In this document: in pieces, positions 1 through 64,000 of the stretch
How positions within the stretch are numbered: position 1 is the stretch's first letter
Layout of the letters: every line of letters starts with the position of its first letter
DNA from: Caldisericia bacterium
GTDB lineage: Bacteria > Caldisericota > Caldisericia > B22-G15
Reading direction: 5' to 3'
Length of the DNA stretch: 64,000 nt
Assembly (NCBI GenBank): GCA_030018355.1
Contig: JASEFN010000003.1
Location: 83,939-147,938, forward strand
Made by a program: the position numbers and the translations under genes
Notes under the pieces: model-generated
Databases searched by the model: none
What the model saw: the letters and a program-made list of their open reading frames with translations, nothing else
Told to the model about the DNA's origin: nothing

Positions 1-434
1 GAATCATAAATTAAAATTTCTTCACCATTTAAAAAATAAAAATTATCTTTATAAATTTTAAAATCTTTAACTTTATATAAATTCAACTTTTTTAAAAAAT
101 AAAATTTTTTTCCATTATATTTATAAATTTTGCTACTTTCTCTATCAAATAGGTATAAAAATTCATAATTACTTTCAATTAATGCATCTTTTGTCCTTAT
201 TTTTATTTTTTTAATTGGAATATAATATCTACTTAAAACAACAATATAACTTTTATTTACTGAATATATACAACCATCGTAATTTACAAAAGAATGATTA
301 TCATTTAAATATTCCTCATAGTCAACTCTTGGTGATTCATAAATAAATAAACTATTTTCGATTTGTTTTCCTTTTACGCCTTTTATAAAAATTATTAAAA
401 AAATAAATAATAAAAGAATTACTTTTTTACACAT
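1..434 (-). CDS. Partial hypothetical secreted protein or lipoprotein. The N-terminus lies at 434 and the gene runs off the window start.
   Basis: Reverse-strand ATG at 434..432 followed by MCKKVILLLFIFLIIFIKG..., a signal-peptide-like hydrophobic N-terminus. Open to position 1. Not in the ORF track because it is truncated. Confidence 0.35.
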   Translation of the reverse strand, partial: MCKKVILLLFIFLIIFIKGVKGKQIENSLFIYESPRVDYEEYLNDNHSFVNYDGCIYSVNKSYIVVLSRYYIPIKKIKIRTKDALIESNYEFLYLFDRESSKIYKYNGKKFYFLKKLNLYKVKDFKIYKDNFYFLNGEEILIYD

Positions 435-537
435 TTAATAAAATATTATACCATATAAATTCAATAAATACCATGCAAAATTTTCGGCAATATTTCTTTT
501 TATTTAATTTTTTAAAAAATTATAAAAATTTAACCTC

Positions 538-572
538 TTGACAAAATAAAAAATATTATCTATATTAGAATT
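538..572 (+). promoter_or_regulatory. Sigma-70-like promoter upstream of the major pilin gene.
   Basis: TTGACA at about 538-543, a 17-nt spacer, then TATATT. Confidence 0.4.
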
Positions 573-597
573 AGAAAAAAGAAATTTAGTTTTATAT

Positions 598-690
598 TAT
601 ATAGACCAAGAAGGCGAAGATGTCTTCTCTCAAAAGATGGGCGCCATGGGAGAGGACGGAGCCAAGTGGCGCAACCGGCTTGGTCAATTT
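598..690 (+). promoter_or_regulatory. GC-rich structured 5' leader of the pilin gene, a possible riboswitch or cis-regulatory RNA.
   Basis: GACCAAG(604-610)...CTTGGTC(675-681) closing stem around internal GGCGCC/GGCGC repeats and small hairpins. It is a local GC island within an AT-rich genome. Confidence 0.3.
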
Positions 691-737
691 ATTTTTGATT
701 AAAATGGCGCCAAATTTGAAAAAGGAGGTAGAAAACT

Positions 738-1238
738 ATGTGGAGAAGAGGAAAGGGTTTTACCCTTATTGAGTTAATGGTTGTAATCGCAATTATCTTG
801 ATTCTTGCTCTTATTGCTATTCCAGCTTATAGGAATATGCAAAATAGAGCAAGGAAATCAAGAGTTCAGAGTGATTTAAGGACACTCGCAAATGCTCTTC
901 AAATGTTTTACACTGACTGGAATACTTATCCTGTTCAAGAAACTGCTGATAGATTAGTTGCAACCTCAGGTCCAGGAGCAGAACTTACAGGGAGTACTGC
1001 TGCAACAATTAATGTTTCTACAGCGGTAAGTGCAACAGGTGAAAGAGGTGGAATAGTATATATAGAGAAACTTCCAATTGATCCATTTGATCCAGGTAAT
1101 GGTTCTTATTATTATCAAAGTAATCCTAGTGGTACCTCATATGTGTTATATTCTCAGACATCAGCACCTAACGAATATATATATAGAGATTCTGTTGGAA
1201 ATGCTGGTGTAACGACTACAGCTCCAACACCTCCATAA
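738..1238 (+). CDS. Type IV pilin / pseudopilin, the likely major subunit.
   Basis: N-terminus KGFTLIELMVVIAIILILALIAIPAY is a prepilin cleavage/methylation motif with Glu5. Strong RBS AAAGGAGG. Followed by a strong terminator. Confidence 0.85.
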   Translation: MWRRGKGFTLIELMVVIAIILILALIAIPAYRNMQNRARKSRVQSDLRTLANALQMFYTDWNTYPVQETADRLVATSGPGAELTGSTAATINVSTAVSATGERGGIVYIEKLPIDPFDPGNGSYYYQSNPSGTSYVLYSQTSAPNEYIYRDSVGNAGVTTTAPTPP

Positions 1239-1282
1239 TAATTTTTGTTAACTTTTAATACTTGTTGAGTTTAAAGGTTATC

Positions 1283-1320
1283 GGAGGAGAGAGATATCTC
1301 TCTCCTCCAGTTTAAAAAAT
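1283..1320 (+). terminator. Rho-independent terminator.
   Basis: Perfect hairpin GGAGGAGAGAGAT-ATC-TCTCTCCTCC followed by a T/A-rich tract. Confidence 0.7.
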
Positions 1321-1352
1321 TTTAAAGGGGAAATTAAAAGAGGAATTTAATT

Positions 1353-2015
1353 GTGATAATTTTTAAGTTATTTAGAAACAAAAAAGGAATTACCTTAATT
1401 GAAGCAATACTTGCTATTGTAATTTTTGTTTTTCCAATCTTTGCTACTCTATCTACTATAACTTTTTTATATCAACAAACACGTAATAGAAATCTTGAAT
1501 TACTTGCTGAAAATTTATGTAATTATATTTTAGAGGATTTGAGGGGTAGAAAATTTTATTATTATGAGGGAGAGGTGGGAGTAACTGAACAAAATAATCT
1601 TCAAAGGTTATATGAAGTTTTACCACAAGAAGAAATTTTGCCAGACGGTTCTGATCCTTTTGGTTATCCTGGAGAAAGAATAATGAAATATTCATGTATT
1701 AATGATACAATTTATGATACTGCTATTTATAATGAGAATAATCCATCATATACTTATCCATATGTTATTTTTCCTTCTGATGATTCAAGAAAATTTTATA
1801 ATATATTTAAAGTTGAACTTTATATAACAAGATTTATTAATGCCAATGTAAATGAACCAATCGAAAATGTTGATCCATATAAATTCATTTATAAAATAGA
1901 TGTTGTTTTATTAATTGAAGATCCTAAAAGTTCTTATACAAATTTAAAAGGAACTGTGTATGGTTGGAAAAGATTCACAGTAGCATCAACTGAGGTAACA
2001 TACCATGATCCGTAA
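1353..2015 (+). CDS. Prepilin-type minor pilin (GTG start).
   Basis: KGITLIEAILAIVIFVF N-terminal motif with an RBS upstream. Confidence 0.6.
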   Translation: MIIFKLFRNKKGITLIEAILAIVIFVFPIFATLSTITFLYQQTRNRNLELLAENLCNYILEDLRGRKFYYYEGEVGVTEQNNLQRLYEVLPQEEILPDGSDPFGYPGERIMKYSCINDTIYDTAIYNENNPSYTYPYVIFPSDDSRKFYNIFKVELYITRFINANVNEPIENVDPYKFIYKIDVVLLIEDPKSSYTNLKGTVYGWKRFTVASTEVTYHDP

Positions 2016-2556
2016 AAGACTTGGTTTTACTTTGATAGAACTTATGATATCTATTGCAATTTTTTCTGTAATTTTAGTTGGTATATATCCTATTTTTACT
2101 CAAATTACTACATTTAATCAAGAGAATTATATAAGAACTGCTCTTATAGATAATTTAAGAGCAGGGATGGATAGATTGATAAGGGAATTAAGAGAAGCAA
2201 CATCGGTAGAATTAGAGAATAATTTAATTCAAGATAATTATATAATATTTTCTCACCCAAATCCAAATTCTCCAAGTGGGATAGAGACAGTTAAATATGA
2301 ACTTACCACATCATCTTATTCAATCAGTTTTTTTCCTCAAGGAAAAGAGATCAAAAGATATGTTTATAATAGTACAACCAATTCATGGGAAGGTGGAAAT
2401 CCAGTTACTGAACCTACGATTTACTCATTAAAATTTTTAAGAGTTGGTCAAATTATTAAGATAGAAATAATTTCAAAAGTGCAATTAAGACTAAAAAAAG
2501 CACCACAAGATTATATTTATTTAGCTAATGTAACGGTTAGAAACCCATTACCTTAA
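2005..2556 (+). CDS. Prepilin-type minor pilin.
   Basis: LGFTLIELMISIAIFSVIL N-terminus. It overlaps the upstream gene end, indicating an operon. Confidence 0.7.
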   Translation: MIRKRLGFTLIELMISIAIFSVILVGIYPIFTQITTFNQENYIRTALIDNLRAGMDRLIRELREATSVELENNLIQDNYIIFSHPNPNSPSGIETVKYELTTSSYSISFFPQGKEIKRYVYNSTTNSWEGGNPVTEPTIYSLKFLRVGQIIKIEIISKVQLRLKKAPQDYIYLANVTVRNPLP

Positions 2557-2589
2557 TATAAATTTAATTATAAAGAAAGGAGGAAAGAT

Positions 2590-4983
2590 ATGTATAAAAA
2601 AAGAAATGGATTTGCATTAATTACTGTGTTAATCATATCAACTATTCTATTTGGTGTAATAGGCTTCACTTTTATTGCTGCTAATAGAAATTTAAATTTA
2701 AAAACAATTCTTCATCTTTCAAAAACCTCTTTAACAACCGCTGATGCTGGACTTGAAGAGATCATAAGAGAGATTCAGAGTAGTCATTTTGATAACATAG
2801 GATTATATTTATTAACACAATATATAAAAGGTTTAGATTCAACACCAGCCCTTTATAATTACTATCCTGATTTCTTCAAAGATCCAAGAAATGGTAATTA
2901 CATTTTAACAAGAGCAAAATATTTTATGGATTTTGATTATTATACACTTGATAGCGTAGGTAATCCTGTTCCAATGAAAATTGTTAATTGGAACGATTCT
3001 AATTCAAATGGACTTGCAGATGAAGGTGAATATATTTCTAAAGTGGTTGTAGAACCAAATGAAATTAAAGTTGTGGAAAGTGTCACAAGATTTATAGAAA
3101 ATTTGGCAAGACCTCAAGATGATTCAAAAATAACTGAAATTACTAATGATATTCAAAATGCATATAACACATGGATGACATATCTATGGGGTCTAAACTG
3201 GAATGAGGGGTTTAAAACAACTGACACAGGCGTAAATCTTGGAAAAATGGAAGAGATGATAAGTAAAATTGGTGGTAATGATTTAGTTGCTGATTGTTCA
3301 GGAATTAATATAAATGATGTAGTTAAACCATATGATATTGATCATCCAGCAACAGGTGATACATATGAAGGAATTATTATTCAAACTGCTGGAAAAATTG
3401 ACAGTTCAACAAGTTCGCCACAAAGAGGTTTAATAATTATAACAGCAATTGGTTATTCATTTAGTTCACCAATTCCAAAAGTTGATTATGAAAATATAAT
3501 TAAACCAAGACTTACACTTGTATGTCCAAGACCAAGTGACCCCGAATATCCAGATCACTATTTAAATGTTCTTGATATCGATGCTATTAATAACTCTCTC
3601 AAACTTGCAGGTGTTAGATATAGAATTACTCCGATGAAAAGAGGAATTAGGGGTGAATTTGAAGTAAAATATGAGGCGCCACCAAATTCAATAATTCAAT
3701 TATTAAGAGAATCAGAGACAGTGCAAACAATATCATATCAAGACCAGGTTAGTTTTTCAGATTATCTTGTTGCATCAAATGACACAATAAATTTTGGATA
3801 TGATGAAGAAGTTCATGGTCCAATTAGAAGTAATGGCAACATAAACTTTTCTGGAGAAATTTGGGGCACAATAACTGCAAATGATTATGTTTGGGATTAT
3901 ATAACATTTGGTCCTTATGCAAATCAACATACAGGTGGCTTTCATTTTTATTATAATGGTACAGAATATAAAGTGGAACCTTTTAAAAATACAACCCAAA
4001 ATAATCCTTCGTATACTATTGCAAATATTTATCCTTCATTAGTTTATAATGGGGTGACATATACCACTGTGAAAATTGTTCAAGCACCAGACCAAAAGAC
4101 ATATTATGTAGATTTACCACCATTTAATTCACCATTAAACAATATCGGACCTGAAGATGTAAAGGTTTATTCACAATTACAACCTAATATGGATTTTTCA
4201 AGAGTTCAAACATCTGGAAATCAAATAAAAACAATTGCACAACAAACTGGTTATTATTTTAACGGAACAAGTACACCAGTTGAGTTGCATTTTCTTGAAA
4301 ATGGCACAATTCAAATAAAAGAGGGGAATGGACCAACAAGAATAATTCCAATGCCAACAAATTATCCTGTTACCCTTCCAGATGGAACAGTATATCAAGG
4401 AGGAGTTATTTATGTTCAAGGTGATGTTACTGTTAGAGGCAAAGTTAATGGAAGAGTAACTGTTTATGCATCGGATGATATATGGATAATGTCTGATTTA
4501 ACATATGTTCACCCTGCTGTTACAGATCCAAATCAAGTACCAAATTATATTCCTGATGCACTTGGTTTAATTGCTTATGATGATGTCTTTATACATAAAA
4601 ATGCTCCAGAACACTTAAGAATTGATGCAGCAGTTTTAGCACAAACTGGTTCTTTTGGGATAGATCCAAACGCTAATTGGCATCCATATAATCCAAATGG
4701 ACATGTTCTTGATTTTAGAGGTTCTCAAACTTTCTATTCATCAGATAATGCACCAGCGATTGTAAGTGGCAGTAGAGTGAAAGGATATGAAACTCAATTG
4801 ACTTATTATGATTATAACTTACAAAGAGCAAGACCACCCCTATTCCCAACTATTGGAGATGAAGTTATAACAAGAATAGCAATTACCAACACTCAAACAT
4901 ACGATGAAATAAATTTAGTTGGACCACTTAAATCAACACTTTTTGGTAGAATTCTCTGGCGTGAAATGGTAAACCCTCCATAA
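2590..4983 (+). CDS. Large (797 aa) pilin-like protein, a putative pilus-tip or adhesin minor pilin of the PilX/GspK-like class.
   Basis: NGFALITVLIISTILFGV pseudopilin-like N-terminus, then a long Asn/Thr/Tyr-rich extracellular-type domain. RBS AAGGAGG. Confidence 0.55.
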   Translation: MYKKRNGFALITVLIISTILFGVIGFTFIAANRNLNLKTILHLSKTSLTTADAGLEEIIREIQSSHFDNIGLYLLTQYIKGLDSTPALYNYYPDFFKDPRNGNYILTRAKYFMDFDYYTLDSVGNPVPMKIVNWNDSNSNGLADEGEYISKVVVEPNEIKVVESVTRFIENLARPQDDSKITEITNDIQNAYNTWMTYLWGLNWNEGFKTTDTGVNLGKMEEMISKIGGNDLVADCSGININDVVKPYDIDHPATGDTYEGIIIQTAGKIDSSTSSPQRGLIIITAIGYSFSSPIPKVDYENIIKPRLTLVCPRPSDPEYPDHYLNVLDIDAINNSLKLAGVRYRITPMKRGIRGEFEVKYEAPPNSIIQLLRESETVQTISYQDQVSFSDYLVASNDTINFGYDEEVHGPIRSNGNINFSGEIWGTITANDYVWDYITFGPYANQHTGGFHFYYNGTEYKVEPFKNTTQNNPSYTIANIYPSLVYNGVTYTTVKIVQAPDQKTYYVDLPPFNSPLNNIGPEDVKVYSQLQPNMDFSRVQTSGNQIKTIAQQTGYYFNGTSTPVELHFLENGTIQIKEGNGPTRIIPMPTNYPVTLPDGTVYQGGVIYVQGDVTVRGKVNGRVTVYASDDIWIMSDLTYVHPAVTDPNQVPNYIPDALGLIAYDDVFIHKNAPEHLRIDAAVLAQTGSFGIDPNANWHPYNPNGHVLDFRGSQTFYSSDNAPAIVSGSRVKGYETQLTYYDYNLQRARPPLFPTIGDEVITRIAITNTQTYDEINLVGPLKSTLFGRILWREMVNPP

Positions 4984-4995
4984 ATATAACTTTTA

Positions 4996-5025
4996 GGGGG
5001 TGATAAATTTCACCCCCAGTTTAAT
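4996..5025 (+). terminator. Rho-independent terminator.
   Basis: GGGGGTGA-TAAATT-TCACCCCC hairpin followed by an AT-rich run. Confidence 0.65.
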
Positions 5026-5030
5026 AAGAA

Positions 5031-5555
5031 ATGAATAAAAAAGGATTTACAATAATTGAATTAGTGGTAACTTTAGCAGTTCTACTTGTTTTAATAGGTG
5101 GAGTTGTATATATTTCTCCAAGATTTATAATGAGGCAAAAATTAAAAAATAATGCATGGCAAGTTTTAAATGATATTAAAGAGGTTCAGGAAAGAGCAAG
5201 GGCACAACTTGAAAGATTAAGAATTGAATTTGATATAGATAATGGAACTTATAGATATGAAAAAAGGAAAAATGCTTTTGAGAGTGGATCAAATGAGAAT
5301 GTTGTGACTAAAAAACTTGATTTAAGAATAAATTTTAAAAGCATAAGAATTGGAAATACTACCTATGGAGCAGGAATTGCAACTTATATGTATGATGAAT
5401 GGGGGGCACCAAAAAAAGTTGATAACACAGATCCTGGCGAAATTTTAATTATTATAGAGACCCCAAGTTTAAAAAATAGTGAAGGACAAAATTTATCTAT
5501 TGAAATAACTGTTGCCCCAGGAACAGGTGCTCTTCGCATGTTTGGTCCAAAATAA
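5031..5555 (+). CDS. Prepilin-type pilin.
   Basis: KGFTIIELVVTLAVLLVL N-terminus. Confidence 0.7.
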   Translation: MNKKGFTIIELVVTLAVLLVLIGGVVYISPRFIMRQKLKNNAWQVLNDIKEVQERARAQLERLRIEFDIDNGTYRYEKRKNAFESGSNENVVTKKLDLRINFKSIRIGNTTYGAGIATYMYDEWGAPKKVDNTDPGEILIIIETPSLKNSEGQNLSIEITVAPGTGALRMFGPK

Positions 5556-5588
5556 GTCATATTAAATTTAGGATGTTATAATTTATTT

Positions 5589-6002
5589 GTGAGAAGAGAT
5601 AAAAAAGAAGAAGCAAAAAGATGGATTTTACAAGCAATAGATGAATATAATGATGCAGAAGAATTAAGAAAATTAAATAAATTTTATTTAGCACTTTTTC
5701 ATTTTCAACAAGCAGTTGAAAAAGCGCTAAAAGGATTTTTATATTTTAAAACTGGTTCTATTCATCACTTTTTTACACACTCGATTGATGATTTATTAAT
5801 ACAAGCAATAAATTTTGATAAAGAATTTGAAAATTATAAAGATTCAAAAAAATTAGATAAATATTATATACCTACAAGATATCCTAATGGTCTTCCTGGT
5901 GGAATTCCTTCAAGATTTTTTGATGACCCTGAAGAAGCACTTGAAGCATCTAAAATTGCAAAGAAAATTATTTATTTTATTAAGGATAAATTAGATTTAT
6001 GA
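5589..6002 (+). CDS. HEPN-domain protein, the putative toxin partner of the adjacent MNT.
   Basis: About 137 aa and alpha-helical, with YIPTRYP near the C-terminus, typical of the HEPN (PF05168) family. Its stop overlaps the nucleotidyltransferase start. Confidence 0.6.
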   Translation: MRRDKKEEAKRWILQAIDEYNDAEELRKLNKFYLALFHFQQAVEKALKGFLYFKTGSIHHFFTHSIDDLLIQAINFDKEFENYKDSKKLDKYYIPTRYPNGLPGGIPSRFFDDPEEALEASKIAKKIIYFIKDKLDL

Positions 6003-6349
6003 ATCTTTTAGATTTTATAAAAAAAGAGAAATTAAAAAGAAAAAAGTTATTAGAAAAAAATTTAAAGAAGATAATTTCACAATTAAAAAAAATAGGTGCA
6101 TTAAAAATTTATCTTTTCGGTTCTTTTTCAAGAGGTGATATAGATATTTATAGCGATATTGATTTATTTATTGTTATGCCTGAAGATAAAAGTGGAAAAG
6201 AGTGGTTAGATATAATATATGAATCTATTGAAAAAGATGTTGCAGTTGATTTTATTGTTTTCAATAAAAAAGAATTTGAATATGAAAAAGATTTTAATCC
6301 TTTAATAATTAATATACTTGAAAATGGCAAATTAATTTATTCAAAATGA
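5999..6349 (+). CDS. Minimal nucleotidyltransferase (MNT) of a HEPN/MNT pair.
   Basis: GSFSRGDIDIYSDIDL, the classic G-S-x(9-13)-D-x-D NTase motif. Confidence 0.8.
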   Translation: MNLLDFIKKEKLKRKKLLEKNLKKIISQLKKIGALKIYLFGSFSRGDIDIYSDIDLFIVMPEDKSGKEWLDIIYESIEKDVAVDFIVFNKKEFEYEKDFNPLIINILENGKLIYSK

Positions 6350-6419
6350 TAAAATAACATCTTGAAATAAAAATTCAATTTTTGTTAAAATAATAAAAAT
6401 AATTTTTTGGAGTTATTTT

Positions 6420-7082
6420 GTGTTTAAAAAATTTAATGGATTTACAATAATAGAACTTATTGTTGTTATTACAATTCTTTCGATAATTTCAATGGGTATA
6501 ATTTATCTTTCTCCAACTCTTATTGCTACTCAAAAATTAAGAAATGATGCATGGCAACTTGTTAATGATTTAAGAGAGGTTCAGGTAAGAGCAATGGCAC
6601 AACTTGAAAAGTTAAAAATCAATTTTTATGTTTATAATCCAAGTACACCAGAATTAAATAATATTTATGTATTTGAATTAAGAGAAGGTGCAATTCAAAA
6701 TGCATATAATGTGGGAAAAGATATTGTTTATATTATTAATCATCCAGGCGAGTTTCCAAATATTGTTGTAAGAAAATTTAGCAAAAATATAGGTTTTCCA
6801 TACTCATTTGGATATACTCAGGGAATTACAACAGACGATGGTTTAGGTAGTGCAAATTCTGTTGTTTTTGGAACTCAATCATCTCCAATCTCTTATTTTG
6901 TTTCATTTTCTTTCAATGAATGGGGAAATCCATCTCAAGGAGGTCATATAAATTTAATTTCTAATAATTTACTTGGAAAAACAAAAGATTCAAAAGGCAA
7001 CAGATTACCAAAAGTTATAACAATTTACATAACACCAGCAACTGGTCGCATAAGATTTGTTGGACCTCGTGATTGGAATTAA
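6420..7082 (+). CDS. Prepilin-type pilin (GTG start).
   Basis: NGFTIIELIVVITILS N-terminus. It resembles the protein encoded at 5031-5555, especially in the N-terminal segment (LRNDAWQLVNDLREVQ vs LKNNAWQVLNDIKEVQ). Confidence 0.7.
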   Translation: MFKKFNGFTIIELIVVITILSIISMGIIYLSPTLIATQKLRNDAWQLVNDLREVQVRAMAQLEKLKINFYVYNPSTPELNNIYVFELREGAIQNAYNVGKDIVYIINHPGEFPNIVVRKFSKNIGFPYSFGYTQGITTDDGLGSANSVVFGTQSSPISYFVSFSFNEWGNPSQGGHINLISNNLLGKTKDSKGNRLPKVITIYITPATGRIRFVGPRDWN

Positions 7083-7084
7083 TC

Positions 7085-7117
7085 ATGTTACAAAGGTGCC
7101 TGACACCATTGTAACAT
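7085..7117. repeat. Palindromic repeat copy A (ATGTTACAAAGGTGCCTGACACCATTGTAACAT).
   Basis: Near-perfect 33-bp inverted repeat directly read from the sequence. It belongs to a five-copy family in the window. Confidence 0.8.
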
Positions 7118-7162
7118 GGGTTTTTATTGACAAAAGCGTAGTTTATGATATAAAATGAAGTT

Positions 7163-7236
7163 GGGTGCGGGGTCAAGGGGAGCCCGACTTTAGGGATGAG
7201 GTCTTTGGAAAAAAAGATAAGTGACCTTCCGCACCC
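7163..7236. ncRNA. Candidate small structured RNA of unknown class.
   Basis: GGGTGCGG+GGTCA ... TGACC+CCGCACCC long-range stem enclosing a CCC-GACTTTA-GGG hairpin. It is a GC island in an otherwise AT-rich intergenic region and is flanked by palindromic repeats. No ORF. Confidence 0.25.
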
Positions 7237-7266
7237 TTAAATATTTTTAGTTCAAGATTTTAAAAA

Positions 7267-7299
7267 ATGTTAAAATTGTGTCTGACACTTTTGTAACAT
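7267..7299. repeat. Palindromic repeat copy B.
   Basis: ATGTTAAAATTGTGTCTGACACTTTTGTAACAT. Confidence 0.75.
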
Positions 7300-7300
7300 G

Positions 7301-7333
7301 ATGTTAAAATCGTGTCTGACACTATTGTAACAT
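7301..7333. repeat. Palindromic repeat copy C, in tandem with copy B.
   Basis: ATGTTAAAATCGTGTCTGACACTATTGTAACAT. Confidence 0.75.
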
Positions 7334-7334
7334 G

Positions 7335-8141
7335 TTAGATTTCGAGATTGAGAGATTTTAATATAAATTTTATAACATCATCTGCTTTTCTTTCATCAGA
7401 AATAGAAATTAGATCTTGTTTAAGTTTTTTTAAATTTTCTCTAAATAGATTAAAATCTTGCATACCCTTTGGAATATGATATGTAAGATAATATAGACCC
7501 TTTGGCCCAATATTTTTATCTATATATTCGGAGAATTTTTCATAAAGGTAATTTGGTATATTTATTAATTTGTCTGATTTTTTAAGTAAACCAACTGAAA
7601 GGAGAGCATAAAGTATCTTTATAACTTTTGTTTCAGGCAAAATTGTATTTTTCATTGCATCTTCTATACTAATTGGATTCATAAATAGATACATTACATG
7701 CCACTCATCAGGAGAAAGTTCAATGTTGTTTTCAGGAGCATTTGGATTCATTTCAATTATTGTATATCTTGGAGGTATCTTTTTATAAAGATCTTTTGTC
7801 TCATCTGCAGTTCTTATTGCATCAATCATTAGAACATCAATTGATTTTGTAATTTTTTGAGGGGTATCAATTTCTTTTAATTTAAATGAAAAAGTCCCCT
7901 CATCTATTAAAAAAAGTGAATAAAATGCCTCTTCACCAGTTAAATTTCCACAAAATGCATCATAAACTTTTCCTTTTACAATATGAATTTCACCCTTTAT
8001 CTCCTCAACCCCTTTTTTACCTTGAATATATAATATACCAGTTTTTCCTGAATTAGAAAGAAGTGTTAAAACATCAACAATAGGAAAAGTTTCAATATTT
8101 CCCTCAATAGCCATTCTGATAACCTCCTTTTTAAATTTCAA
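7335..8141 (-). CDS. DUF4388-like domain protein, a possible signalling or receiver-like protein.
   Basis: N-terminal GNIETFPIVDVLTLLSNSGKTGILYI resembles the DUF4388 family. Weak call. Confidence 0.35.
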   Translation of the reverse strand: MKFKKEVIRMAIEGNIETFPIVDVLTLLSNSGKTGILYIQGKKGVEEIKGEIHIVKGKVYDAFCGNLTGEEAFYSLFLIDEGTFSFKLKEIDTPQKITKSIDVLMIDAIRTADETKDLYKKIPPRYTIIEMNPNAPENNIELSPDEWHVMYLFMNPISIEDAMKNTILPETKVIKILYALLSVGLLKKSDKLINIPNYLYEKFSEYIDKNIGPKGLYYLTYHIPKGMQDFNLFRENLKKLKQDLISISDERKADDVIKFILKSLNLEI

Positions 8142-8157
8142 TTTTATTATAACAAAA

Positions 8158-8910
8158 TTATTTTAAATATTTTCTTACAAATTCAAGATCTTCCTTTTTA
8201 TCAATATCAATCGCAATTTCTGGATAAGGAATTGGGACTGCCCTCCCCTTTAATTTAATTTTATCAACAACAACTTTCTCGCAATCAGAGAGGGTTACTT
8301 GGTGAAATGCAGCTTTAATTATAAACCAAATTGGAAAAAGAGAAGCAAGACGAAGAGCGGATTTTCTTGCTTCAAAAACAAGTTTTCCAAATTCAATTAC
8401 CTTAGGATATAACTCTTTTCTAATTAAAAAGATATTACCCATTTTAAAATATCCGCCTTTGAGTTTCCAATATGTTCTTTTTGTACCAGGATACTTTTCA
8501 TCAACATCCTTTTTATTATTTACAAGCACATAAAGATAGCAATCTGGGCAAAATTCAAAGCAATAATTTAGAGTTTTTTCATAAATTTCTGATGTAATTA
8601 GAGGAACATCTATTGGAGTAATTAAGGAAAAGGGAAGAGATGCAACATCTGAAATTTTCATTAAATTAAAAATAAAATCATGAGTATCTTCTAAAAAGAG
8701 ATCGACTTTATTAATGTAATCTTTAAAAATCTCTCTATCGCCAATAAGGACTAATTTTTTAATTTGAGGAGTTTCTCTTAATGAATCAATAACCCAATCA
8801 ATCATTTTTTTTGATCCAATTTGAAGGAGTGCCTTATGTGGCACTCCTTCCTCTTTTACCCAATCTTCAAGCCTATCTTGGCCACCTAAAAGTATTGCTT
8901 CAACTTCCAT
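8158..8910 (-). CDS. Nucleotidyltransferase-family protein (MobA-like NTP transferase fold).
   Basis: N-terminal LLGGQDRL...IGSKKMIDWVIDSL resembles the sugar/cofactor nucleotidyltransferase N-terminus. It is in an operon with glmS and glmM. Confidence 0.4.
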   Translation of the reverse strand: MEVEAILLGGQDRLEDWVKEEGVPHKALLQIGSKKMIDWVIDSLRETPQIKKLVLIGDREIFKDYINKVDLFLEDTHDFIFNLMKISDVASLPFSLITPIDVPLITSEIYEKTLNYCFEFCPDCYLYVLVNNKKDVDEKYPGTKRTYWKLKGGYFKMGNIFLIRKELYPKVIEFGKLVFEARKSALRLASLFPIWFIIKAAFHQVTLSDCEKVVVDKIKLKGRAVPIPYPEIAIDIDKKEDLEFVRKYLK

Positions 8911-8918
8911 TTCTCACC

Positions 8919-10742
8919 TCACTCAACTGTTACAGATTTTGCTAAATTTCTCGGTTTATCCACATCAAGACCTCTTAAGTCTGCTGTATAATAAGCAATA
9001 AGTTGCAATGGAACAACTGATAAAATTGGTGAAATATATATATGTGTTCTTGGAATAATTATTGAATCGTCTGATTCTTCAATTATACCTTTAAAATCTT
9101 CTCTAACAATTGAATAAACATTACCTTTTCTTGCTTTAACCTCTTTTATATTTGATTGCATTTTTTCAAAAACTCTCTCATCAGTAGATATAGCAAATGT
9201 TGGAACACTCTCTTCAATGAGAGCAAGTGGTCCATGTTTAAGTTCTCCTGCAGGATATCCTTCGGCATGAAGATAAGAAATTTCCTTTAATTTTAGAGCA
9301 CCCTCAAGAGCAGTTGGATAATCAAGTAATCTTCCAATATAGAATGCATTATTAAGATTTACAATTTTTTCAGCAAGTTCAAATGGTTTTTTAGTATCAC
9401 TCAAAATTCTATTTACAAGGTCTGGCACTCTCTCTATTTCTTTAACAATATAGTCCTCGAAATCTTCAAAAATTACTCCTCTTAATTTTCCTATATGGAT
9501 AGAAAATAAAAGAAGGGTTAAAATTTGAGCAACATATGCTTTTGTAGATGCAACAGCAATTTCAGGTCCTGCATATATTTGAAGCACTTCATCACTCTCT
9601 CTAAAAATTGTGCTTCCATTAACATTTACTATACCTAAAGTTTTTGCTCCCAAATTTTTTGCAAGGCGAAGAGAGGCGATTGTATCTGCAGTTTCACCTG
9701 ATTGAGAAACAAGAATAACAAGAGAATCTTTATTTATATTTGGATTTTCATATCTAAACTCAGATGCTGTATCACATTTTATGGGTATATCAAGAAGGTC
9801 AGTTAAAATATATTTTGCAACTAATCCAGCGTGATATGCAGTACCACATGCAACAATATGTATATTTTTAACTCTTTTTAAAAATTCATTATCTTTTATT
9901 TCAGTGAGAATGACTTTTCCATTTTTTATTCTTCCTCTTAAGGTATCTTTTAAAATTTCTCCTTGTTCCATTATCTCTTTCAACATAAAATGTTTATAAC
10001 CTTTTTTCTCAGCCTGCTCAATATTCCACTTTACTTCCATTTTTTCAAGTTTAATTTCTTCACCGTTCATATTTACAACTTTAACAGTATCTTTTTTAAT
10101 AAGCGCAATCTCGCCATCTTTAAGAATTACAACATTTTTTGTATAAGGTAGAAGTGCTGGAATATCTGATGCAAGAAAATTTTCATTATTACCAAGACCA
10201 ATAATTAATGGTGATTCTTTTCTTACTGCAACTATTTTATCTTTTTCTTTATTTGAAAAAATTGCTAGAGCAAATGAACCTTTAAGAAATTTAACTGCTT
10301 TTAGTGTTGCTTCAAAAATATCTCCATCATAAAACTCTTCAATTAAATGTGGAACAACTTCTGTATCTGTTTCAGATTGAAATATGTGTCCTTTTGATAT
10401 TAAATCTTTTTTAATTTCATCATAATTTTCAATTATTCCATTATGAACAACAATAATCTCCTTTTTACAATCAAAATGCGGATGAGCATTAATGTCAGAT
10501 GGTGGACCATGCGTTGCCCATCTTGTTTGACCTATTCCAAGAGAATATTCTCCATTTATACATGAATTTTTAATTTTTTCTTCAAGAAGAGATATTCTTC
10601 CTTTTGTTTTCATAAGGTAAAGTTCTTTTCCACATAATGCAATTCCTGCTGAATCATATCCTCTATATTCTAATCTTTTTAAACCATCTATAATAATTGG
10701 AAGAATATCTCTATCACCAATATATCCAACAATACCACACAT
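8919..10742 (-). CDS. glmS: Glutamine--fructose-6-phosphate aminotransferase.
   Basis: Starts MCGIVGY (the catalytic Cys after Met), has SIS domains and the C-terminal ...SVTVE. The start was moved from the track's 10778 to the internal ATG at 10742 because the ribozyme occupies the upstream sequence. Confidence 0.93.
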   Translation of the reverse strand: MCGIVGYIGDRDILPIIIDGLKRLEYRGYDSAGIALCGKELYLMKTKGRISLLEEKIKNSCINGEYSLGIGQTRWATHGPPSDINAHPHFDCKKEIIVVHNGIIENYDEIKKDLISKGHIFQSETDTEVVPHLIEEFYDGDIFEATLKAVKFLKGSFALAIFSNKEKDKIVAVRKESPLIIGLGNNENFLASDIPALLPYTKNVVILKDGEIALIKKDTVKVVNMNGEEIKLEKMEVKWNIEQAEKKGYKHFMLKEIMEQGEILKDTLRGRIKNGKVILTEIKDNEFLKRVKNIHIVACGTAYHAGLVAKYILTDLLDIPIKCDTASEFRYENPNINKDSLVILVSQSGETADTIASLRLAKNLGAKTLGIVNVNGSTIFRESDEVLQIYAGPEIAVASTKAYVAQILTLLLFSIHIGKLRGVIFEDFEDYIVKEIERVPDLVNRILSDTKKPFELAEKIVNLNNAFYIGRLLDYPTALEGALKLKEISYLHAEGYPAGELKHGPLALIEESVPTFAISTDERVFEKMQSNIKEVKARKGNVYSIVREDFKGIIEESDDSIIIPRTHIYISPILSVVPLQLIAYYTADLRGLDVDKPRNLAKSVTVE

Positions 10743-10767
10743 AAATTTCTCCTTTTGCCTGGTCTTC

Positions 10768-10920
10768 CCTTTGTTCACAGGTTACCCTGTGTTTTTGAGG
10801 AAGACCTCAAAGGACGGCAACATCCTTGAGGGCATCCGCCGAATGGTTCGATTTTACCCCTTTTAAATAAGGGGAACCCTCTTCCTCGTCACCCAGATTT
10901 TTATATCTGGGCCAGGCGCT
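10768..10920 (-). ncRNA. glmS ribozyme: glmS ribozyme (GlcN6P-dependent self-cleaving riboswitch).
   Basis: Minus-strand RNA reads ...A|GCGCCUGGCCCAGAU..AUCUGGGUGACGAGGAAGAGGGUUCC...AUCGAACCAUUCGGCGGAUGCCCUC...GUGAACAAAGGGAAGACC. This matches the conserved glmS ribozyme core seen in Bacillus: AGCGCC cleavage site, UGACGAGGA, UCGAA..UUCGGCGGAUGCC, GAACAAAG.GAA. Confidence 0.85.
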
Positions 10921-12196
10921 TTTTTAAAAAGTTTTCTAAGGAGAGTGCTATCTCCTTAATCTCTTCCTCTTTTTCACCTTCCACCATAATTCTAATTAAA
11001 TTTTCTGTTCCTGATGGTCTTACCAAAACCCTTCCTTTTCCATTTAATCTTTCATTCCATATCATCACCTCCTTTTTAAATTCTTCGTCATTCATAACTA
11101 AATTTTTATTTGAAACTTCTACATTTCTTAAAATTTGAGGATATCTTATAAATTCTTTTTTCAATTCAGAAAGTGGCTTGTTTTCATTTAAAATAACTCT
11201 CAAAAGTAAAAGTGAAGTTATTATTCCATCTCCAGTTTTACTTTGTGGGAGAAAAATTATGTGACCAGATTGTTCTCCACCAATTGGAGCATTTACTTCA
11301 AGCATTTTATAAAGAACATTTCTATCACCAACTGGAGTTTCATAATATTTTATCTTATATTTTTCAAGAAGAATTTTTAACCCAAAATTACTCATTACTG
11401 TTATTACAATGCTATCTAATTTTAGGTATTTAACGAGAATAAACATTATTATATCTCCATCTACAACTTCTCCCTTATCATCAACTGCAATAACTCTATC
11501 TCCATCTCCGTCAAAAGAAAATCCTATATCAAAGTTACTCTCTTTCTTTTTTTGAACAAGAAAATTAATATTTGTAGAGCCACAATTTACATTTATTTTA
11601 TTTCCATCTGGAATTTCATTATAAAGAATGAGATCTGCATTAAGTGATGAGAAAATAATTGGAGCAACAACCGTTGTTGAGCCATAAGCAAGATCCAAAG
11701 CAATTTTCATTCCTTTTAAATTTAATTTATTATTTTTTATAACCTCACTAATATATTGATGTTTACCTAAAAGAAATTCAAAATTTTTTCCGAAATTTTT
11801 ACTTAATTTAATTTCACTATCAATTAATTTTTCTATCTCTTCTTCCTCATCTTCTGAAAGTTTAATTCCACTTCTGTTGAAAAATTTTATTCCATTATAC
11901 TCAATTGGGTTGTGAGATGCAGAGATCATTCCTCCCCCACTTTTTCCATTTATTTTAAGAAGAAGAGAGAGTGCTGGTGTTGGAAGAATTCCAGTTGAAT
12001 AAACATTAACACCAGTAGATAAAATTCCTGAAATTAAAGCAGCCTCAAGTGAATCAGATGATAAACGAGGGTCTTTTGAAACAATTAAATCTCCTTTAAA
12101 AAATAATCCTGCTGCTTTGCCTACTTTTAAAGCAAAATCTGGTGTTAGATCTTCATTTGCAATGCCTCTTATACCATCAGTCCCAAAGTATTTCAT
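10901..12196 (-). CDS. glmM: Phosphoglucosamine mutase.
   Basis: ISASHNPIEYNGIKF phosphoserine-loop motif and the FGTDGIRG N-terminus. Confidence 0.9.
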   Translation of the reverse strand: MKYFGTDGIRGIANEDLTPDFALKVGKAAGLFFKGDLIVSKDPRLSSDSLEAALISGILSTGVNVYSTGILPTPALSLLLKINGKSGGGMISASHNPIEYNGIKFFNRSGIKLSEDEEEEIEKLIDSEIKLSKNFGKNFEFLLGKHQYISEVIKNNKLNLKGMKIALDLAYGSTTVVAPIIFSSLNADLILYNEIPDGNKINVNCGSTNINFLVQKKKESNFDIGFSFDGDGDRVIAVDDKGEVVDGDIIMFILVKYLKLDSIVITVMSNFGLKILLEKYKIKYYETPVGDRNVLYKMLEVNAPIGGEQSGHIIFLPQSKTGDGIITSLLLLRVILNENKPLSELKKEFIRYPQILRNVEVSNKNLVMNDEEFKKEVMIWNERLNGKGRVLVRPSGTENLIRIMVEGEKEEEIKEIALSLENFLKKRLAQI

Positions 12197-12615
12197 TATT
12201 TTTTAATTTCATATGAATAATTTACTTTTGCACCACTTTTTTTAAGGGTTGCTGCAGCAGAGCAATATTTATTTTGCGAAAGTTCTATGGCTGTTTCAAC
12301 ACTTTTTTCGTCTAAATCCTCTCCTTCTAAAATATATTTTAAATTTATATCTGTCCAAACCTTTGGATGTGTTTCCGCTTTTGTTGCATCAACTTCTATT
12401 TTAAATGATTTAACATGCTTTTTCATTTTAGTAAGAATTGAAATAACATCCATTGCAGTGCATCCCATTAAACCAATTATAAAAAGTTCCATTGGTCTCG
12501 GACCTTTATTTTCTCCACCAACATCTTCACTTGCATCTAAAGTTATTTTGTGTTTTGAGTGTGTCTCCCCTTCGAATCTCATCTTTTCAATCCAATTTAA
12601 TTCAAAGTGTTGCAT
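12196..12615 (-). CDS. OsmC/Ohr-family peroxiredoxin-like protein.
   Basis: About 139 aa with the GPRPMELFIIGLMGCTAMDV motif typical of OsmC. Confidence 0.7.
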   Translation of the reverse strand: MQHFELNWIEKMRFEGETHSKHKITLDASEDVGGENKGPRPMELFIIGLMGCTAMDVISILTKMKKHVKSFKIEVDATKAETHPKVWTDINLKYILEGEDLDEKSVETAIELSQNKYCSAAATLKKSGAKVNYSYEIKK

Positions 12616-12692
12616 ACATCACTCCTTGATTATCTTTAATTTTTTACATTATACCACACATTGAAAAAATGTTTTTTAAATCAAATTCTATT

Positions 12693-12731
12693 AACATGTT
12701 ACTATGGTGTCTGACACCATTGTAACATGTT
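12693..12731. repeat. Palindromic repeat copy D (AACATGTTACTATGGTGTC-T-GACACCATTGTAACATGTT).
   Basis: 39-bp near-perfect palindrome between the ABC permease stop and the osmC/glmM/glmS operon. Confidence 0.8.
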
Positions 12732-13515
12732 ATTCACTGGTTAATCTTTTGTAGGTAAAGTACATTAAAGAAAATATAAAAACATCAAAAAGAAAAATAA
12801 TGAATAAACCCTGTATTAATGGTAAAATCTCCCATCCCTTGATTGTTAGAATTCTAATTGGATTTACTGCATAAGAGAGTGGATTTATTCTTGCAATTAC
12901 TTGTAACCACTTTGGCATCGCTTCAAGTGGAAATAGTGCTGTACTTGAAAAAGTTATTGGAAGAGTGAAAAAGTTAATTATTGTAAAAAATGTTTCAATT
13001 GTTTTTATTGTTGTTCCAATTATTAATGAAAATCCTGCAAAAATAAATGTAAAAAGCATACAAAATAAAATTATAACAATGACTCCTAAAATTCCTGTTG
13101 AAAATCTAACCCCAAAAATATACGCAATAAAGAGTATAATGCTACTTTGAAGAGCGGTTGCAATCATACTTGAGAGTGCTTTCCCAACAGGAATTGCAAC
13201 TCTATTAATTGGTGATGTTAAAAGTTTATCAAGATATCCAATTCTTCTATCCCAAATTATAGAACTTCCCCCAAAAATTCCACCAAAAAGAGAGGTCATA
13301 ATTACAATTCCAGGGGTCATAAATGAAAGATAGTTTGATGTCCCAAAAATTTGAGAAGCAAAAGGATTGTTTGTTAATCTACTCATTGTATTACCCATAA
13401 GACCTAACCAAATTAATGGTTGAAATATAGTTGCCAAGATTCTTGCTCTTTGTCTGAAGAATTTAATTAACTCTCTTTTACATATAGTAAATATATCTGA
13501 AATAAAGATACTCAT
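12730..13515 (-). CDS. ABC-2 type transporter permease.
   Basis: Six-TM hydrophobic profile. It is translationally coupled to the upstream ATPase. Confidence 0.7.
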   Translation of the reverse strand: MSIFISDIFTICKRELIKFFRQRARILATIFQPLIWLGLMGNTMSRLTNNPFASQIFGTSNYLSFMTPGIVIMTSLFGGIFGGSSIIWDRRIGYLDKLLTSPINRVAIPVGKALSSMIATALQSSIILFIAYIFGVRFSTGILGVIVIILFCMLFTFIFAGFSLIIGTTIKTIETFFTIINFFTLPITFSSTALFPLEAMPKWLQVIARINPLSYAVNPIRILTIKGWEILPLIQGLFIIFLFDVFIFSLMYFTYKRLTSE

Positions 13516-14525
13516 CTTCTAGCCCTCTTTATTGTAAGATTTCTTCTAAATACATCTTCTTTGCTTTCTTCACTTTCTCTGATTGTTTTACCCGTGAAAT
13601 GAAGATAAACATCATCAAGAGAGGGTCTTTTTGATCTAATTGAATCAATTTCTACTTGAAATTCTTGTGCAATTTTAAATATTTCAGGAATCAATCTATC
13701 ACCATTTTGATTAACAATTACTTGATATATACCATTTTGTAGAAGTTTTACATTTGATACACTTGATAGAGTTTTAATTCTATCAAGAAATAAATTTTTA
13801 TTATCACTCTCTTTTAAAGTAAATGTTATTATATCTCCTCCAATTATCTCTTTGAGTTTTCCTGGTTTGTCAATTGCTTTTATTTCACCCATATCAATAA
13901 TTGCAACTCTATCACAAAGTTCATCAGCCTCTTCCATATAATGAGTTGTTAAAAAAATTGTCATTCCAAAATCATATCTTAGTTTTCTTATATATTCCCA
14001 AATAGATACTCTTGTTTGAATATCAAGACCAAGAGTTGGTTCATCAAGAAAAAGAATTTTTGGTCTATGAATTAATGCAAGAGAAATATCTAACCTTTTT
14101 CTCATTCCTCCAGAATATGTTGAAACAAGATCAAATCTTCTATCCCAAAGGTTAAAAAGTGTAAGAAGATCTTTTCCTCTCTTTTCAATTTCTTTAATTG
14201 GAATATGATAAAGTTTTCCTTGAATATATAAATTTTCCCATCCAGTTAAATTGTCATCTACACTTGTTTCTTGAGATGCATAGCCAATTAAATTTCTTAC
14301 ACCATTAGGATTTTTTGATATATCAATTCCATCGACATAAACTTTTCCAGATGTTAATTTCAAAAGACCAATTATAACCTTTATTGTTGTTGTTTTTCCA
14401 GCACCATTTGGACCTAAAAAGCCAAAAATTTCACCCTTTTCTATTGAAAAAGAAATTCCTTTAACCGCTTCAACTCCGTTTGAATATATTTTTTTAAGAT
14501 TTTCAATTCTAATTATTTCTTCCAT
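13512..14525 (-). CDS. ABC transporter ATP-binding protein.
   Basis: Walker A GPNGAGKTT, signature YSGGMRKRL, Walker B ILFLDEPT. Confidence 0.88.
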   Translation of the reverse strand: MEEIIRIENLKKIYSNGVEAVKGISFSIEKGEIFGFLGPNGAGKTTTIKVIIGLLKLTSGKVYVDGIDISKNPNGVRNLIGYASQETSVDDNLTGWENLYIQGKLYHIPIKEIEKRGKDLLTLFNLWDRRFDLVSTYSGGMRKRLDISLALIHRPKILFLDEPTLGLDIQTRVSIWEYIRKLRYDFGMTIFLTTHYMEEADELCDRVAIIDMGEIKAIDKPGKLKEIIGGDIITFTLKESDNKNLFLDRIKTLSSVSNVKLLQNGIYQVIVNQNGDRLIPEIFKIAQEFQVEIDSIRSKRPSLDDVYLHFTGKTIRESEESKEDVFRRNLTIKRARR

Positions 14526-15031
14526 AAATCCTCCTCAAATAATCTTTTAATTAAATTTATAAACTTCTTATCATCTCCTCCTCTTCTTAAATGAAAAAAA
14601 ATCAGATTAATAAAAAGTTCTGCTAAATAATCATCTTTTATTTCAAAATTTTCTTTAACAAAATTAATTAAATTTACATTTTCTAGCAATTTTTTAGGTT
14701 TTTCTCCTTTTAAAATAAGAGAATTAAAAATAACCTTCATTGAAGTTTTGTATTTTTCTAAAAACACTCTTAAATTTTTTAAAGTAATTTCAACTTTTTC
14801 TTCAAATTCTTTATTTTTAATTGAATTTTCAATTTCTTTTAATGTTTTGTTCCAATCATCTAAAAAAATTTGGCAAAAAAGGTCTTCTTTTGACTTAAAA
14901 TAGTTATAAAAAGTCCCAATTGAAATTCCGAGACTCTTTACAAGTCCTCTTATTTCAAAATTTTCAAATCCCTTTTCTAAAATATATTCTTTGCATTTCT
15001 CAAAAATAATATCCTTATTCATAATGAACAA
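14513..15031 (-). CDS. TetR-family transcriptional regulator.
   Basis: N-terminal HTH IRGLVKSLGISIGTFYNYFKSKEDL. Confidence 0.75.
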   Translation of the reverse strand: MFIMNKDIIFEKCKEYILEKGFENFEIRGLVKSLGISIGTFYNYFKSKEDLFCQIFLDDWNKTLKEIENSIKNKEFEEKVEITLKNLRVFLEKYKTSMKVIFNSLILKGEKPKKLLENVNLINFVKENFEIKDDYLAELFINLIFFHLRRGGDDKKFINLIKRLFEEDLWKK

Positions 15032-15080
15032 TGTTCATTATAATTGTTAATTTATTTTTGTCAATATTTAACTCAATTAT

Positions 15081-18000
15081 TTATGGTTTATAGTTTTTTT
15101 CATACATTGGTGATGAAAATTCCTTTTCTATATCATATGCTTTACAATATATAGGGCTTTTATTGTAAACTCTTACTTTACCTTTAGCGATTCCGTAAAA
15201 AATACAACCTTTTACAAATTTTCCAGTAAAATTTCCTGTAACAATATATCCATAATTATCATTAGTCATTGAATCCTTCCATGTAAAACTAAAACTTACA
15301 TTTCCATCCTTATCATATGTTCCTGAAACTTCTTGATAAGAATTGTAACAAGTGTTGCCGTCTCCCTTTATCTTTCCATCTTTAAATTGAAGACATAACC
15401 TAATTAATCTATTAGATGTTTCCCACTTGCAATTAATATCACTCCAACTTGGAGCTGTTCCATAAACTTCATAAAAACCATCACATTTTAGAAGAGTAGT
15501 AAATAACACATCTTTATTTGATTCATATTCATATTTTTCACCTGTATATACAACTACAGGCCCACTTTCAATATTTTGAGGAAGTTTTCCTTTTATTTCT
15601 TTATCACTCCAACTTAAAATCTCAATTTCTTTATTTCCAATAAGCACTTTACTTTTTGTTGTTTTATTTTTACCAAAAGAAAATCCATTTATTGTTATTG
15701 TATCTCCACCTTTTCCAGTTGTTGGGTTTATTGAAGAAACCTTTGGTAATATATTTAATGTTACTTTTATAATAAAATAATCTCTTAAAGAAGACTCTTC
15801 CCAAAGTGATGCATGAATAATTATATTTTGTTTACCATCTTTATCAGAAAGTAAATAATCTCTTAAATCTTCAACTTTATATTCATATGCATATTGAACA
15901 GATGATGCACTGTTTAATTTCGCTTCTGTAATAGAATATTTTTGAGTATCTTGTTTTATCTTTTTTCCAGGGTTTCCATTTTTATCTTCTTCTATTGCAG
16001 TTTGAATTTCGATATCTTTCTTATAATTTGAACCATTATAAGCATTCAATTTTAACTTAAGAAGTTCTGCATCTTGAGGAATAAAGAGAGTTTTTTCTTT
16101 TGTTTGAACATTTAACCAAATATATCCTTTCTCATCCGAGGGTTTAATCTGTAACTCATAAAAATTTGTGAGTTTTTTTGTATTTGGATTTGTTATATAA
16201 AAAGAAATTTCACCTGCTGACATTGAGTTTATTTCATCATTACCAGGACACATTAAAGAAAGAGAGGGATTTGCCGCAAAAGTTCCTTCTGGATAAAGAA
16301 TTAAATATTTTTCTGTTGCAACTTTGTGTCTTCCTTTAATCCAATCCCAATCTCTTACTGTATACATTGTTCCATTTTCACTATTTGCAGGTGAAATATT
16401 TTGTGGGTCATGAATTATTATTTCTTCTCCATTTTTTGTATATCCTAAAACTAAAACAACATGTTTTACCCAATTTAAAATAACTATATGTCCTTTATCA
16501 AGTTCTGATAAGATTCTCCATTTTAGATGTGCAATTGCAAAATAAGGTATATGATTTACTGTATAATCAATTTTTTGACTTAAAAAATTTCTTAAATTAT
16601 ATGAAAAAAGTTCTTGATTTAATCCAAAATCAGAATCTTCAACTTTTAGTTCTTTAAGAATATCAAAAAGTTCTATATCTAAACCACTATATTTTATTAA
16701 CATTTGGGCTGAAGTTGAGGCACAAGAACCACCAATTTGTTCATAATATGGCATTCTTATAATTTTTTCATTTGATTTTGGGGTATAATAAGGAGTCCAT
16801 CCAATATAAACTGATAATTTTTCTTTAAAATCTAAAATATTTGAATATAAATCTATAACTTTTGATGAAAAAATGTGATTTATCTTTTTACTTAATAAAG
16901 ATTCTTGAGAAATTTTAACTTTAAATAAACCACTGTTTGAATCATACTCAAATTTAAAATCATATTTTTCTTCTCTTTCTATATCATATCCAAAAATTTG
17001 TAGTTCTTCATTTTTTAATCCTTTTGGTCCATTTGCCTGTAATTCAATCTCTTTTTTAAGTTCTTTAAGGCCAGTTATTTCAAATCCTAATGTATCAACT
17101 GTTGAAAATGAAGGATTTATAATTGATCTTAAAGTGATTTTTGTATCTTGTGAAAATGAATTTTCAGGTATAATAAGTTTTGTTCCATCAGAAAGAATAA
17201 GTTCTCCTCCCAAGGTAGTAAAAACTTTTTCTCCTTCCGCTAATATTTTATTTATTTCAGAAGGAACTTCTAAATTATATGTTATTGTTATTGTCTTTGT
17301 ATTACCATCCCACTCAATAGTACAACCCAATTCTTCTGTAACAAATCTTAATGGGAGCATTGTTCTTCCATTTATTATTTGAGGCGGAACATCAAGTTCT
17401 TTAAGAATTCCATTTACTTTTGCGCTTTTTCTCTCAATCCAGAGTTCAAGAGTTTTTGCTTTAAGTTTTATTGTTACTTTTCTTGTAGTGCCATCCCACT
17501 CTATGGTTCCACCCATCTCTTCAATTATTGCTCTTATTGGAACAAGAGTTCTTCCTTTAACAATAACTGGAACTGTCTTTCTTCCTGGGTCTATCTCTTT
17601 TTTAACTCCATTAACTGTCATATAAGGGTTATTTATTTGAAGAATGATTGTTAAAACTCCCTCTTGAGTTTTGGTGTTATCTTGAGATGGAACTTCATTA
17701 GATATTTTAGTTCCTGTTACACCAAGAGCCCAGCCACTTGTTGGTCCTCTTCTCCATTTTCCAGTAAAAGTTTTACAATCTGAAGAAATTACGAATTCTA
17801 TTTCGCCTGCATCATAGGGTAAACTATAATTTGGTGCTTCTGCCCATGTTCCTGATAAAATATTTTGAGTAACTACACCTTCTATTTTTCCATTATCATA
17901 TTCATAAGTTCCTGTAACTCTATCTCCCTTTTGAATAAGATACATTTTTCCCCAACTTGTATCCCAAATTCCAGTCCAAGTGCAATTTGCTTTAACCTCT

Positions 18001-18101
18001 TTTTTGTTATTGAAAGAGAAGTTAATAAAAGATATAAAAAGGAAAGAAAAAATAATAGTTACAAAAAATATTGTTTTCAATCTGAGTAATAATTTATACA
18101 T
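15081..18101 (-). CDS. Large secreted multidomain protein. It carries copper-amine-oxidase-N-terminal-like repeats, a papain/C39-like cysteine peptidase-like segment and an IPT/TIG domain.
   Basis: Signal peptide. Two repeats ...VNG(V/I)(K/L)KE(I/L)D...GRT(L/M)(V/L)P(I/L)R(A/F)... fit the Cu-amine-oxidase N-terminal domain. GGSCASTSAQM fits a cysteine peptidase catalytic motif. SSINPTTGKGGDTITINGFSFG fits IPT/TIG. Confidence 0.5.
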   Translation of the reverse strand: MYKLLLRLKTIFFVTIIFSFLFISFINFSFNNKKEVKANCTWTGIWDTSWGKMYLIQKGDRVTGTYEYDNGKIEGVVTQNILSGTWAEAPNYSLPYDAGEIEFVISSDCKTFTGKWRRGPTSGWALGVTGTKISNEVPSQDNTKTQEGVLTIILQINNPYMTVNGVKKEIDPGRKTVPVIVKGRTLVPIRAIIEEMGGTIEWDGTTRKVTIKLKAKTLELWIERKSAKVNGILKELDVPPQIINGRTMLPLRFVTEELGCTIEWDGNTKTITITYNLEVPSEINKILAEGEKVFTTLGGELILSDGTKLIIPENSFSQDTKITLRSIINPSFSTVDTLGFEITGLKELKKEIELQANGPKGLKNEELQIFGYDIEREEKYDFKFEYDSNSGLFKVKISQESLLSKKINHIFSSKVIDLYSNILDFKEKLSVYIGWTPYYTPKSNEKIIRMPYYEQIGGSCASTSAQMLIKYSGLDIELFDILKELKVEDSDFGLNQELFSYNLRNFLSQKIDYTVNHIPYFAIAHLKWRILSELDKGHIVILNWVKHVVLVLGYTKNGEEIIIHDPQNISPANSENGTMYTVRDWDWIKGRHKVATEKYLILYPEGTFAANPSLSLMCPGNDEINSMSAGEISFYITNPNTKKLTNFYELQIKPSDEKGYIWLNVQTKEKTLFIPQDAELLKLKLNAYNGSNYKKDIEIQTAIEEDKNGNPGKKIKQDTQKYSITEAKLNSASSVQYAYEYKVEDLRDYLLSDKDGKQNIIIHASLWEESSLRDYFIIKVTLNILPKVSSINPTTGKGGDTITINGFSFGKNKTTKSKVLIGNKEIEILSWSDKEIKGKLPQNIESGPVVVYTGEKYEYESNKDVLFTTLLKCDGFYEVYGTAPSWSDINCKWETSNRLIRLCLQFKDGKIKGDGNTCYNSYQEVSGTYDKDGNVSFSFTWKDSMTNDNYGYIVTGNFTGKFVKGCIFYGIAKGKVRVYNKSPIYCKAYDIEKEFSSPMYEKNYKP

Positions 18102-18221
18102 AAAAAACCTCCAAAAGAAAATTTGATAATTATGTGATTAAGTAAATTTTTTAATTTCTACTATCAAATAATTATCATTTTTTAAATTATAACATAATTT
18201 AATTTTTAGTTTTATTTAATT

Positions 18222-18250
18222 GACTTAAATAAATAAAATAGTAAAATATA
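18222..18250 (+). promoter_or_regulatory. Putative promoter for the tRNA-Gln gene.
   Basis: TTGACT, a 16-17 nt spacer, then TAAAAT upstream of the tRNA. Confidence 0.35.
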
Positions 18251-18259
18251 TTATGATTT

Positions 18260-18333
18260 TGGGGAGTAGCCAAGTGGTAAGGCAGCGGACTTTGGATCCG
18301 CGATCGGTGGTTCGAATCCACCCTCCCCAGCCA
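18260..18333 (+). tRNA. tRNA-Gln (anticodon UUG) with encoded CCA.
   Basis: Cloverleaf: acceptor TGGGGAG/CTCCCCA, D-arm GCC-AAGTGGTAA-GGC, anticodon stem GCGGA/TCCGC with loop CTTTGGA (anticodon TTG), T-arm GGTGG-TTCGAAT-CCACC, discriminator G, then CCA. Closely resembles E. coli tRNA-Gln. Confidence 0.9.
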
Positions 18334-18448
18334 ATCTTAAAAATCCACTCCCTCATACAATATTCAAACACAAATCACAACTTAACCCTTGAAAGGAGTT
18401 GTTAATAAGATAAAATAATTTTAAAATTTATTTTGGAGGTTAAAAGTT

Positions 18449-19381
18449 ATGCATCAAACAGAAATACAGATTTTTAAACACCATCATAACTTTAATTTAG
18501 AGAAAAAATCTTTGGAAAAAAGAACATTTTTAGTTGTTCTTTTAACATTGTTTACAATGATTGTTGAAATTATAACTGGGTGGATTTATAATTCAATTGC
18601 ACTTTTTTCAGATGGATGGCATATGAGTACACATGCAGCTGCTTTAAGTATATCTTTATTTGCATATATTCTTGCTAGAAAATATTCAAATGATGAGAGT
18701 TTTACATTTGGTACATGGAAAATTGAAATATTAGGAGCCTATACAAGTGCAATTCTTTTAGGAATAGTTGGTATTTTTATTTTATTTGTATCCATAGAAA
18801 GAATTTTTAATCCTTTAAAGATAAATTATGAATATGCTTTAATTGTTGCAATAATAGGTCTATTAGTAAATTTAATAAGTGCATTTATTTTGGGGTATGA
18901 TCATGAAAATTATACTATTTCGGAAGATAAAGATAATGAGGCTCATCAATTACATAAAAAAGATTTAAATCTTAGATCTGCTTATTTACATGTTGTTGCT
19001 GATGCAATGACTTCTTTTTTTGCAATATTAGCACTACTTGGGGTTAAATATTATAATTGGAAAATACTTGATCCAATAGTTGGTGTAATTGGCTCTATTT
19101 TAATATTTAGATGGACTTATTTACTTATAAAAGATTCCTCAGGAATTTTATTAGATAGAGAGACGAATTCTAAAATAATAAAAGAGATAACAGAAAAAAT
19201 AGAATCTGATGGTGATAGTAAAATTTGTGATTTACACCTTTTAAGAGTTTCGCAAAATAAATATGCTTGTATTTTAAGTATTATTGCAAAAAATCCATCT
19301 TCAGTAGATGATTATAAAAAAAGATTAAAGGATATTGAGGAGTTAGTTCATTTGAATATAGAGATAAATTTATGTAAATAA
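18449..19381 (+). CDS. Cation diffusion facilitator (CDF) family metal efflux transporter.
   Basis: Six TM segments with GWHMSTHAAALSISLF and HVVADAMTS motifs, plus a C-terminal cytoplasmic domain. Confidence 0.85.
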   Translation: MHQTEIQIFKHHHNFNLEKKSLEKRTFLVVLLTLFTMIVEIITGWIYNSIALFSDGWHMSTHAAALSISLFAYILARKYSNDESFTFGTWKIEILGAYTSAILLGIVGIFILFVSIERIFNPLKINYEYALIVAIIGLLVNLISAFILGYDHENYTISEDKDNEAHQLHKKDLNLRSAYLHVVADAMTSFFAILALLGVKYYNWKILDPIVGVIGSILIFRWTYLLIKDSSGILLDRETNSKIIKEITEKIESDGDSKICDLHLLRVSQNKYACILSIIAKNPSSVDDYKKRLKDIEELVHLNIEINLCK

Positions 19382-19408
19382 ATCTAATTCTTAATTCTGG
19401 AGGGAGAA

Positions 19409-20944
19409 ATGGGTGAGTACATAATTGCGTATGATGTTGGGACAAGTTGTAATAAAGCACTTCTTGTTGATGCTAATGGCACACCAATTGCAAGTTCAAT
19501 TAGTTATTATGAAATAAAGTATCCAAAACCAAATTATGCTGAACAAGACCCAGATGATTGGTTAAGATCTATTTGTAAAACAACAAAAGATGTGCTTGAA
19601 AAATCAAAAATTAAAAAGGAGGAGATTTTAGGAATAACATTTTCAAATCAAATGCTTGGAATAATTCCTGTTAATAAAGATGGAAAATTAAGAGATGCAA
19701 TAATATGGCTTGATAATAGAGCAATAAAAGAAGCGGAAAATATGATGAGAAAATTTGTAAGTCCCAAAATTTTTGCACTTCTTGCAGGTGCACCTCTTAC
19801 TGGAAAAGATGGAATACCAAAACTTCTCTGGCTTAAAAATAATGAGAGAGAAATTTATGAGAAAATGGAATATTTTCTTGATGTTAATGGATATTTGATA
19901 TTCAAAACAACTGGGAATATGGTTATGGAACTTTCTAATGCCTCTGTTTTTGGTTTAGATCTAAAGAAAAAAGATTGGCTTAAATGGATTTTTGAGTATG
20001 TTGGAATTGATACAAAAAAACTTCCTCCACTTGTAAAATCTACTGATATAGTTGGCAAATTACGAAAGGATTTGGCTAATGAATGTGGACTTCTTGAAGG
20101 AACTCCTGTCATTGCTGGTGCTGGAGATGCACTATGTGCTTCTGTTGGAGCAGGTGCTGTATTAGAAGGTGATGCTCATTTTTATTTAGGAACATCTGGG
20201 TGGGTGGGAGTTATAACCAAAAGGCATCCTACTGGAAAATGTGGCATTGCAGTGATTCAATCTGCAGATTATGAAAATTCTTTTCTTTTTGCTGAAACAG
20301 AAACAGCAGGTGAGTGTTTAAGATGGATTAAAAATGAATTTTATAGAGAAGAATCTCAAGATCCAAATATAAAAAATGTTTATACTCTAATGGATGAAGA
20401 AGTAAAAAAAGTGACACCTGGATCTGGATTTTTAATTTTTACTCCATATCTTTTTGGGGAGAGGGCACCAGTGAATGATTGTTATGTAAGAGGAAGTTTT
20501 GTTAATTTGTGTATAAATCATAAAAGAGAAAATCTCTTAAGAGCAGTTTATGAGGGTGTTGGTTATAACATAAGATGGATTCTTAATATTATAGACGAAA
20601 AATTTGGTTTTAAAATTCCCTCTTTAAGAGTAATAGGTGGAGGTGCAAGAGGAGATATTTGGATGCAAATAATATCTGATATTACAGGGAAAAAAATAGA
20701 AACTTTAGAGTATCCACAAGAAAGAGGAGCAATTGGAGCAGCCTATATTGGTTTTATTGGTTTAGGATTGATAAAAGATTTTAAATCTTTAAAAGAATTA
20801 ATAAAGCCATTTAAAATTTTTGAACCAAATTTAAATAACAAAAAAATTTATGATTTTCTTTTTGATAAGTTTAAAGATGTATATAAAAATTTAAAAAAAT
20901 TTTATAAAGAATTAAACAAAAAAATTGAGGAAATGAAATTTTAA
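19409..20944 (+). CDS. FGGY-family carbohydrate kinase (xylulokinase/glycerol kinase-like).
   Basis: YIIAYDVGTSCNKALLVD N-terminal actin-fold motif, GTSGWVG, and GGGARGDIWMQI C-terminal motif. Confidence 0.85.
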   Translation: MGEYIIAYDVGTSCNKALLVDANGTPIASSISYYEIKYPKPNYAEQDPDDWLRSICKTTKDVLEKSKIKKEEILGITFSNQMLGIIPVNKDGKLRDAIIWLDNRAIKEAENMMRKFVSPKIFALLAGAPLTGKDGIPKLLWLKNNEREIYEKMEYFLDVNGYLIFKTTGNMVMELSNASVFGLDLKKKDWLKWIFEYVGIDTKKLPPLVKSTDIVGKLRKDLANECGLLEGTPVIAGAGDALCASVGAGAVLEGDAHFYLGTSGWVGVITKRHPTGKCGIAVIQSADYENSFLFAETETAGECLRWIKNEFYREESQDPNIKNVYTLMDEEVKKVTPGSGFLIFTPYLFGERAPVNDCYVRGSFVNLCINHKRENLLRAVYEGVGYNIRWILNIIDEKFGFKIPSLRVIGGGARGDIWMQIISDITGKKIETLEYPQERGAIGAAYIGFIGLGLIKDFKSLKELIKPFKIFEPNLNNKKIYDFLFDKFKDVYKNLKKFYKELNKKIEEMKF

Positions 20945-20957
20945 AGAGGAGGTTTTT

Positions 20958-22265
20958 ATGAATTTAGATCCATTATCATTGCCAATTGCCTTACCTGAGG
21001 GTGTAGATTATGATGATTATCTTGTGGCAACATATCTTGCAATTTTTCCAAAAGAGATACCAGTGAGAAAACTTGCACCTGCTCTTGCAATTGAGCAAAG
21101 TACAGGAACATGGGTTCCTGTTCCAGGCGAGACCCCAGAAGTTAAAAGAAAACATATTGCAAAAGTTATTGGAGTTTATGAAATTCCAGATTATGAATTT
21201 GAAATTCCAAAAGAAGTAACAATGAGAAATTACATAATTCAAATTGCTTTCCCTGAAATAAACATTGGAGAGCAAATTCCAATGCTTCTTACCACTATTG
21301 TTGGTAACATATCTATGGGTGGGAGAATTAAACTTCTTGATATCCGATTTCCAGAAAAATTTGTTAAAGGATTTAAAGGTCCAAAATTTGGAATTGAAGG
21401 TATAAGAAAATTACTCAATATTCCAAAAAGGCCCCTTTTAAATAATATGATAAAACCATGCACAGGATATACAGTTGATGTTGGTGCTGAACTATTTAGA
21501 TTAGCAGCATTAGGAGGATGTGATATTGTAAAAGACGATGAACTAATTGCAGATGCAAGTTTTAATAGAATTGAAGAGAGAGTAAAAAGATATATGCAGA
21601 TTGAAAAAGAAGTTTATGAAATTAAAGGGGAGCATACATTATATACTGTTAATATTACTGATTCAGTACCAAAAATTTTTGAAAATGCAAAAAGAGCAAT
21701 AGATGCAGGTGCGAATGCTTTAATGATAAACTATCTTGCAGTTGGTTTTGCAGTTTTTCAAGCAATAGCAGAAGATCCAGAAATTCAGGTTCCAATTCTT
21801 GCTCATATGGATGTTGCTGGTGCTCTATATATGTCTCCTGATTTTGGAATAACATCTCATCTTGTTTTAGGCAAATTAATAAGACTTGCTGGAGCAGATA
21901 TTGTTGTTATTCCTGCACCTTATGGAAAAGCACAAGTTTTACCTGAAAAATTTATAAACAATGCAAACAATTTGAGACTTCCATTTTATCACATAAAGCC
22001 CACATTTCCTATGGCTTCTGGTGGAATAACACCATCAATGGTTCCAAAAGTTATCGAAGATTTAGGTCTTGATATTGTTATTGGTTCAGGTGGTGGAATT
22101 CATGCTCATCCTGAAGGACCAATAGCAGGAGGAAAAGCATTTAGGCAAGCAATTGAAGCAACAATGAGGGGAATTCCTTTAAAAGAAGCAGCAAAAGAGT
22201 ATAGAGAACTCGCAATTGCTCTTGAAAAATGGGAAGATCCATTTGGAAAGGGTCTTGGTATATAA
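20958..22265 (+). CDS. RuBisCO-like protein (form IV RLP), not a carboxylase.
   Basis: GGCDIVKDDE (vs RuBisCO GGLDFTKDDE) and a VIGSGGGIHAHP glycine loop. The H-R pair of the LHIHRAMHA motif is replaced by ILAHMDVAGA, so the R295 equivalent is missing, typical of RLPs. Confidence 0.8.
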   Translation: MNLDPLSLPIALPEGVDYDDYLVATYLAIFPKEIPVRKLAPALAIEQSTGTWVPVPGETPEVKRKHIAKVIGVYEIPDYEFEIPKEVTMRNYIIQIAFPEINIGEQIPMLLTTIVGNISMGGRIKLLDIRFPEKFVKGFKGPKFGIEGIRKLLNIPKRPLLNNMIKPCTGYTVDVGAELFRLAALGGCDIVKDDELIADASFNRIEERVKRYMQIEKEVYEIKGEHTLYTVNITDSVPKIFENAKRAIDAGANALMINYLAVGFAVFQAIAEDPEIQVPILAHMDVAGALYMSPDFGITSHLVLGKLIRLAGADIVVIPAPYGKAQVLPEKFINNANNLRLPFYHIKPTFPMASGGITPSMVPKVIEDLGLDIVIGSGGGIHAHPEGPIAGGKAFRQAIEATMRGIPLKEAAKEYRELAIALEKWEDPFGKGLGI

Positions 22266-22269
22266 AAAC

Positions 22270-22298
22270 TCTTGACAAATATAAAAATAGTTATATAT
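22270..22298 (+). promoter_or_regulatory. Sigma-70-like promoter for the ABC importer operon.
   Basis: TTGACA, a 16-nt spacer, then TATATT. Confidence 0.45.
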
Positions 22299-22366
22299 TT
22301 TTTAAAATAATTTTCAAAGAAGGAGGTGAGGCTTTTTTATTATTTTTTAAATTTGGAGGTGACTAA

Positions 22367-23965
22367 ATGAGGAGTTTTAAACTTTTAACAACTTTTATTT
22401 TAATTACCTTATTAGTATTCAGTGTTTTATTAAGTAGTGGGTGTAAGAAAAAAGTTGAAGTTGTAACTCTTACATTCGCAAAAGCAGGCGATGTTGTAAA
22501 ACTTGATCCGGCAGATGTTACAGATGGCGAATCAATAACAGTTATGAACAATATTTTTGAGGGTCTTATAAGATATAAACCAGGAACAACAGAAATTGAA
22601 CCATGGCTTGCAGAGAAATGGGATGTGAGTCCTGATGGACTTACTTTTACATTTTATTTGAGAAAAGGCGTTAAATTTCATGATGGAACAGATTTTAATG
22701 CAGATGCTGTGGTATTTTCTTTAGAAAGACAACGTGATCCAAATCATCCATTCCATAAATATGGTGAATGGGAATATTGGAGTTGGTGTTTCAATGAAAT
22801 TGAGAAAGTTGAAAAAGTTGATGATTACACAGTAAGAATAAAATTAAGCGAACCATTTGCACCATTTTTAACAACAATGGCAATGTTTACAGTTTATATT
22901 GTAAGTCCAGCAAATCATGAAAAATGGGGTGCTGAAGCAAGTTCACATCCAGTTGGAACTGGACCATTTAAATTTGTTGAATGGGTAAAAGATGATCATA
23001 TAACTCTTGAAAAGTTTGAAAATTATTGGGGACCAAAACCAAAAATTGATAAATTAATATTTAAAGTTATTCCAGATCCATCAGTAAGACTACTTGAACT
23101 TCAAAAGGGAACGATTGATGGAATGGAGTTTCCAAATCCAGATGATCTTGAAAAGATTAAAAGCGATAAAAATTTAACACTTTTATCTCAACCAGGATTA
23201 AATATAGGATATCTTGCATTTAATTTAGGAGAAGATACACCTGGATATGATCCAAAATTAAGTGATGTAAGAGTAAGAAAAGCAATATACCATGCTATAA
23301 ATAGAAAAGATATTGTTGAACATCTTTATAAAGGTACAGCAGTTGTTGCTAAAAATCCACTTCCACCAACTCTTTGGGGATATAATGATGAAATTGAAGA
23401 TTATGAATATAATCCTGATAAGGCAAAAGAACTTTTAAAAGAAGCAGGATATCCAAACGGATTTGAAACTAATCTTTGGGCAATGCCAGTTGCAAGACCA
23501 TATATGTTTGATCCACAAAAAATTGCAGAAGCAATTCAATCTGATCTGGCAAAAGTTGGAATTAAAGCAAAAATTGTTACTTATGATTGGGGAACATATC
23601 TGGATAAAACAGAAGGTGGAGAACATGCGATGTGTCTTCTTGGTTGGACAATGGATTATCCAGATCCAGATAATATTCTTTATGTTCTTCTTGATCCAGA
23701 TGCTGCAACTGTAGGAAGTGCAGGTAATGTTGCATTTTATAGAAATCCAAAAGTACATGAACTTAATATGCTTGCAAGAAAAACTTATGATATTAAAGAA
23801 AGAGAAAAATATTATAAAGAAATTCAAAGAATAATTCATGAAGATATACCTTGGGTTCCTCTTGCACATTCACAACAGATGGTTGTCTTTAGAAGCAATG
23901 TAAAAGGTTTCCTTCTTTATCCAACAGGTGATTATCACTTTGATACAGTTTATATTGAAAAGTAA
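22367..23965 (+). CDS. ABC transporter substrate-binding lipoprotein, family 5 (peptide/nickel/opine type).
   Basis: Lipobox LLSSGC, size 532 aa, and the characteristic SBP_bac_5 architecture. Confidence 0.85.
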   Translation: MRSFKLLTTFILITLLVFSVLLSSGCKKKVEVVTLTFAKAGDVVKLDPADVTDGESITVMNNIFEGLIRYKPGTTEIEPWLAEKWDVSPDGLTFTFYLRKGVKFHDGTDFNADAVVFSLERQRDPNHPFHKYGEWEYWSWCFNEIEKVEKVDDYTVRIKLSEPFAPFLTTMAMFTVYIVSPANHEKWGAEASSHPVGTGPFKFVEWVKDDHITLEKFENYWGPKPKIDKLIFKVIPDPSVRLLELQKGTIDGMEFPNPDDLEKIKSDKNLTLLSQPGLNIGYLAFNLGEDTPGYDPKLSDVRVRKAIYHAINRKDIVEHLYKGTAVVAKNPLPPTLWGYNDEIEDYEYNPDKAKELLKEAGYPNGFETNLWAMPVARPYMFDPQKIAEAIQSDLAKVGIKAKIVTYDWGTYLDKTEGGEHAMCLLGWTMDYPDPDNILYVLLDPDAATVGSAGNVAFYRNPKVHELNMLARKTYDIKEREKYYKEIQRIIHEDIPWVPLAHSQQMVVFRSNVKGFLLYPTGDYHFDTVYIEK

Positions 23966-23977
23966 AATTAAGTTAAA

Positions 23978-24004
23978 GGGGGCCTTTGTGCCCCCTTATT
24001 TTTA
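23978..24004 (+). terminator. Intra-operon attenuator/terminator hairpin after the SBP gene.
   Basis: GGGGGC-CTTTGT-GCCCCC followed by TTATTTTTAT. Confidence 0.55.
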
Positions 24005-24006
24005 TA

Positions 24007-25008
24007 ATGAGAAAGTACATTTTAAGAAGAGCATTTGAATTATTAATAGTTCTATTTATTGTTTCAATAATTACGTTTCTTTTAATTAGACTTGTCCCAG
24101 GTGATCCTGCTCAAATTCTTGCTGGTGAACATGTAACTGAAAAAATTTTAGAAGAGATAAGAGAGAAATATGGGTTAAATAAGCCAATTATTACACAATA
24201 CTTTATATGGATAAGCCAAATTTTAAGAGGAGATTTTGGTAGATCAATTAGAACTGGTGAAAGTGTTATAAAAGAACTTTTTTATAGATTTGCTAATACA
24301 TTTGAACTTTCTCTATTCGCTATTTTAATTGCAACTCTTGTTGGAGTTTTTGCTGGAATTATTTCAGCAACAAAAAGAGGATCATTTATTGATTATTTAA
24401 CAATGACAGCAGCACTTTTTGGTGTTTCAATGCCAGTTTTCTGGCTTGGTATAATGCTTATGCTTATTTTTGGAATATGGTTAAACATTTTACCAGTATC
24501 AGGAAGAGTTGATATAGGAATAAATTTAACAAGAATAACAAATTTTATGATATTAGATTCTATTTTAACTTTAAATTTTCATGCACTTCTATCAATTTTA
24601 AAACATTTAATTCTTCCAAGCATTGCCCTTGCAACAATTCCAATGGCTTTTATTGCAAGAATAACAAGGTCAAGCATGCTTGATGTATTAAATAAAGATT
24701 ATATTAGAACTGCTAAAGCAAAAGGAGTTAATGAAAGAGTTGTAATTTATAGACATGCCTTAAGAAATGCTTTAATTCCAGTTATTACAAGTATTGGAAC
24801 TGAATTTGCCCTTCTTCTTGGAGGAGCAATTTTAACAGAAACTGTTTTTGCTTGGCCTGGTCTTGGAAGATATATTGTTGGTGCAGTCTCTTCAAGAGAT
24901 TATCCAGTTGTTCAAGGTTCAATTATTTTTGTTGCTTTTATTGTTGTTATTGTTAATTTAATAGTTGATATTTTATATGCATTTATTGATCCAAGGATAA
25001 GGTATTAA
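24007..25008 (+). CDS. ABC transporter permease (DppB/OppB-like).
   Basis: The MRKYILRRAFELL start is typical of DppB. The start was moved from the track's 23986, which lies inside the terminator hairpin. Confidence 0.8.
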   Translation: MRKYILRRAFELLIVLFIVSIITFLLIRLVPGDPAQILAGEHVTEKILEEIREKYGLNKPIITQYFIWISQILRGDFGRSIRTGESVIKELFYRFANTFELSLFAILIATLVGVFAGIISATKRGSFIDYLTMTAALFGVSMPVFWLGIMLMLIFGIWLNILPVSGRVDIGINLTRITNFMILDSILTLNFHALLSILKHLILPSIALATIPMAFIARITRSSMLDVLNKDYIRTAKAKGVNERVVIYRHALRNALIPVITSIGTEFALLLGGAILTETVFAWPGLGRYIVGAVSSRDYPVVQGSIIFVAFIVVIVNLIVDILYAFIDPRIRY

Positions 25009-25871
25009 TGGAAAGAAAAAGTGAATATTATTTTATTTGGAAATATTTAAGAAAAAATAAAACCGCAATGATCGGTCTTTTTATAATAATTCTTCTTGTG
25101 TTAGTTGCTCTCTTTGCAAATTTTATCTCTCCTTTTGATCCATATACTCAATCTCTTAAAGATAGATTCAAACCTGGTTTTTGGAAAGGTAATACAATAA
25201 ATTTCCTTGGAACAGATGATTTTGGAAGAGATCTTTTATCAAGAGTGATTTTTGGATCAAGGATTTCTTTAACTGTTGGGTTCATTGCAGTAGTTATAGG
25301 AGTTTTAATAGGATCTTTTTTTGGTGTAATTTCTGGTTATTTTGGTGGAATCATTGATAGCATAATAATGAGAGGTGTTGATGTAATGTTTTCTCTTCCA
25401 AGTATCCTTCTTGCAATTGTTATTATGGCAATTTTAGGTACTGGTTTAGATAAAGCAATGATTGCAATTGGAATTACTTATGCTCCTCAAATTGCAAGGA
25501 TAGTAAGATCACAAACAATTGTTGTTAAAAATATGGAGTTTGTCGAAGCAGCAATTTCAATTGGTGAACCACATTTAATGATTATTTTTAGACATATTGT
25601 AAGAAATGTTTTATCCCCAATTATTGTTTATGGAACTCTTTCAATTGGTAGTGCAATTTTAGATGCTGCTGCTTTAGGTTTTTTAGGACTTGGTGCTCAA
25701 CCTCCGACACCCGAATGGGGGGCAATTCTTTCAAGAAGTTATCAATATATTGTTGCTGGTGCTTGGTGGGTTGCAACTTTTCCTGGTTTAATGATACTTA
25801 TTTCTGTTCTTGGGTTTAATCTGCTTGGAGATGGTTTAAGGGATGCTATTGATCCAACATTAAGATATTAA
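25008..25871 (+). CDS. ABC transporter permease (DppC/OppC-like).
   Basis: N-terminal NFISPFDPY and the EAA-like loop region. Translationally coupled. Confidence 0.8.
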   Translation: MERKSEYYFIWKYLRKNKTAMIGLFIIILLVLVALFANFISPFDPYTQSLKDRFKPGFWKGNTINFLGTDDFGRDLLSRVIFGSRISLTVGFIAVVIGVLIGSFFGVISGYFGGIIDSIIMRGVDVMFSLPSILLAIVIMAILGTGLDKAMIAIGITYAPQIARIVRSQTIVVKNMEFVEAAISIGEPHLMIIFRHIVRNVLSPIIVYGTLSIGSAILDAAALGFLGLGAQPPTPEWGAILSRSYQYIVAGAWWVATFPGLMILISVLGFNLLGDGLRDAIDPTLRY

Positions 25872-25909
25872 TTGAAAATAAATAATAAAATTAAATTAGG
25901 AGGTGAAAA

Positions 25910-26545
25910 ATGAAAATAAAATTTTTGGGACATTCATGTTTTTTGATTGAAATAGGTGGTTTAAAGGTTATGACAGATCCCTATGATAAATCAGTACCCT
26001 ATGATTTTCCAGATGGAGAAGAAGTAGATGTAGTTACAATATCACATGATCATTTTGACCATTCTGCTTTTAATAGAGTAAAAATAAAAAGAGAAGTTTT
26101 AAAAGATCCAACTAATAAGGAAATTCAAGGTGTAAAATTTAAATCAAAAACTTTTTTCCACGATGAAGAAATGGGGAGAAAAAGAGGAAAAAATGCACTC
26201 TTTTTAATTGAGGGAGAGGGAATAAAAATTTTACATTGTGGAGATTTAGGCCACATTCCTAATGAGAAAGATTTAGAAGAGTTTAAAAATATTGATATAC
26301 TTTTGCTTCCAGTTGGGGGATACTATACAATTGATTCAAAAAAAGGAGATGAGTTGATTAAAATTTTAAATCCAAAAATTGTTATACCAATGCATTATAA
26401 GACAAAAAATCTTGATTTTCCAATTGCAAAAGTTGATGATTTTTTAAAAAATAAAGAAAATGTACATAAATTAAATTCACTTGAATTTGAACTTGATAAA
26501 TCTAATATTGAAAAATACAAAGGTATTGTTGTATTTCCATTTTAG
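25910..26545 (+). CDS. MBL-fold metal-dependent hydrolase (UPF0173-like).
   Basis: KFLGHSCFLIE...VVTISHDHFDH motif. Confidence 0.65.
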   Translation: MKIKFLGHSCFLIEIGGLKVMTDPYDKSVPYDFPDGEEVDVVTISHDHFDHSAFNRVKIKREVLKDPTNKEIQGVKFKSKTFFHDEEMGRKRGKNALFLIEGEGIKILHCGDLGHIPNEKDLEEFKNIDILLLPVGGYYTIDSKKGDELIKILNPKIVIPMHYKTKNLDFPIAKVDDFLKNKENVHKLNSLEFELDKSNIEKYKGIVVFPF

Positions 26546-26550
26546 AAAAA

Positions 26551-26583
26551 ATGTTACAAAAGTGTCTGACACCATTTTAACAT
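26551..26583. repeat. Palindromic repeat copy E (degenerate).
   Basis: ATGTTACAAAAGTGTCTGACACCATTTTAACAT. Confidence 0.65.
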
Positions 26584-26603
26584 TTTTAATATAGGAGGTT
26601 TAA

Positions 26604-27824
26604 ATGAAAAAAATTTCTATTTTAGGTGGGTGTGGAACAGTTGGTAGAGTTGCAACAAAAATTCTTTTTTCAACACAAAACTATGAAATTACCGTTTGCG
26701 ATAGAGATAAAGAAGTGTTTGAATCTATTTTTGGTGAGATATCAAAATTTTTAAAATTTAAAGAATTGGATGCAAATATTGATGAATCAATAAAAGATGC
26801 AATTAGAGATACAGATGTAGTTTTAAATTGTATAGGGCCATATTATAAATATGGGCCAAAGATACTTAAAGAGGCAATAGAGTTATACAAAAATTATGTT
26901 GATGTGTGCGATGATTTTGATGCCACAATAGAGGATCTTAAATTTCATCAATTGGCAGAAGAAAAGAAGGTTTCATGTTTAATTGGAATGGGTAGTTCAC
27001 CTGGACTTGCAAACATTATTGTAAAATTTGCAGAAATGTTTCTTTTTGATGAAATAAACTCAATTGATATCTACCATGCACATGGTGGAGAAGAGTATGA
27101 AGGTCCTGCAGTTGTAAAACATAGAATTCATTCAATGCTTTCTCCTATTCCAGTTTTTCTTGATGGTGAATATAGAGAGGTTAAACTTTTTGAAGAAAGT
27201 GGTAAGACACTTGAAGAAATAGTTGAATTTCCAGGTCTTGGTACATACCCTGTTTATGCTTATCCACATCCTGAAACAATAACTCTTCCAAAATATATAA
27301 AAGGAGTAAAAAGAGTAACAAATTTAGGACTTGTTCTTCCCCCTCAATATGCAGAATTAATAAAGAATATAGTTAGAGTAGGGATTGTTGAAGAAGAACC
27401 AATTGATGTAATGGGTACTTTAATTTCACCACTTGATTTTTCAGTAAATTATATTCTTTATAAAAGGAAAGAATTAATTGAAAAATATGGTCCAAAAGAA
27501 CCTCAAGGATGTTTAAAAATCACAATAAAAGGAATAAAGAGTGAAGAAAATATCCAATATGATTTCTCGATTTTTTCAAAAGGAAAAGGAATGGGTGAGG
27601 GAACAGGAATTCCAGCAGCAATAGGAACTATTTTAATGAGCGAGGGTTTAGTTAAAGGAATAGGAGTTAATCCTCCTGAAGCGGTTCTTAATCCAGTGGA
27701 TGTTTTTAAATTACTTTTTAAAATAATGAAAGGTGAAAAAATTCCAATTTTAATTGAAAAAATTAAGGATAAGAAAAAAGAAACTGTTGATTTAGATGTT
27801 CTTTTAAAAGAATATTTAAATTAA
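26604..27824 (+). CDS. Saccharopine dehydrogenase-like NAD(P)-binding oxidoreductase.
   Basis: ILGGCGTVGRVATKIL Rossmann motif and about 400 aa, fitting the Sacchrp_dh family. Confidence 0.6.
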   Translation: MKKISILGGCGTVGRVATKILFSTQNYEITVCDRDKEVFESIFGEISKFLKFKELDANIDESIKDAIRDTDVVLNCIGPYYKYGPKILKEAIELYKNYVDVCDDFDATIEDLKFHQLAEEKKVSCLIGMGSSPGLANIIVKFAEMFLFDEINSIDIYHAHGGEEYEGPAVVKHRIHSMLSPIPVFLDGEYREVKLFEESGKTLEEIVEFPGLGTYPVYAYPHPETITLPKYIKGVKRVTNLGLVLPPQYAELIKNIVRVGIVEEEPIDVMGTLISPLDFSVNYILYKRKELIEKYGPKEPQGCLKITIKGIKSEENIQYDFSIFSKGKGMGEGTGIPAAIGTILMSEGLVKGIGVNPPEAVLNPVDVFKLLFKIMKGEKIPILIEKIKDKKKETVDLDVLLKEYLN

Positions 27825-27852
27825 AATTTAATTTAGTAAAATAAATAATGTA

Positions 27853-29190
27853 ATGAAAAAGTGTTTTGTTCTTGCCGCAGGGATTGGTAAAAGAATGCTT
27901 TCTGAAAAAAATAAAGTTTTTCATAAAATTTTTGGGTATTCAATAATTTATCACATAATTAAAAATTTAAGTTTACTTCACGATTTAGAAATTTATGTTA
28001 TTACAAATAAAGAAGTTGATTTATATAAAAATGAATTGAAAGATTTTAAATTAAATTATGTCATTCAAGATATTCCTCTTGGAACTGGAGATGCCTTAAA
28101 AAGAGGTTTAGAGTTTATCAATAACGAAGATTTTATTCTTGTTCTTCCTGGAGATACACCATTAATTAAAATGGAAACAATTATTAAAATGTTTGAAAAA
28201 TTTAATTCAGAAAACCTTGATATTTTACTCTTAACGACAATTTCTCAAGATCCAACTCAATATGGTAGAGTGATAAGAGAAGATGGAAAAATTGCAATGA
28301 TAAAAGAAGAAAAAGACCTTCTTTCTCATGAAAAAGATATAAAAGAGATAAATAGTGGAGTCTATATTTTCAAGGGAGAAGTTCTAAAGAAATTTTTACC
28401 TCTATTAAAAAATGAAAATGCTCAAAAAGAATTTTATTTAACAGATATTATAAATTTTGCATATAAAGATGAAAAAAAAATCGATTCCCTTTCATGTCAA
28501 TTTGAAGAGATTATAGGAATAAACACAAGAAAAGACTTAATGAATGCTTTTAAAATAATGAAAGATAGAAAAATAGAAGAACTAATAGAAAATGGAGTAA
28601 CAATTTTTGATCCTTTAACAACATATATTTCTCCTTATGTAACTGCAGAAAAAGATACAGAATTTTATCCAGGAGTCTATATTGAAGGTGAAGTTCACTT
28701 TGGAAAAGGTTGTAAAATAGGCCCTTTTGTAAAAATTTCTGCAATTGATGAAGTTGTAATAGTTGAAGATAATGTTGTTATTGGTCCGTTTGCAAGCATA
28801 AGAGAGGGAACTAAACTTATGAAAAATTCAAAGGCTAAAACTTTTGTTGAAATTAAGAAATCAACAATTGGTGAAAATAGTGCTGTGCCACACCTTTCAT
28901 ATATTGGTGATGCAACAATTGGGAAAAATGTAAACATTGGTGCCGGAACAATAACATGTAATTATGATGGGAAGAAGAAACATCCAACAATAATAGAAGA
29001 CGACGTTTTTATTGGGTCAGATTCAATATTGGTAGCGAAAGAGGGAGGACTCTTTATAAGAAAAGGAAGTTATACTGGAGCAGGTTCTGTTATTACAGAA
29101 GATGTTCCACCAAACTCTCTTGCATTAGGTAGGGCAAGACAAGTTAATAAAGAAAACTATTTTAAGAGAGAAAAGAGTGAAAGTTCATGA
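27853..29190 (+). CDS. glmU: Bifunctional UDP-GlcNAc pyrophosphorylase / GlcN-1-P acetyltransferase.
   Basis: N-terminal LAAGIGKRM nucleotidyltransferase motif and a C-terminal left-handed hexapeptide repeat region. Immediately upstream of prs. Confidence 0.8.
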   Translation: MKKCFVLAAGIGKRMLSEKNKVFHKIFGYSIIYHIIKNLSLLHDLEIYVITNKEVDLYKNELKDFKLNYVIQDIPLGTGDALKRGLEFINNEDFILVLPGDTPLIKMETIIKMFEKFNSENLDILLLTTISQDPTQYGRVIREDGKIAMIKEEKDLLSHEKDIKEINSGVYIFKGEVLKKFLPLLKNENAQKEFYLTDIINFAYKDEKKIDSLSCQFEEIIGINTRKDLMNAFKIMKDRKIEELIENGVTIFDPLTTYISPYVTAEKDTEFYPGVYIEGEVHFGKGCKIGPFVKISAIDEVVIVEDNVVIGPFASIREGTKLMKNSKAKTFVEIKKSTIGENSAVPHLSYIGDATIGKNVNIGAGTITCNYDGKKKHPTIIEDDVFIGSDSILVAKEGGLFIRKGSYTGAGSVITEDVPPNSLALGRARQVNKENYFKREKSESS

Positions 29191-29199
29191 AAAAATGGA

Positions 29200-30144
29200 G
29201 TGAAAATAATGGATACTGAATTTAAGATTTTTTCTGGAAATGCAAACATTGAACTTGCTAAAAAAGTTTGTGATTATTTAGGAGTAAAACTTGGTGATAT
29301 TGAAGTAGGAAGATTTGAAGATGGTGAAATTAAAGTTATTATAAACGAAAATGTAAGAGGGAAAAATGTGTATGTAATTCAACCTACACCTCCACCTGCT
29401 GAAAATTATCTTGAACTCTTCATTATTCTTGATGCACTTAAAAGAGCATCTTGTGAAAGTATATGTGCAATAACACCTTATTTTGGTTATGGGAGACAAG
29501 ATAGAAAAACAAGGGGAAGGGAACCAATAAGTGCAAAACTAATGGCAAATTTAATTGTCTCTTCTGGTGCAACAAGATTTGTTGCTATTGATTTACATGC
29601 TGGCCAAATTCAAGGTTTTTTTGATATTCCATCTGATAATCTTTCTGCAATTCCTATTTTTGCAGAATATTTTAAAAATAAAAATTTAGAAGATGTTGTT
29701 GTGGTATCTCCAGATGTAGGTGGTGTTGCAAGAGCAAATCAACTTGCGTCACGTCTTCATGCTCCAATTGTAATTTTTGCAAAAAGAAGAGAAAAACCAG
29801 ATGAAATAGCAAGAATGGATCTCGTTGGTGATGTTAAAGATAAAACAGCAATAATAATAGATGATGGAATATATACTGGTGGAACACTTATTACTGCAAC
29901 AAAAATATTGCTTGAGAAGGGTGCAAAAAAAGTTTATGCTGCAGCAACCCACGGTGTTTTTTGTAATAACACACTTGAAAAATTAAATGAATCACCTCTT
30001 GAAGAAATAATAGTTACTGATACATTAAAGATAAAAAATGGTGAAAAGTATAAGAAACTTAAAATTATTTCTGTTGCTCCTCTTATTGGAGAAGCAATTA
30101 GAAGAATTCAAACACATTCATCAATAAGTGAGTTATTTAAATGA
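29200..30144 (+). CDS. prs: Ribose-phosphate pyrophosphokinase.
   Basis: FSGNANIELAKKV, GYGRQDRK and VVSPDVGGVARA motifs. Confidence 0.9.
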   Translation: MKIMDTEFKIFSGNANIELAKKVCDYLGVKLGDIEVGRFEDGEIKVIINENVRGKNVYVIQPTPPPAENYLELFIILDALKRASCESICAITPYFGYGRQDRKTRGREPISAKLMANLIVSSGATRFVAIDLHAGQIQGFFDIPSDNLSAIPIFAEYFKNKNLEDVVVVSPDVGGVARANQLASRLHAPIVIFAKRREKPDEIARMDLVGDVKDKTAIIIDDGIYTGGTLITATKILLEKGAKKVYAAATHGVFCNNTLEKLNESPLEEIIVTDTLKIKNGEKYKKLKIISVAPLIGEAIRRIQTHSSISELFK

Positions 30145-30509
30145 ATGGGATAATTTATGTTGTATTAACTTTAACAATAATTAATTCAATTTTAATACTT
30201 TTAATTTTTATTTTTCTTGTAATATACCTAAAAGAAGTTTCAAATAAAATTTCGAGTTTAGTAGAAGAGATAAAAAATTTAATGAAAGAGATAAAGCCCT
30301 CATTAAATAAAAGTTTAAAAAATATAGAACAGACAACTAGAACAATAAAAAACATTACAAATTTAATATCAACAATTTCTCCCTTTTTAATTTTCTCTTC
30401 ATCTGGTAATATTAGTAAAATAGGTAAATATATTTCACTTTTTTATGGAATAAAAAGAGGATTTGAGATAATTAAATTATTTAGAAAAAAAGGAGGTTCA
30501 AATGAGTGA
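30141..30509 (+). CDS. DUF948-like small membrane protein.
   Basis: Single N-terminal TM followed by a coiled coil. Confidence 0.4.
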   Translation: MNGIIYVVLTLTIINSILILLIFIFLVIYLKEVSNKISSLVEEIKNLMKEIKPSLNKSLKNIEQTTRTIKNITNLISTISPFLIFSSSGNISKIGKYISLFYGIKRGFEIIKLFRKKGGSNE

Positions 30510-30711
30510 AAGAAAAGATAACTTTTTTGGAGGATTTCTATTGGGAATGGTAGTTGGAGCAATACTTGGAATACTTTTTGCCCCAGAAAAAGGCTCTGTG
30601 ACAAGAAAAATTCTTTATGAAAAAGGAAAAGAGATAGTTGATAAAGGAAAAGAAATTTTTGGTGGCAAACTCCTTCAAATTGAAGAAGAGGAAGAAGAAA
30701 AAGAAAGTTGA
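30502..30711 (+). CDS. YtxH-like small membrane-associated protein.
   Basis: FFGGFLLGMVVGAILGILFAPEKG, the YtxH signature. Confidence 0.5.
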   Translation: MSERKDNFFGGFLLGMVVGAILGILFAPEKGSVTRKILYEKGKEIVDKGKEIFGGKLLQIEEEEEEKES

Positions 30712-31784
30712 ACGAAGAAAAAAATTTAGTTAAAAAAGTTCTTACAATACTTTTTACTATACTTTTATTTTCCCTTTTCATATTTATTTTATATAAACTA
30801 AAAAATAATTTTCCCTTAATTTTACTCACAATTATATTTTCATATTTATTTTCTATTATTACAACTTTTTTACAATCAAAAAAAATTAATCTTACTTTAT
30901 CAAAAATTCTCTCTATCTTAATTGTTTTATCAATTATATTATTAATTTTGTTTGTTATTATTCCTCCAGTTATATCTCAAATATCAAAAATATTGGGAAA
31001 TTTTGAAGATATTTCAAAATCTTTTTCAAATTATATATATGAATTTATTGAAAGGATGAAATCAATTGTTGAAAACATAAAGATTTTAAATGTTGACTTT
31101 GATAAACTTTTTTCAACTTTTCAAGAAAATCTTTCAAATATAATCATAAATGTAATTCAAAAATTTTTTATTTTTATGGAAAACACATTTAGAGTTTTAT
31201 TTAATGTTGCATTTGCTTTTCTTATCTCCATATTTTTTATTTTTGAAAGAGAAAAGGTTTTAGATGGGTTTAAAAATGAGATACCTATAAAATATAGAGA
31301 AAAGGTTATTGATTTTTTTAATGAATTAAATTTTTATTTAAAAAGATACATATTTGGACAAACATTAATGTCTTTTATTATAGGTTCAACTCTTGCTATC
31401 TTTTGTTATATTATTAAAGTTCCATTTGCTGGAACAATTGGTTTTATTGCTGGTGTTGCAGAGATAATTTACTATGTTGGACCAATATTTACTTTTATAA
31501 TAGGATTAATAATTTCTTTTACAGTTTCACCTTTAACTGCTTTATGGTTTGCAATCTTTTACATTGCTCAACAACAAATTACAGCAAATTTTATATATCC
31601 ATTATTTTGGTCAAAAAAGATCGTTAAAATTTCTCCAATTGCACTTTTTGCAACAATGATACTTCTTTTATCTCTCTTTGGTCCATTTTCACTTTTCTTT
31701 ACTGTTCCTCTTTTAATTATAATAAAAGTAACTTATGGATTTTTCAAAAAAACAAAATTATATAATGATATTAAAAATATTTAA
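30708..31784 (+). CDS. AI-2E family (PerM-like) transporter.
   Basis: Eight-TM profile, 358 aa, typical AI-2E topology. Confidence 0.55.
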   Translation: MNEEKNLVKKVLTILFTILLFSLFIFILYKLKNNFPLILLTIIFSYLFSIITTFLQSKKINLTLSKILSILIVLSIILLILFVIIPPVISQISKILGNFEDISKSFSNYIYEFIERMKSIVENIKILNVDFDKLFSTFQENLSNIIINVIQKFFIFMENTFRVLFNVAFAFLISIFFIFEREKVLDGFKNEIPIKYREKVIDFFNELNFYLKRYIFGQTLMSFIIGSTLAIFCYIIKVPFAGTIGFIAGVAEIIYYVGPIFTFIIGLIISFTVSPLTALWFAIFYIAQQQITANFIYPLFWSKKIVKISPIALFATMILLLSLFGPFSLFFTVPLLIIIKVTYGFFKKTKLYNDIKNI

Positions 31785-31815
31785 AATTTTGTTAAAATTT
31801 ATTTAAGAGTTTAAA

Positions 31816-33306
31816 ATGACAATAAAAAATAAACTTTTAATTTTAACTTCAATTATAATTTTTATATCAATTTTAAGCATAATAATATTTATCTATTTTG
31901 TTACTAAAATTCATATAAACAACAATATTGAATTTAGAGTACAAGTTTATAAACAAAGTCTTTTATCACTATTAGAAGGAGAAAAAAGTAAATTAAATCT
32001 CATTCTTAATGATTACGCAAATTGGACTGAGTTAGGGGAATATGCAGTAGTGAAAAAAGATAAAGAATGGATAGAAGAAAATCTTTTTCCATGGGTCAAA
32101 GAAAATTTTGGTTTTGATTTAATTCTTTTAATAAAAGATGATGGTGAAATTATAGTAAACTCTTTTATTGATGATTTAGATACTTCAAATTTTATTTTGA
32201 AAGATGGGAAAACAAAATTTGGATATTATGTAACAAATAGAGGTCTAATCTTATATTCAACTTCAGGAGTTTATGATAATGATGGAATTAATTTTTATAA
32301 CGCATATTTAACATTTGGATATCTCATAAATGAAAAAACTTTAAAAAATTATAAAGATATTTTAGACATGGATATTCAATTGATAACTGAAAATTACATA
32401 ATTTCTACTGATCCAACACTTAAAAAATTTACATTAGAAGAAGAGAAAAAAACTTATCAATATATAGATAATTATATTTGTACATTTTTACCAATTTATA
32501 ATGAAAATGGAGAAAAAATCGCAGAATTCTATATTCATAAATTTGACGACTTTCCACGCAAATTAATGGATTCAATGTACTCAGGAATTTTAATTGCAAT
32601 GATAATAACATTTATTTCTGCTTTTGTAATAAATATTTTAGTTGTTTTAAATATCTTAAAACCTCTAATAAAATTTGAGGGTATTACTAAAAAAATTGCA
32701 GAAGGAAGGTATGATGTAAAACTAAATTTTAATAGAGAAGATGAAATAGGTTACTTAGCAAAAAGTTTTAAAAAGATGATTGAGAAAATTTTAAATCGAG
32801 AGAATGAATTGAAAAAAGAGAGGGAAAAATTAATTGAGAGTTCTTATAGAGACCCACTTACAGAAGTTTATAATAGGAAATATCTTATTGAATATGTTGA
32901 GAAATTGATAAATGATAAAAGAAAATTTTCAATTGTATTTCTTGATCTTGATAACTTTAAGTTAATAGATGATGTTCTTGGACACAAAACAGGAGATGAG
33001 ATATTAAAGAAAATAGCAATCTGGTTTCAAAATAATTTAAGAAAAGATGATATTGTTGCAAGATATGGGGGAGATGAATTTTGTTTAATACTTCATGATG
33101 TGGATAAAAAGAGAAGTGAAGAGATAGTTGAAAGATTATATAAACTTTTTACCCTTGAATCATTTTATCCTGAAGATATTCCAATTGGATTTAGTTTTGG
33201 AATTGCAACTTATCCAGACGATGCAGATAATCTTGACAAACTTTTAACTCTTGCAGATACAAAGATGTATAAAATGAAAGAATTAAGATTTAAACAGGAA
33301 GGGTAA
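31816..33306 (+). CDS. Sensor diguanylate cyclase (GGDEF).
   Basis: Two TM segments flanking a periplasmic region, a HAMP-like linker, RYGGDEF active site, and the RxxD I-site region. Confidence 0.85.
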   Translation: MTIKNKLLILTSIIIFISILSIIIFIYFVTKIHINNNIEFRVQVYKQSLLSLLEGEKSKLNLILNDYANWTELGEYAVVKKDKEWIEENLFPWVKENFGFDLILLIKDDGEIIVNSFIDDLDTSNFILKDGKTKFGYYVTNRGLILYSTSGVYDNDGINFYNAYLTFGYLINEKTLKNYKDILDMDIQLITENYIISTDPTLKKFTLEEEKKTYQYIDNYICTFLPIYNENGEKIAEFYIHKFDDFPRKLMDSMYSGILIAMIITFISAFVINILVVLNILKPLIKFEGITKKIAEGRYDVKLNFNREDEIGYLAKSFKKMIEKILNRENELKKEREKLIESSYRDPLTEVYNRKYLIEYVEKLINDKRKFSIVFLDLDNFKLIDDVLGHKTGDEILKKIAIWFQNNLRKDDIVARYGGDEFCLILHDVDKKRSEEIVERLYKLFTLESFYPEDIPIGFSFGIATYPDDADNLDKLLTLADTKMYKMKELRFKQEG

Positions 33307-33388
33307 AGTTTTCAAAATTTATATTGTTGCAAAATAAGTTCAAATAAGATACTATATATGATAGTCTTTTAGTTAATCACATTAGGAG

Positions 33389-34711
33389 GTGCTGATGAGG
33401 AAAAGAGTAATAATAATGGGAGCAGCAGGCAGAGATTTCCACAATTTTAATACATTCTTTAAAGATAATGAAGAGTATGAAGTTATTGCTTTTACAGCAA
33501 CACAAATTCCAAATATTGAAAATAGAAAATATCCTTCCTCTCTTGCAGGAAAACTATATCCGAATGGAATTCCAATTTATCCAGAAGAGGAACTACCAGA
33601 ATTAATTAAAAAATTTAATGTCGATTATGTTGTTTTTTCCTACTCAGATGTATCTCATGAATATGTTATGCACAGAGCATCAATTGCTTTAGCAAGTGGT
33701 GCAAATTTTTTGCTATTAGGACCAAAACATACTCAAATTGAGAGTAAAAAGAAAGTTATTTCAATTTGTGCAGTGAGAACTGGAAGTGGAAAAAGTCAAA
33801 CAACAAGAAGAGTTGTTAGTATAGTAAAAGAAATGGGTTTAAAACCTGTTGTTATAAGACATCCTATGCCATATGGGAACCTTGAAAGACAAAGAGTACA
33901 GAGATTTGAAACTATTGAAGATTTAGAAAAAGAAAATTGCACAATTGAAGAAAGGGAGGAATATGAACCCCATATAACAAGAGGTGTTGTTGTTTATGCT
34001 GGAGTAGATTATGAGGCTATTTTAAGAAGAGCAGAAGAAGAAGGAGATATAATTATTTGGGATGGTGGAAATAATGATTTTCCATTTTATAAATCTGATT
34101 TAAAAATTGTTGTTGCAGATCCATTAAGATTAGGTCATGAAATAACATATCATCCAGGAGAAGTGAATTTTCTTTCTGCAGATGTTATTGTAATTAATAA
34201 AGTTGATACTTCTCCATTTGAAAATGTTCAGATTTTAAGAAATAGAATTTATGAATTAAATCCTAAGGCTAAAGTAGTTGAAGCAGCATCTCCTATTTTT
34301 ATTGAAAATTATGAGTTAATTAAAGGAAAAAGAGTTCTTGTTGTTGAAGATGGTCCAACACTTACTCATGGTAATATGTCTTATGGTGCAGGGTTTATTG
34401 CTGCTAAAAAATTTGGTGCTAAAGAGATTGTTGATCCAAGACCATATATAAAAGGCTCAATAAAAGAAGCATTCATTAAATACCCACAAATTACTCAAAT
34501 ACTTCCTGCATTAGGTTATGGAGATGAACAACTTAAGGAACTCGAAGAGGTAATAAATTCTATACCAGCAGATCTTGTTGTCGTTGCTACTCCAATTAAT
34601 CTTGCAAGAGTTATAAAAATGAACAAAGAAAGTGTAAGAGTATTATATGAACTACAAGAAATTGGAAAACCAACACTCAAAGAGATTATTGAAGAAAAAT
34701 TTAGGAAATAA
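33389..34711 (+). CDS. P-loop NTPase-domain protein, possibly cyclic 2,3-diphosphoglycerate synthetase-like.
   Basis: Walker A TGSGKSQTT, an NKVD (G4-like) motif, and about 440 aa. Family assignment is from memory and uncertain. Confidence 0.35.
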   Translation: MLMRKRVIIMGAAGRDFHNFNTFFKDNEEYEVIAFTATQIPNIENRKYPSSLAGKLYPNGIPIYPEEELPELIKKFNVDYVVFSYSDVSHEYVMHRASIALASGANFLLLGPKHTQIESKKKVISICAVRTGSGKSQTTRRVVSIVKEMGLKPVVIRHPMPYGNLERQRVQRFETIEDLEKENCTIEEREEYEPHITRGVVVYAGVDYEAILRRAEEEGDIIIWDGGNNDFPFYKSDLKIVVADPLRLGHEITYHPGEVNFLSADVIVINKVDTSPFENVQILRNRIYELNPKAKVVEAASPIFIENYELIKGKRVLVVEDGPTLTHGNMSYGAGFIAAKKFGAKEIVDPRPYIKGSIKEAFIKYPQITQILPALGYGDEQLKELEEVINSIPADLVVVATPINLARVIKMNKESVRVLYELQEIGKPTLKEIIEEKFRK

Positions 34712-35368
34712 ATGATAATTTTTCTATTTTTCTTAATTTTCTTTTTACCAATAATTCTTTTTCTTTTCCTCTTTCCTTTAGGATATTTATTTTATGGTTT
34801 ATTAAATATTTTAACTATCCCTCTTCAAATTATCGAAATAGCAATCAATAAAAACTTAAGGAAAAATCATGCTTTAGAGCATGCAACAATTAATGTTATT
34901 GAAGAAGAGATGAACAAAAGAGGTATTCTTTCAGGTTATGCAAGAGAGAATGGCTTCTATGTTTTTGGAAGAATCGATCCAGAAATTTTGCTTAAAGCGA
35001 GTGAAATTGGAAGAGAAAAACTTATTTTAGGTGAAACTCATTATGCAATACATGAGAGATGTGGAACAAGTATTGGTGTTGCATCATTTTTGACAATTAT
35101 ATTTTTTCTTTTACTTATAATATTAACATCTTCATTTAACATATTCCTTTTACTTATTGCAATTATTTTAGGTCAAATTTTAGGGCCTCCTCTTGGTAAA
35201 TTAACTCAAAAATATTTCACCACTGATCCAGATGTTAGTGATATTAAAATAGTTAGTGTGGAGTATAATCCAACAAATATTTATGGTCCTTTTGGTATAC
35301 TTTATCCAAGTATGCCTTCTTCCTTCTTTATAAGAACAGAAAGAATAAAAACTTTTAGAGTTTTATGA
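34712..35368 (+). CDS. Hypothetical membrane protein.
   Basis: N- and C-terminal TM helices. Overlaps the downstream gene start. Confidence 0.4.
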   Translation: MIIFLFFLIFFLPIILFLFLFPLGYLFYGLLNILTIPLQIIEIAINKNLRKNHALEHATINVIEEEMNKRGILSGYARENGFYVFGRIDPEILLKASEIGREKLILGETHYAIHERCGTSIGVASFLTIIFFLLLIILTSSFNIFLLLIAIILGQILGPPLGKLTQKYFTTDPDVSDIKIVSVEYNPTNIYGPFGILYPSMPSSFFIRTERIKTFRVL

Positions 35369-36225
35369 AAACTTATTTTTCTCTTTTAAGAGTAAAACAT
35401 TGGATAAAAAATCTTTTTGTCTTTGCTCCTATAATTTTTTCTAAAAATTTATTCAATTTAGAGTTATTTAATAAAACTTTAATAACTTTTTTTCTTCTCT
35501 CCCTACTTACCAGTGGGCTATATATTTTAAATGATATTTTTGATCTTGATAGTGACTTGGAACATCCTGAGAAAAGAAATAGACCACTTCCAAGTGGTAA
35601 AGTTAATAAAAATTTTGCCCTAACTCTATCAATAATTTTAATAACATTGCCAATAACTCTCTCTCTTTTTATTGATCATGCTTTAACAATTATATTTTTT
35701 ATTTATTTAATTTTAAATTTCTTATACTCTTTTTTAATTAAGAGATTAGTAATAATTGATGTATTTATAATTGCAATTAACTTTATTTTAAGAATTTTTT
35801 CTGGTTCTGTGGTAACAAAAATTACAGTATCAAATTGGTTAATTTTATGCACACTTTTTTTATCTCTTTTTTTAGGTTTTGCAAAGAGAAGATTTGAAAT
35901 TGTTCTTTTAGGAGAGAATGCACATAAACATAGAGAAGTCCTGTCCTCTTATTCAGTCGAACTTCTTGATAAATTAATTGTTATTTTATCAACTGCAACA
36001 ATTCTTTCTTATTCACTTTATTCTGTTTCAACTGAAACAAAAGAAAAGTTTGGAGAAGGTTTTATTTTTACAATTCCTATAGTTCTTTATGGAATTTTGA
36101 GATATTTTTATTTAATCTATGAAAAAAAAGAGGGAGAGCCAATAAAACTTGTAACAGAAGATTTGCCACTAATTTTAACAATTTTGATCTGGATTATTTT
36201 TTCAATTTTCATTATCTATAAATAA
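35365..36225 (+). CDS. UbiA-family prenyltransferase, decaprenyl-phosphate phosphoribosyltransferase-like.
   Basis: NDIFDLDSDLEHPEKRNRPLPSG fits the UbiA NDxxDxxxD...RPL motif. Multi-TM. Confidence 0.7.
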   Translation: MKTYFSLLRVKHWIKNLFVFAPIIFSKNLFNLELFNKTLITFFLLSLLTSGLYILNDIFDLDSDLEHPEKRNRPLPSGKVNKNFALTLSIILITLPITLSLFIDHALTIIFFIYLILNFLYSFLIKRLVIIDVFIIAINFILRIFSGSVVTKITVSNWLILCTLFLSLFLGFAKRRFEIVLLGENAHKHREVLSSYSVELLDKLIVILSTATILSYSLYSVSTETKEKFGEGFIFTIPIVLYGILRYFYLIYEKKEGEPIKLVTEDLPLILTILIWIIFSIFIIYK

Positions 36226-36276
36226 TCTGATATAATCAATTAAAAAACAAATTTATTTTTAAAAAGAGGTGAAGAA

Positions 36277-36780
36277 TTGATAAGAGATTTTAAAGATTTT
36301 AAACCTCAAATTGGAAAAAATTCTTGGATAAGCGAAACTGCAATAATAATTGGTAATGTTAAAATAGGTGATAATGTGGGTATTTGGTTTGGTGCTGTTT
36401 TAAGAGGAGATGTTGCACCAATTGAAATTGGAAATAATACAAATATACAAGATAATGCTGTTATTCATTCTGAAGTTGGTTATCCTACAAAAATTGGTAA
36501 TGGAGTAACAATAGGTCATAATTCTATTATTCATGGATGTGAAATTGGTGATGATACATTAGTTGGAATGGGTGCAATTATTCTAAATGGTGCAAAAATA
36601 GGAAAAAATTGCATAATTGGTGCTGGTTCTGTTATTACGGAAGGAAAGGTTATAGAAGATAATTCTCTCGTTTTGGGTGTTCCTGGTAAAGTTGTTAGAA
36701 AAGTTACAAATGAAGAGATAAAAAGAATAAAAGAAAATGCTCTATCTTACATTGCTCTTAAAGGAGAGTATGAAAAGTAA
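36277..36780 (+). CDS. Gamma-carbonic-anhydrase-family hexapeptide-repeat protein (TTG start).
   Basis: Left-handed beta-helix repeats and His residues positioned as in gamma-CA/PaaY. Confidence 0.7.
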   Translation: MIRDFKDFKPQIGKNSWISETAIIIGNVKIGDNVGIWFGAVLRGDVAPIEIGNNTNIQDNAVIHSEVGYPTKIGNGVTIGHNSIIHGCEIGDDTLVGMGAIILNGAKIGKNCIIGAGSVITEGKVIEDNSLVLGVPGKVVRKVTNEEIKRIKENALSYIALKGEYEK

Positions 36781-36812
36781 AGGACTCTCAGATGAGAGTC
36801 CTTTTTTATTTT
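36781..36812 (+). terminator. Rho-independent terminator.
   Basis: AGGACTCTCA-GA-TGAGAGTCCT followed by TTTTTTATTTTT. Confidence 0.75.
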
Positions 36813-36822
36813 TGGATATAAT

Positions 36823-38541
36823 ATGGGACTAAAAGAGAAAATTGAAGTTGCAAAAGAAGAAAGAGAAGGGGATTTAATTCTTAAGGGAGGGAAAATTGTA
36901 AATGTTTTTGATAACTCTGTTGAAGAGGGAGATATTATAATTTATGAGGGTGAAATAGTAGGAGTAGGTAAATATTCAAAAGCAAAAGAGATATATAATA
37001 TTCAAGGTTATTATGTATCTTTTGGTTTTTTTGATAGTCATATTCACATTGAAAGCACATCTTTAACACCTCAAGAATTTGCAAAAGCAGTTGTTCCAAA
37101 AGGTACAAGTGTTGTTGTTGCTGATCCACATGAAATTGCAAATGTAGCGGGAATTAGGGGTTTAAAATATATGCTTTCTTCTTCAGAAAATTTGCCAATT
37201 GATATTTATTTTATGCTTCCATCATGTGTTCCATCTTCTCCATTTGAAAATTCAGGTTCAAGATTAACAGTTGAACACCTTTATCCATTTTTATCTCATC
37301 CTAAAGTTTTAGGTCTTGGTGAAATGATGAATTATCCTGGTGTTTTAAATGGAGATAATGAAGTTTTAAGGAAATTAGAATATTTTAAAGATAAAATAAT
37401 TGATGGACATTCACCTTTTCTTCTTGGTAATAATCTTAATGGTTATCTTGCCGCAGGGGTAAGTTCGGATCATGAATGTACAAATTTAGTTGAAGCAAGA
37501 GAAAAATTAAAAAAGGGGATGTGGATAATGATAAGAGAGGGTAGTGTTGCAAAAGATCTGGATGCTCTTTATCCTCTTATAAATCAAAACACTTATCCAA
37601 GAATTTTGTTATGTAGTGATGATAAACACCCAGGAGATTTGTTAAAAGAGGGACATATAAATGGAATTTTGAAAAAATTGGTAAAAAAAGGAATAGATCC
37701 TATAGTTGCTATAAGACTTGCGACACTAAATCCAGCAATTTACTTTGGTTTAAAAAAATTTGGTGCTATTGCGCCTAACTTTTTTGCAAATATTGTTGTT
37801 CTTGATGATCTTATTAATTTTGAACCAAAACTCGTTTTTTATAGAGGAAATCTTGTTGCAAAAGATGGGGTTCCTATGTTTTCATATGAGAGAACAAAAT
37901 CTGAAGGAGGAGTTAAAAACACTGTTAATATTAAAACATTAACATATGAAAAAATTAGTGTAAAAGCCTTAGGTGATAAGATAAATGTAATAGGTGTAAA
38001 TAAAAATTCATTGATAACTGAAAGATTTTTTGTTAAACCAAAAATTGAAAATGGTTTTGTTGTACCAGATATATCTCGAGACATTTTAAAGATAGTTGTT
38101 GTTGAAAGACACAAAGCAACTGGTAATGTTGGGGTTGGTTTTATTAAAGGTTTTAAATTAAAAGAAGGAGCAATTGCATCTACTATTGCTCATGATCATC
38201 ATAATATAATCTCTGTTGGAACTAATGATAAAGATATTCTACTTTCAATATCTATTCTTGAATCTTATGGAGGAGGTATATCAATTGCAAAAAATGGAAA
38301 AATTTTACATATTCTACCTCTTCCATATGGAGGTCTCATGTGTGATAGAAGTGCAAAAGAGGTAGATGAGGAATATCAAAAACTTTTATTTATAACAAGA
38401 AAACTTGGATGTACTCTTGATGACCCATTTATGTCACTTTCTTTTATGGCTCTTCCTGTAATTCCTCATTTAAAGATAACTGATTTAGGTCTTGTTGATA
38501 CAGATAATTTTAAAATTATCTCTTTATTTGAAAAGGGGTGA
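36823..38541 (+). CDS. ade: Adenine deaminase.
   Basis: 572 aa with the GFFDSHIHIESTSLTP metal-binding motif of the amidohydrolase-superfamily adenine deaminase. Confidence 0.85.
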   Translation: MGLKEKIEVAKEEREGDLILKGGKIVNVFDNSVEEGDIIIYEGEIVGVGKYSKAKEIYNIQGYYVSFGFFDSHIHIESTSLTPQEFAKAVVPKGTSVVVADPHEIANVAGIRGLKYMLSSSENLPIDIYFMLPSCVPSSPFENSGSRLTVEHLYPFLSHPKVLGLGEMMNYPGVLNGDNEVLRKLEYFKDKIIDGHSPFLLGNNLNGYLAAGVSSDHECTNLVEAREKLKKGMWIMIREGSVAKDLDALYPLINQNTYPRILLCSDDKHPGDLLKEGHINGILKKLVKKGIDPIVAIRLATLNPAIYFGLKKFGAIAPNFFANIVVLDDLINFEPKLVFYRGNLVAKDGVPMFSYERTKSEGGVKNTVNIKTLTYEKISVKALGDKINVIGVNKNSLITERFFVKPKIENGFVVPDISRDILKIVVVERHKATGNVGVGFIKGFKLKEGAIASTIAHDHHNIISVGTNDKDILLSISILESYGGGISIAKNGKILHILPLPYGGLMCDRSAKEVDEEYQKLLFITRKLGCTLDDPFMSLSFMALPVIPHLKITDLGLVDTDNFKIISLFEKG

Positions 38542-39911
38542 GTTTAATGAAATTAGTGGTAGGTGGGATGGTTTATTATAATGGAAAAGTTGAGAATTTA
38601 GATATTTTAATTGAAAAAGAAAAAATTATTGGTATAGGAAAATTTTCAACAGAAAATAAAGAAATAATTGACGCAACTGGTTTCTTAATTCTTCCTGGAG
38701 GCATTGATTCTCATGTTCATTTCAACGATCCTGGTTTTACGCATAGGGAAGATTTTGAGTCTGGAAGTAAAGCATCGGTTTCATCTGGAATAACAACAGT
38801 TATAGATATGCCATGTACTTCCATTCCTCAAGTAAAGGATAAGGAATCACTTTATAAAAAACTTGATGAGATTAAAAATAAATCCTATGTTGATTATGCA
38901 CTTTATGGTGGGGTTACAGGTGATATGATAAGGGATAAAAAATTTAAAGATATAGAAAATTTATATTCAGAAGGTGTTGTAGGTTTTAAAATTTATTCTT
39001 ACAGTTCAGCACCTTATTTTGAACATTTATCTTATGGAGAGATGTATGAACTTTTTAAATATTTTAAAAAAGAAGATATTCTTTTTACTTTACATGCAGA
39101 AGATTATTCAATAACAAAACATTATATGGAATTAGCACAAAAAAAAGAAGATTTGAGTGAAGGTGAAAAATGGATTCTTGCAAGACCATATCTTGCAGAA
39201 GTTATCTCTATTCTAATTTCATCAAGATTAATTAAAGATACAAATTTAAGGTTAAATATAACACATATATCAACAAGTGAAGGAGTAAAACTTGTTAAAG
39301 AGAGAAAAGATGAGGGTGTTAAGATTTTTTGTGAAACAACCCCACATCATCTCCTATTAACTCAAGATGATTTAATAAAAAATCCAAAACTTGTTAAAAC
39401 ATCTCCGCCTGTGAGATGTTATGAAAATAGAGAACTCATGTGGAAATTTTTAAAAGAAGGTTTTATAGATGGAGTTTGTTCAGACCACTTTTCTGGCGAA
39501 TGGGAAAATGAAAAAAATAAAGAAAATATTTTTGAAGTAGCAGCAGGAATTTCAGGAATTGATACAATTTTTCCTCTTATTTTTTCAGAAGGAGTTATGA
39601 AAGGAAGAATCTCTTTAAGTAAATTTGTTGAAGTTATGAGTGAAAATCCAGCAAAAATTTTTAAACTATATCCAAGAAAAGGAAAAATTGAAATTGGTTT
39701 TGATGCAGATTTAGTTTTTATTGATTTAAATAGAGTTTGGAAAATCGAAGGTAAGAATTTCTATTCAAAAGGAAAATATACTCCTTTTGAGAATTGGAAA
39801 ATCTATGGAAAAGTTGTTAAAACAATGTTAAGAGGAGAGATTGTTTTTGATGAAAATAAAGGCTTTCTTGTTGAAAAGGGATTTGGTAGATTCTTAAGAA
39901 GAATTGATTGA
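38538..39911 (+). CDS. Cyclic amidohydrolase (allantoinase / dihydroorotase / dihydropyrimidinase family).
   Basis: LPGGIDSHVHFNDPG...ITTVIDMP, 457 aa. Confidence 0.7.
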   Translation: MSLMKLVVGGMVYYNGKVENLDILIEKEKIIGIGKFSTENKEIIDATGFLILPGGIDSHVHFNDPGFTHREDFESGSKASVSSGITTVIDMPCTSIPQVKDKESLYKKLDEIKNKSYVDYALYGGVTGDMIRDKKFKDIENLYSEGVVGFKIYSYSSAPYFEHLSYGEMYELFKYFKKEDILFTLHAEDYSITKHYMELAQKKEDLSEGEKWILARPYLAEVISILISSRLIKDTNLRLNITHISTSEGVKLVKERKDEGVKIFCETTPHHLLLTQDDLIKNPKLVKTSPPVRCYENRELMWKFLKEGFIDGVCSDHFSGEWENEKNKENIFEVAAGISGIDTIFPLIFSEGVMKGRISLSKFVEVMSENPAKIFKLYPRKGKIEIGFDADLVFIDLNRVWKIEGKNFYSKGKYTPFENWKIYGKVVKTMLRGEIVFDENKGFLVEKGFGRFLRRID

Positions 39912-40608
39912 GGAGGGTTATATGAGAAGTTTAATAACATATTTAGGTCATTCATCATTTTCAATAAAATATTCTCAAGGAGAAATATTAATTGATCCCT
40001 TTTTTGAAATTGAAAATGATTTTATTGAAAAAACTAAAATAACATACATCTTTTTGACTCATGGACATCAAGACCATATAGGAAAAACTCTTGAACTATA
40101 TAAAAAGTTTAATCTAAAAATTGCAGGTGCTTATGAATTGATGTTGTTTTTAAATAGTAAAGGAGTAAGGGAAGAAGATTTAATTTCAATTAATTTTGGA
40201 GGATTTATAGAATTTCCATTTGGGAAAGTCAAGATGGTTTATGCACTTCACTCATCATCTACACTTAATGATGGAAAAATTGTTTATACTGGAAATCCAT
40301 GTGGTTATATTTTTAAATTTGAAGATAGAACAATCTATCACATGGGAGATACAGGTCTATCTTATGAATTTAAACTCATTGGAGAGTTAGAAAAGATAAA
40401 TGTTTTGTTAATTCCAATAGGAGGAGTTTTTACAATGGATATCGATGACGCAATAAATGCAGTTAAGATGATTAACAGTGAATATGTAATACCAATGCAC
40501 TATAATACATTTGATGAAATTAAGTGTGATCCAATATTATTTAAGAGAAGAGTTGAAAGTGAGACGCTCTCTAAATGTATAATCTTAAAGAAAGGTGAAA
40601 GTTTCTAA
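39904..40608 (+). CDS. MBL-fold metal-dependent hydrolase (UPF0173-like).
   Basis: ITYLGHSSFSIK...IFLTHGHQDHIG. Confidence 0.65.
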   Translation: MIEEGYMRSLITYLGHSSFSIKYSQGEILIDPFFEIENDFIEKTKITYIFLTHGHQDHIGKTLELYKKFNLKIAGAYELMLFLNSKGVREEDLISINFGGFIEFPFGKVKMVYALHSSSTLNDGKIVYTGNPCGYIFKFEDRTIYHMGDTGLSYEFKLIGELEKINVLLIPIGGVFTMDIDDAINAVKMINSEYVIPMHYNTFDEIKCDPILFKRRVESETLSKCIILKKGESF

Positions 40609-40613
40609 AAAAA

Positions 40614-41492
40614 GTGATCAATAAAATAATTGTTCCTTCAGAATGGGAAGAGTTAAAAGAGAAATTCTTATCTAAAGGAAAAAAATTAATAGTTTTAGGG
40701 GGTTCTGATTCTGGAAAATCAACTTTTATTCTTTATTTAGCAAATTCTATTGCATCAACTGGTAAAAAAGTTGGCATTTTGGATCTTGATATAGGTCAAT
40801 CCAATATTGGTCCTCCTGGAACAATTGGATATGGAGTACTTGAGAAAGAGATCGAGAGTTTAGATTCACTCCAACCTAAAAAGATGGTTTTTATTGGTGC
40901 AGTATCACCTAAGGGAAATCTTCTTCAAATTGTTGTTGGTGCAAGAAAATTACTTGATTCAATGGAAATGGAAAATTTAGATTATATTTTAATTGATACA
41001 ACTGGTTTAGTAGATGGATTAATTGCTGAAGTTTTAAAACATAACAAAATAGAATGTTTAAATCCAGATTTCATCGTTTTATTTCAAAAAGAAAATGAAA
41101 GAGAAAATTTGATAAAGCCATTTTTATATGATGGAAAAGAGATAGTTAGATTAAAAATTAATGAGATTGTAAGAGAAAGATCAAGAATAGAAAGAATTGA
41201 ATATAGAAATAGAAAATTTAGTGAATATTTTAAAAATTCAAAAAGAGTAGAAATTTTCTTTAAAGAGCATAACATTTTAGGTTATAATATAAATAAATTT
41301 GATCCAATTAACAATTCAATAGTTGGTCTTCTTGATAAAGAAAGATTTTTACTTTATCTTGGTATTTTAGAAAAATTCAACAGAGAAAAAATGTCAATTA
41401 TAATTGACTCACCTATAGGAGAAGAGAAAGGAATAAAATATATAAAATTCTCTAATCTAATTTACAATATAAAAACATTTGCCCCCTCTTAA
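40614..41492 (+). CDS. Clp1/Grc3-like polynucleotide 5'-kinase P-loop protein (GTG start).
   Basis: LIVLGGSDSGKSTFILYLAN plus ILDLDIGQSNIGPPGTIG closely parallel human Clp1 VVGPTDVGKST...VELDVGQGSVSIPGTMG (Walker A and the Clp1_P lid). Confidence 0.6.
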   Translation: MINKIIVPSEWEELKEKFLSKGKKLIVLGGSDSGKSTFILYLANSIASTGKKVGILDLDIGQSNIGPPGTIGYGVLEKEIESLDSLQPKKMVFIGAVSPKGNLLQIVVGARKLLDSMEMENLDYILIDTTGLVDGLIAEVLKHNKIECLNPDFIVLFQKENERENLIKPFLYDGKEIVRLKINEIVRERSRIERIEYRNRKFSEYFKNSKRVEIFFKEHNILGYNINKFDPINNSIVGLLDKERFLLYLGILEKFNREKMSIIIDSPIGEEKGIKYIKFSNLIYNIKTFAPS

Positions 41493-41520
41493 TTGAGGAG
41501 GCTTTTGTAAAATTTTTTTT
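41482..41520. terminator. Bidirectional terminator between convergent genes.
   Basis: CCCCCTC-TTAATT-GAGGAGG hairpin followed by a T8 run. Confidence 0.55.
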
Positions 41521-41535
41521 AATAAGTTGTTATTT

Positions 41536-41895
41536 TTAACTTTCAGTCTTTTTAATCAAATTTTTAATTGCTTCAATTGCCTGTTCAGTTGTCATATTTC
41601 TAATGTCAACTCCATAGTGCTTTGTTTTATCAAAACCTGCTTTTTCAAAGGCGTCTCTAAACATTTTAATTTGCATTTTTGGATCACAACCTGCAATGTA
41701 AAGTTTATCAATTTTTCCATTAGTTGATAAAAGAGTTGTTAAGTAATTATCACCATCATCTGCACAAAGTTGAGGATGGATAGAAACAAAATCAACAAGT
41801 TCTTCTCTTCTTAAAGTGTTTAAAACTTCAAAAATGTTCATTTGGTGAAAAGATGGACATGTTCCTTGACAAACACATAAAATTAATCCTTTCAT
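41536..41895 (-). CDS. MvhD/FlpD-like hydrogenase iron-sulfur-subunit-domain protein.
   Basis: N-terminal LILCVCQGTCPS cysteine cluster and C-terminal IAGCDP. The family call is weak. Confidence 0.35.
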   Translation of the reverse strand: MKGLILCVCQGTCPSFHQMNIFEVLNTLRREELVDFVSIHPQLCADDGDNYLTTLLSTNGKIDKLYIAGCDPKMQIKMFRDAFEKAGFDKTKHYGVDIRNMTTEQAIEAIKNLIKKTES

Positions 41896-42128
41896 TTTTT
41901 CTCACCTCCATCTAATGCAATTCTAACTTTACTTCCAATAAAATTAATCGCACCTGTTGGACATGCTCCTTTAAGACACCCTTTACAAAAATCTACACAA
42001 TTTTCAGGTCTTATAACTTCAACCTTTCCATTAATAACCTCATAAACATTATGAGGACAAAATTCAACACAAGAGAAACAAGAAATGCATTTTTCATAAT
42101 CAATTACAGGATACCAATTTTTAGACAT
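41892..42128 (-). CDS. 4Fe-4S ferredoxin.
   Basis: CISCFSCVEFCP and CVDFCKGCLKGACP cluster motifs, 78 aa. Confidence 0.8.
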   Translation of the reverse strand: MSKNWYPVIDYEKCISCFSCVEFCPHNVYEVINGKVEVIRPENCVDFCKGCLKGACPTGAINFIGSKVRIALDGGEKK

Positions 42129-42131
42129 ACT

Positions 42132-42563
42132 TTAACCTCCTTTATTAGTTGTTTTTACTCTCTCTTCACTCTTAAAATCTTTAATTAATTTTTTCCATTT
42201 AGGATCATTTACACCAACAACACATTTGTTTTTTTCTCTTAAAGAGACTCTCAATTTTAATAAAAATATGTTTTTTTTGATATAATCTTCAGGAATAGAT
42301 AAGATTGTGTGAAAAAGATTTTCTAAAAATGGATCAAGATTTTCATTTATTGAATATTTAACTAATCTTCCCGATCTTTCTTCAATTACTAAATTTATAC
42401 TTTTAAGTTCTTGTAAATATTTTGAAACATTATAATGCGTTTCTTCTAAAGCATCTGCAATTTCACATACATAAAAACCTTGCTTCTCTTTTAATAATAG
42501 CATTAATAATTTTAATCTCTTTTCAGATGACAAAACTTTGAAAATTTTTGTGTATTTATACAT
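42132..42563 (-). CDS. ArsR/SmtB-family transcriptional regulator.
   Basis: Winged HTH: LKLLMLLLKEKQGFYVCEIADALEETHYNVSKYLQELK. Confidence 0.65.
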   Translation of the reverse strand: MYKYTKIFKVLSSEKRLKLLMLLLKEKQGFYVCEIADALEETHYNVSKYLQELKSINLVIEERSGRLVKYSINENLDPFLENLFHTILSIPEDYIKKNIFLLKLRVSLREKNKCVVGVNDPKWKKLIKDFKSEERVKTTNKGG

Positions 42564-42807
42564 ATTATATCTTCATCTTCTCCTTTATCTACAAAAGTAT
42601 TTTTATTGAAGAACTACAACAACTTGAACTAGAGTTTATAAATTTTATAGATAAATTCTCTTTGTCAACTTCTTTTAAAATCTTTTTAAACTCTTTAACT
42701 GCTTTATCTGATACAGCAATCATTATAACCTCCTTTTATTCCAATATGCACATATTAGCATATATTTAAAAATTTGTCAATATCAATTTTATTAACTTAT
42801 TTTTTAA

Positions 42808-43995
42808 TTAAATTATTCCTAACTCTTTTCCACCCTTATATAATGCTTTTAATGCTTTTTCAATATCTTCATGCGAATGAGATGCCATTATACATGAACG
42901 GAGTCTTGCTGTTCCTGGTGGGATTGCTGGAGTTAAAATTGGAAATATTAAAATACCTTCATCCCATAATATTCTTGTTAATTTTAAAGCAAGTTCATCA
43001 TCTTTCAATAAAATTGGGACAACTGCAGATTGAGTATTCATTGTATCATAGCCCATTTTTTTGAGTTCACTTGTATAGTGATTTATATTTTCCCAAAGTT
43101 TTTTTATTCTCCATTTCTCTTCTTCAATAACATCAAAAGAGACCATCGCAGCAACTGTTTGTGCGGGTGGAAGTGCAGCTGAAAAAATGTATGCTCTTGA
43201 ATTATGTTTTATAAAATCAATTAACTTTTTATCTCCAGCAATATAACCACCAACTGAAGGAATTGTTTTTGAAAGAGTACCCATAGAAATATCAACTTCT
43301 CCATATATTCCAAAATATTCTTCTATACCCTTTCCATTTTCTCCTAAAACTCCAAGAGAGTGAGCCTCATCAACCATAAGTAGAGCATTATATTTTTTCT
43401 TTATTTCAACAAGTTCAGGAAGAGGTGCAATATCTCCATCCATTGAATATACTCCATCAACAACTATTAATTTAACTCTATCTTGTGGCACATCTTTAAT
43501 TAATTCTTCAAGATGTTCAACATCATTATGGTCAAATCTAATGAAATTTGCTCTTGATTGAATTGCTCCATCTACAATACTTGCATGATCATATTTGTCG
43601 CAGAAAACATAATCATCTTTTGTAAGTAGAGTAGAAATAGTGGTTAAATTTGTTACATACCCACTACTAAATACTGCACTTGCTTCTCTTCCTTTAAAAC
43701 GAGCAATTCTTTCTTCAAGTTGGTTATGAAGAATTGTTGTACCAGCAAGAAGTCGAACTCCATGTGCACCTGTACTAAATTCATCAATTGCTTTTTTGGC
43801 TGCCTCATTTATTTTTGGATGGTTTATAAGACCAAGATATGAATATGATCCAAACATTATATAATCTTTTCCATTTATAACAACATGAGCATCATACATT
43901 TTTTCAATAGGTGCTTGATAAAAATATAAATTTCTTCTTTTTGCATCTTCAAGTCTTTCAAGAAATTTATTTATTCTTGCATCAAGTGGGTTCAT
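42808..43995 (-). CDS. Glycine C-acetyltransferase / 8-amino-7-oxononanoate synthase family (class II PLP aminotransferase).
   Basis: 395 aa with PLP-lysine region GTLSKTIPSVGGYIAG and a His-rich N-terminal region. Confidence 0.8.
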   Translation of the reverse strand: MNPLDARINKFLERLEDAKRRNLYFYQAPIEKMYDAHVVINGKDYIMFGSYSYLGLINHPKINEAAKKAIDEFSTGAHGVRLLAGTTILHNQLEERIARFKGREASAVFSSGYVTNLTTISTLLTKDDYVFCDKYDHASIVDGAIQSRANFIRFDHNDVEHLEELIKDVPQDRVKLIVVDGVYSMDGDIAPLPELVEIKKKYNALLMVDEAHSLGVLGENGKGIEEYFGIYGEVDISMGTLSKTIPSVGGYIAGDKKLIDFIKHNSRAYIFSAALPPAQTVAAMVSFDVIEEEKWRIKKLWENINHYTSELKKMGYDTMNTQSAVVPILLKDDELALKLTRILWDEGILIFPILTPAIPPGTARLRSCIMASHSHEDIEKALKALYKGGKELGII

Positions 43996-44067
43996 GTTTA
44001 CTTCCTCCTTGTTAATTTAAACTTTTTTAATTATACTATAAAATGAAATTTGTTTTTGGAGGTTTTT

Positions 44068-45219
44068 ATGGAATTTAATGTTTTACTTCAAGGAAATATT
44101 TTTTTTGGTAAAGGATCTCTTATAAAGATTATTGAACTTTCAAAACATCTTGGAAAAATAACTCTTATTGTTACAGGAAAAAGATCAACAAAAGAGAGTG
44201 GAGCACTTTCAAAATTAATTGAGTATCTTAAGGATATGGGAGTTAATTTTGTGGTGTTTGATAAAATAGAGCCAAATCCTTCAGTTGAAATTGTTGAAGA
44301 AGGTGGAAAACTTTTTCTGGAAAATGGGTGTGAATCAATAATAGCAATTGGCGGAGGAAGTAGCATAGATGCAGCAAAAGGAATTGGAGTTTATGCAATT
44401 TATAAAGAAATTATTCCCTTTTTAACTCAAGAGAAAATAGTTGATCAAAAAATTCCACCTCTTATAGCAATTCCTACAACTTCTGGTACAGGTTCTGAAG
44501 TAACGAAGTACTCAATAATTACTTATAAAGATAAAAAACTTGCAATTGTATCTCCATTTATTACTCCTCAATTTGCAATTTTAGATCCAGAACTTACGCT
44601 TTCAATGACTCCAAAAATTGTAAGAGATACAGGAATTGATGCATTATCTCATGCTCTTGAGGGACTTTTTTCTCTTGGGGCAACACCAATATCAGATCTT
44701 TTTGGATATGAAGCAGTAAAAATAATCTATAAATATCTACCAAGAAGTTTTGCAAAAAAAGGCGATTTTGAGGCTAAAGAAATGATGCATTATGCCTCTA
44801 TGATTGCTGGACTTCAAATATCAATAAGTGGAACTGGAATAGTTCATGGAATGGGATATCCATTAACTACAAAATATGGATTTCCACATGGTTTTGCAAA
44901 TGCACTACTTATGCCATATGTTTTTAAATTTGAACTACCAGCAGTGTATGAAAAAATGGCAAGAATAACTAAAATGCTTGGTTTTGATGAAAAAGATACC
45001 TTTTCAGATGCTTATAAATTTTTAAACATTTTATTAGAGTTTTACAAAATTTTAGAATTGCCTTTAACTTTAAAAGAAGTAGGAGTTAAAGAGGAGGATT
45101 TGCCAACTTTTTCACAAGAAGTTTTTAAAAATGAAAGATTAAAGAGAATTGCTCCAAGAGTTCCTGAGTATGAAGATATTCTAAATATTTACAAGAATGC
45201 ATATAAAGGTGTAATATAA
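44068..45219 (+). CDS. Iron-containing alcohol dehydrogenase.
   Basis: GGGSSIDAAKGI NAD-binding motif and the His metal ligands. The start was moved to the MEFNVL ATG that has a GGAGG RBS. Confidence 0.8.
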   Translation: MEFNVLLQGNIFFGKGSLIKIIELSKHLGKITLIVTGKRSTKESGALSKLIEYLKDMGVNFVVFDKIEPNPSVEIVEEGGKLFLENGCESIIAIGGGSSIDAAKGIGVYAIYKEIIPFLTQEKIVDQKIPPLIAIPTTSGTGSEVTKYSIITYKDKKLAIVSPFITPQFAILDPELTLSMTPKIVRDTGIDALSHALEGLFSLGATPISDLFGYEAVKIIYKYLPRSFAKKGDFEAKEMMHYASMIAGLQISISGTGIVHGMGYPLTTKYGFPHGFANALLMPYVFKFELPAVYEKMARITKMLGFDEKDTFSDAYKFLNILLEFYKILELPLTLKEVGVKEEDLPTFSQEVFKNERLKRIAPRVPEYEDILNIYKNAYKGVI

Positions 45220-45223
45220 TAAA

Positions 45224-46912
45224 GTGAACAGAAGATCATTTAATCCAATTGATATATTAGCAATAGGAATAATCTTTGCAATTTTCTATTTTATATTTGT
45301 TGGTAGTAAAAGTTATTCAAAAGAACTATTTGAAAAAAGAGAAATTGTGTTATCGCTTAAATATCTGCCACTTTATTCCTTTTATTCAATATTAAGAATT
45401 TTTATAGCATTTATAATTTCTTTTGTTTTTGCTATAGTATATGGCTATCTTGCATTTAAAAATAAAACTCTCGAGGTTTTTTTAATTCCCATTCTTGATG
45501 TTTTACAATCAATTCCTGTTCTTTCATTTCTTCCACCTGTTTTTTATTTCTTTGTTTCTATTTTTAAGGGTTCATCCTTAGGATTAGAACTTGCCTCAAT
45601 TATTCTAATTTTTACAGGTCAAGTTTGGAATCTTGTTTTTAGTTTCTACAACTCATTAAAAACTGAACCAAAAGAATTTGAAGATGTTGTAAGAATAAAT
45701 AAACTTAATTTCTGGGAACGTTTTACAAAATTAGATCTTCCACATGCTGCAATTGGTTTGATTTGGAATAGTATGATGTCTGTTGCTGGTGGTTGGTTTT
45801 TCTTGATGGCTTGTGAAAACTTTTCAATTTTAAACCAAGAGTACACTCTCCTTGGTCTTGGTTCATTCCTTGCAAAGGCATCAGAAGTTGGGGATATGAA
45901 AATGATAATGATAGGATTGTTTACCTTAATTTTAATAATAGTTCTAATAGATCAATTTATATGGAGACCACTTATAGCATGGTCATCAAAATTTAAAATG
46001 GAAGAAAAAGGAGAAGAGGAGGCAAGATCTTTTATTCTTGAACTATATCAAAGATCTCAAATTTTTGCTTTTGTTTCTTTTAATATAATTTCTCCTTTAA
46101 ATAAATTTATAACTAATCTCTTCACAAGAAAGAGAGAAAGAGGGGAAAATTTTACAGTCGAGATCATTAAAAAAGTTTTATCATATATAATTTTTGGTTA
46201 TCTATTTTTATTTATGATGAAAGGTGTAGAGGGATTAATTAAAACAATTATGTCAGTATCATTATCTGACTGGTTATTAATAGTAAAAGGTGGGGGATTC
46301 ACTTTATTTAGAGTTATTTTAGCAGTTTTAATTGGTTATCTTTGGACAATACCAGTTGGAGTAAAAATTGGTATAAATCCTAATATTTCAAAATATGCTC
46401 AACCTGTAGCCCAAATTTTAGCATCAATTCCTGCTACTGCCCTCTTTCCAGTCATTTTACTTTTCTTTTTAAACTTAAGAGGTGGATTACAAATAAGTTC
46501 AATAATACTTATGGCTCTTGGAACTCAATGGTATCTTCTTTTTAATGTTATTGGAGGTGCTAAACAAATTCCTAAAGATTTTATAGAAGTGGGTAAAATT
46601 TTTAAATTAAGTGGAAAAAATTGGTGGAGTATAATTGTCATACCTACAATTTTTTCTTCATTAATAACTGGTGGAATTACAGCATGGGGTGGTGCATGGA
46701 ACTCAAGCATTGTTTCTGAATATGTAAATTTTGGTGGAAAGGTACATATGATTACTGGACTTGGTGCTTTAATTAGTAGTGCAACAGAAAGGGGTGACAT
46801 ACCCCTTCTTACAGCAAGTACTTTATTTATGGCTGTTATTGTAGTATTATTTAATAGACTCTTCTGGAGAAAAATGTATAATCTCGCAGAAGATAAATAT
46901 CATTTGGAGTAG
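45224..46912 (+). CDS. ABC transporter permease, duplicated NitT/TauT-type domains.
   Basis: 562 aa with two six-TM halves. Confidence 0.7.
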   Translation: MNRRSFNPIDILAIGIIFAIFYFIFVGSKSYSKELFEKREIVLSLKYLPLYSFYSILRIFIAFIISFVFAIVYGYLAFKNKTLEVFLIPILDVLQSIPVLSFLPPVFYFFVSIFKGSSLGLELASIILIFTGQVWNLVFSFYNSLKTEPKEFEDVVRINKLNFWERFTKLDLPHAAIGLIWNSMMSVAGGWFFLMACENFSILNQEYTLLGLGSFLAKASEVGDMKMIMIGLFTLILIIVLIDQFIWRPLIAWSSKFKMEEKGEEEARSFILELYQRSQIFAFVSFNIISPLNKFITNLFTRKRERGENFTVEIIKKVLSYIIFGYLFLFMMKGVEGLIKTIMSVSLSDWLLIVKGGGFTLFRVILAVLIGYLWTIPVGVKIGINPNISKYAQPVAQILASIPATALFPVILLFFLNLRGGLQISSIILMALGTQWYLLFNVIGGAKQIPKDFIEVGKIFKLSGKNWWSIIVIPTIFSSLITGGITAWGGAWNSSIVSEYVNFGGKVHMITGLGALISSATERGDIPLLTASTLFMAVIVVLFNRLFWRKMYNLAEDKYHLE

Positions 46913-46917
46913 AGTGT

Positions 46918-48207
46918 ATGTATTTACTTGAAGTAAGAAATGTTAGTAAAAAATTTACATTTCCTGGAAAAAAGGAAATTTTTGTTTTAAAGGATATTAA
47001 TTTTAATATTCGTGAAGGTGAGATTGTTTCAATTTTAGGACCATCAGGTTCAGGAAAATCTACTCTTTTACGAATAATTGCTGGTTTAATAAAACCAGAT
47101 GAAGGAGTTGTTATTTATAGAAATAAAATAATAACAGATGTAAATCCAGGTGTATCAATTGTTTTTCAGAATTTTGCTCTTTTTCCTTGGCTTACAGTTG
47201 AAGAAAATGTTTTATTAGGACTAATAAATAAAGAAATGGATATTAAAGAAAAAAGAGAAAAGGCTCTTAAAGCAATAGATATTGTAGGTCTTGATGGATT
47301 TGAGAAGGCATATCCTAAAGAACTATCTGGTGGAATGAAACAAAGAGTTGGATTTGCAAGAGCACTTGTAGTTGAACCAGATATACTTTTAATGGATGAG
47401 CCTTTTTCATCTCTTGATGTTTTAACTGCTGAAAACTTAAGAAATGACCTTTTGGAGTTATGGATTGAAAACAAAATTCCAACGAAAGCAATTATATTAA
47501 TAACTCATAGTATTGAGGAAGCAGTTTATATGTCTGATAGGGTTTTAATTATAAGTAAAGACCCAGGGAGAATAGTTGAAGATATTGAAATTAAAATTCC
47601 ACACTGGAGAGATAAAAACTCTCAAAAGTTTCTATCTCTTGTTGATAGAATATATACAACATTAACAGGCGGAGAAATAGAAAAAGAAAGAGAAATTATG
47701 AGAGTTTCAAAAGAGACTCTTATAATACCTAATGCAAGAGTAGGTGCAATAACAGGTTTTGTTGAACTTGTATCTGATCTTGGAGGAAAAACAGATTTAT
47801 TCAAAATAGGTAGAGAACTCTATATGGATCTTGAGGATCTATTGCCAATTGTTGAAGCATCAGAACTTCTTGGCTTTACCAAATATAAACAGGGTGATAT
47901 TGAATTGACCCCTGATGGAGAAAATTTCGTTGAAGCAGATCTTCTTAAAAAGAAAGAAATTTTTAGAGAAAAAGTTCTTGAAAATGTTTTTATGATAAAG
48001 CAAATTGTTAGAGTTTTAAAATCAAAAACAAACAAAAGAATTTCTGAGGATTTCTTCCTTGATATTTTAGAAAGAAGAATGACAAGAAGTGAAGCAGAAA
48101 AACAGATGGATATTTTAATAGATTGGGGAAGATATGCAGAGTTATTTACATACGATGATGAGACAGATGAACTTATTCTTGAAGAGGAGATAGAAACTAA
48201 AACATAA
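46918..48207 (+). CDS. ABC transporter ATP-binding protein (NitT/TauT family) with a C-terminal extension.
   Basis: Walker A GPSGSGKST, signature LSGGMKQRV, Walker B LLMDEPFSSLD, plus a roughly 170-aa extra C-terminal domain. Confidence 0.85.
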   Translation: MYLLEVRNVSKKFTFPGKKEIFVLKDINFNIREGEIVSILGPSGSGKSTLLRIIAGLIKPDEGVVIYRNKIITDVNPGVSIVFQNFALFPWLTVEENVLLGLINKEMDIKEKREKALKAIDIVGLDGFEKAYPKELSGGMKQRVGFARALVVEPDILLMDEPFSSLDVLTAENLRNDLLELWIENKIPTKAIILITHSIEEAVYMSDRVLIISKDPGRIVEDIEIKIPHWRDKNSQKFLSLVDRIYTTLTGGEIEKEREIMRVSKETLIIPNARVGAITGFVELVSDLGGKTDLFKIGRELYMDLEDLLPIVEASELLGFTKYKQGDIELTPDGENFVEADLLKKKEIFREKVLENVFMIKQIVRVLKSKTNKRISEDFFLDILERRMTRSEAEKQMDILIDWGRYAELFTYDDETDELILEEEIETKT

Positions 48208-48209
48208 AA

Positions 48210-49325
48210 ATGTTTTTTGAAGTAAAAGATAGATTTGAAAATATAAGAATTTCTAAATTAAAACTTAATGATATTGAAATTGAGACACCCGTCTTTATGC
48301 CAGTTGGAACTCAAGCAACAGTTAAAACGCTCTCTTCATTTGATGTTTGGGATATTGGATATAGATTGATCCTTGTAAATTCATACCATCTTTATCTTCA
48401 GCCAGGTGAAGAGACAATAAAAAAGTTTAATGGAGTTAAAAATTTCATGAATTGGAAAGGTCTTCTTCTTTCAGATTCAGGTGGCTTTCAAGTTCTATCT
48501 CTTTCAGATATTAGAGAGATAAAAGAAGACGGAGTTGTTTTTAAATCTTTTATTGATGGTTCACTCCACTTTTTTTCTCCTGAATTTACAGTAAAATTTC
48601 AAGAAACACTTGGTGTTGATATAATGATGACTCTTGATATTTGTCCTCCATATGGAATTAGCGAAGAGGAGTTAAAAAAATTTACACATTTAAGTATAGA
48701 TTGGGCGAAAAGAGGAAAAAGTGTTAAAGAAGAAGGAAAAGGACAACTTTTTGCTGTTATTCAGGGTGGATTAAATTTAAATTTAAGACTTAAAGCACTA
48801 GAGGAGTTAGAAAAAGAGAATTTTCCAGGTTATGGGATTGGTGGACTTTCAATAGGAGAACCATGGAGCAAAACAAAAGAGTTTTTATTGAAGTTTGTGC
48901 CACAGATGCCTCAAGATAAACCAAGATATTTTATGGGACTAGGAGATCCAATAAGTATAATGGATGCAGTTGAAGCAGGAGTTGATATGTTTGATTGTGT
49001 CTACCCCACAAGAATTGCAAGAAATAGAACTCTTTTAACTAAATATGGAAAGTTAAGAATTACAAAGAGTGAATATAAAATGGATGAAAGACCAATAGAA
49101 GAAGATTGTGACTGTTTTACATGTAGGAATTTTAGTAGAGCATATTTACATCATCTTTTTAAAGCAAAAGAAATCCTTGCCCCTCGTCTTGCAACAATTC
49201 ACAATTTAAGATTTATGTATAATTTTATGGAAAAATTAAGAAACTCAATTAAAAACAGAAAATATTTTGATTTTAGAAAAGAATTTGAAACTGACTTTTT
49301 AACAAATTTTAAAAGAGATGAATAA
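48210..49325 (+). CDS. tgt: Queuine tRNA-ribosyltransferase.
   Basis: LLSDSGGFQ catalytic motif and the zinc site CDCFTC...H. Confidence 0.9.
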   Translation: MFFEVKDRFENIRISKLKLNDIEIETPVFMPVGTQATVKTLSSFDVWDIGYRLILVNSYHLYLQPGEETIKKFNGVKNFMNWKGLLLSDSGGFQVLSLSDIREIKEDGVVFKSFIDGSLHFFSPEFTVKFQETLGVDIMMTLDICPPYGISEEELKKFTHLSIDWAKRGKSVKEEGKGQLFAVIQGGLNLNLRLKALEELEKENFPGYGIGGLSIGEPWSKTKEFLLKFVPQMPQDKPRYFMGLGDPISIMDAVEAGVDMFDCVYPTRIARNRTLLTKYGKLRITKSEYKMDERPIEEDCDCFTCRNFSRAYLHHLFKAKEILAPRLATIHNLRFMYNFMEKLRNSIKNRKYFDFRKEFETDFLTNFKRDE

Positions 49326-49352
49326 AAAATTAAATAAAGGAGGAATAAAATA

Positions 49353-50177
49353 ATGGCCAATGAAATTAGAAAGGTTAAAACATTTATAATTTTCTTACTA
49401 ACCATAAGTTATATACTTGGTTTTTTAGTATATTTTTTAAAAAACTATTTTGTGCTTTCTCAGACCTTCTTTACAATTTTTTCAATAGTTTATATGTATT
49501 TACCATTTTTTACAGTTGTTTTAGTTGAAAAATACATTTATAAAGGGAGTTTAAAAGGACTTGGTTTTTATTTAAAATGGGACAAATATATTTTTCTATC
49601 GATTTTTATCCCCATAATTTTAACCTATCTCTCTAATTTTCTAAGTTTGATTTTTAAAGATATAACTATTAATTATGAGTATTTTAAGCCATATTTTTTA
49701 ATTCTATTGACATTACAAGTTATAATTGTTGGTTCTACAATAAATGCACTTGTTGCTCTTGGAGAGGAAGTTGGATGGAGAGGTTATCTTGTGAATAATT
49801 TAATTCATAAAGGATTTTTTAAAGCATCTATATTTATTGGCTTTATTTGGGGAATCTGGCATACGCCCCTTATTTTAATGGGATTAAATTATCCTGAATC
49901 AAAATTTTTTGGAATCTTTATGATGGTGTTATTTACAATTCTTTTATCTCCAATAATGATTTATATAACAATTAAATCTAAATCAATAATAAATGCTTCA
50001 ATTTTTCATGGAGTTATGAATTCAATAGGTGGACTTCATTTAATTTTACTTAAAGGTGGAACAGATTTAACAAAAGGAATAATAGGATTTCCAGGCCTTA
50101 TTATTTTGCTTTTTCTAAATATAATCTTTTTGCCAAAATTTTTAGAATTTGAGAGAGAACTTAAAAGTTGCTCTTGA
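49353..50177 (+). CDS. CPBP-family (CAAX/Abi) intramembrane metalloprotease.
   Basis: EEVGWRGYL and WGIWH motifs, multi-TM. Confidence 0.8.
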   Translation: MANEIRKVKTFIIFLLTISYILGFLVYFLKNYFVLSQTFFTIFSIVYMYLPFFTVVLVEKYIYKGSLKGLGFYLKWDKYIFLSIFIPIILTYLSNFLSLIFKDITINYEYFKPYFLILLTLQVIIVGSTINALVALGEEVGWRGYLVNNLIHKGFFKASIFIGFIWGIWHTPLILMGLNYPESKFFGIFMMVLFTILLSPIMIYITIKSKSIINASIFHGVMNSIGGLHLILLKGGTDLTKGIIGFPGLIILLFLNIIFLPKFLEFERELKSCS

Positions 50178-50205
50178 CAATCTCATAAAATTTTATATGA
50201 TATTT
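50173..50205 (+). promoter_or_regulatory. Putative promoter.
   Basis: TTGACA then a TATATGATAT-type -10 upstream of the 50235 gene. Confidence 0.3.
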
Positions 50206-50234
50206 TAGACTTTGAATTTTATGGAGGTTTACAT

Positions 50235-52169
50235 ATGAATGAAAAAGATAAACCACGAAGTAGTAAGAACGGAAAGGTAACAAAAAAAGAACTTTTTGGA
50301 AAAATAGAGAGTTTAGATGAGTATATAAAAAGTCATACAAGCAAAGTTAAAATGTCTCCTTTTCTTTTATCAAGTGATATTGAAGAAAAGGAGATAAGAG
50401 ATCTAATTAAAAAAGAGATTGATTATTTAATAGAAATTTTAAAACCAAAAGAAAATGATAGAATTCTTGATCTTATATCAAGCCACGGAGAATACTCATT
50501 AGAACTTGCAAGAAGAGGATTTATAAATGTAGAAGGGCTTGATAGATCAAGTAACTTAATTCAAAAATCAAAACTTAGAGCAAAAAAAGAGAACTTACCT
50601 GTTAAGTTTAGAGAAGGGACTCCAAGAAAACTTTTTTATCCACCTAATAGTTTTGATGTTGTTTTGCTAATTGGTAATGTCTTTGGTTTTTTTGAGACAC
50701 CACTTGATGCTTTTAATGTTTTAAAAGAGATCTTTAGAGTGTTAAAAAAGGGTGGAAAAATATTTATAGATATAATAGATAGTGAATATGAAAAGAAAAA
50801 CATTGTTCCATATTACTGGCAGTGGCTGGATAAAAATCATTATGTTTTAAGAGAAAATAAATTATCTTTAAATGAAGATAGTTTAATAATTAGAGAGATT
50901 GTGAGTCATATTCAAAAAGGAGTAATAAAAGATAGTTTCTTTTCATTGAGATTATATACAAAAGATGAAATTCTAAATCTACTTAAAAGAGCAGGTTTTT
51001 CTGATATTCAAATATTTGATCACTCAATTGATATAAATATTCCAATATCAAATTTCCAAATTGGAGAAAAACATATCTCTTTTGTTGCTACAGTATATAA
51101 AGAAATAAAAGAAGAAGTAAAAGTTAAAAAAGTTTTAAGAAATGTTTGTGTTATATTGGGTGATCCAAAGAAAAGTGATCCACTTAAACCAAATCACATT
51201 TTTGATGAGGATGATTTAAGAGCAATAGAAAAGTTAAAAGAAACTTTAAAAACATTTAAAAATTATAAATTCATCTATTTAGATAATCATGATCATCTTG
51301 CTGAAGAACTAATGGGGTTAAAAGGTAAAGTGGATTATGTTTTAAATTTATGTGATGAAGGTTATTTTAATGATCCTACAAAAGAGATGCATATTCCTGC
51401 AATTCTAGATGTTTTAAATATTCCATATACTGGTGCAACTCCACAATCACTTGCACATGCATATGATAAATCTCTTGTAAGAGGAATTGCAAGAGAAATG
51501 GGTATTCCTGTCCCAGATGCTTTTCTTGTAAAGCCAGGTGAAAATGTTTATGAATTACCAATAAATTTTCCTATTATAGTTAAACCTAATTTTGGGGATT
51601 CAAGTTTTGGTATAACTCAAAAAAATGTCTGTTTTGATTATGAAAGTTTAATAAAAGTTATAAGAGATCTAAGAGATCTTTTTGGTTATGAAAAACCAAT
51701 ACTTATTGAAGAATTTTTAACAGGTAAGGAATTAAGTTTAGGAATAATTGGTAATCCACCAAGATATCCATTTAAACTTTTACCTCTTGCTGAACTTGAT
51801 TACTCATCTTTACCTGAAGATTTGCCTAAGATATGTGGTTATGAAGCAAAGTGGTTACCTAATTCTCCTTATGGGAAAATAAAATTTATTAAAGCAACAG
51901 TTTCTGAAGAAGTTGAAAGAGATTTAATTGATTGGAGTATTAGACTCTTTGAAAGATTAGAATGCAGAGATTATGCAAGATTTGATTTTAGATTAAATTC
52001 AAGTGGATTTCCAAAACTTCTAGAGGTAAATCCAAATCCAGGATGGCACTATGATGGTTTTTTAGCAGAGATTGCAAGAATTCAAAATATTGATTATAAA
52101 ACACTTCTTGAATTAATATTAAAATCAACTGAAATTAGATTGGGATTAATACCAGCAGAAGAGTTTTAA
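50235..52169 (+). CDS. Fusion protein: N-terminal class I SAM-dependent methyltransferase and C-terminal ATP-grasp ligase (D-Ala-D-Ala ligase-like).
   Basis: The N-terminal half has an MTase fold (ILDLISSHGEYSLELARRGF...VVLLIGNVFGFF). The C-terminal half has DHLAEELMGLKGKVDYVLNL (pre-ATP-grasp) and IVKPNFGDSSFGIT...EEFLTGKELSLGIIGN (ATP-grasp). Confidence 0.65.
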   Translation: MNEKDKPRSSKNGKVTKKELFGKIESLDEYIKSHTSKVKMSPFLLSSDIEEKEIRDLIKKEIDYLIEILKPKENDRILDLISSHGEYSLELARRGFINVEGLDRSSNLIQKSKLRAKKENLPVKFREGTPRKLFYPPNSFDVVLLIGNVFGFFETPLDAFNVLKEIFRVLKKGGKIFIDIIDSEYEKKNIVPYYWQWLDKNHYVLRENKLSLNEDSLIIREIVSHIQKGVIKDSFFSLRLYTKDEILNLLKRAGFSDIQIFDHSIDINIPISNFQIGEKHISFVATVYKEIKEEVKVKKVLRNVCVILGDPKKSDPLKPNHIFDEDDLRAIEKLKETLKTFKNYKFIYLDNHDHLAEELMGLKGKVDYVLNLCDEGYFNDPTKEMHIPAILDVLNIPYTGATPQSLAHAYDKSLVRGIAREMGIPVPDAFLVKPGENVYELPINFPIIVKPNFGDSSFGITQKNVCFDYESLIKVIRDLRDLFGYEKPILIEEFLTGKELSLGIIGNPPRYPFKLLPLAELDYSSLPEDLPKICGYEAKWLPNSPYGKIKFIKATVSEEVERDLIDWSIRLFERLECRDYARFDFRLNSSGFPKLLEVNPNPGWHYDGFLAEIARIQNIDYKTLLELILKSTEIRLGLIPAEEF

Positions 52170-53431
52170 TGAAAGAGGTTGTATTAAAATTAGATAAATT
52201 TGATCTTAATGGTGGTACTTTTGGTTTTTACGATAATAAAAAAGTTTTAGTTTATGGAGCACTTCCAGGAGAAGTTGTAAAAGTAAAAATTTATGGAAAG
52301 AAAAAAGATTATTTTCTTGGTGAGATTTTAGAGATAATTCAAAAATCTGATGAAAGAATAAAAGAAAAAGAGGATCATTTTATATCTTGTTCACCATGGC
52401 AAATTCTTAAAGAAGAGAGAGAAAATTTTTATAAAAAGGAGTTAATTTTAGATTTAATAAAAGAGAATAATTTAGATATTAAAGATTTCGATATAAAAGA
52501 TAAAAATATTTTTTATAAATATAGAAATAAACTTGAATTCAGTTTTTTAGATGAAGAATTAGAATTTGCCTTTTTTAAAAGAGGAACACATAAAAAGAAA
52601 GTTAAAATAGATGGATGTATTTTAGGCTATGATTCAATAAATTATGTTGCAAAGGAAATTTTAAATCAATTAAAAGAAAAGAATATACCACCTAAAATTT
52701 TAAAAAGTTTAATTTTAAGAGGAAATAGAGAGAAAGAAGTTATTGCTTCTCTTTTCATAAAAGAGAAGGTGAAAATTTTGGAAAATCCTTTAAATATTCA
52801 AAATCTTAAAGGATTTTCTTTATTTTATTCATCACCACTTTCTCCTGCATCTATTAAAACTGAGACTCTTTTTGAAAATGGTGAAAATTTTTTAAAAGAA
52901 AAAATCCTTAATAAAACTTTTTTCTTCACAACAACTTCTTTTTTTCAAGTAAATATTGATATGTTTGAAGAAGCACTTTTAGATATAAAGAATTTTGTTG
53001 ATGTAAATGATAATATATACGATATTTATAGTGGAGTTGGAACAATAGGAATTGCTCTTGATTTGAAAAATGTAAATTTTATTGAGAGCGAAAAAGAAAA
53101 TATCTTCCTTAAGAAAATGAATCTTGAAATTAATGGGATAAGAAATTTTAGATTAATTGAAAATAGAGCAGAAAATGTAATATCAACTATAGAAAGAAAT
53201 TCGGTTTTAATTTTAGACCCTCCAAGAGAGGGTCTTCATAAAAAGATATTGGAAGAATCAATAAAAAAAGATTTTAAAAGAATTATATACCTTTCATGCA
53301 ATCCAAAAACTCAACTTAGAGATTTATCTTTTCTAAAAGAAAGATATAATTTAAAATTTTTTAAAGGTTATAACTTTTTTCCCAGAACTCCGCATATAGA
53401 AACTTTGTCTATTCTTGATAGAAAAATTTAG
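52169..53431 (+). CDS. TrmA/RlmD-family RNA (uracil-5)-methyltransferase with an N-terminal TRAM-like domain.
   Basis: The C-terminal LDPPREG and SCNP motifs are typical of the m5U methyltransferase family. Confidence 0.7.
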   Translation: MKEVVLKLDKFDLNGGTFGFYDNKKVLVYGALPGEVVKVKIYGKKKDYFLGEILEIIQKSDERIKEKEDHFISCSPWQILKEERENFYKKELILDLIKENNLDIKDFDIKDKNIFYKYRNKLEFSFLDEELEFAFFKRGTHKKKVKIDGCILGYDSINYVAKEILNQLKEKNIPPKILKSLILRGNREKEVIASLFIKEKVKILENPLNIQNLKGFSLFYSSPLSPASIKTETLFENGENFLKEKILNKTFFFTTTSFFQVNIDMFEEALLDIKNFVDVNDNIYDIYSGVGTIGIALDLKNVNFIESEKENIFLKKMNLEINGIRNFRLIENRAENVISTIERNSVLILDPPREGLHKKILEESIKKDFKRIIYLSCNPKTQLRDLSFLKERYNLKFFKGYNFFPRTPHIETLSILDRKI

Positions 53432-53841
53432 TTATTCTCCTCTCTATGTTCCTTTTTTATAAGATTCCAATGATAAATATAAACTGGAATTCCAACAATT
53501 AACATAGCTATATTTCTTGTAAATGAATCTACAAGATATGGAAAATAACCAAGATGTTTTGATGTTTCTTTGTATCTTTTATATTCTTCCTCCCATTGAA
53601 GAAGGGCTTTCTTTTGTTCTTCTGTTAATTCAATTTTTTCAACGGCTTCATTTAATTTTACACTTTCAAGCCAATAAGGAATTGGTGGTAAATAAGATCC
53701 ATATCTTGCCTCAAGGGCATCTCTAAAGAATGTTAATTGTAAACCAAGATTTATTAATCCAACTGATCCAATGATAATTAAAGTTAATCCAACCATAGAG
53801 AAAAGGTATAAATAAATTTTTCTTAAAGTAAACTTACTCAT
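53428..53841 (-). CDS. Hypothetical membrane protein.
   Basis: N-terminal TM segment. No recognisable domain. Confidence 0.4.
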   Translation of the reverse strand: MSKFTLRKIYLYLFSMVGLTLIIIGSVGLINLGLQLTFFRDALEARYGSYLPPIPYWLESVKLNEAVEKIELTEEQKKALLQWEEEYKRYKETSKHLGYFPYLVDSFTRNIAMLIVGIPVYIYHWNLIKKEHREENN

Positions 53842-53930
53842 AAAACCTCCTTTTTAGTTTTTAATAATATAAACCAATAATATCAGAAAAAGTTTCAAAA
53901 TTGTATAAAATTATAAAAAGGAGGAAGAAG

Positions 53931-54503
53931 ATGGAAAAAGAATTAAAAGAGTACAATGGAATTAAACTTTCAAGTTTGAGTGAATTTAGAGAAAATTCAA
54001 TTAAAGGTCCACAGAGTGTGGATATTAAAAATTATACACTTGAAATTTATGAAGAAGGAATTTTTAAGAAAGCGTATAGATATGAAGAAGTAATAAACAA
54101 TTTTAAAGCGACAAAAAAGATAATAACGCTTTATTGTGTTGAAGGATGGGATACAACGATTTTATATGAGGGAATAAATCTTATTGATATATTAAATGAT
54201 TCAAATGTTTCTTTTAAGTATCCTGTGATAATTTTTGGTGCAGTAGATGGTTATACAACTTCACTTGAAACCTCTTTTGTTTTAAATAGCAAATTAATAA
54301 TTGCATACAAAATGAATGGGATAACTATACCAAAAGAAAACGGATTCCCATTTGTTTTAATTGGAGAGAATAAATGGGGGTATAAATGGATTAAGTGGTT
54401 AAATAGAATAGAATTATCTAATGATAAAGATTATAGAGGATATTGGGAATCGAGAGGTTATTCAAATTCAGCAAATCTTAATGAACCATTTTTTGAAAGA
54501 TAA
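53931..54503 (+). CDS. Molybdopterin-binding oxidoreductase-like domain protein (sulfite-oxidase/MsrP-fold fragment-sized).
   Basis: ITLYCVEGWDTTI resembles the Oxidored_molyb CVEGWS motif. Start placed at the MEKELKEY ATG preceded by AAAGGAGG. Confidence 0.45.
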   Translation: MEKELKEYNGIKLSSLSEFRENSIKGPQSVDIKNYTLEIYEEGIFKKAYRYEEVINNFKATKKIITLYCVEGWDTTILYEGINLIDILNDSNVSFKYPVIIFGAVDGYTTSLETSFVLNSKLIIAYKMNGITIPKENGFPFVLIGENKWGYKWIKWLNRIELSNDKDYRGYWESRGYSNSANLNEPFFER

Positions 54504-56810
54504 CCCTTTGAGTGATGTTTCAAAATTTTTTCTGGTATATTTATAACCCCATTCTTTACAAGATAAAAAATAAAAATATAAACTCTTTCTCCATTGCTTT
54601 TCTTTGCTTTCTTTACTTTTAATAACCCTACAATATTCCAAATGATAAACACCCTCCATACTATACACTTTCCAATAATTCACTTTTAACAGATATATGA
54701 CTTTCGTTCACACATTTTACATTACTAAAAACTTGTTCTATACAAATATTAGCTACTTAACAAATTTTTTTGTATTTTTGAGCCTTCTCTTTTGCTTTAA
54801 GCCTTTTAGAAGATTTAACTTTTTGCCATACAATGTCATTTGTATGCAAATTGGTTTAAAGCCAAGTTTCTCCAACTTTTCAAGTAATATACCTGACTGC
54901 TCATTTAAAAGTTTACCTTCATTATTGTGCTGATTTAAGTTTTACACCGAATATCCACAACCTGTTATCTTGTCGATAAACTAAAACAATCGGTTTGATA
55001 TTAACTTTTATCTCTTTCCCTTGTTTACTCCAAAAATAATATGTGATGTATTATACTATAAGCTTTCTATTAACTAAAACATAAGTATATAAGTATTTTT
55101 TATTTTTCTAAACCTATCCCTTTTTCTGTTAGATATTGGAATAGTCCATGTGGTCTTGCTTCTAAAAATAGTTGAATACAAAAAAATTATTCTTAATGAA
55201 GGAAATTTTAATTTCCTAATAGTTCCTTATCTCTACCAAAAAAGTTTTCTATAACTTGCTTGATGTGGTATTTTAAGAAACAAGAGAGTAATTATGTATT
55301 ATAGGAAGTTTTTTCTGCAGAATTCCTCTATAAGCTTAAATATTTGTTGTGCTTTTAAAGTTGAAAAATATGTATTTTGAATTTTTTTTATAATTTTTCA
55401 GAGTTATTATAATAACCAATATTTTGAAATTTTGTATAGATGCTATTTTCGAAGGTCAAGGATATTTTTGAAACACTTAAGTTTTAAGATTTACGCTGAG
55501 AAAGCCAATCCTTTTGGTCTGTGATGAAAGGTGGTATATATAATGAAAGTCTAATAATAAAGATCAAGTTTGGGTCTTAGATAAACTTCTAAAAACGGAC
55601 CACTTGTAGGTAATTGCCTATGAAACGGAAAATTTTATTGAAAGAGGAAAAGTTCATCTCTTAAGATGTTAGGGAAGTTACTTTATACATTAATAATATG
55701 CTCTTTTAATTTCAGTTAATAAAATTTTAAACATTATATAACCTCTTCTATTTTTTAAAAAAGATCAATTTCTTTGTTTTATTTGAATATTTTTTATAAA
55801 TGTTCAAGATTTGTAATTCTAAATATATAAAATCAGAATCGCTTTTAATTTTTGAAACACATATAAGACTTTCAAACTTAAAAATATCTATAATATTTTA
55901 TATATTTCTTTTAAGTTCGTTTTTTTATATTTGCTATTAAGATAACAGGATAACCTAATTTACGCTTTAACTATTTCTCCTTTCAAAGAACTGATTTTTC
56001 CTTTAAAGTAATTACCTTTAATATTTTTAACAATCAATGTAATTAATAAAAAATATTTGTCAATATTCTACGTAGTAATGTACTCACCTTTGAAAAAAGT
56101 AGAGAAAGTTTATGTTTTGCTTTTTTTAGAATTTTCTTTCAACTATTAAATAATTTTCCCATTTTTTATAACAAAATATACTTCTATCCTATTTCTAGTT
56201 CTTTTTCTGAAATAGTATTTATATAATTTGATGTTATTCTGTGAGAGTATTTGATTAAATATTATTTCACCTTTATCAGCTTCTAGAAAATAAAGTAAAC
56301 TTGCATTTTTTAAAAATAAAAAACTAGCCAATAAAAGTAATTAAAATTTTTTATTTTGTATTCTTTGAGTTCCTTTATCTGTTATATTGTAAGATTGTCA
56401 ATCTCTGTTTTTAATAAAAATTACTCTGTTATTACAAAAATTTGTAAACTTTACATTTCATATAGTTTATATAAAACTTGCACATTTCAAATCTTCACAG
56501 ATACTATTCAAACTTCTCGTAAAATAAAACTAAAAATTAACAAGATTCAAATACTACAATAAAATAAATTTTTTATTAAAAATAAAATTTCTAAATATTA
56601 ACACATACTTCAATTTTTACATCAATTTACCTGATAAAATGTCTTAATAAGGATAAATCATGATTTACCTATATAATTTTTCAATCATAAATAAATTATT
56701 AAAAAATTTTTGTAAAAATCTCTTTTCGTTAATTTTGGAAATGTAATAAGAAATATAAATCCATTTTGAAAAACTTAACAAACTACTGTACTATTGACAC
56801 ATTTTTACCC

Positions 56811-57671
56811 CTAAATCTTAAATATTCCATATCCTAACGATGTTTTCGCTCCAATACCAAACTTTTCTAATGCTTCCTTTAATAACACTTCTGACTTTTG
56901 GAGTAAAGAATTGTCCTGTGAAATTAAATAGAATCGAAAAGTTGTTTTCTCAACAGTCAAAAATTCTACAGGTTTTGGATTTTGCCAATCTGCCGGAGGT
57001 TGCTTTCCAGAATAATAATCAGGATAATGGGGGTTCATTATATCAATCTTCAAATTTATATCACTTACCGGATAAGCATCTATAAAATATACCTTCCCTT
57101 GATGCTTTTGAGTGCCGAAGATTTTAATCAACTCTCCAAATTTTATATTACCAATTTCCAAATCCAACTCGTTTCCTTTTTCAAGATCACTCGAAATTTG
57201 CTCCACAGCATCTTCAAAACTTTTATTATCTTTATTCATCTTCTGTTCTGCAAACTTCAACACCGCCCAATGCTTTGTTACTCCTTTGACCGCACTTCCC
57301 GGAATATACGGAATCCCATAAATATGATGCAAAGTCATCGATGTTTCCTGGGGATGTACTCCTCCAAGCCCAATTATAAGATGCCAAGGACATATGCTTT
57401 GAAAATTCTTAACATTAAAACCATTATTTTTTAAAAGATTAATCAAATTTTCTCTTCTCTTCTGAATGTTTTCTAAAAAATTTCTTTCCCATTTGAATTT
57501 CTCAATTTCCTTATTAATCACTATCCTTTCAGGCAAGATCTCCCCAAGAACAATTGGTGAGTTAAATAGAAAATAAAAATTATTATCAGGTCCAATGCTT
57601 TGAGCTGAAAGTATACTAAAGGTATCTCGAGGAAAATACTTATTTTTTGATACATGAAACCTAATACTCAT
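56811..57671 (-). CDS. cmr6: Type III-B CRISPR RAMP protein Cmr6.
   Basis: GLGGVHPQETSMTLHHIYGIPYIPGSAVKG, the Cmr6 G-rich loop / PYIPGSS(L/V)KG signature. Confidence 0.85.
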   Translation of the reverse strand: MSIRFHVSKNKYFPRDTFSILSAQSIGPDNNFYFLFNSPIVLGEILPERIVINKEIEKFKWERNFLENIQKRRENLINLLKNNGFNVKNFQSICPWHLIIGLGGVHPQETSMTLHHIYGIPYIPGSAVKGVTKHWAVLKFAEQKMNKDNKSFEDAVEQISSDLEKGNELDLEIGNIKFGELIKIFGTQKHQGKVYFIDAYPVSDINLKIDIMNPHYPDYYSGKQPPADWQNPKPVEFLTVEKTTFRFYLISQDNSLLQKSEVLLKEALEKFGIGAKTSLGYGIFKI

Positions 57672-58096
57672 TCTTCACTCTCCTCCTCTGTTTCAATCAA
57701 ACCCTCTGCAAACCTCTTCACCCAATTTAAAAATGCAAGTATCTCCTCTGTGACATATCGATAATTTTGAGAATCAAGCGAAATAACCCATTCTACTAAC
57801 TCAATGTTATCTGGCATCTTTATTCTTGCTGTTGAATCACTTCTAAGATAATCCATCATTTGCGAATATAAAAGTTCATAAGCATTTCCATTTTTTGCTT
57901 TCGACTTAACAAATGCAAGGGTTTGCCCAAGTCCATTGGAAAGAATCATCTGAGGAATTTTTCTTGAGTAAGCACGGTAATTCTTGAGTAATTCTTTATT
58001 AGAAGAATTTTCATCAACCACTTCCTTTACACACCTATACGCAAACTCTGCTCTCCCCTTTTCAAGTTTTGTAATTAAACTCTCTCTATCAGGCAT
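57668..58096 (-). CDS. cmr5: Type III-B small subunit Cmr5.
   Basis: 142 aa and alpha-helical, positioned between cmr4 and cmr6. Confidence 0.7.
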   Translation of the reverse strand: MPDRESLITKLEKGRAEFAYRCVKEVVDENSSNKELLKNYRAYSRKIPQMILSNGLGQTLAFVKSKAKNGNAYELLYSQMMDYLRSDSTARIKMPDNIELVEWVISLDSQNYRYVTEEILAFLNWVKRFAEGLIETEEESEE

Positions 58097-58118
58097 AACT
58101 AACCTCCTTTGTTAATTT

Positions 58119-59105
58119 TCAAAGGATTTTTAACCTTACAAAACCCTTTCCAATTGTTTGATTGCCCCCTATCTGAACTATCTCTGGAAGCCCATCTTTA
58201 AAAAACTTAGCAACAAGTTCTGCCTCTTCCTGTGGAGTAACAGATTTAAATATCCCTTTTTGCTCATCACTTTTTACTTTTGGCTCTGTAAACATCACGA
58301 GAGAATATAAGATTGTATCTTGAGGCAAATATTCTTCTGTCCATAGCGCCCCTGACGCAACAGTGCCAGTTTTATCGTCAATTCTCGTCCTCGTAATTAC
58401 CTCAGTAGAGGTCTTTACAAATTGCTTAAAATCATCATCACTTAAAATAACAAGATCACTTTTTAACTTCTCCCTCCAATAGTTATAAGCATTATCACTA
58501 GGGAAAATTCGATTTGCGAACCATTCAGCAATTCCAGAGGTTATATCATTTTCGTTTACTTCAAAAGTGAATTCTTCAAGTATAATTTTTGACTCAATTG
58601 CAAGATTTGATTGTCTTGGTGTAGTGTTTTGAAGTGTGTAAAAGTTTCCAAAATTGCTAGAGTTTATACCAGCCATCTTGATTTCCTTACTAAATCTTTC
58701 AAGAACCATCGGACAAGTTATCCAAGCAAAAATACCCTTCAACGATTTAACAGGAAATAAAAGAATTCTCGCATCCGTAAAAGTAATAGCGCTTGCATGC
58801 TCATCACTATCTTCTGGTCCAAAAACAAGTGATAAATAGTCTTTGTTAAGTTCTGTTTCAGCATTGTCTTTAATGTATTTTATTTTGTCTTTGGGTCTAA
58901 TTTTTTTAGCATTTAATTCAATTTCTTTATTCGCAATTCCAAACGCCTCTTTTATACAGCCCTTTAGTCCTGAAGCTTCAATCTTGGGAAAATCCGTATG
59001 CCTTTCCCTTTGAATGGGAAGATCCACAAGCCCCAATTCACTCCCACTTCCAGCATGAACAGGAGTTTCTGCAATTATGAACAATGACTGTACTTTTTTA
59101 AACAT
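58119..59105 (-). CDS. cmr4: Type III-B backbone RAMP Cmr4.
   Basis: N-terminal FIIAETPVHAGSGSELGLVDLPIQRE, the Cmr4 (Cas7-group) signature with the catalytic Asp region. Confidence 0.85.
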   Translation of the reverse strand: MFKKVQSLFIIAETPVHAGSGSELGLVDLPIQRERHTDFPKIEASGLKGCIKEAFGIANKEIELNAKKIRPKDKIKYIKDNAETELNKDYLSLVFGPEDSDEHASAITFTDARILLFPVKSLKGIFAWITCPMVLERFSKEIKMAGINSSNFGNFYTLQNTTPRQSNLAIESKIILEEFTFEVNENDITSGIAEWFANRIFPSDNAYNYWREKLKSDLVILSDDDFKQFVKTSTEVITRTRIDDKTGTVASGALWTEEYLPQDTILYSLVMFTEPKVKSDEQKGIFKSVTPQEEAELVAKFFKDGLPEIVQIGGNQTIGKGFVRLKIL

Positions 59106-60306
59106 GCCATCCCTCCTTTTGTATTTTATAAACTTTGTAGTTTTCTAAATCTTTTATCTTCGACAAGTTATTTTTAAAAGTTTCAACATACTCACTTTCA
59201 ACATTATGCACATCACTTCCTATGCTAATCGCTCCAGCATAAATATCATACTCCATGACACCATACCGAGTTTTTCTTTCCTTTACTTTATATAAAATCC
59301 TTACCTGTAAATTATTCTCCTTATGTTTAAAACATTTAAAGTCTTGTAAATCCACACCTTCCAATCTATGGTCTAAATCAGGATCCTGTAGGTTTTGCTC
59401 TATTCTTCGCTTAAGCTCTAATAAAGATTTTTCCGCTATGTTCTTAAAATTTTGGTCCTTGCCAATATACTCTTTAAATAATTTAGATACATAAAAAACT
59501 CTAAACCCTCGCTTATACTTTTCCCATAAAACTATCCCCAAGTTGTTTAGAGAATATAAGTTTTCAACCCTTTCCACTAGACTTAAAATATCTGCATAGT
59601 CTTCCTCATTAATACCCTTCAGTTCACTAACCCCATCCTTTTCCAATTTAGCAAAAAACTCTTCATATTCTTCGAATATCTCCCATTTAATATCTAATGG
59701 AATGTAAGGTATCTTTATTAAAGCATCAGTTTTTTCAAATATATAATAAACAGGACATTTATTCACCTGAGCAAGGATCGTAAGATACGGAATGGTCGCC
59801 TTGTATCCCCCAGTGATGTTAATAATCACATTATCCCAGTATTCATCCGCAATCCTATAAATCTCATTTATCAATTCACTCATACCAACATTAAACTCTT
59901 CTCTATCCTGAACCTGCAAACACTTAATAAATCTTGTGTAAATTTTTTTACTATCAAACCCTAAATCCTGAAGAATTTCTTCTATTAACTGACTCGCAAG
60001 CTTACTTAAAATTGTATCAGAATACAGAAGATAAACTTCAAAATCATCATCCCTTAACTCCTCTTTTAACTTTAAAAGGCTTTTCACTTCCGCCGATAGA
60101 GTCACTTTATTCTCATCTTTTCTTGAGTCAATCCATTCTTTAATTGCATCTCTAAGAGATTGAATCCTCCTCTTTTCTGAATCAAATTCCTCTGCCTTCT
60201 TTTCCTGTAGATCTTCAAAGTAACCTCTAGAAGTGTTATTTCTCTTTTCTTCCTCAAAATAATTCTCAAATATCGATGTCCCAACCATCGTAATTACCTT
60301 CTTCAT
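59098..60306 (-). CDS. CARF-domain protein embedded in the cmr operon, in the Csx1 positional slot, with an unrecognised C-terminal effector domain.
   Basis: The N-terminal beta-strand/loop VITMVGTSIFEN and the NITGGYKATIPYL motif fit the CARF family's [DN]-[IL]-T-[HG]-G-[FY]-[RK]. The C-terminal ~200 aa lacks any R-x4-6-H HEPN motif. Confidence 0.6.
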   Translation of the reverse strand: MKKVITMVGTSIFENYFEEEKRNNTSRGYFEDLQEKKAEEFDSEKRRIQSLRDAIKEWIDSRKDENKVTLSAEVKSLLKLKEELRDDDFEVYLLYSDTILSKLASQLIEEILQDLGFDSKKIYTRFIKCLQVQDREEFNVGMSELINEIYRIADEYWDNVIINITGGYKATIPYLTILAQVNKCPVYYIFEKTDALIKIPYIPLDIKWEIFEEYEEFFAKLEKDGVSELKGINEEDYADILSLVERVENLYSLNNLGIVLWEKYKRGFRVFYVSKLFKEYIGKDQNFKNIAEKSLLELKRRIEQNLQDPDLDHRLEGVDLQDFKCFKHKENNLQVRILYKVKERKTRYGVMEYDIYAGAISIGSDVHNVESEYVETFKNNLSKIKDLENYKVYKIQKEGWHV

Positions 60307-61406
60307 GATACACTCCCAATAAATGTTAAACCATAACCTTCCTCTGGATATATGTCCGAAATATTCTTAAAATGAAAAACATCCTTAACCTTTTGAACAT
60401 CAGAATCATCAAGTATCTGAAAATAATATACACTCCCCGCAGGAACTGCCCTTCGCATAGGTTTTGGCTTATTTTCCGCCATATCCCATCCTCCAATCAA
60501 TTTATATTTCCCAATTACGCAACCAACCAACTTCAATTTAATACCCTTATGCTCTCCTTGAAGCGTATTTTCATCAATCCAACTTGGAAGATAACCCTTT
60601 TCAAAAATTGCCGGTGTAGCAAGATAAATCTTAAATAACCTGTTGTTAAAACTTAAACTTATACCCTTAATCTCTTGAAGTAAATCACTTTCCATTTTTT
60701 CTATCTTCGCAGTTTTCCCTTCTCCGCCAAGCTGAATTATACCCGATTCAGGAACGTCTTCAACCCCCTCAATCCACACAGCAATCGCCACATCACCTTT
60801 CAATTTTTCATCTTTCAACCTTATCATTGGCACATGATAAAGATGCCCCTTTACTGTGGTTTTTGTTATACGGTTTCTTGCAATTCCAATCTTCGACTCC
60901 ACAATGTAAAGCTCATCTTTCTCTGTTAGTCTTAAACCTTTCTTCCCTAATAAATAATCACTCAAATAAATAGCAGTAATATAACCTTCAGCTTCTTTTA
61001 TATGCTCCATACCTTTCCAAACCAAAATCCCATCCATTTGATAATCTGAAATAAATATGTCAGGCCTCTCAGAAAAAGTTAAAGACTTTAAAATATCATT
61101 TCTCTTGTTTTCTTTCTTCTTCAGTAAATCCAACGGCGAAGGAAATAATAATTCCCCTTTTAACAGAATTGAACCTTTAATTTTTAGGGAGCCTTTTGTT
61201 TCAGTCGTTCCTAATTCTTCTTTGAACCTCCCTTCTTTGAAATCTTTCAAACTTCCCTTTTCAAATATTAGCCATGTCCTTATCGCACCATACAATGTTG
61301 TAGGATTTGGTGGAAAAATTATCTCTGTCCAAGACTCCGCACCCATTGTGAAAGGTATTCCACTTCTGAAAAATAAAGTATCATTTGGTATAATCTTATA
61401 CCACAT
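60303..61406 (-). CDS. cmr3: Type III-B Cmr3.
   Basis: N-terminal IIPNDTLFFRSGIPF matches the Cmr3 DxLFFRxGRPF motif. 367 aa. Confidence 0.85.
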   Translation of the reverse strand: MWYKIIPNDTLFFRSGIPFTMGAESWTEIIFPPNPTTLYGAIRTWLIFEKGSLKDFKEGRFKEELGTTETKGSLKIKGSILLKGELLFPSPLDLLKKKENKRNDILKSLTFSERPDIFISDYQMDGILVWKGMEHIKEAEGYITAIYLSDYLLGKKGLRLTEKDELYIVESKIGIARNRITKTTVKGHLYHVPMIRLKDEKLKGDVAIAVWIEGVEDVPESGIIQLGGEGKTAKIEKMESDLLQEIKGISLSFNNRLFKIYLATPAIFEKGYLPSWIDENTLQGEHKGIKLKLVGCVIGKYKLIGGWDMAENKPKPMRRAVPAGSVYYFQILDDSDVQKVKDVFHFKNISDIYPEEGYGLTFIGSVS

Positions 61407-61407
61407 A

Positions 61408-63978
61408 CTACTCTCTCTTATTTAAAAAACTCACAATTTCAAGTAAGTTGGTAAAGTTGTCTAAATCTCCACCAGATTTCCAGAAAAGCTTTTGAATATT
61501 TGTGTAAAAGTCATCAATAAGCTCTTTTCTCTTATTTTTCTCATCCTTTCCGCTTCCTTTATAATTGTAAGCACGAGAAATCAATCTATAAAGTTCACCA
61601 TTGAATACATCCTCAGATGACACCAAGCGCCCATCCTTGTCCTTTAATCTCAAAAATTCCCTTTTTAACTTCTGGATAAATCCATGAGAAATATGCCTTT
61701 CATTCTCATCATCCATTGCATTCTTCGCCCTTTTTATCACATCAATAGTTTGTAGCACATCATTGGTTGTGCTATCCTTGTATATCCACTTGTACATTAC
61801 TATCCTTTCTTCTCCTGACTTCTTTATCAGAAGAATTGAAAAGGAATCTTTACTTGTATTTGATTTCACCATCTTCTCCATCTGGAAAACTTTACCTATC
61901 ACCATTTTTAATGGCTCCTTATAATGTGCAATTACAACCCCCATAGATGCAGTTGCCTTTTTCCCCATCGTAAGGTAATAAACTCCATCTTTTTCCACAA
62001 AACCCGTTTGATTTTCTCCAGATACTTTTATTTGGCCATCTTCAACTCTTGTCTCTCCAGAAAAAGCAAACCTTAACTTCTCCATAACATCAAGTAAATC
62101 TCTTAAATTAACAAAAGCTAACACATCATCTCCGCCAGTATATATGAGTTTCCCAAGATGCTCCTCCTCAACAATTTTCTTCACAAACTCTATGGAGTAA
62201 TTCCTTAAAGCATTTGAAATAGAAGCATGTATTGCTGGCGTTAAAAGCTTCTTTGAAGATTTAACCTTTAACTGCTCCTTAAAATCTTCCGGTAACTTTC
62301 TCCACACCTCAGAATTATAAGTGTTCTCAATCTTCGGAAGAAGCTCACCCGAAAGCCACTTCCCCATGTTGTCTCCATCAAGATAAATTAAAGCATAATA
62401 AGGATTTGGCTTTCCTACTTTTTCAGATAATTGTTTAAGACATTCTTTAATTTGCTTTATCTGCTCATCAGTTAAATCAACATCGAATTCTTCTTTTATT
62501 GACTCCTTTTCTAAATTCTCCTCAAAAAACAATTCACCTTCCACAGTTTTCTGTATTACATCCTTCAACTTTGGTATAGAAGATACAATAGAAAGTTTAC
62601 TGCTCAGTGAATTTTTAAGTAAGTTTTCATATTCTTCAAACTTTTCTCTAGCTTCCTTCAACGCTTTCTTCTTAAAATCTGCTACGGTAACTTCTGCTGT
62701 TGATGGAAATGTCAAATCTTCAAAGCTTCTATCAACTTTTTCTTCAAGATAAAGTTTAAATGTTCTTTTAATGAAGCATAACCCACATAAGCCTTCACCG
62801 CTAGAAAAATACTTATGTTCTACCCTATCAGTTAAATCTATTGCTTCTGGATTGTATTTTGTAAATTTTTTCTTATTCTCTTTTTCCCAGAAAAATAAAA
62901 CATTTCTCTCCCCACAGAGAGAACATTTACGTCCCGTTTCCTCAACTTGCTTAAATTTTCTTAAATTTTTTCTTGCACCCATCCATTTCTCAAGCACAGT
63001 ATAAAGAAGCTGATAAAGTAGACCAATATTTGGAGAATATTCTTCTTTATTCTTTGCAAAATTCCAAAGCTCCTTCCATGCTTTTAATTCACCATCATAG
63101 AAGAAATTTTTAAAGTCATCAACCTCTATATCAGCCTCGCCTTTTCTCCACGGAACTGCAACCCAGTATACCTGTGGAAAATCCACAAGCTGTTTCACTA
63201 TCGCATCTTTTATTTCTTCTGCCTTTAAACTTAACTTTTGCAAAATTACATCCAGAATATTTGATAACTCCTCAAAAATTTTCTCTTTCGCTCTCTCAGC
63301 CAATTGTTTAATTTTTTCTGTCTCAGATTCAGGAATTATCGCAACGAATCTATTTGGGATTGTTGGAATACTAACAAAATCTGAATTTGATTTCTCGACT
63401 CGAATTCCTTTCTCCCTCTCAAGAAACCAATCCATAAGAGGTTGATTGAAAAGATCTGGGTATATAATCGATGTCGGACCATACTCGTTTATTATCACCT
63501 TCATCCCAATGAAGGTTAAATACGAAAGAAGAAAACTCCCAATATAAAGATCTTGTGCTTTCCTTGCCTGTGAAATAAAAGATTGAACAGGACCAATAGT
63601 GAAAAGAAATAACGAATTATTTTGAATTAATTTATCATCATACAAGTATGCATTAACTGCAGATGAAACCTTCAAATGTTCCCATATTGAGTGATCTGGT
63701 ACCCTCGTATCCGCCGGGAAAAGTGGTATATACTTGCACCATGGTCTATTACGGGATCTCTCAATAAGTTTTATAAGTAAATTTCTCCAGATATAAAGAA
63801 ATTTGCGTTCATCATCGTAACTGCTTATTTCTCTTCCAATCTCTTTAAAAACCTCACTAACAACCGAGAAAACCTCAGATGAATTAATATTCGAAATATC
63901 CATCTTCCCCTCACTTAAAGGATGCCTGATTTCATTAAAATCCTGTGAAATCCCAGCTGGAAGCAAACTTCGCTCCAT
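61408..63978 (-). CDS. cmr2: Cas10/Cmr2 large subunit (HD nuclease + Palm/cyclase).
   Basis: HD motif ADTRVPDHSIWEH near the N-terminus. Treble-clef Cys cluster CSLCGERN...CGLC. GGDD cyclase motif IYTGGDDVLAF. An alternative start ATG lies about 25 codons downstream of the track start. The gene lies 22 nt from the window edge. Confidence 0.9.
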   Translation of the reverse strand: MERSLLPAGISQDFNEIRHPLSEGKMDISNINSSEVFSVVSEVFKEIGREISSYDDERKFLYIWRNLLIKLIERSRNRPWCKYIPLFPADTRVPDHSIWEHLKVSSAVNAYLYDDKLIQNNSLFLFTIGPVQSFISQARKAQDLYIGSFLLSYLTFIGMKVIINEYGPTSIIYPDLFNQPLMDWFLEREKGIRVEKSNSDFVSIPTIPNRFVAIIPESETEKIKQLAERAKEKIFEELSNILDVILQKLSLKAEEIKDAIVKQLVDFPQVYWVAVPWRKGEADIEVDDFKNFFYDGELKAWKELWNFAKNKEEYSPNIGLLYQLLYTVLEKWMGARKNLRKFKQVEETGRKCSLCGERNVLFFWEKENKKKFTKYNPEAIDLTDRVEHKYFSSGEGLCGLCFIKRTFKLYLEEKVDRSFEDLTFPSTAEVTVADFKKKALKEAREKFEEYENLLKNSLSSKLSIVSSIPKLKDVIQKTVEGELFFEENLEKESIKEEFDVDLTDEQIKQIKECLKQLSEKVGKPNPYYALIYLDGDNMGKWLSGELLPKIENTYNSEVWRKLPEDFKEQLKVKSSKKLLTPAIHASISNALRNYSIEFVKKIVEEEHLGKLIYTGGDDVLAFVNLRDLLDVMEKLRFAFSGETRVEDGQIKVSGENQTGFVEKDGVYYLTMGKKATASMGVVIAHYKEPLKMVIGKVFQMEKMVKSNTSKDSFSILLIKKSGEERIVMYKWIYKDSTTNDVLQTIDVIKRAKNAMDDENERHISHGFIQKLKREFLRLKDKDGRLVSSEDVFNGELYRLISRAYNYKGSGKDEKNKRKELIDDFYTNIQKLFWKSGGDLDNFTNLLEIVSFLNKRE

Positions 63979-64000
63979 ACATGATGCGATGATATCAGGC

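Follow-up and report, generated by a model that had tools for sequence, protein, structure and literature searches.

The gene-free stretch that lies past the 3' end of the cmr operon in this genome (positions 54504-56810 of the window, that is, of the whole 64,000-nt stretch of Caldisericia DNA analysed here) is not native intergenic DNA but the tail of a horizontally acquired island of 11.2 kb, and it contains a CRISPR repeat, present as a single copy that shares the orientation of the cmr genes and lies 333 nt past the stop codon of cmr6. The reading that we consider the most probable is that this tail comprises a leader and an array that collapsed to a single repeat, followed by inert DNA, at the end of an acquired cmr island. 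The features on which the argument is built are listed below.

53901-54503, plus strand: Mo-domain gene, whose stop codon is the left limit of the gene-free stretch
54501-54511, no strand assigned: left copy of the 11-bp direct duplication TAACCCTTTGA, containing the TAA stop codon of the Mo-domain gene
54512-56448, no strand assigned: 1937 nt of non-coding DNA in the island tail, with a GC content that falls from about 26% at the left to about 20% at the right, and with no gene, pseudogene, array or structured RNA detectable
56449-56477, minus strand (the cmr strand): solitary CRISPR repeat, 5'-GTTTTATATAAACTATATGAAATGTAAAG-3', identified by Rfam, a phage-repeat match and simulations
56478-56810, minus strand: leader-like AT-rich spacer of 333 nt, about 18-20% GC, from the cmr6 stop codon to the repeat, assigned by position and composition
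56811-64000 (window end), minus strand: type III-B cmr operon, the coding part of the island, assigned by Pfam families on the called genes
56811-57671, minus strand: cmr6 (Pfam/NCBIfam)
57668-58096, minus strand: cmr5 (Pfam/NCBIfam)
58119-59105, minus strand: cmr4 (Pfam/NCBIfam)
59098-60306, minus strand: CARF/Csx1-like gene, matching a CRISPR-associated domain model
60303-61406, minus strand: cmr3 (Pfam/NCBIfam)
From 61408 past the window end, minus strand: cas10/cmr2, with a GGDD motif in Cas10
Beyond the window end: cmr1
Equivalent of 65729-65739, outside the window (L001 1943-1933), no strand assigned: right copy of TAACCCTTTGA, at the far junction of the island

An acquired cmr island

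The island consists of the gene-free stretch and the whole cmr operon, and it lies between the Mo-domain gene and the rplY promoter. The corresponding site is empty in three sets of Caldisericia relatives (L038-L044), with Mo-domain proteins that share 84%, 81% and 67% identity with the present one: there, the Mo gene is followed after about 70 nt by rplY-pth-mfd, with nothing between, while in the present genome rplY-pth-mfd is found on the far side of the cmr operon. Moreover, TAACCCTTTGA is present at both junctions of the island and occurs only once inside the window, and the relatives carry a single TAACCTTTGACAAAT site that leads directly into the rplY promoter. The empty site in relatives, the flanking direct repeats and the deviant GC content (34.1% in the cmr genes, compared with 28.6% in host coding DNA) are features of a genomic island; an integrase or transposase of its own, or terminal inverted repeats, would be a further feature, which the island does not have. 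No integrase, transposase or remnant of either was found in the island tail using HMM libraries, the protein search and the called genes, and there are no terminal inverted repeats, since the alignment score between the island ends equals that of shuffled controls. The initial annotation had suggested a decayed mobile-element remnant, and this holds insofar as the whole stretch belongs to an inserted 11.2-kb island with 11-bp direct repeats, but not as regards its content, given that no integrase, transposase or other pseudogene is detectable. Overall, a discrete insertion of 11 kb in the region of the rplY promoter has provided an uncultured Caldisericia lineage with a complete type III-B effector module.

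All seven genes of the cmr operon are intact, and the scores of the six Cmr proteins exceed the curated cut-offs of NCBIfam. Neither the island nor the 68 kb covered by the analysis contains cas1, cas2 or cas6, and the island also lacks spacers. The nearest Cmr6 homologue is only 63% identical, no relatives of the island above about 62% protein identity were found in the collections searched, and the Mo-domain gene has no close relative among the GTDB representatives. The known other copies of the locus are 100% identical to it, and the next Cmr6 relatives (at most 62-63% identical) have different downstream regions. In related cmr loci, cmr6 is followed either by an array, as in L007, or by type I-B cas genes with cas6b. 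L007, whose Cmr6 is 62% identical, has a leader of about 155 nt and an array of 19 repeats at the corresponding place downstream of cmr.

The solitary CRISPR repeat

The Rfam model CRISPR-DR14 aligns with the repeat from end to end, with 41.3 bits and E=0.003 for the region, a score just below the gathering score of 45. Besides, the repeat is identical at 26/29 positions to the array repeat of the Clostridioides phage phiCDKH02, compared with a maximum of 23/29 in 3000 simulations of the region. It belongs to the type I-B/III-associated class 'GTTTTATAT...ATGTAAA', and its processing by Cas6 would be predicted to leave the 8-nt 5' tag AUGUAAAG (56456-56449). No ORF with coding signal overlaps it. 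The repeat is thus a full-length, significant match to a known repeat family, located in intergenic DNA and with no partial repeat in its 100-nt flanks, where local alignment gave scores of 11 and 13, below the 95th percentile of the null distribution (14). [quoted passage not shown] (2019); the flank criterion, no partial repeat within 100 nt, is that of SRUFinder (PMC10651486).

No second copy with three or fewer mismatches exists elsewhere in the window, the best matches in ungapped and gapped scans for degenerate copies equal the background, and no second repeat-like sequence occurs within hundreds of nucleotides. A CRISPR array in the stretch was rejected because the repeat is present in a single copy, with no degenerate copies and no periodicity at lags of 10-200. 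In agreement with the earlier statement that the region has no periodic repeat-spacer structure, its autocorrelation showed no peak at lags 10 to 200, and repeat finding and TRF returned no array, and each repeat family had at most two copies. Two pairs of short exact repeats had also been reported and both exist, as repeats of 13 and 10 nt (ATTTTTGAAACAC at 55464 and 55848, CTATAAGCTT at 55056 and 55328), yet they are at chance level, since an exact repeat of at least 13 nt occurs in 65% of Markov-simulated sequences of the same size and composition. Consequently, the proposal of a degraded array with its leader can be retained for the 362 nt nearest to cmr, with an intact repeat 333 nt past cmr6 on the same strand, and has to be abandoned for the other 1.94 kb, which shows neither eroded repeats nor periodicity.

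The exact repeat had no matches in 185,579 representative genomes and 2.9 million viral contigs, and neither the exact repeat nor its 27-nt core was matched in 241 million metagenome records. Over this region the window does not differ from three metagenome contigs, each obtained from an independent sample, and the lone repeat is thus not an artefact of assembly. The initial annotation had overlooked both the bona fide CRISPR repeat at 56449-56477 and the fact that the stretch is part of an inserted island.

The gene-free DNA beyond the repeat

Measured from stop codon to stop codon of the flanking genes, the gene-free stretch covers 2307 nt with a GC content of 23.2% (left half, 26.5%; right half, 20.1%). 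Its longest start-to-stop ORF encodes 78 aa (54697-54933, plus strand) and its longest stop-free run is 84 codons, while the window outside it is 94.5% coding and the next largest internal gap is 347 nt long and contains a tRNA. These values confirm what had been described from first inspection, namely an AT-rich region of about 2.3 kb between a Mo-domain gene and cmr, devoid of ORFs above about 80 codons in a window that is elsewhere close to 95% coding. The claim that no ribosome-binding site is paired with a start also stands in essence, the single case among all ORFs of at least 25 aa in the stretch being an AGGA upstream of a 28-codon ORF (56660-56746, plus strand). With respect to small proteins, no ORF in the stretch has both a ribosome-binding site and a coding signal. 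Codon-usage log-odds are negative in all frames, the best 60-codon window reaching 0.19 against a gene mean of 0.50, and about 350 stop codons are distributed across the six frames. An alternative genetic code was rejected, as recoding of TGA or TAG yields no long ORFs. An inert stretch of 1.9 kb is unusual for a genome with 94.5% coding DNA.

Similarity searches for intact or remnant genes, which had been called for at the outset, found none in four HMM libraries or 5.8 billion proteins. In the six-frame hmmscan of stop-masked translations against Pfam, PADLOC, NCBIfam and PHROGs, only the Cmr6 tail used as a control matched, and the six-frame query against 5.8 billion proteins gave zero matches at E<=10; as a positive control of the method, the 27-residue C-terminal tail of Cmr6 was recovered at E=5e-6. 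Searches of the stretch by tblastn with proteins of related loci (Csx1b, Cas8b, Cas7, Cas5, Cas6b, Cas1, Cas2, Cas4, Cas6 and others) gave noise, with a best E of 0.07. A pseudogene tract was rejected, because no frameshift-tolerant protein similarity to known genes was found while the Cmr6-tail control was detected.

At the nucleotide level, the Rfam scan that had likewise been recommended returned the CRISPR-DR14 repeat alone at E<=5 and no structured RNA family. Folding z-scores reached at best -2.75 among 116 windows, with a mean of -0.05 and a value of -0.96 around the repeat. A structured non-coding RNA was rejected, as there is no Rfam family besides the CRISPR repeat and folding is close to that of shuffled controls; the earlier suggestion of a locus producing non-coding RNAs thus finds no positive evidence in Rfam or in the folding z-scores. 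No DNA similar to the stretch was found in the plasmid collection, the phage collection matched the repeat only, and comparison with the other fetched loci gave AT-rich noise only. A replication origin was also considered and rejected: two DnaA-box-like 9-mers (54951-54979, one mismatch each) are present with no iterons, and this pair is within chance because the window contains 36 such sites. The remaining 1.94 kb of the tail would then be donor-derived DNA with no detectable function. For annotation purposes, the region should be described as DNA of an island that bears a solitary CRISPR repeat, and not as a candidate gene or non-coding RNA locus.

Interpretation and comparison with known systems

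The following course of events would account for these observations. The island has entered at a site that separates the Mo-domain gene from the rplY promoter, and the 11-bp direct duplication bounds it there. The 333 nt past cmr6 form a CRISPR-leader-like segment, which is followed by one full-length repeat, and this lone repeat is probably the remnant of an array acquired together with the cmr module. Its identical repeats would have recombined with one another, so that the array collapsed to one repeat and all spacers were deleted. As the island has intact cmr genes but no spacers, cas6, cas1 or cas2, the crRNAs for Cmr are probably supplied in trans, and the Cmr complex would load them from a compatible array, with a Cas6, encoded elsewhere in the genome. 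The lone repeat itself is most likely transcribed by read-through from cmr6 and would yield at most a harmless crRNA-like fragment.

Two other explanations retain a role for the repeat, and we regard each of them as unlikely. The leader and single repeat might constitute a live array with zero spacers, a functional minimal locus awaiting spacers from a Cas1-Cas2 encoded elsewhere. A leader with one repeat is sufficient as an acceptor for spacer integration in type I adaptation assays, and the present locus combines intact cmr genes with a full-length repeat that departs little from the family consensus and that has a long AT-rich, leader-like segment immediately ahead of it, on the side and strand where a leader belongs. 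However, cas1, cas2 and cas6 are missing from the island and from the 68 kb seen, the exact repeat is absent from every array in the collections searched, and four sequences of the locus from different samples have zero spacers and no polymorphism, which suggests that there is no ongoing acquisition. Alternatively, and with a similarly low probability, the repeat could act as a solitary RNA that is transcribed and then bound or processed by Cas6 or Cmr, serving as a crRNA-like guide of fixed sequence, composed of the 8-nt tag and the invariant flank downstream, that regulates a target, or else as a decoy or buffer of the Cas6 and Cmr proteins, or as an inhibitor resembling RNA anti-CRISPRs (Racrs) on a mobile island. 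Regulatory standalone repeats and mini-arrays are widespread in CRISPR-cas loci (PMC10120712; bioRxiv 10.1101/2023.03.10.532045), and solitary repeat units on mobile elements are known as RNA anti-CRISPRs (PMC10651486); besides, the repeat is intact amid featureless surroundings, and no terminator-like site lies between it and cmr6, so that it is probably transcribed. Nevertheless, there is no second (psi) repeat, which indicates that the lone repeat is not a mini-array, and the flanks of the repeat (37-45 nt on each side) show no complementarity above the AT-rich background within the island, the promoter region in the 530 nt ahead of cmr1 included, the best matches being 24-25/37 or AT-only 10-13-mers. 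Promoter-like sites occur at chance frequency only, no acr-like or phage genes were found nearby (no PHROG matches in the region), and the regulatory mini-arrays of a published survey (PMC10120712) belonged mainly to type I and V-A systems.

It is still more doubtful that the tail, chiefly its left half (54512-55600), consists of island genes eroded beyond recognition, such as an integrase or transposase, a second csx1, or cas6, cas1 or cas2. The left half has a coding-like GC content of 26.5% and a GC skew of -0.29 to -0.36, as in the neighbouring minus-strand genes; directly past cmr6, related cmr loci carry type I-B or adaptation genes as well as another CARF gene; and the island has flanking direct repeats but no recombinase, which would imply that its mobility functions were lost. 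These indications are countered by the lack of any match to the HMM libraries or the protein collection, even at E<=10, by the tblastn noise obtained with neighbouring proteins of related loci, and by the negative codon-usage log-odds and numerous stop codons in all frames. A different possibility, to which we assign very little weight, is that the lone repeat is not a relic but has a role within a mobile type III-B module that has no array. Read-through from cmr6 and cleavage by Cas6 would in that case generate a single hard-wired crRNA-like RNA, with the AUGUAAAG tag and an invariant downstream flank, and this RNA would occupy or regulate Cmr complexes or titrate the host Cas6. If the repeat were a working part, the 1.9-kb tail might carry cis-acting sequences needed by an island that moves without a recognisable recombinase; and if the tail were old decayed DNA, a near-consensus repeat beside it would hint at selection on the repeat. 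Under the reading that we favour, collapse of the array to a single repeat, the CRISPR locus of the cmr module either had no spacers on arrival or has lost them since.

The arrangement is not a new kind of element, but a common and already described one. The closest counterpart with a canonical organization is L007, which has the same order of genes, with a CARF gene likewise located between cmr3 and cmr4, and its repeats on the same side and strand behind an AT-rich leader. It differs in carrying 19 repeats of the family GTTTGACCTCATCAAAAAGGGATTGCGAC, against one repeat and zero spacers here, and the featureless 1.9-kb tail beyond the repeat is found in the present locus, unlike L007. Relatives also have a second CARF gene past cmr6, which the present locus lacks. 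As in islands and integrative elements flanked by short direct repeats, there is a precise presence/absence site, an 11-bp duplication, a deviant GC content and defence cargo, whereas the present island differs in having no integrase, transposase or terminal inverted repeats and in that its target is not a tRNA gene.

Two known types of regulatory or inhibitory RNA do not fit the repeat. A regulatory mini-array (CreR, CreA or crlRNA) was rejected, as there is no second repeat and complementarity of the flanks within the island, including the region upstream of cmr1, equals the background. Racrs (Camara-Wilpert et al., 2023; PMC10651486) are carried by phages or plasmids, immediately behind a promoter and at a distance from cas genes, frequently with acr genes close by. 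They share with the present element a solitary repeat mimic on horizontally acquired DNA, but here the repeat lies directly behind the cas operon, the promoter signal is at chance and there are no phage or acr genes nearby; for these reasons an RNA anti-CRISPR was not accepted.

A closer agreement is observed with the standalone repeat-like sequences present, at least one per locus, in 42% of III-B loci (PMC10120712, Table 1; Shmakov et al., 2023). Such standalone repeats and SRUs have in common with the present repeat a single full-length match to a repeat family, an intergenic position beside cas effector genes and no partial repeat within 100 nt. The published elements differ in that they were selected for conservation across close loci and many of them form mini-arrays with an identifiable target, while the present repeat has no second repeat and no target was found. 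Additionally, the array-less III-B system of Marinomonas mediterranea, which uses I-F crRNAs (PMC5576922), likewise combines an intact effector operon without spacers or cas6 of its own with signs of horizontal acquisition, although for the present locus the use of crRNAs in trans is only inferred. Altogether, the island provides one more natural array-less type III-B module beside a standalone repeat, and such loci bear on how type III systems borrow crRNAs and on how arrays are lost.

Insertion of the island between the Mo-domain gene and rplY

The gene-free region (54504-56810) is bordered by the stop codons of the molybdopterin-oxidoreductase-domain (Mo-domain) gene and of cmr6, and the transcription units on either side converge on it. 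The features considered here are listed below; L001 is the sequence of the same locus, whose numbering reaches past the window end.

Features of the window and the island
601-688 (+): c-di-GMP-II riboswitch preceding the 738-1238 ORF; its 42.6 bits narrowly exceed the gathering score
10751-10931 (-): glmS ribozyme upstream of the 8919-10778 gene, 91 bits
18260-18333 (+): tRNA-Gln
53901-54503 (+): Mo-domain gene, left border of the region
54501-54511: left copy of the 11-bp duplication TAACCCTTTGA
56811-57671 (-): cmr6, right border of the region
59098-60306 (-): CARF/Csx1-like gene (PF09651) between cmr3 and cmr4
65729-65739 (window equivalent; L001 1933-1943): right copy of TAACCCTTTGA

The ribozyme, the riboswitch and the tRNA are ordinary and serve as annotation anchors. 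Additionally, a perfect-looking 34-nt tandem repeat (7267-7334; two copies of ATGTTAAAATCGTGTCTGACACTATTGTAACATG, 94% matches, including the palindrome GTGTCTGACAC) sits in a 252-nt, 36%-GC gap between the convergent genes 6420-7082 (+) and 7335-8141 (-) and could be a protein-binding site or a terminator.

The gene-free region is as the initial annotation described it. ORFs reach at most 78 aa from start to stop and stop-free runs at most 84 codons, in agreement with the reported limit of about 80 codons, and long ORFs cover 94.5% of the window outside the region (about 95% had been stated), where the next largest internal gap has 347 nt and holds a tRNA. The region is indeed AT-rich, with a GC content of 23.2% (26.5% in the left half and 20.1% in the right) compared to 28.6% for host genes, 26.7% for other intergenic DNA and 34.1% for the cmr genes. 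A codon-usage log-odds scan trained on the genes of the window gave a negative mean in all six frames, and the best 60-codon window scored 0.19 against a gene mean of 0.50. Both short exact repeats mentioned earlier are present, an exact 13-nt repeat arising in 65% of composition-matched simulations, and the absence of a periodic repeat-spacer structure was reproduced (no autocorrelation peak at lags 10-200), with no tandem arrays or repeat families of more than two copies in the region. The claimed lack of RBS-ATG pairing also essentially held, since among ORFs of at least 25 aa AGGA occurs at RBS distance for one 28-codon ORF only, and the genuine genes of the window typically have GGAGG. 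This sole RBS-like ORF (MIYLYNFSIINKLLKNFCKNLFSLILEM; 56660-56746 (+)), whose AGGA is 6 nt upstream, runs antisense to cmr within the leader-like segment and has neither a homologue nor a coding signal. Public gene callers annotate a 63-64-aa ORF at 54468-54659 (-) (L001 13013-13204), which overlaps the 3' end of the Mo-domain gene and crosses the island junction; as it spans two DNAs of different origin and has no Pfam hit, it is almost certainly spurious.

The Caldisericia relatives (Mo-domain protein identity of 84% in L038, 81% in L039 and L040, and 67% in L041-L044) share with the window the upstream synteny (DUF5671 gene, methyltransferase, TGT and ABC transporter), and in them the Mo-domain gene is followed by about 70 nt and then rplY (L25), pth and mfd, the junction (...GAAAGATAACCTTTGACAAATT...) leading from the Mo stop codon straight into the TTGACA of the rplY promoter. 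Here, in an uncultured Caldisericia bacterium, rplY-pth-mfd is displaced to the far side of the cmr operon, and the left (...GAAAGA-TAACCCTTTGA-GTGATG...) and right (...TATACT-TAACCCTTTGA-CAAATT...) copies of the duplication bracket 11,217 nt, from 54512 to the equivalent of 65728. The island is an insertion; besides seven cmr genes it holds the 2.3-kb tail and, upstream of cmr1, an AT-rich stretch of 530 nt. The higher GC content of the cmr genes and the lack of Cmr6 homologues with identity between 63% and 100% fit horizontal acquisition; neither terminal inverted repeats nor a recombinase gene were found in the island. The insertion point falls exactly between the Mo stop codon and the -35 TTGACA of the rplY promoter, a box rebuilt by the right copy of the duplication, so rplY-pth-mfd probably keep their own promoter.

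A solitary CRISPR repeat downstream of cmr6

The operon contains intact cmr1, cas10 (with the GGDD motif), cmr3, cmr4, cmr5 and cmr6, all above curated cut-offs, and its CARF/Csx1-like gene matches a CRISPR-associated domain model. The minus-strand orientation of the operon places the region downstream of cmr. A permissive Rfam scan, a check proposed in the initial annotation, returned for the region a single hit and no other family: CRISPR-DR14 is matched from end to end at 56449-56477, with 41.3 bits against a gathering score of 45 (E=0.003). On the minus strand this element reads GTTTTATATAAACTATATGAAATGTAAAG, starting with GTTT and ending with AAAG, as usual for type I-B/III-associated repeats. 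It was also the sole matching element when a phage collection was searched with the whole region, the counterpart being a five-repeat CRISPR array of Clostridioides phage phiCDKH02 (repeat GTTTTATATTAACTATATGGAATGTAAAT), with 26/29 positions identical; when the region was simulated 3000 times with a first-order Markov model, the best match to the phage repeat was at most 23/29. The repeat is real. The three positions at which it departs from the Clostridioides repeat (T>A, G>A and T>G) are compatible with drift, a cross-phylum comparison that proves nothing, and the degenerate terminal repeat at the far end of the phiCDKH02 array, in the orientation of the solitary repeat, fixes the direction of transcription.

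No second copy with up to 3 mismatches exists in the 64 kb, degenerate matches reach at best 19-21/29, which is the window background, gapped alignment gave no match at array-like spacing, and both 100-nt flanks, compared with the repeat, scored inside the null distribution. Searches for the exact repeat in 185,579 representative genomes and 2.9 million viral contigs gave no hit, and 241 million metagenome records contained neither the exact repeat nor its 27-nt core. At the sequence level the element qualifies as a solitary repeat, and not as a CRISPR array (no further copy), a regulatory mini-array (no second repeat and no target) or a Racr (RNA anti-CRISPR; wrong context).

The repeat lies on the cmr strand, 333 nt past the cmr6 stop codon, and the segment between the two has the highest AT content of the region (18-20% GC). 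In cmr loci with Cmr6 about 62% identical, a second CARF gene follows cmr6. Past this gene, the locus L007 has an array of 19 repeats on the same strand, preceded by a leader of about 155 nt; in the locus L004 the gene is followed by a type I-B module (cas6b-cas1-cas2-cas4), and the contig ends in a leader-like tail. Given this layout, the solitary repeat stands where a leader and first array repeat are expected. The second CARF/Csx1-like gene, directly after cmr6 in the relatives, is missing here; the PF09651 gene between cmr3 and cmr4 occurs throughout this cmr clade (L004 7375-8502, L007 7440-8630 and, in a further cmr locus, L046 2832-4037). The composite III-B/I-B locus L004 also carries toxin-antitoxin-like pairs embedded in its cas operons, namely a fusion of Cmr1 with a nucleotidyltransferase (MNT) domain, with a HEPN gene after it (1777-3490), and a second MNT-HEPN pair between cas8b and cas7 (13082-13715).

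Directly 3' of the repeat in the cmr direction, about 40 nt (56403-56442) form a 21-nt tandem duplication (CTCTGTTATTAACAAAAATTA twice, 85% matches, TRF score 59), whose near-palindromic start is complementary at 17/20 positions to the leader segment 56699-56718; both properties are probably low-complexity chance. Directly 5', the leader end (56478-56495, TTTGAAATGTGCAA) resembles the repeat's own 3' end (TATGAAATGTAAAG), which could be a repeat-recombination scar or chance, the likeness being not above the null for the flanks.

Three fetched metagenome contigs from independent samples, two of them from JGI metagenomes and one from a Logan assembly, have the same sequence as the window across the region, the only differences in one of them being a scaffold gap elsewhere. 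Assemblers usually break at arrays rather than shortcut them, and the assemblies of L004 and L005, another fetched locus, are broken at arrays. The single-repeat genotype is therefore treated as real for the dominant population, at the assembly level.

Origin of the repeat and content of the remaining tail

Every content test of the remaining 1.94 kb of the tail (54512-56448) was negative. Stop-masked six-frame translations had no match inside the region in Pfam, PADLOC, NCBIfam or PHROGs, and these queries recovered the 27-residue C-terminal tail of Cmr6 as a positive control (E=5e-6), so short fragments are detectable. The concatenated six-frame query against 5.8 billion proteins gave 2936 word-sharing candidates and none at E<=10, tblastn queries with the products of the genes that adjoin cmr6 in related loci reached a best E=0.07, and TGA or TAG recoding opened no long ORFs. 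Moreover, Rfam gave no further match in this part, the z-scores of sliding 120-nt folds, 116 windows in all, had -2.75 as their best value and -0.05 as their mean, and blastn against the plasmid collection, the phage collection and all fetched loci returned the solitary repeat or AT-rich noise only. A DnaA-box-like 9-mer pair (54951-54979) was at chance level.

The repeat and its leader are probably the remnant of an array that belonged to the module and was lost when its repeats recombined. The Cmr complex probably receives its crRNAs from elsewhere, through a compatible array and Cas6, and such a supply has been documented in another III-B system (PMC5576922). What is left of the tail appears to be inert donor DNA. 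No terminator-like site was found after cmr6, so the repeat is probably transcribed by read-through from cmr6. Processing by a cognate Cas6, if there is one, would release a fragment that begins at 56456 with the tag AUGUAAAG and that type III trimming could turn into a crRNA-like species.

A solitary-repeat RNA with a function of its own could arise by this route; no target for such a guide was found in the 68 kb covered, and this explanation seems improbable. It is mildly odd that a compact genome keeps about 2 kb of apparently functionless DNA beside a near-consensus repeat, and for this reason a small probability stays on a functional reading. A live array with zero spacers would account for the leader-like segment and intact repeat, and is also unlikely, as the island, which has one repeat and no spacers, lacks cas6, cas1 and cas2. 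Fully decayed genes, of which the homology searches gave no trace, we consider doubtful to about the same degree. These three explanations keep their small share because there is no related island copy in which conservation could be tested.

Comparison with other type III-B loci

Overall, the gene-free region is real and now largely explained, with the array remnant as the preferred origin of its repeat. Of type III-B loci, 42% have been described as carrying standalone repeat-like sequences and 12% as carrying mini-arrays (PMC10120712, Table 1), and solitary repeat units can serve as RNA anti-CRISPRs when mobile elements carry them (PMC10651486). Array-less III-B modules with a standalone repeat are a known situation, of which this locus is a new example, here on an inserted island and in a poorly sampled phylum.

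Follow-up and report, generated by a model that had tools for sequence, protein, structure and literature searches.

Some type III-B systems have an accessory CARF gene that separates cmr3 from cmr4; in Pyrococcus furiosus, the order is cmr1-cmr2-cmr3-csx1-cmr4-cmr5-cmr6. Effector-only ("orphan") type III loci, which use arrays and Cas6 from co-resident systems, are common. In the combined type I-B/type III locus of Candidatus Kryptonium thompsonii, the type III part was named III-A (Eloe-Fadrosh et al. 2016, PMC4737851). Cami1, a CARF-RelE effector, is activated by cA4, acts in a ribosome-dependent manner and is active as a ring nuclease (PMC11229360, PMC12409355).

In this study, we analysed a 64,000-nt stretch of DNA from a low-GC Caldisericia host (the window). 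It holds the larger part of an island of ~11.2 kb, which starts at 54512 and ends about 1.73 kb outside the window (Table 1). The genes on this island form a complete type III-B effector module with the order cmr1-cas10-cmr3-cami1-cmr4-cmr5-cmr6. Systems of this kind are known: such an effector-only III-B module would have to borrow crRNA in trans and would otherwise be inert. Overall, the locus is probably best explained as an imported Cmr-Cami1 island that lacks the array, cas6 and the adaptation genes.

Table 1. Features of the island and its borders, in window coordinates; "extended" marks numbering continued past the window end.
Feature	Position	Strand	Details
Left copy, 11-nt direct repeat	54501-54511		TAACCCTTTGA; island boundary; overlaps the Oxidored_molyb stop codon (TAA, host gene)
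AT-rich island segment	54512-56448		GC 0.24; 1.9 kb, without recognisable genes
R2	56449-56477	minus	lone CRISPR-repeat-like element, second family; operon strand GTTTTATATAAACTATATGAAATGTAAAG
R1	56484-56513	minus	decayed single repeat of Kryptonium-type array; operon strand GTTTGAATAGTATCTGTGAAGATTTGAAAT
CRISPR leader homologue	56514-56810	minus	297 nt; ~70% identity, collinear with cmr6
cmr6	56811-57671	minus	286 aa; TIGR01898 E 8e-58; PADLOC Cmr6 E 9e-61
cmr5	57668-58096	minus	142 aa; TIGR01881 E 1e-27; PF09701 E 5e-35
cmr4, backbone RAMP	58119-59105	minus	328 aa; TIGR02580 E 1e-73
cami1-family gene (CARF/Cas_APE2256)	59098-60306	minus	402 aa; CARF7 + wHTH + RelE-fold domain
cmr3	60303-61406	minus	367 aa; PF09700 E 6e-63; TIGR01888 E 2e-42
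cas10/cmr2	61408-64000	minus	TIGR02577 E 2e-81; truncated by window end
Right copy, 11-nt direct repeat	65729-65739 (extended)		~1.73 kb past window end

All seven genes, cmr1 included, were identified by curated models (NCBIfam, Pfam, PADLOC), and Cmr3, Cmr4, Cmr5 and Cmr6 are all intact and score over the curated cut-offs. An earlier sequence-only reading of this DNA had placed six of these genes on the minus strand, from cmr2(cas10) to cmr6 with a CARF gene between cmr3 and cmr4, and had assigned them to type III-B; NCBIfam and Pfam find the six genes at those coordinates, and the assignment is right. The module shares with P. furiosus-type systems the seven-gene order, in which a CARF effector separates cmr3 from cmr4, the HD and GGDD motifs of Cas10 and homology to solved Cmr2 structures, that of P. 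furiosus included. It differs in that the embedded effector is a CARF-RelE protein (Cami1) rather than the CARF-HEPN protein Csx1, and in that neither cas6 nor an array is adjacent. Its closest known counterpart, from a different phylum, is the Cmr part of the Kryptonium locus (loci L008-L012). The two operons are orthologous, have an identical gene order and are 85.6% identical across 7.4 kb of DNA, and the cmr1 promoter region and the downstream leader are conserved in both. In Kryptonium, however, arrays lie on both sides and, in one contig (L011), type I-B cas genes come next; these are absent here, and the genomic context is unrelated. The type III genes of Kryptonium match Cmr (III-B) models, against the published III-A label. 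Like other effector-only type III loci, the island lacks an adaptation module, cas6 and an array, but here the loss can be traced through the leader, one repeat, the insertion site and empty sister sites.

The window edge cuts through cas10, leaving 864 of 909 codons visible in a frame that stays open up to the edge. Sequence past 64000 was supplied by a metagenome contig (L003) that is 100% identical to the window over 13,698 nt (50303-64000). In this contig, Cas10 has its full length of 909 aa, and the ATG at 63978, which had been taken for the start codon, is the internal Met54. The true start codon and the HD motif lie 97-137 nt past 64000. Directly upstream of cas10, with a 4-nt overlap with its start, is cmr1 (extended coordinates 64134-65195), encoding a 353-aa RAMP (PADLOC Cmr1 E 3e-33). 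Both earlier impressions, that cmr1 is missing and that cas10 starts at 63978, thus result from where the window ends. Cas10 contains Cmr2_N and two palm domains (TIGR02577; PF12469, PF22335) and has Cmr2 homologues in the PDB. The earlier reading had credited it with both HD and GGDD motifs. GGDD can be read in the window (IYTGGDDVLAF, 62125-62136), as can the Zn-finger cysteines (62773-62925); the HD dipeptide is absent from the part visible inside the window, but the full-length gene carries it (LKAFLHDPVDK, H13-D14), aligned with FFHDPPDK of a solved homologue. Judged from these motifs, it is plausible that both predicted activities of Cas10, DNase and cOA synthase, are active. In Cmr4, inspection of the sequence shows that the Asp of the N-terminal VDLP is retained.

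The CARF gene, which had carried no more specific label, encodes a Cami1-family CARF7-wHTH-RelE effector, a toxin-like helper of Cmr whose activity is predicted. Over its full length, the protein matches the PADLOC model CARF7--CARF_RelE (E 1.7e-122), and its best Foldseek matches are the Cami1 structures 8PHJ/8PHB. The N-terminal CARF domain is of the CARF7/APE2256 type (PF09651 E 8e-28; PADLOC CARF7 models), with structural matches to Cami1 and also to the ring nucleases Sis0811 and SSO1393. The C-terminal domain has a RelE/ParE-superfamily fold, again with Cami1 8PHB/8PHJ as best structural match; its profile gave no match among PDB sequences, nor did Foldseek with this domain alone. Among 43 homologues, the ring-nuclease-type residues S11 and K169 of the CARF domain are invariant, and so are K327, R336, H367 and Y373 of the RelE domain, which, judged by their spacing, may be the counterparts of RelE catalytic residues. 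Cami1 of Allochromatium vinosum (8PHB/8PHJ), as presented in PMC11229360 after Mogila et al. 2023, likewise has ~400 aa and the same CARF7, wHTH and RelE architecture. The sequence identity is merely 17-20%, and a sequence search covers residues 67-268 only.

Neither TRF nor a periodic k-mer scan found a CRISPR array in the window, and the same scan did detect the arrays of related loci. PADLOC found no cas6, cas1 or cas2 among the 53 other ORFs of the window. The claimed lack of these elements in the window is therefore borne out, and the absence of array and cas6 extends over 57 kb on one side and, in L003, over 7.4 kb on the other. Because the island has neither an array nor cas6, the module could work only with crRNAs and Cas6 from another genomic locus; without them, it would be idle. 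The 2.3 kb downstream of the operon had been described as free of CRISPR repeats. It does lack an array, but two isolated repeat-like elements and a homologue of a CRISPR leader lie in it. This homologue matches the leader between cmr6 and the downstream array in Kryptonium. R1 is identical to the Kryptonium repeat at 23 of 30 positions, a score matched by 1-2 of 500 shuffles, and aligns exactly with the leader-proximal repeat of two relatives (L009 and L012); beyond this one copy, nothing exceeds the chance level. R2, which also occurs once, lies 6 nt from R1 and belongs to a different repeat family. It matches Rfam CRISPR-DR14 with 41.3 bits, under the gathering score of 45, and is identical to the consensus at 24 of 29 positions (E-value 0.003 in 2.5 kb and 0.0003 in 221 nt; reached by none of 500 shuffles). 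Where arrays flank the Kryptonium operon on both sides, the window keeps a leader and one repeat at the orthologous place. Of the Kryptonium-type array, only the leader and one decayed repeat are retained. The effector part alone, consisting of promoter, seven genes, leader of the downstream array and first repeat, was probably what was transferred or retained.

Synteny with two Caldisericia relatives (L013 and L014) ends at 54511 and picks up at 65733. At their empty sites, Oxidored_molyb is followed by ~70 nt and then by rplY-pth-mfd, and TAACCTTTGA is present in one copy, whereas the 11-nt sequence flanks the island twice. The insertion point is between the stop codon of the molybdopterin-oxidoreductase-like gene and the rplY promoter. 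The island showed neither an integrase or transposase (ORF or Pfam match) nor convincing terminal inverted repeats. Its AT-rich segment has no ORF of at least 100 aa, no Pfam match for the 10 longest stop-to-stop frames, no cas remnants (tblastn), no Rfam family and no counterpart in the relatives.

The composition of the operon is foreign to its surroundings. The excess in GC that had been noticed by eye is seen in windowed GC, which is 0.34 for the operon against 0.284 ± 0.023 outside (54 windows), and in GC3, which is 0.27-0.31 for operon genes against 0.134 ± 0.017 for host genes. Compared with its flanks, the operon has a GC of 0.342 against 0.26, whereas the Kryptonium operon (0.369) resembles its own flanks. 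The Cmr proteins are 54-90% identical to those of Kryptonium, and dS is 0.3-0.9; divergence is clearly higher in cmr5, cmr6 and the leader than elsewhere. Searches with host genes gave no close match in Kryptonium: for GlmS, the best named matches are Caldisericia (78-88% identical), and a neighbouring methyltransferase is 100% identical to a Caldisericia MAG protein. Horizontal acquisition of the operon, already suggested by the earlier reading, is strongly supported by its composition, the relative in another phylum, the two empty sister sites and the flanking direct repeats. We place the source in a Kryptonia-like lineage; Kryptonium is merely the nearest sampled relative and so is not named as the donor itself.

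Several other explanations of the locus have to be weighed. That it is an ordinary complete locus, with cmr1, cas6 and a CRISPR array just past 64000, would agree with the position of cmr1 immediately outside the window and with six relatives (L002, L008-L012) in which arrays and/or cas6 adjoin the operon. In L003, however, the next 6 kb after cmr1 consist of a repeat-free spacer of 610 nt, rplY, pth, mfd and a large protease gene, and host synteny picks up again right after the cmr1 side of the island. The earlier reading had offered two alternatives, a distant array and cas6 acting in trans, or cmr1 and an array just beyond 64000, and each is half right. The second holds for cmr1; an array there is refuted for the 7.4 kb past the window, and cas6 is missing as well. 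Since neither follows cmr1, this is not an ordinary complete locus, an explanation whose probability is close to nil, and any crRNA would have to come from elsewhere. It is hardly more credible that this Caldisericia lineage had the operon from its ancestors and that the relatives lost it by deletion, with no insertion here. Those examined are two, with a methyltransferase identity of 68-76%, which leaves some room for such a history, but it would require two independent precise deletions, and it fits poorly with a GC3 twice that of every host gene measured, with closest relatives in another phylum and with an 11-nt sequence that is single at empty sites and double around the island. Leader, R1, 6 nt and R2 might instead form an expressed crRNA-like mini-gene guiding or regulating Cmr, by analogy with CreA or degenerate mini-arrays. 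The leader still adjoins the repeats and points the same way as operon transcription, and elements of different families just 6 nt apart are odd. Against this highly improbable reading, a repeat-spacer-repeat unit (at least two repeats with similar-length spacers) is absent, nothing in the 71 kb available is meaningfully complementary to what follows R2, there is no cas6 for processing, and the genes are better conserved than the leader and R1.

The island may also be a stranded, non-functional remnant whose array was lost after transfer, which was at no time served by cas6 or by compatible crRNAs and whose Cmr genes are heading for decay. We regard this as unlikely. Leader and decayed repeat are all that remains of the array, and their identity to the Kryptonium sequences is 70-77%, lower than the 85.6% of the genes. 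Scans of JGI metagenomes, two samples among which carry the same locus, detected no array with R1 or R2 as its repeat. In one population (L004, JGI 3300045074), a 10-nt deletion frameshifts cmr1, and 1.9 kb of featureless AT-rich DNA lies inside the island. On the other hand, all seven ORFs are intact in L003, as are the fully covered ORFs in L005 and L006, where the contig end cuts cmr1 in both and cmr6 in L006, and the catalytic motifs are kept. Across all seven genes, dN/dS is 0.11-0.31, a value that spans the whole divergence, time in other hosts included, and so is no proof of present-day function. Synonymous third-position differences run 262 toward A/T against 141 in this copy. Together, the low dN/dS and the A/T skew indicate residence under purifying selection with partial amelioration, that is, a constrained stay in the AT-rich host. 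Type III loci of the effector-only kind, supplied by arrays in trans, are moreover common. A more far-reaching proposal, which we consider quite improbable, is that the island is a self-contained "effector cassette" transferable between phyla, using the array and Cas6 of the recipient, with the leader and repeats as a docking or recombination site for arrays or as the source of a regulatory RNA resembling crRNA. Were this so, type III systems would have a distinct way of spreading, and the locus would be more than a case of simple decay. The contents of such a cassette are a promoter, the Cmr genes, Cami1, the leader, one repeat and short direct repeats at the ends.

For the imported module that we favour, the families of its proteins suggest how it would act. 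A crRNA-loaded Cmr complex would bind complementary transcripts, and Cmr4 would cut the RNA. The HD domain of Cas10 would cut DNA, and its GGDD palm domains would make cyclic tetra-adenylate. Binding of cA4 to the CARF domain of Cami1 would lead the RelE-fold domain to cleave ribosome-bound mRNA, arresting translation. The same CARF domain, with its ring-nuclease-type Ser11 and Lys169, may then degrade cA4 and reset the system.

Existing knowledge of how type III systems work is unchanged by this locus. For the scanning of genomes, it shows that window edges can fake the absence of a gene, as with cmr1, and produce false starts, as with cas10. Its main significance is as a clean, datable case of a III-B effector module crossing phyla among hot-spring lineages, with a Kryptonia-like source and Caldisericia as the recipient. 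It is clean because the point of insertion and the empty sites of the sister genomes are known and the lost array has left a traceable relic. In addition, effector-only type III loci can arise through partial transfer and array collapse, and Cami1 moves while embedded in a Cmr operon.

The minus-strand locus at the right edge of the window is a type III-B/Cami1 effector module of the canonical kind. It arrived by horizontal transfer, as a discrete island, and has been stripped of its array, leaving a leader and repeat relic. Six minus-strand ORFs, named from NCBIfam and Pfam, occupy positions 56811-64000 and match Cmr and CARF models in the order given by the sequence-only reading. The GGDD motif which that reading assigned to cas10 is found at 62125-62136. 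The start it proposed for the gene, the ATG at 63978, is wrong. No stop lies between this ATG and the window edge, and therefore cas10 runs off the window; an exact look-up with the resulting 856-aa protein gave no match, exposing the error. An exact-sequence look-up with Cmr3 retrieved four metagenome contigs, each with 100% identity to the window over the whole of its overlap (up to 13,698 nt), and one of them, L003 (Logan SRR23186779), reaches 7,406 nt beyond position 64000. There, cas10 encodes 909 aa, with the 63978 ATG as Met54. The Cas10 N-terminus, MSNFGEKLKAFLHDPVDK, carries an HD motif at residues 13-14 that is shared by the relatives L001 and L002 and by a solved homologue. The HD motif described earlier thus exists in the full-length gene, but the part visible in the window has no HD dipeptide. 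Cmr1, a 353-aa RAMP (PADLOC Cmr1, E 3e-33), shares 4 nt with the start of cas10. No repeat was found in the 610 nt upstream of cmr1, and beyond this spacer come rplY, pth, mfd and a large protease gene on the other strand. Of the proposal that cmr1 and the array lie just beyond position 64000, cmr1 is borne out by L003, whereas the array and cas6 are not. The missing cmr1 and cas10 start, part of the original puzzle, are therefore a window-edge effect. A Cas10 search of genome contigs returned only L001 and L002, at 65-69% identity.

Features of the locus and of the rest of the window (positions in the window)
Feature	Positions	Strand	Match or remark
cmr6	56811-57671	minus	TIGR01898, E 8e-58
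cmr5	57668-58096	minus	PF09701, E 5e-35
cmr4	58119-59105	minus	TIGR02580, E 1e-73
CARF (Cas_APE2256)	59098-60306	minus	PF09651, E 8e-28
cmr3	60303-61406	minus	PF09700, E 6e-63
cas10/cmr2	from 61408	minus	TIGR02577, E 2e-81
Leader homologue	56514-56810		~70% identical, collinear
R1	56484-56513		30-mer, Kryptonium-type
R2	56449-56477		CRISPR-DR14-type (Rfam)
Gap	54512-56448		1.94 kb, GC 0.24
c-di-GMP-II riboswitch	601-688	plus	Rfam 42.6 bits, gathering score 40
Pilin-like gene cluster	738-7082	plus	N-terminal prepilin methylation motifs
HEPN + nucleotidyltransferase	5589-6349	plus	137 and 116 aa
Tandem duplication	7267-7334		34 nt, 2.0 copies, 94% identical
glmS	8919-10778
glmS ribozyme	10751-10931	minus	91 bits
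RuBisCO large-subunit-like gene	20958-22265	plus
wHTH protein	42132-42563		probably the PADLOC Csa3 match

The CARF gene between cmr3 and cmr4 encodes Cami1 and belongs to a known family. With its protein, phmmer matched solely PDB 8PHB/8PHJ (E 5.5e-10, residues 67-268). In a Foldseek search with the full AlphaFold model (built on 43 homologues, pLDDT 88), Cami1 ranks first (E 9e-16, about 420-430 aligned columns), followed by the CARF+wHTH ring nucleases Sis0811 and SSO1393. The C-terminal 135 residues modelled alone (pLDDT 89) gave no match by Foldseek or sequence profile. In addition, the PADLOC model CARF7--CARF_RelE covers the protein end to end (E 1.7e-122). K327, R336, H367 and Y373 of the RelE-like domain and S11 and K169 of the CARF domain are invariant among the 43 homologues. 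Among known type III effectors Cami1 ranks third in frequency, and ring-nuclease activity has been reported for it (PMC11229360, PMC12409355).

The host is, judged by its sequence, a Caldisericia bacterium; the best named matches of GlmS are from Caldisericia (78-88%), and an adjoining methyltransferase is identical to a Caldisericia MAG protein. The operon differs from this background. Its GC content is 0.342 against 0.26 in both flanks, and GC3 is 0.27-0.31 in the cmr genes against 0.134 ± 0.017 (maximum 0.168) in the host genes of the window, so that the GC-richness noticed by eye, and taken to fit horizontal acquisition, is confirmed. In Ca. Kryptonium, by contrast, the operon (GC 0.369) is like its own flanks (0.364-0.372). 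The two operons share 85.6% DNA identity across 7.4 kb, with protein identities of 85% for Cmr1, 79% for Cas10, 86% for Cmr3, 90% for Cami1 and 81% for Cmr4. Cmr5 (54%) and Cmr6 (67%) fall below the 79-90% of these five. Within this divergent pair (compared with 12199-13745 of the Kryptonium-type contig L009), Cmr5 has 142 aa here and 204 aa in Kryptonium, and is closer to that of L002, a Thermodesulfobacterium MAG (74%). The cmr5-cmr6 divergence hints that the operon is a recombinant mosaic.

In GCA_026414995.1 and GCA_017880035.1, the genomes of two related Caldisericia, the site is empty: the gene order on both sides is kept, and rplY begins ~70 nt after an Oxidored_molyb gene. Alignment places the breakpoints at 54511 and, in coordinates extended on L003, at 65733, and therefore the island measures ~11.2 kb. 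TAACCCTTTGA is present at both island junctions, while the empty sites carry a single copy of TAACCTTTGA. The insertion point lies after a stop codon and ahead of the rplY promoter's -35 region. The island holds no integrase or transposase, and a search for terminal inverted repeats at its ends gave an unconvincing internal 11-nt match. The rplY promoter's -35-like hexamer, TTGACA, lies in the sequence that the insertion duplicated (54501-54511; extended 65729-65745). Since the right-hand copy retains the promoter context intact, expression of rplY-pth-mfd is probably undisturbed.

The closest relatives of the locus, contigs L008-L012 of Ca. Kryptonium thompsonii and its allies, have arrays on both sides of the orthologous operon, built from the repeat GTTTGAATCGAACCTGTGAGGGATTGAAAC, and in L011 these are followed by type I-B cas genes. 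Here, neither TRF nor a periodic k-mer scan, which readily detects the arrays of related loci, found an array in the 2.3 kb downstream of cmr6 or elsewhere in the window. The earlier statement that this stretch contains no CRISPR repeats holds for an array, yet the stretch carries a homologue of the leader that in Kryptonium separates cmr6 from the downstream array, and two solitary repeat-like elements. R1 closes the leader homologue, aligns exactly with the leader-proximal Kryptonium repeat and matches it at 23/30 positions, a score reached anywhere in the 64 kb by 1-2 of 500 shuffles. R2, a single repeat 6 nt past R1, scores 41.3 bits against a gathering score of 45, with 24/29 positions identical to the consensus; none of 500 shuffles reaches this. 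Further degenerate copies of R1, the Kryptonium repeat (both in the 2-kb gap) or R2 do not rise above chance, and the L002 repeat GTTTGACCTCATCAAAAAGGGATTGCGAC has no match in the window. That R1 and R2 belong to different families and lie just 6 nt apart fits no explanation well; possibilities include the fusion of two collapsed arrays or the capture of a foreign repeat by a spacer. A CreTA-like self-target of the sequence after R2 gave AT-rich chance matches only. No gene, pseudogene or RNA family was recognised in the gap, and Pfam found no matches in its 10 longest stop-to-stop frames. Likewise, when every ORF from L001, L002 and the Kryptonium loci (cas6, cas1, cas2, cas4, cas3, cas5, cas7 and a ring-nuclease-like CARF among them) was compared by tblastn with the island's non-coding stretches, nothing rose above chance.

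Elsewhere in the window, the cluster directly 3' of the c-di-GMP-II riboswitch encodes type IV pilin- or pseudopilin-like proteins, which suggests that these pilus genes are under c-di-GMP control; it also contains a HEPN-MNT type toxin-antitoxin pair. The intergenic tandem duplication, ATGTTAAAATCGTGTCTGACACTATTGTAACATG, adjoins a DUF4388 gene. The ribozyme lies upstream of glmS and is overlapped by the GTG start listed for the gene, which gives 619 aa against 607 aa in homologues; on both counts, the gene probably starts 12 codons further on. The RuBisCO-like gene of this heterotroph-like Caldisericia genome, probably encoding a form III or IV RuBisCO-like protein, has an FGGY sugar kinase and an ABC transporter of the oligopeptide type as its neighbours. 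PADLOC on the 53 other ORFs gave 'mad' and 'AriA' matches and a Csa3 match that is most likely an ArsR-type wHTH protein, and Pfam on 20 of the 53 found ordinary housekeeping domains only (e.g. ABC ATPases).

The Cmr module may use arrays in trans or may be stranded without a crRNA supply. Against present-day function, no crRNA source was found, and arrays built from R1 or R2 gave 0 matches each in JGI metagenomes, a weak negative since exact matching was required and arrays assemble poorly. In the metagenome contig L004 (JGI 3300045074), cmr1 is frameshifted by the loss of 10 nt between short direct repeats, which also counts against present-day function. However, dN/dS against Kryptonium is 0.11-0.31 for all seven genes (dS 0.28-0.9), and synonymous third-position differences have A/T in the window copy 262 times against 141 the opposite way. 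This fits a period of residence in the AT-rich host under purifying selection. The L004 deletion, at position 952 (L003 7078-7087, ~320 nt beyond the window end), removes TAAGGTAATT between GTAAT repeats and leaves cmr1 as two ORFs of 302 and 48 aa. The gene is intact in L003 and L005, and the deletion represents either variation within the population or an artefact of assembly. Related loci have split genes as well, each in two ORFs, namely cas10 in L011 (5799-8544; Ca. Kryptonium thompsonii GCA_001536145.1), cmr4 in L008 (11202-12175) and cmr1 in L002 (8810-9866), reflecting either sequencing errors or frequent natural inactivation of the module.

Effector-only type III loci, Cami1 and Cmr operons in which a CARF effector is embedded are already well known. 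The specific value of this locus is that its transfer and array loss can be reconstructed with unusual completeness.

What the first reader, a model, noticed from the sequence alone, without database searches (positions are those of the whole stretch)
59098..60306. CARF-domain protein with a non-HEPN, unrecognised effector domain inside the cmr operon.
This gene sits between cmr3 and cmr4, the slot that csx1 occupies in Pyrococcus-type cmr operons. Its N-terminus carries CARF hallmarks (MVGTS, NITGGYK). However, the 200-aa C-terminal half has no R-x4-6-H HEPN motif, which I checked around every His, and no other effector motif I can name. One stretch, LQVRILYKVKERKTRYG, faintly resembles the RelE/ParE core. 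The protein is therefore a candidate new cyclic-oligoadenylate-activated effector, or alternatively a ring-nuclease or sponge variant, coupled to Cas10's GGDD cyclase.
Basis: partly seen in the sequence, partly recalled or inferred. Interest (0 to 1): 0.78.

Follow-up and report, generated by a model that had tools for sequence, protein, structure and literature searches.

The report
Cami1-type CARF–RelE effector in cmr operon
The gene encodes an uncharacterised member of an already catalogued family of type III CRISPR effectors (CARF sensor fused to a RelE-like ribonuclease, the Cami1 type), so it is an ordinary new member of that family and not a new kind of effector.

Summary
The ORF at 59098-60306 (- strand, 402 aa) is real. 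It sits between cmr3 and cmr4 with overlapping stop and start codons.

The ring-nuclease Ser and Lys of Crn1 are invariant here (S11, K169). Basic, His and Tyr residues lie where RelE has its catalytic residues.

The most likely mechanism is inferred from the family, not shown here. Cas10 (GGDD motif) makes cA4, which activates ribosome-dependent mRNA cleavage. The CARF domain then degrades cA4 and switches the protein off.

This clade is distant from the characterised Allochromatium Cami1: the RelE cores cannot be aligned by sequence. The gene order is conserved across phyla.

Verdict: new member of a known kind, low interest.

Side finding: the adjacent CRISPR array is reduced to a leader plus one degenerate repeat.

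The parts
59098..60306 (-). CARF7-RelE (Cami1-type) effector gene, 402 aa plus stop codon
   Evidence: The ORF is listed. PADLOC CARF7--CARF_RelE matches over residues 1-397 against profile positions 1-356 of 356, E = 1.7e-122. The Foldseek top hits are Cami1 8phj/8phb.
59695..60306 (-). CARF domain (residues 1-204), CARF7/Cas_APE2256 clade, with Ser11 (in GTS) and Lys169 (in GGYK)
   Evidence: Pfam PF09651 E = 7.9e-28. S11 and K169 are invariant in 42 homologues. They align to Sis0811 S12 and K169, the positions mutated in PDB 7pq6 and 7pqa.
59506..59694 (-). Middle helical/winged-helix-like domain (residues 205-267), shared with Cami1
   Evidence: phmmer and hmmsearch alignments to 8phb run through residues ~263-268. 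hhalign against the AvCami1 clade gives probability 99.3% over residues 1-283. dN/dS is 0.03.
59101..59505 (-). C-terminal RelE/ParE-fold domain (residues 268-402). Conserved residues are H313, K327, H328, K329, R336, H367, N368, E372 and Y373.
61408..64000 (-). cas10/cmr2, cut by the window end (909 aa in the identical contig L004). GGDD cyclase motif is present.
   Evidence: TIGR02577 E = 1.8e-81; Pfam Cmr2_N and Cas10-Cmr2_palm2. GGDD lies at in-window residue 615, and the reading frame stays open to the window end. The full-length gene is seen in L004.
60303..61406 (-). cmr3, whose stop overlaps the effector start (ATGA)
   Evidence: Pfam Cas_Cmr3 E = 6.4e-63 and TIGR01888. The gene junction is shown.
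58119..59105 (-). cmr4. Its start overlaps the effector stop by 8 nt, and its ribosome-binding site AAGGAGG lies inside the effector's 3' end.
   Evidence: TIGR02580 E = 1.3e-73. The gene junction is shown.
57668..58096 (-). cmr5
   Evidence: Pfam Cas_Cmr5 E = 5e-35 and TIGR01881.
56811..57671 (-). cmr6
   Evidence: TIGR01898 E = 7.7e-58.
56484..56810 (-). Leader-like DNA downstream of cmr6, ending in a single degenerate CRISPR repeat (56484-56513). This is the remnant or ground state of the array that flanks the orthologous operon in Ca. Kryptonium thompsonii.
   Evidence: blastn shows 68.7% identity to L001 13700-14060. All 11 repeats of the L001 array map to this one site. The repeat matches 23 of 30 positions. 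No array was found in the window.

Best explanation
The gene encodes a Cami1-type type III CRISPR ancillary effector with three parts. The first is a CARF7 sensor domain. The second is a small helical/winged-helix-like domain. The third is a C-terminal RelE/ParE-fold ribonuclease domain.

The proposed mechanism is as follows. The gene is co-transcribed and translationally coupled with cmr1-6. When the Cmr complex binds a target RNA, the Cas10 palm domain (GGDD) makes cyclic tetra-adenylate (cA4). cA4 binds the dimeric CARF7 domains, and the RelE-like domains are released or positioned to cut mRNA in the ribosomal A site. Translation and growth stop. The CARF domain then slowly cleaves cA4 using Ser11 and Lys169, as in Crn1, and switches the protein off.

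What is shown here: the domain architecture, family membership, conserved residues, operon context and purifying selection.

What is inferred from the family (characterised Cami1, PDB 8PHB/8PHJ): the cA4 ligand, dimerisation, ribosome dependence, capture by the ribosomal stalk, and ring-nuclease activity.
For: - The full-length PADLOC hit to CARF7--CARF_RelE PDLC01936 has E = 1.7e-122. The generic CARF_RelE model PDLC01033 matches with E = 2.6e-55, reaching residue 346.
- The AvCami1 clade matches the same generic model with E = 1.7e-52, reaching residue 355.
- The AF2 model of the whole protein has pLDDT 88.3. Its best Foldseek hits in the PDB are 'cA4-bound Cami1 in complex with 70S ribosome' (8phj) and apo Cami1 (8phb), with E = 6e-16 to 1e-14 over ~420-429 alignment columns. 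The Crn1 ring nucleases Sis0811 and Sso1393 come next.
- hhalign of this clade against the AvCami1 clade gives probability 99.3% and E = 1.4e-20 over residues 1-283.
- S11 and K169 are invariant. They align with the S12 and K169 positions mutated in the Sis0811 ring-nuclease structures.
- K327, R336, H367 and Y373 are invariant, and K329, H328, N368 and E372 are >= 90% conserved.
- BLAST and hhalign both place K327/K329/R336 opposite E. coli RelE K52/K54/R61. The RelE sequence used was verified against PDB 4v7k.
- dN/dS is 0.15 in the C-terminal domain.
- The gene order cmr1-cas10-cmr3-[this gene]-cmr4-cmr5-cmr6 is conserved in Kryptonia, Thermodesulfovibrio, Thermoanaerobacterium and Ignavibacteria.
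- Cas10 has the GGDD motif.
Against: - The RelE assignment of the C-terminal core rests on fold and on curated profile names. It has no significant sequence match of its own.
- Pfam gives only ParE-like_toxin at E = 0.12.
- A profile of the domain finds no RelE-family chain in the PDB by sequence.
- hhalign against the AvCami1 C-terminus gives E = 0.87, and against E. coli RelE E = 0.16.
- Foldseek with the domain alone finds nothing significant.
- The putative catalytic loop (residues 366-369) has pLDDT below 50 in the full-length model.
- No member of this clade has been tested.
- The only other CARF7-RelE protein tested without ribosomes, SyCsm6, showed ring-nuclease activity but no RNase activity in vitro (PMC9676260).
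- The adjacent CRISPR array is reduced to one repeat. It is therefore not shown that this system is ever triggered in this organism.
Confidence: 0.85

Rival explanations
1. The protein acts mainly or only as a ring nuclease or cA4 sink, that is, a Crn1-like off-switch. On this reading the RelE-like domain is catalytically inert or serves another purpose.
For: The CARF7 domain is the Crn1 clade, and the catalytic Ser and Lys are invariant. SyCsm6, a CARF7-RelE protein, degraded cOA but cut no RNA in vitro (PMC9676260).
Against: The C-terminal domain is as constrained as the CARF domain (dN/dS 0.15 for both). It keeps invariant Lys, Arg, His and Tyr at RelE-like catalytic positions. No other cOA-activated effector lies in the operon or its flanks that would need switching off. 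The SyCsm6 assays contained no ribosomes. Characterised Cami1 is both an effector and a ring nuclease (PMC11229360, PMC12830947).
Confidence: 0.09
2. One reading: the C-terminal half is a new, unrecognised effector domain that defines a new class of cOA-activated effector.
For: There is no significant Pfam or NCBIfam hit to residues 205-402. Foldseek with the domain alone finds nothing. An exhaustive profile search finds the domain only in CARF7 fusions: 21 clusters in 1.8 billion representatives.
Confidence: 0.03
3. The protein is a cOA-responsive transcription regulator of the Csa3 type (CARF plus winged helix), acting through the middle domain.
For: There is a weak NCBIfam hit to Csa3 (E = 0.001, residues 143-206), a Foldseek hit to Csa3 6wxq (E = 1.8e-3), and a helical/winged-helix-like middle domain.
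Against: The Csa3 hits cover only the CARF part. The 135-residue conserved C-terminal domain would be left unexplained. Cami1 and Crn1 are far better matches.
Confidence: 0.02
4. The protein is a cryptic CARF-HEPN protein (Csx1/Csm6) with a degenerate active site.
For: It occupies the slot between cmr3 and cmr4 that csx1 holds in Pyrococcus-type operons (this is my own knowledge and was not tested here). PADLOC 'Csm6' profiles also hit, but only over the CARF part, residues 43-212.
Confidence: 0.01

Closest known systems
Cami1 (CRISPR-associated CARF-RelE mRNA interferase; Allochromatium-type, PDB 8PHB apo and 8PHJ cA4-bound on the 70S ribosome; Mogila et al. 2023, cited in PMC11229360)
   Same: Both have the same three-part architecture (CARF7 domain, helical middle domain, C-terminal RelE-fold domain) and about the same length (402 aa here; about 380 aa in the Chromatiaceae relatives of AvCami1 recovered here, 406 residues in the PDB chain). 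Cami1 is the best solved structural match for the whole protein and for the C-terminal domain. Profile-profile probability is 99.3% over residues 1-283. Both are encoded in type III CRISPR loci.
   Different: Overall identity is only 18-20%. The RelE-like cores cannot be aligned by sequence (E = 0.87). The two belong to different curated subfamilies: this protein is PADLOC PDLC01936 'CARF_RelE', while the AvCami1 clade is PDLC01939 'CARF_RelE_like'. This clade has a longer beta2-beta3-beta4 sheet and an extra C-terminal strand. Its gene is embedded between cmr3 and cmr4 of a III-B operon. Activity has not been tested for any member of this clade.
Crn1-type CARF7 ring nucleases (Sso1393 3QYF; Sis0811 7PQ2/7PQ3)
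   Same: Both have a CARF7 domain followed by a helical domain. hmmsearch gives E ~ 1e-20 over residues 3-212, and Foldseek gives E ~ 1e-12. The catalytic Ser and Lys are conserved.
   Different: The Crn1 proteins end after the helical/HTH domain (275-324 aa). This protein carries an additional conserved domain of 135 residues.
Type II toxin-antitoxin RelE/HigB/YoeB/ParE toxins
   Different: There is no antitoxin gene. The protein is not a free-standing protein of ~90 aa. Control is presumably by cA4 through the fused CARF domain. No free-standing relative is detectable by sequence.
SyCsm6 (Sll7062) of Synechocystis, a CARF7-RelE protein (PMC9676260)
   Same: It has the same named architecture and is associated with type III systems. 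It was shown to degrade cOA.
   Different: It lies in a III-D locus next to Csx1. I did not compare the sequences. It showed no RNase activity in ribosome-free assays.

Membership tests
Cami1 / CARF7-RelE effectors | [quoted passage not shown] | tested here: met
   Pfam PF09651 E = 7.9e-28 and TIGR02619 E = 8.7e-13. Several PADLOC CARF7 profiles hit. Foldseek finds Cami1 and the Crn1 proteins.
Cami1 / CARF7-RelE effectors | Ligand-site and ring-nuclease residues of CARF7 (Ser of the GTS motif, Lys of the GGxK motif) | tested here: met
   S11 and K169 are invariant in 42 homologues. They align to the Sis0811 positions S12 and K169, which are mutated in 7pq6 and 7pqa. Activity itself was not tested.
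Cami1 / CARF7-RelE effectors | Helical middle domain shared with Cami1 | tested here: met
   The alignment to 8phb extends to residues ~263-268. hhalign against the AvCami1 clade runs through residue 283.
Cami1 / CARF7-RelE effectors | C-terminal domain with the RelE/ParE fold | tested here: met
Cami1 / CARF7-RelE effectors | RelE-type catalytic residues in place | tested here: inconclusive
   K327, R336, H367 and Y373 are invariant and K329 is >= 90% conserved. They fall opposite RelE K52/K54/R61 in alignments that are not significant on their own. The H367/Y373 to R81/Y87 equivalence is inferred from spacing and secondary structure only. I could not read the Cami1 paper to learn which residues were mutated.
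Cami1 / CARF7-RelE effectors | [quoted passage not shown] | tested here: met
   The gene lies inside the operon cmr1-cas10-cmr3-X-cmr4-cmr5-cmr6. Cas10 has GGDD. The context is conserved in four phyla.
Cami1 / CARF7-RelE effectors | cA4 activation, homodimer, ribosome-dependent A-site mRNA cleavage, capture by the ribosomal stalk | not testable with these tools
   These properties are known for Cami1 from the literature (PMC11229360, PMC12179292). Here they are only inferred.
Csx1/Csm6 (CARF-HEPN) | HEPN domain with an R-x4-6-H motif | tested here: not met
   There is no R-x4-6-H in the protein. The C-terminal domain is an alpha/beta fold with a beta-sheet core. No HEPN structure appears among the fold hits.
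Crn1 stand-alone ring nuclease | CARF7 (+/- HTH) only, with no effector domain | tested here: not met
   There is an extra conserved domain of 135 residues (residues 268-402) under purifying selection.
Type II toxin-antitoxin RelE toxin | Small free-standing toxin with an adjacent antitoxin gene | tested here: not met
   The domain is fused to CARF and flanked by cmr3 and cmr4, with no room for an antitoxin gene. Relatives of the domain occur only in CARF7 fusions or gene fragments.

The most novel reading that the evidence does not exclude
The RelE-like domain of this cmr-embedded clade (PDLC01936) has no sequence-detectable relatives outside CARF7 fusions, and it cannot be aligned by sequence to the RelE-like domain of characterised Cami1. 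It might therefore dock on the ribosome differently, use a different catalytic set (Lys/Arg/His/Glu-Tyr), or cut a different RNA than AvCami1. That would make it a mechanistically distinct branch of CARF-RelE effectors and not a simple orthologue.
Probability: 0.18. Interest if true: 0.45.

Novelty: new member of a known kind. Interest (0 to 1): 0.2.

Why it matters
It matters little for discovery. The CARF-RelE architecture was catalogued by 2020-2023 profile sets, and one member (Cami1) has been characterised structurally and biochemically.

There is modest value in three points:
- This is a distinct, untested clade whose gene is hard-wired between cmr3 and cmr4 across several phyla, many of them thermophiles. 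It could provide a thermostable Cami1 for biochemistry.
- It offers a test of whether ribosome-dependent cleavage is general for CARF-RelE proteins.
- The locus shows an intact III-B module with its effector next to an array that has collapsed to a single repeat.

Tried and rejected
**Sequence routes to name the C-terminal domain (all failed)**
- Pfam and NCBIfam on the protein gave only ParE-like_toxin at E = 0.12.
- Pfam on all 42 homologues gave ParE_toxin in one member at E = 0.068.
- A profile of the C-terminal domain against PDB sequences gave no RelE-family hit.
- hhalign of the C-terminal profile against the AvCami1-clade C-terminus gave E = 0.87.
- hhalign against E. coli RelE gave E = 0.16.
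- Foldseek of the C-terminal model against the PDB gave nothing with E < 0.17.

**Other searches**
- The exhaustive profile search for free-standing relatives found none.
- The Cami1 paper (PubMed id 38033086) is not held in the library.

**CRISPR array searches**
- Searches by direct repeats, TRF and the K. thompsonii repeat pattern with up to 3 mismatches found no array in the window.
- The Rfam CRISPR-DR14 hit at 56449-56477 is below the family threshold and has no second copy. I treat it as chance.

**Remnants of other genes**
- I looked for remnants of the second Cas_APE2256 gene, of cas6, and of the K. thompsonii downstream genes in 54400-56900. None were found.

**Rejected readings**
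- HEPN, Csa3-like regulator and new-fold readings were rejected for the reasons given under the rival explanations.
Full report
**Observation**

The ORF at 59098-60306 (minus strand, 402 aa) is present exactly as described. It lies inside a type III-B operon on the minus strand:
- cas10/cmr2 at 61408 to the window end (TIGR02577, E = 1.8e-81)
- cmr3 at 60303-61406
- the gene in question
- cmr4 at 58119-59105
- cmr5 at 57668-58096
- cmr6 at 56811-57671

The cmr3 stop and the gene's start overlap (ATGA). The gene's last 8 nt overlap the cmr4 start, and the cmr4 Shine-Dalgarno sequence lies inside the gene's 3' end. The gene is therefore co-transcribed and probably translationally coupled with the Cmr subunits.

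Contigs carrying the identical protein show that cmr1 lies upstream of cas10. They also show that Cas10 is 909 aa, so its first ~53 residues fall outside the window. Cas10 has the GGDD cyclase motif.

No R-x4-6-H motif exists; the protein has only four histidines.

**What it is**

The N-terminus is a CARF domain of the CARF7/Cas_APE2256 clade (Pfam E = 7.9e-28). Pfam and NCBIfam say nothing significant about residues 205-402, which is why the domain looked unrecognised.

The PADLOC library contains profiles from the CARF classification. There the whole protein (residues 1-397) matches 'CARF7--CARF_RelE' (PDLC01936) over the full profile, with E = 1.7e-122. Five further CARF_RelE profiles also match.

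An AlphaFold2 model built on 42 homologues is confident (mean pLDDT 88.3). Against the PDB, Foldseek ranks first 'cA4-bound Cami1 in complex with 70S ribosome' (8phj) and 'apo Cami1' (8phb), with E = 6e-16 to 1e-14 over ~420-429 alignment columns. The Crn1 ring nucleases Sis0811 and Sso1393 follow.

- S. pneumoniae HigB (7.5)
- M. tuberculosis RelE1 (7.1)
- HigB1, HigB2, ParE1, T. thermophilus RelE, PrpT, ParE, YoeB, PfiT, an H. pylori toxin, ParE and E. coli RelE

Every one of the top 14 hits is a RelE/ParE-superfamily protein, and YafQ follows at rank 16.

**How solid the RelE assignment is**

It rests on fold and on curated profiles, not on a stand-alone sequence match.
- A profile of the C-terminal domain finds no RelE-family chain in the PDB by sequence.
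- hhalign against E. coli RelE gives E = 0.16.
- hhalign against the C-terminus of the AvCami1 clade gives E = 0.87.
- Foldseek with the domain alone finds nothing significant.

The non-significant BLAST and hhalign alignments to E. coli RelE do agree on one register. In it, K327, K329 and R336 (FKHK...VRILY) lie opposite RelE K52, K54 and R61. The RelE sequence I used was checked against PDB 4v7k. H367 and Y373 have the same six-residue spacing as RelE R81 and Y87, just before the last helix.

K327, R336, H367 and Y373 are invariant in 42 homologues. H313 is also invariant, and H328, K329, N368 and E372 are at least 90% conserved.

Both this protein and a 91%-identical relative of AvCami1 match the generic PADLOC CARF_RelE model well into the C-terminal domain, to residues 346 and 355 respectively. 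This gives a transitive sequence link between the two clades.

Against the 90%-identical Ca. Kryptonium thompsonii orthologue, dN/dS is 0.15 for the CARF domain, 0.03 for the middle domain and 0.15 for the C-terminal domain. The C-terminal domain is as constrained as the sensor domain.

**Relation to characterised Cami1**

I recovered nine full-length Chromatiaceae relatives of the 8PHB sequence from genomes. Profile-profile comparison with this clade gives probability 99.3% and E = 1.4e-20 over residues 1-283. That stretch covers the CARF domain, the middle domain and the first strand and helix of the C-terminal domain. The alignment then stops.

In PADLOC the AvCami1 clade is PDLC01939 ('CARF_RelE_like', E = 8e-185), while the window protein is PDLC01936 ('CARF_RelE'). 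The window protein therefore belongs to a separate, already catalogued but, to my knowledge, untested branch of the same architecture.

An exhaustive HMMER search with the C-terminal profile over 1.8 billion representative proteins finds only 21 clusters. The strongly matching ones, and all six that I scanned, are CARF7 fusions or fragments of them (three repeat-containing proteins of 1,198-1,766 aa match only a short motif). None is a free-standing toxin.

**Ring-nuclease potential**

The family profile aligns with the Sis0811 ring nuclease over residues 3-212 (E = 2e-20). The PDB entries for its S12A and S12G/K169G mutants show directly that those two positions correspond to S11 and K169 here. 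Both residues are invariant in the family.

Cami1 is reported to have intrinsic ring-nuclease activity (PMC12830947, PMC12409355). The CARF7-RelE protein SyCsm6 degrades cOA in vitro (PMC9676260).

**Context**

The order cmr1-cas10-cmr3-[CARF-RelE]-cmr4-cmr5-cmr6 recurs in:
- Ca. Kryptonium thompsonii (L001-L003)
- Thermodesulfovibrio (L007)
- Thermoanaerobacterium (L008)
- an Ignavibacteria contig (L009)

Some of these loci add a second, shorter Cas_APE2256 protein after cmr6, or a Csm6/Csx1-like protein upstream of cmr1. The window locus has neither, so this protein is the only visible cOA-responsive protein in the locus.

**Mechanism (inferred)**

1. Target RNA binding by the Cmr complex activates the Cas10 palm domains to make cA4.
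2. cA4 binds the CARF7 dimer.
3. The RelE-like domains then cut mRNA in the ribosomal A site and arrest translation, as described for Cami1 (PMC11229360).
4. The CARF site hydrolyses cA4 and ends the response.

The architecture, conserved residues and context are shown here. The ligand, dimerisation, ribosome dependence and stalk capture are taken from the family.

**Rivals**

- A pure ring-nuclease role is the only rival with some weight (about 0.09). It is disfavoured by the constraint on the C-terminal domain and by the absence of any other effector to regulate.
- A new fold, a Csa3-like regulator and a cryptic HEPN domain are each contradicted.

**Side finding**

In K. thompsonii the operon is flanked by CRISPR arrays with the repeat GTTTGAATCGAACCTGTGAGGGATTGAAAC. 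The window has no array anywhere in its 64 kb.

The ~330 bp downstream of cmr6 are 68.7% identical to the K. thompsonii leader. They end in a single degenerate copy of the repeat at 56484-56513 (23 of 30 positions), and all 11 repeats of the K. thompsonii array map to this one site. About 1.8 kb of AT-rich DNA without ORFs follows.

The system therefore has no local spacers. Whether it can be armed from arrays elsewhere in the genome is unknown.

**Verdict**

The claim of an unrecognised or new effector is not supported. This is a new member, from an untested clade, of the known CARF7-RelE (Cami1) effector family, and its interest is low.

Noticed in passing
window 56484-56810 (and 54700-56480): The DNA downstream of cmr6 is a leader-like stretch, 68.7% identical to the Ca. 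Kryptonium thompsonii leader. It ends in one degenerate CRISPR repeat (56484-56513, 23 of 30 positions). The orthologous locus has an array of at least 11 repeats there and a larger array upstream. The window has no array at all. About 1.8 kb of AT-rich DNA without ORFs follows the single repeat.
   Followed up: partly
window 56449-56477 (+): There is a sub-threshold Rfam CRISPR-DR14 match (41.3 bits against a gathering score of 45). It occurs as a single copy, right next to the repeat remnant but not overlapping it. It is probably chance.
   Followed up: partly
window 61408-64000 (-); L004 6170-8899: cas10 is cut by the window end. The full gene encodes 909 aa, and its N-terminus (MSNFGEKLKAFLHDPVDK) carries an HD dipeptide just outside the window. 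The system may therefore also have an HD nuclease activity.
   Followed up: partly
window 56000-64000 compared with 50000-56000: The cmr operon has G+C 0.34, while the flanking housekeeping DNA has 0.25-0.28. This is compatible with horizontal acquisition of the module.
   Followed up: no
protein P0131 (686 aa, from the representative library): This is a single-chain tandem: a CARF7 domain followed by a complete CARF7-RelE unit. It is a possible fused pseudo-dimer of this effector family.
   Followed up: partly
L007 12766-13602; L009 12471-13325: In the Thermodesulfovibrio and Ignavibacteria loci a second, shorter Cas_APE2256 protein (278-284 aa) follows cmr6. It is likely a stand-alone CARF7 ring nuclease. 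It is absent from the window locus.
   Followed up: partly
window 59118-59154: There is a short 17-nt tandem repeat (2.2 copies) inside the 3' end of the effector gene. It encodes the KIKDLENYKVYKIQ stretch and has no evident significance.
   Followed up: no
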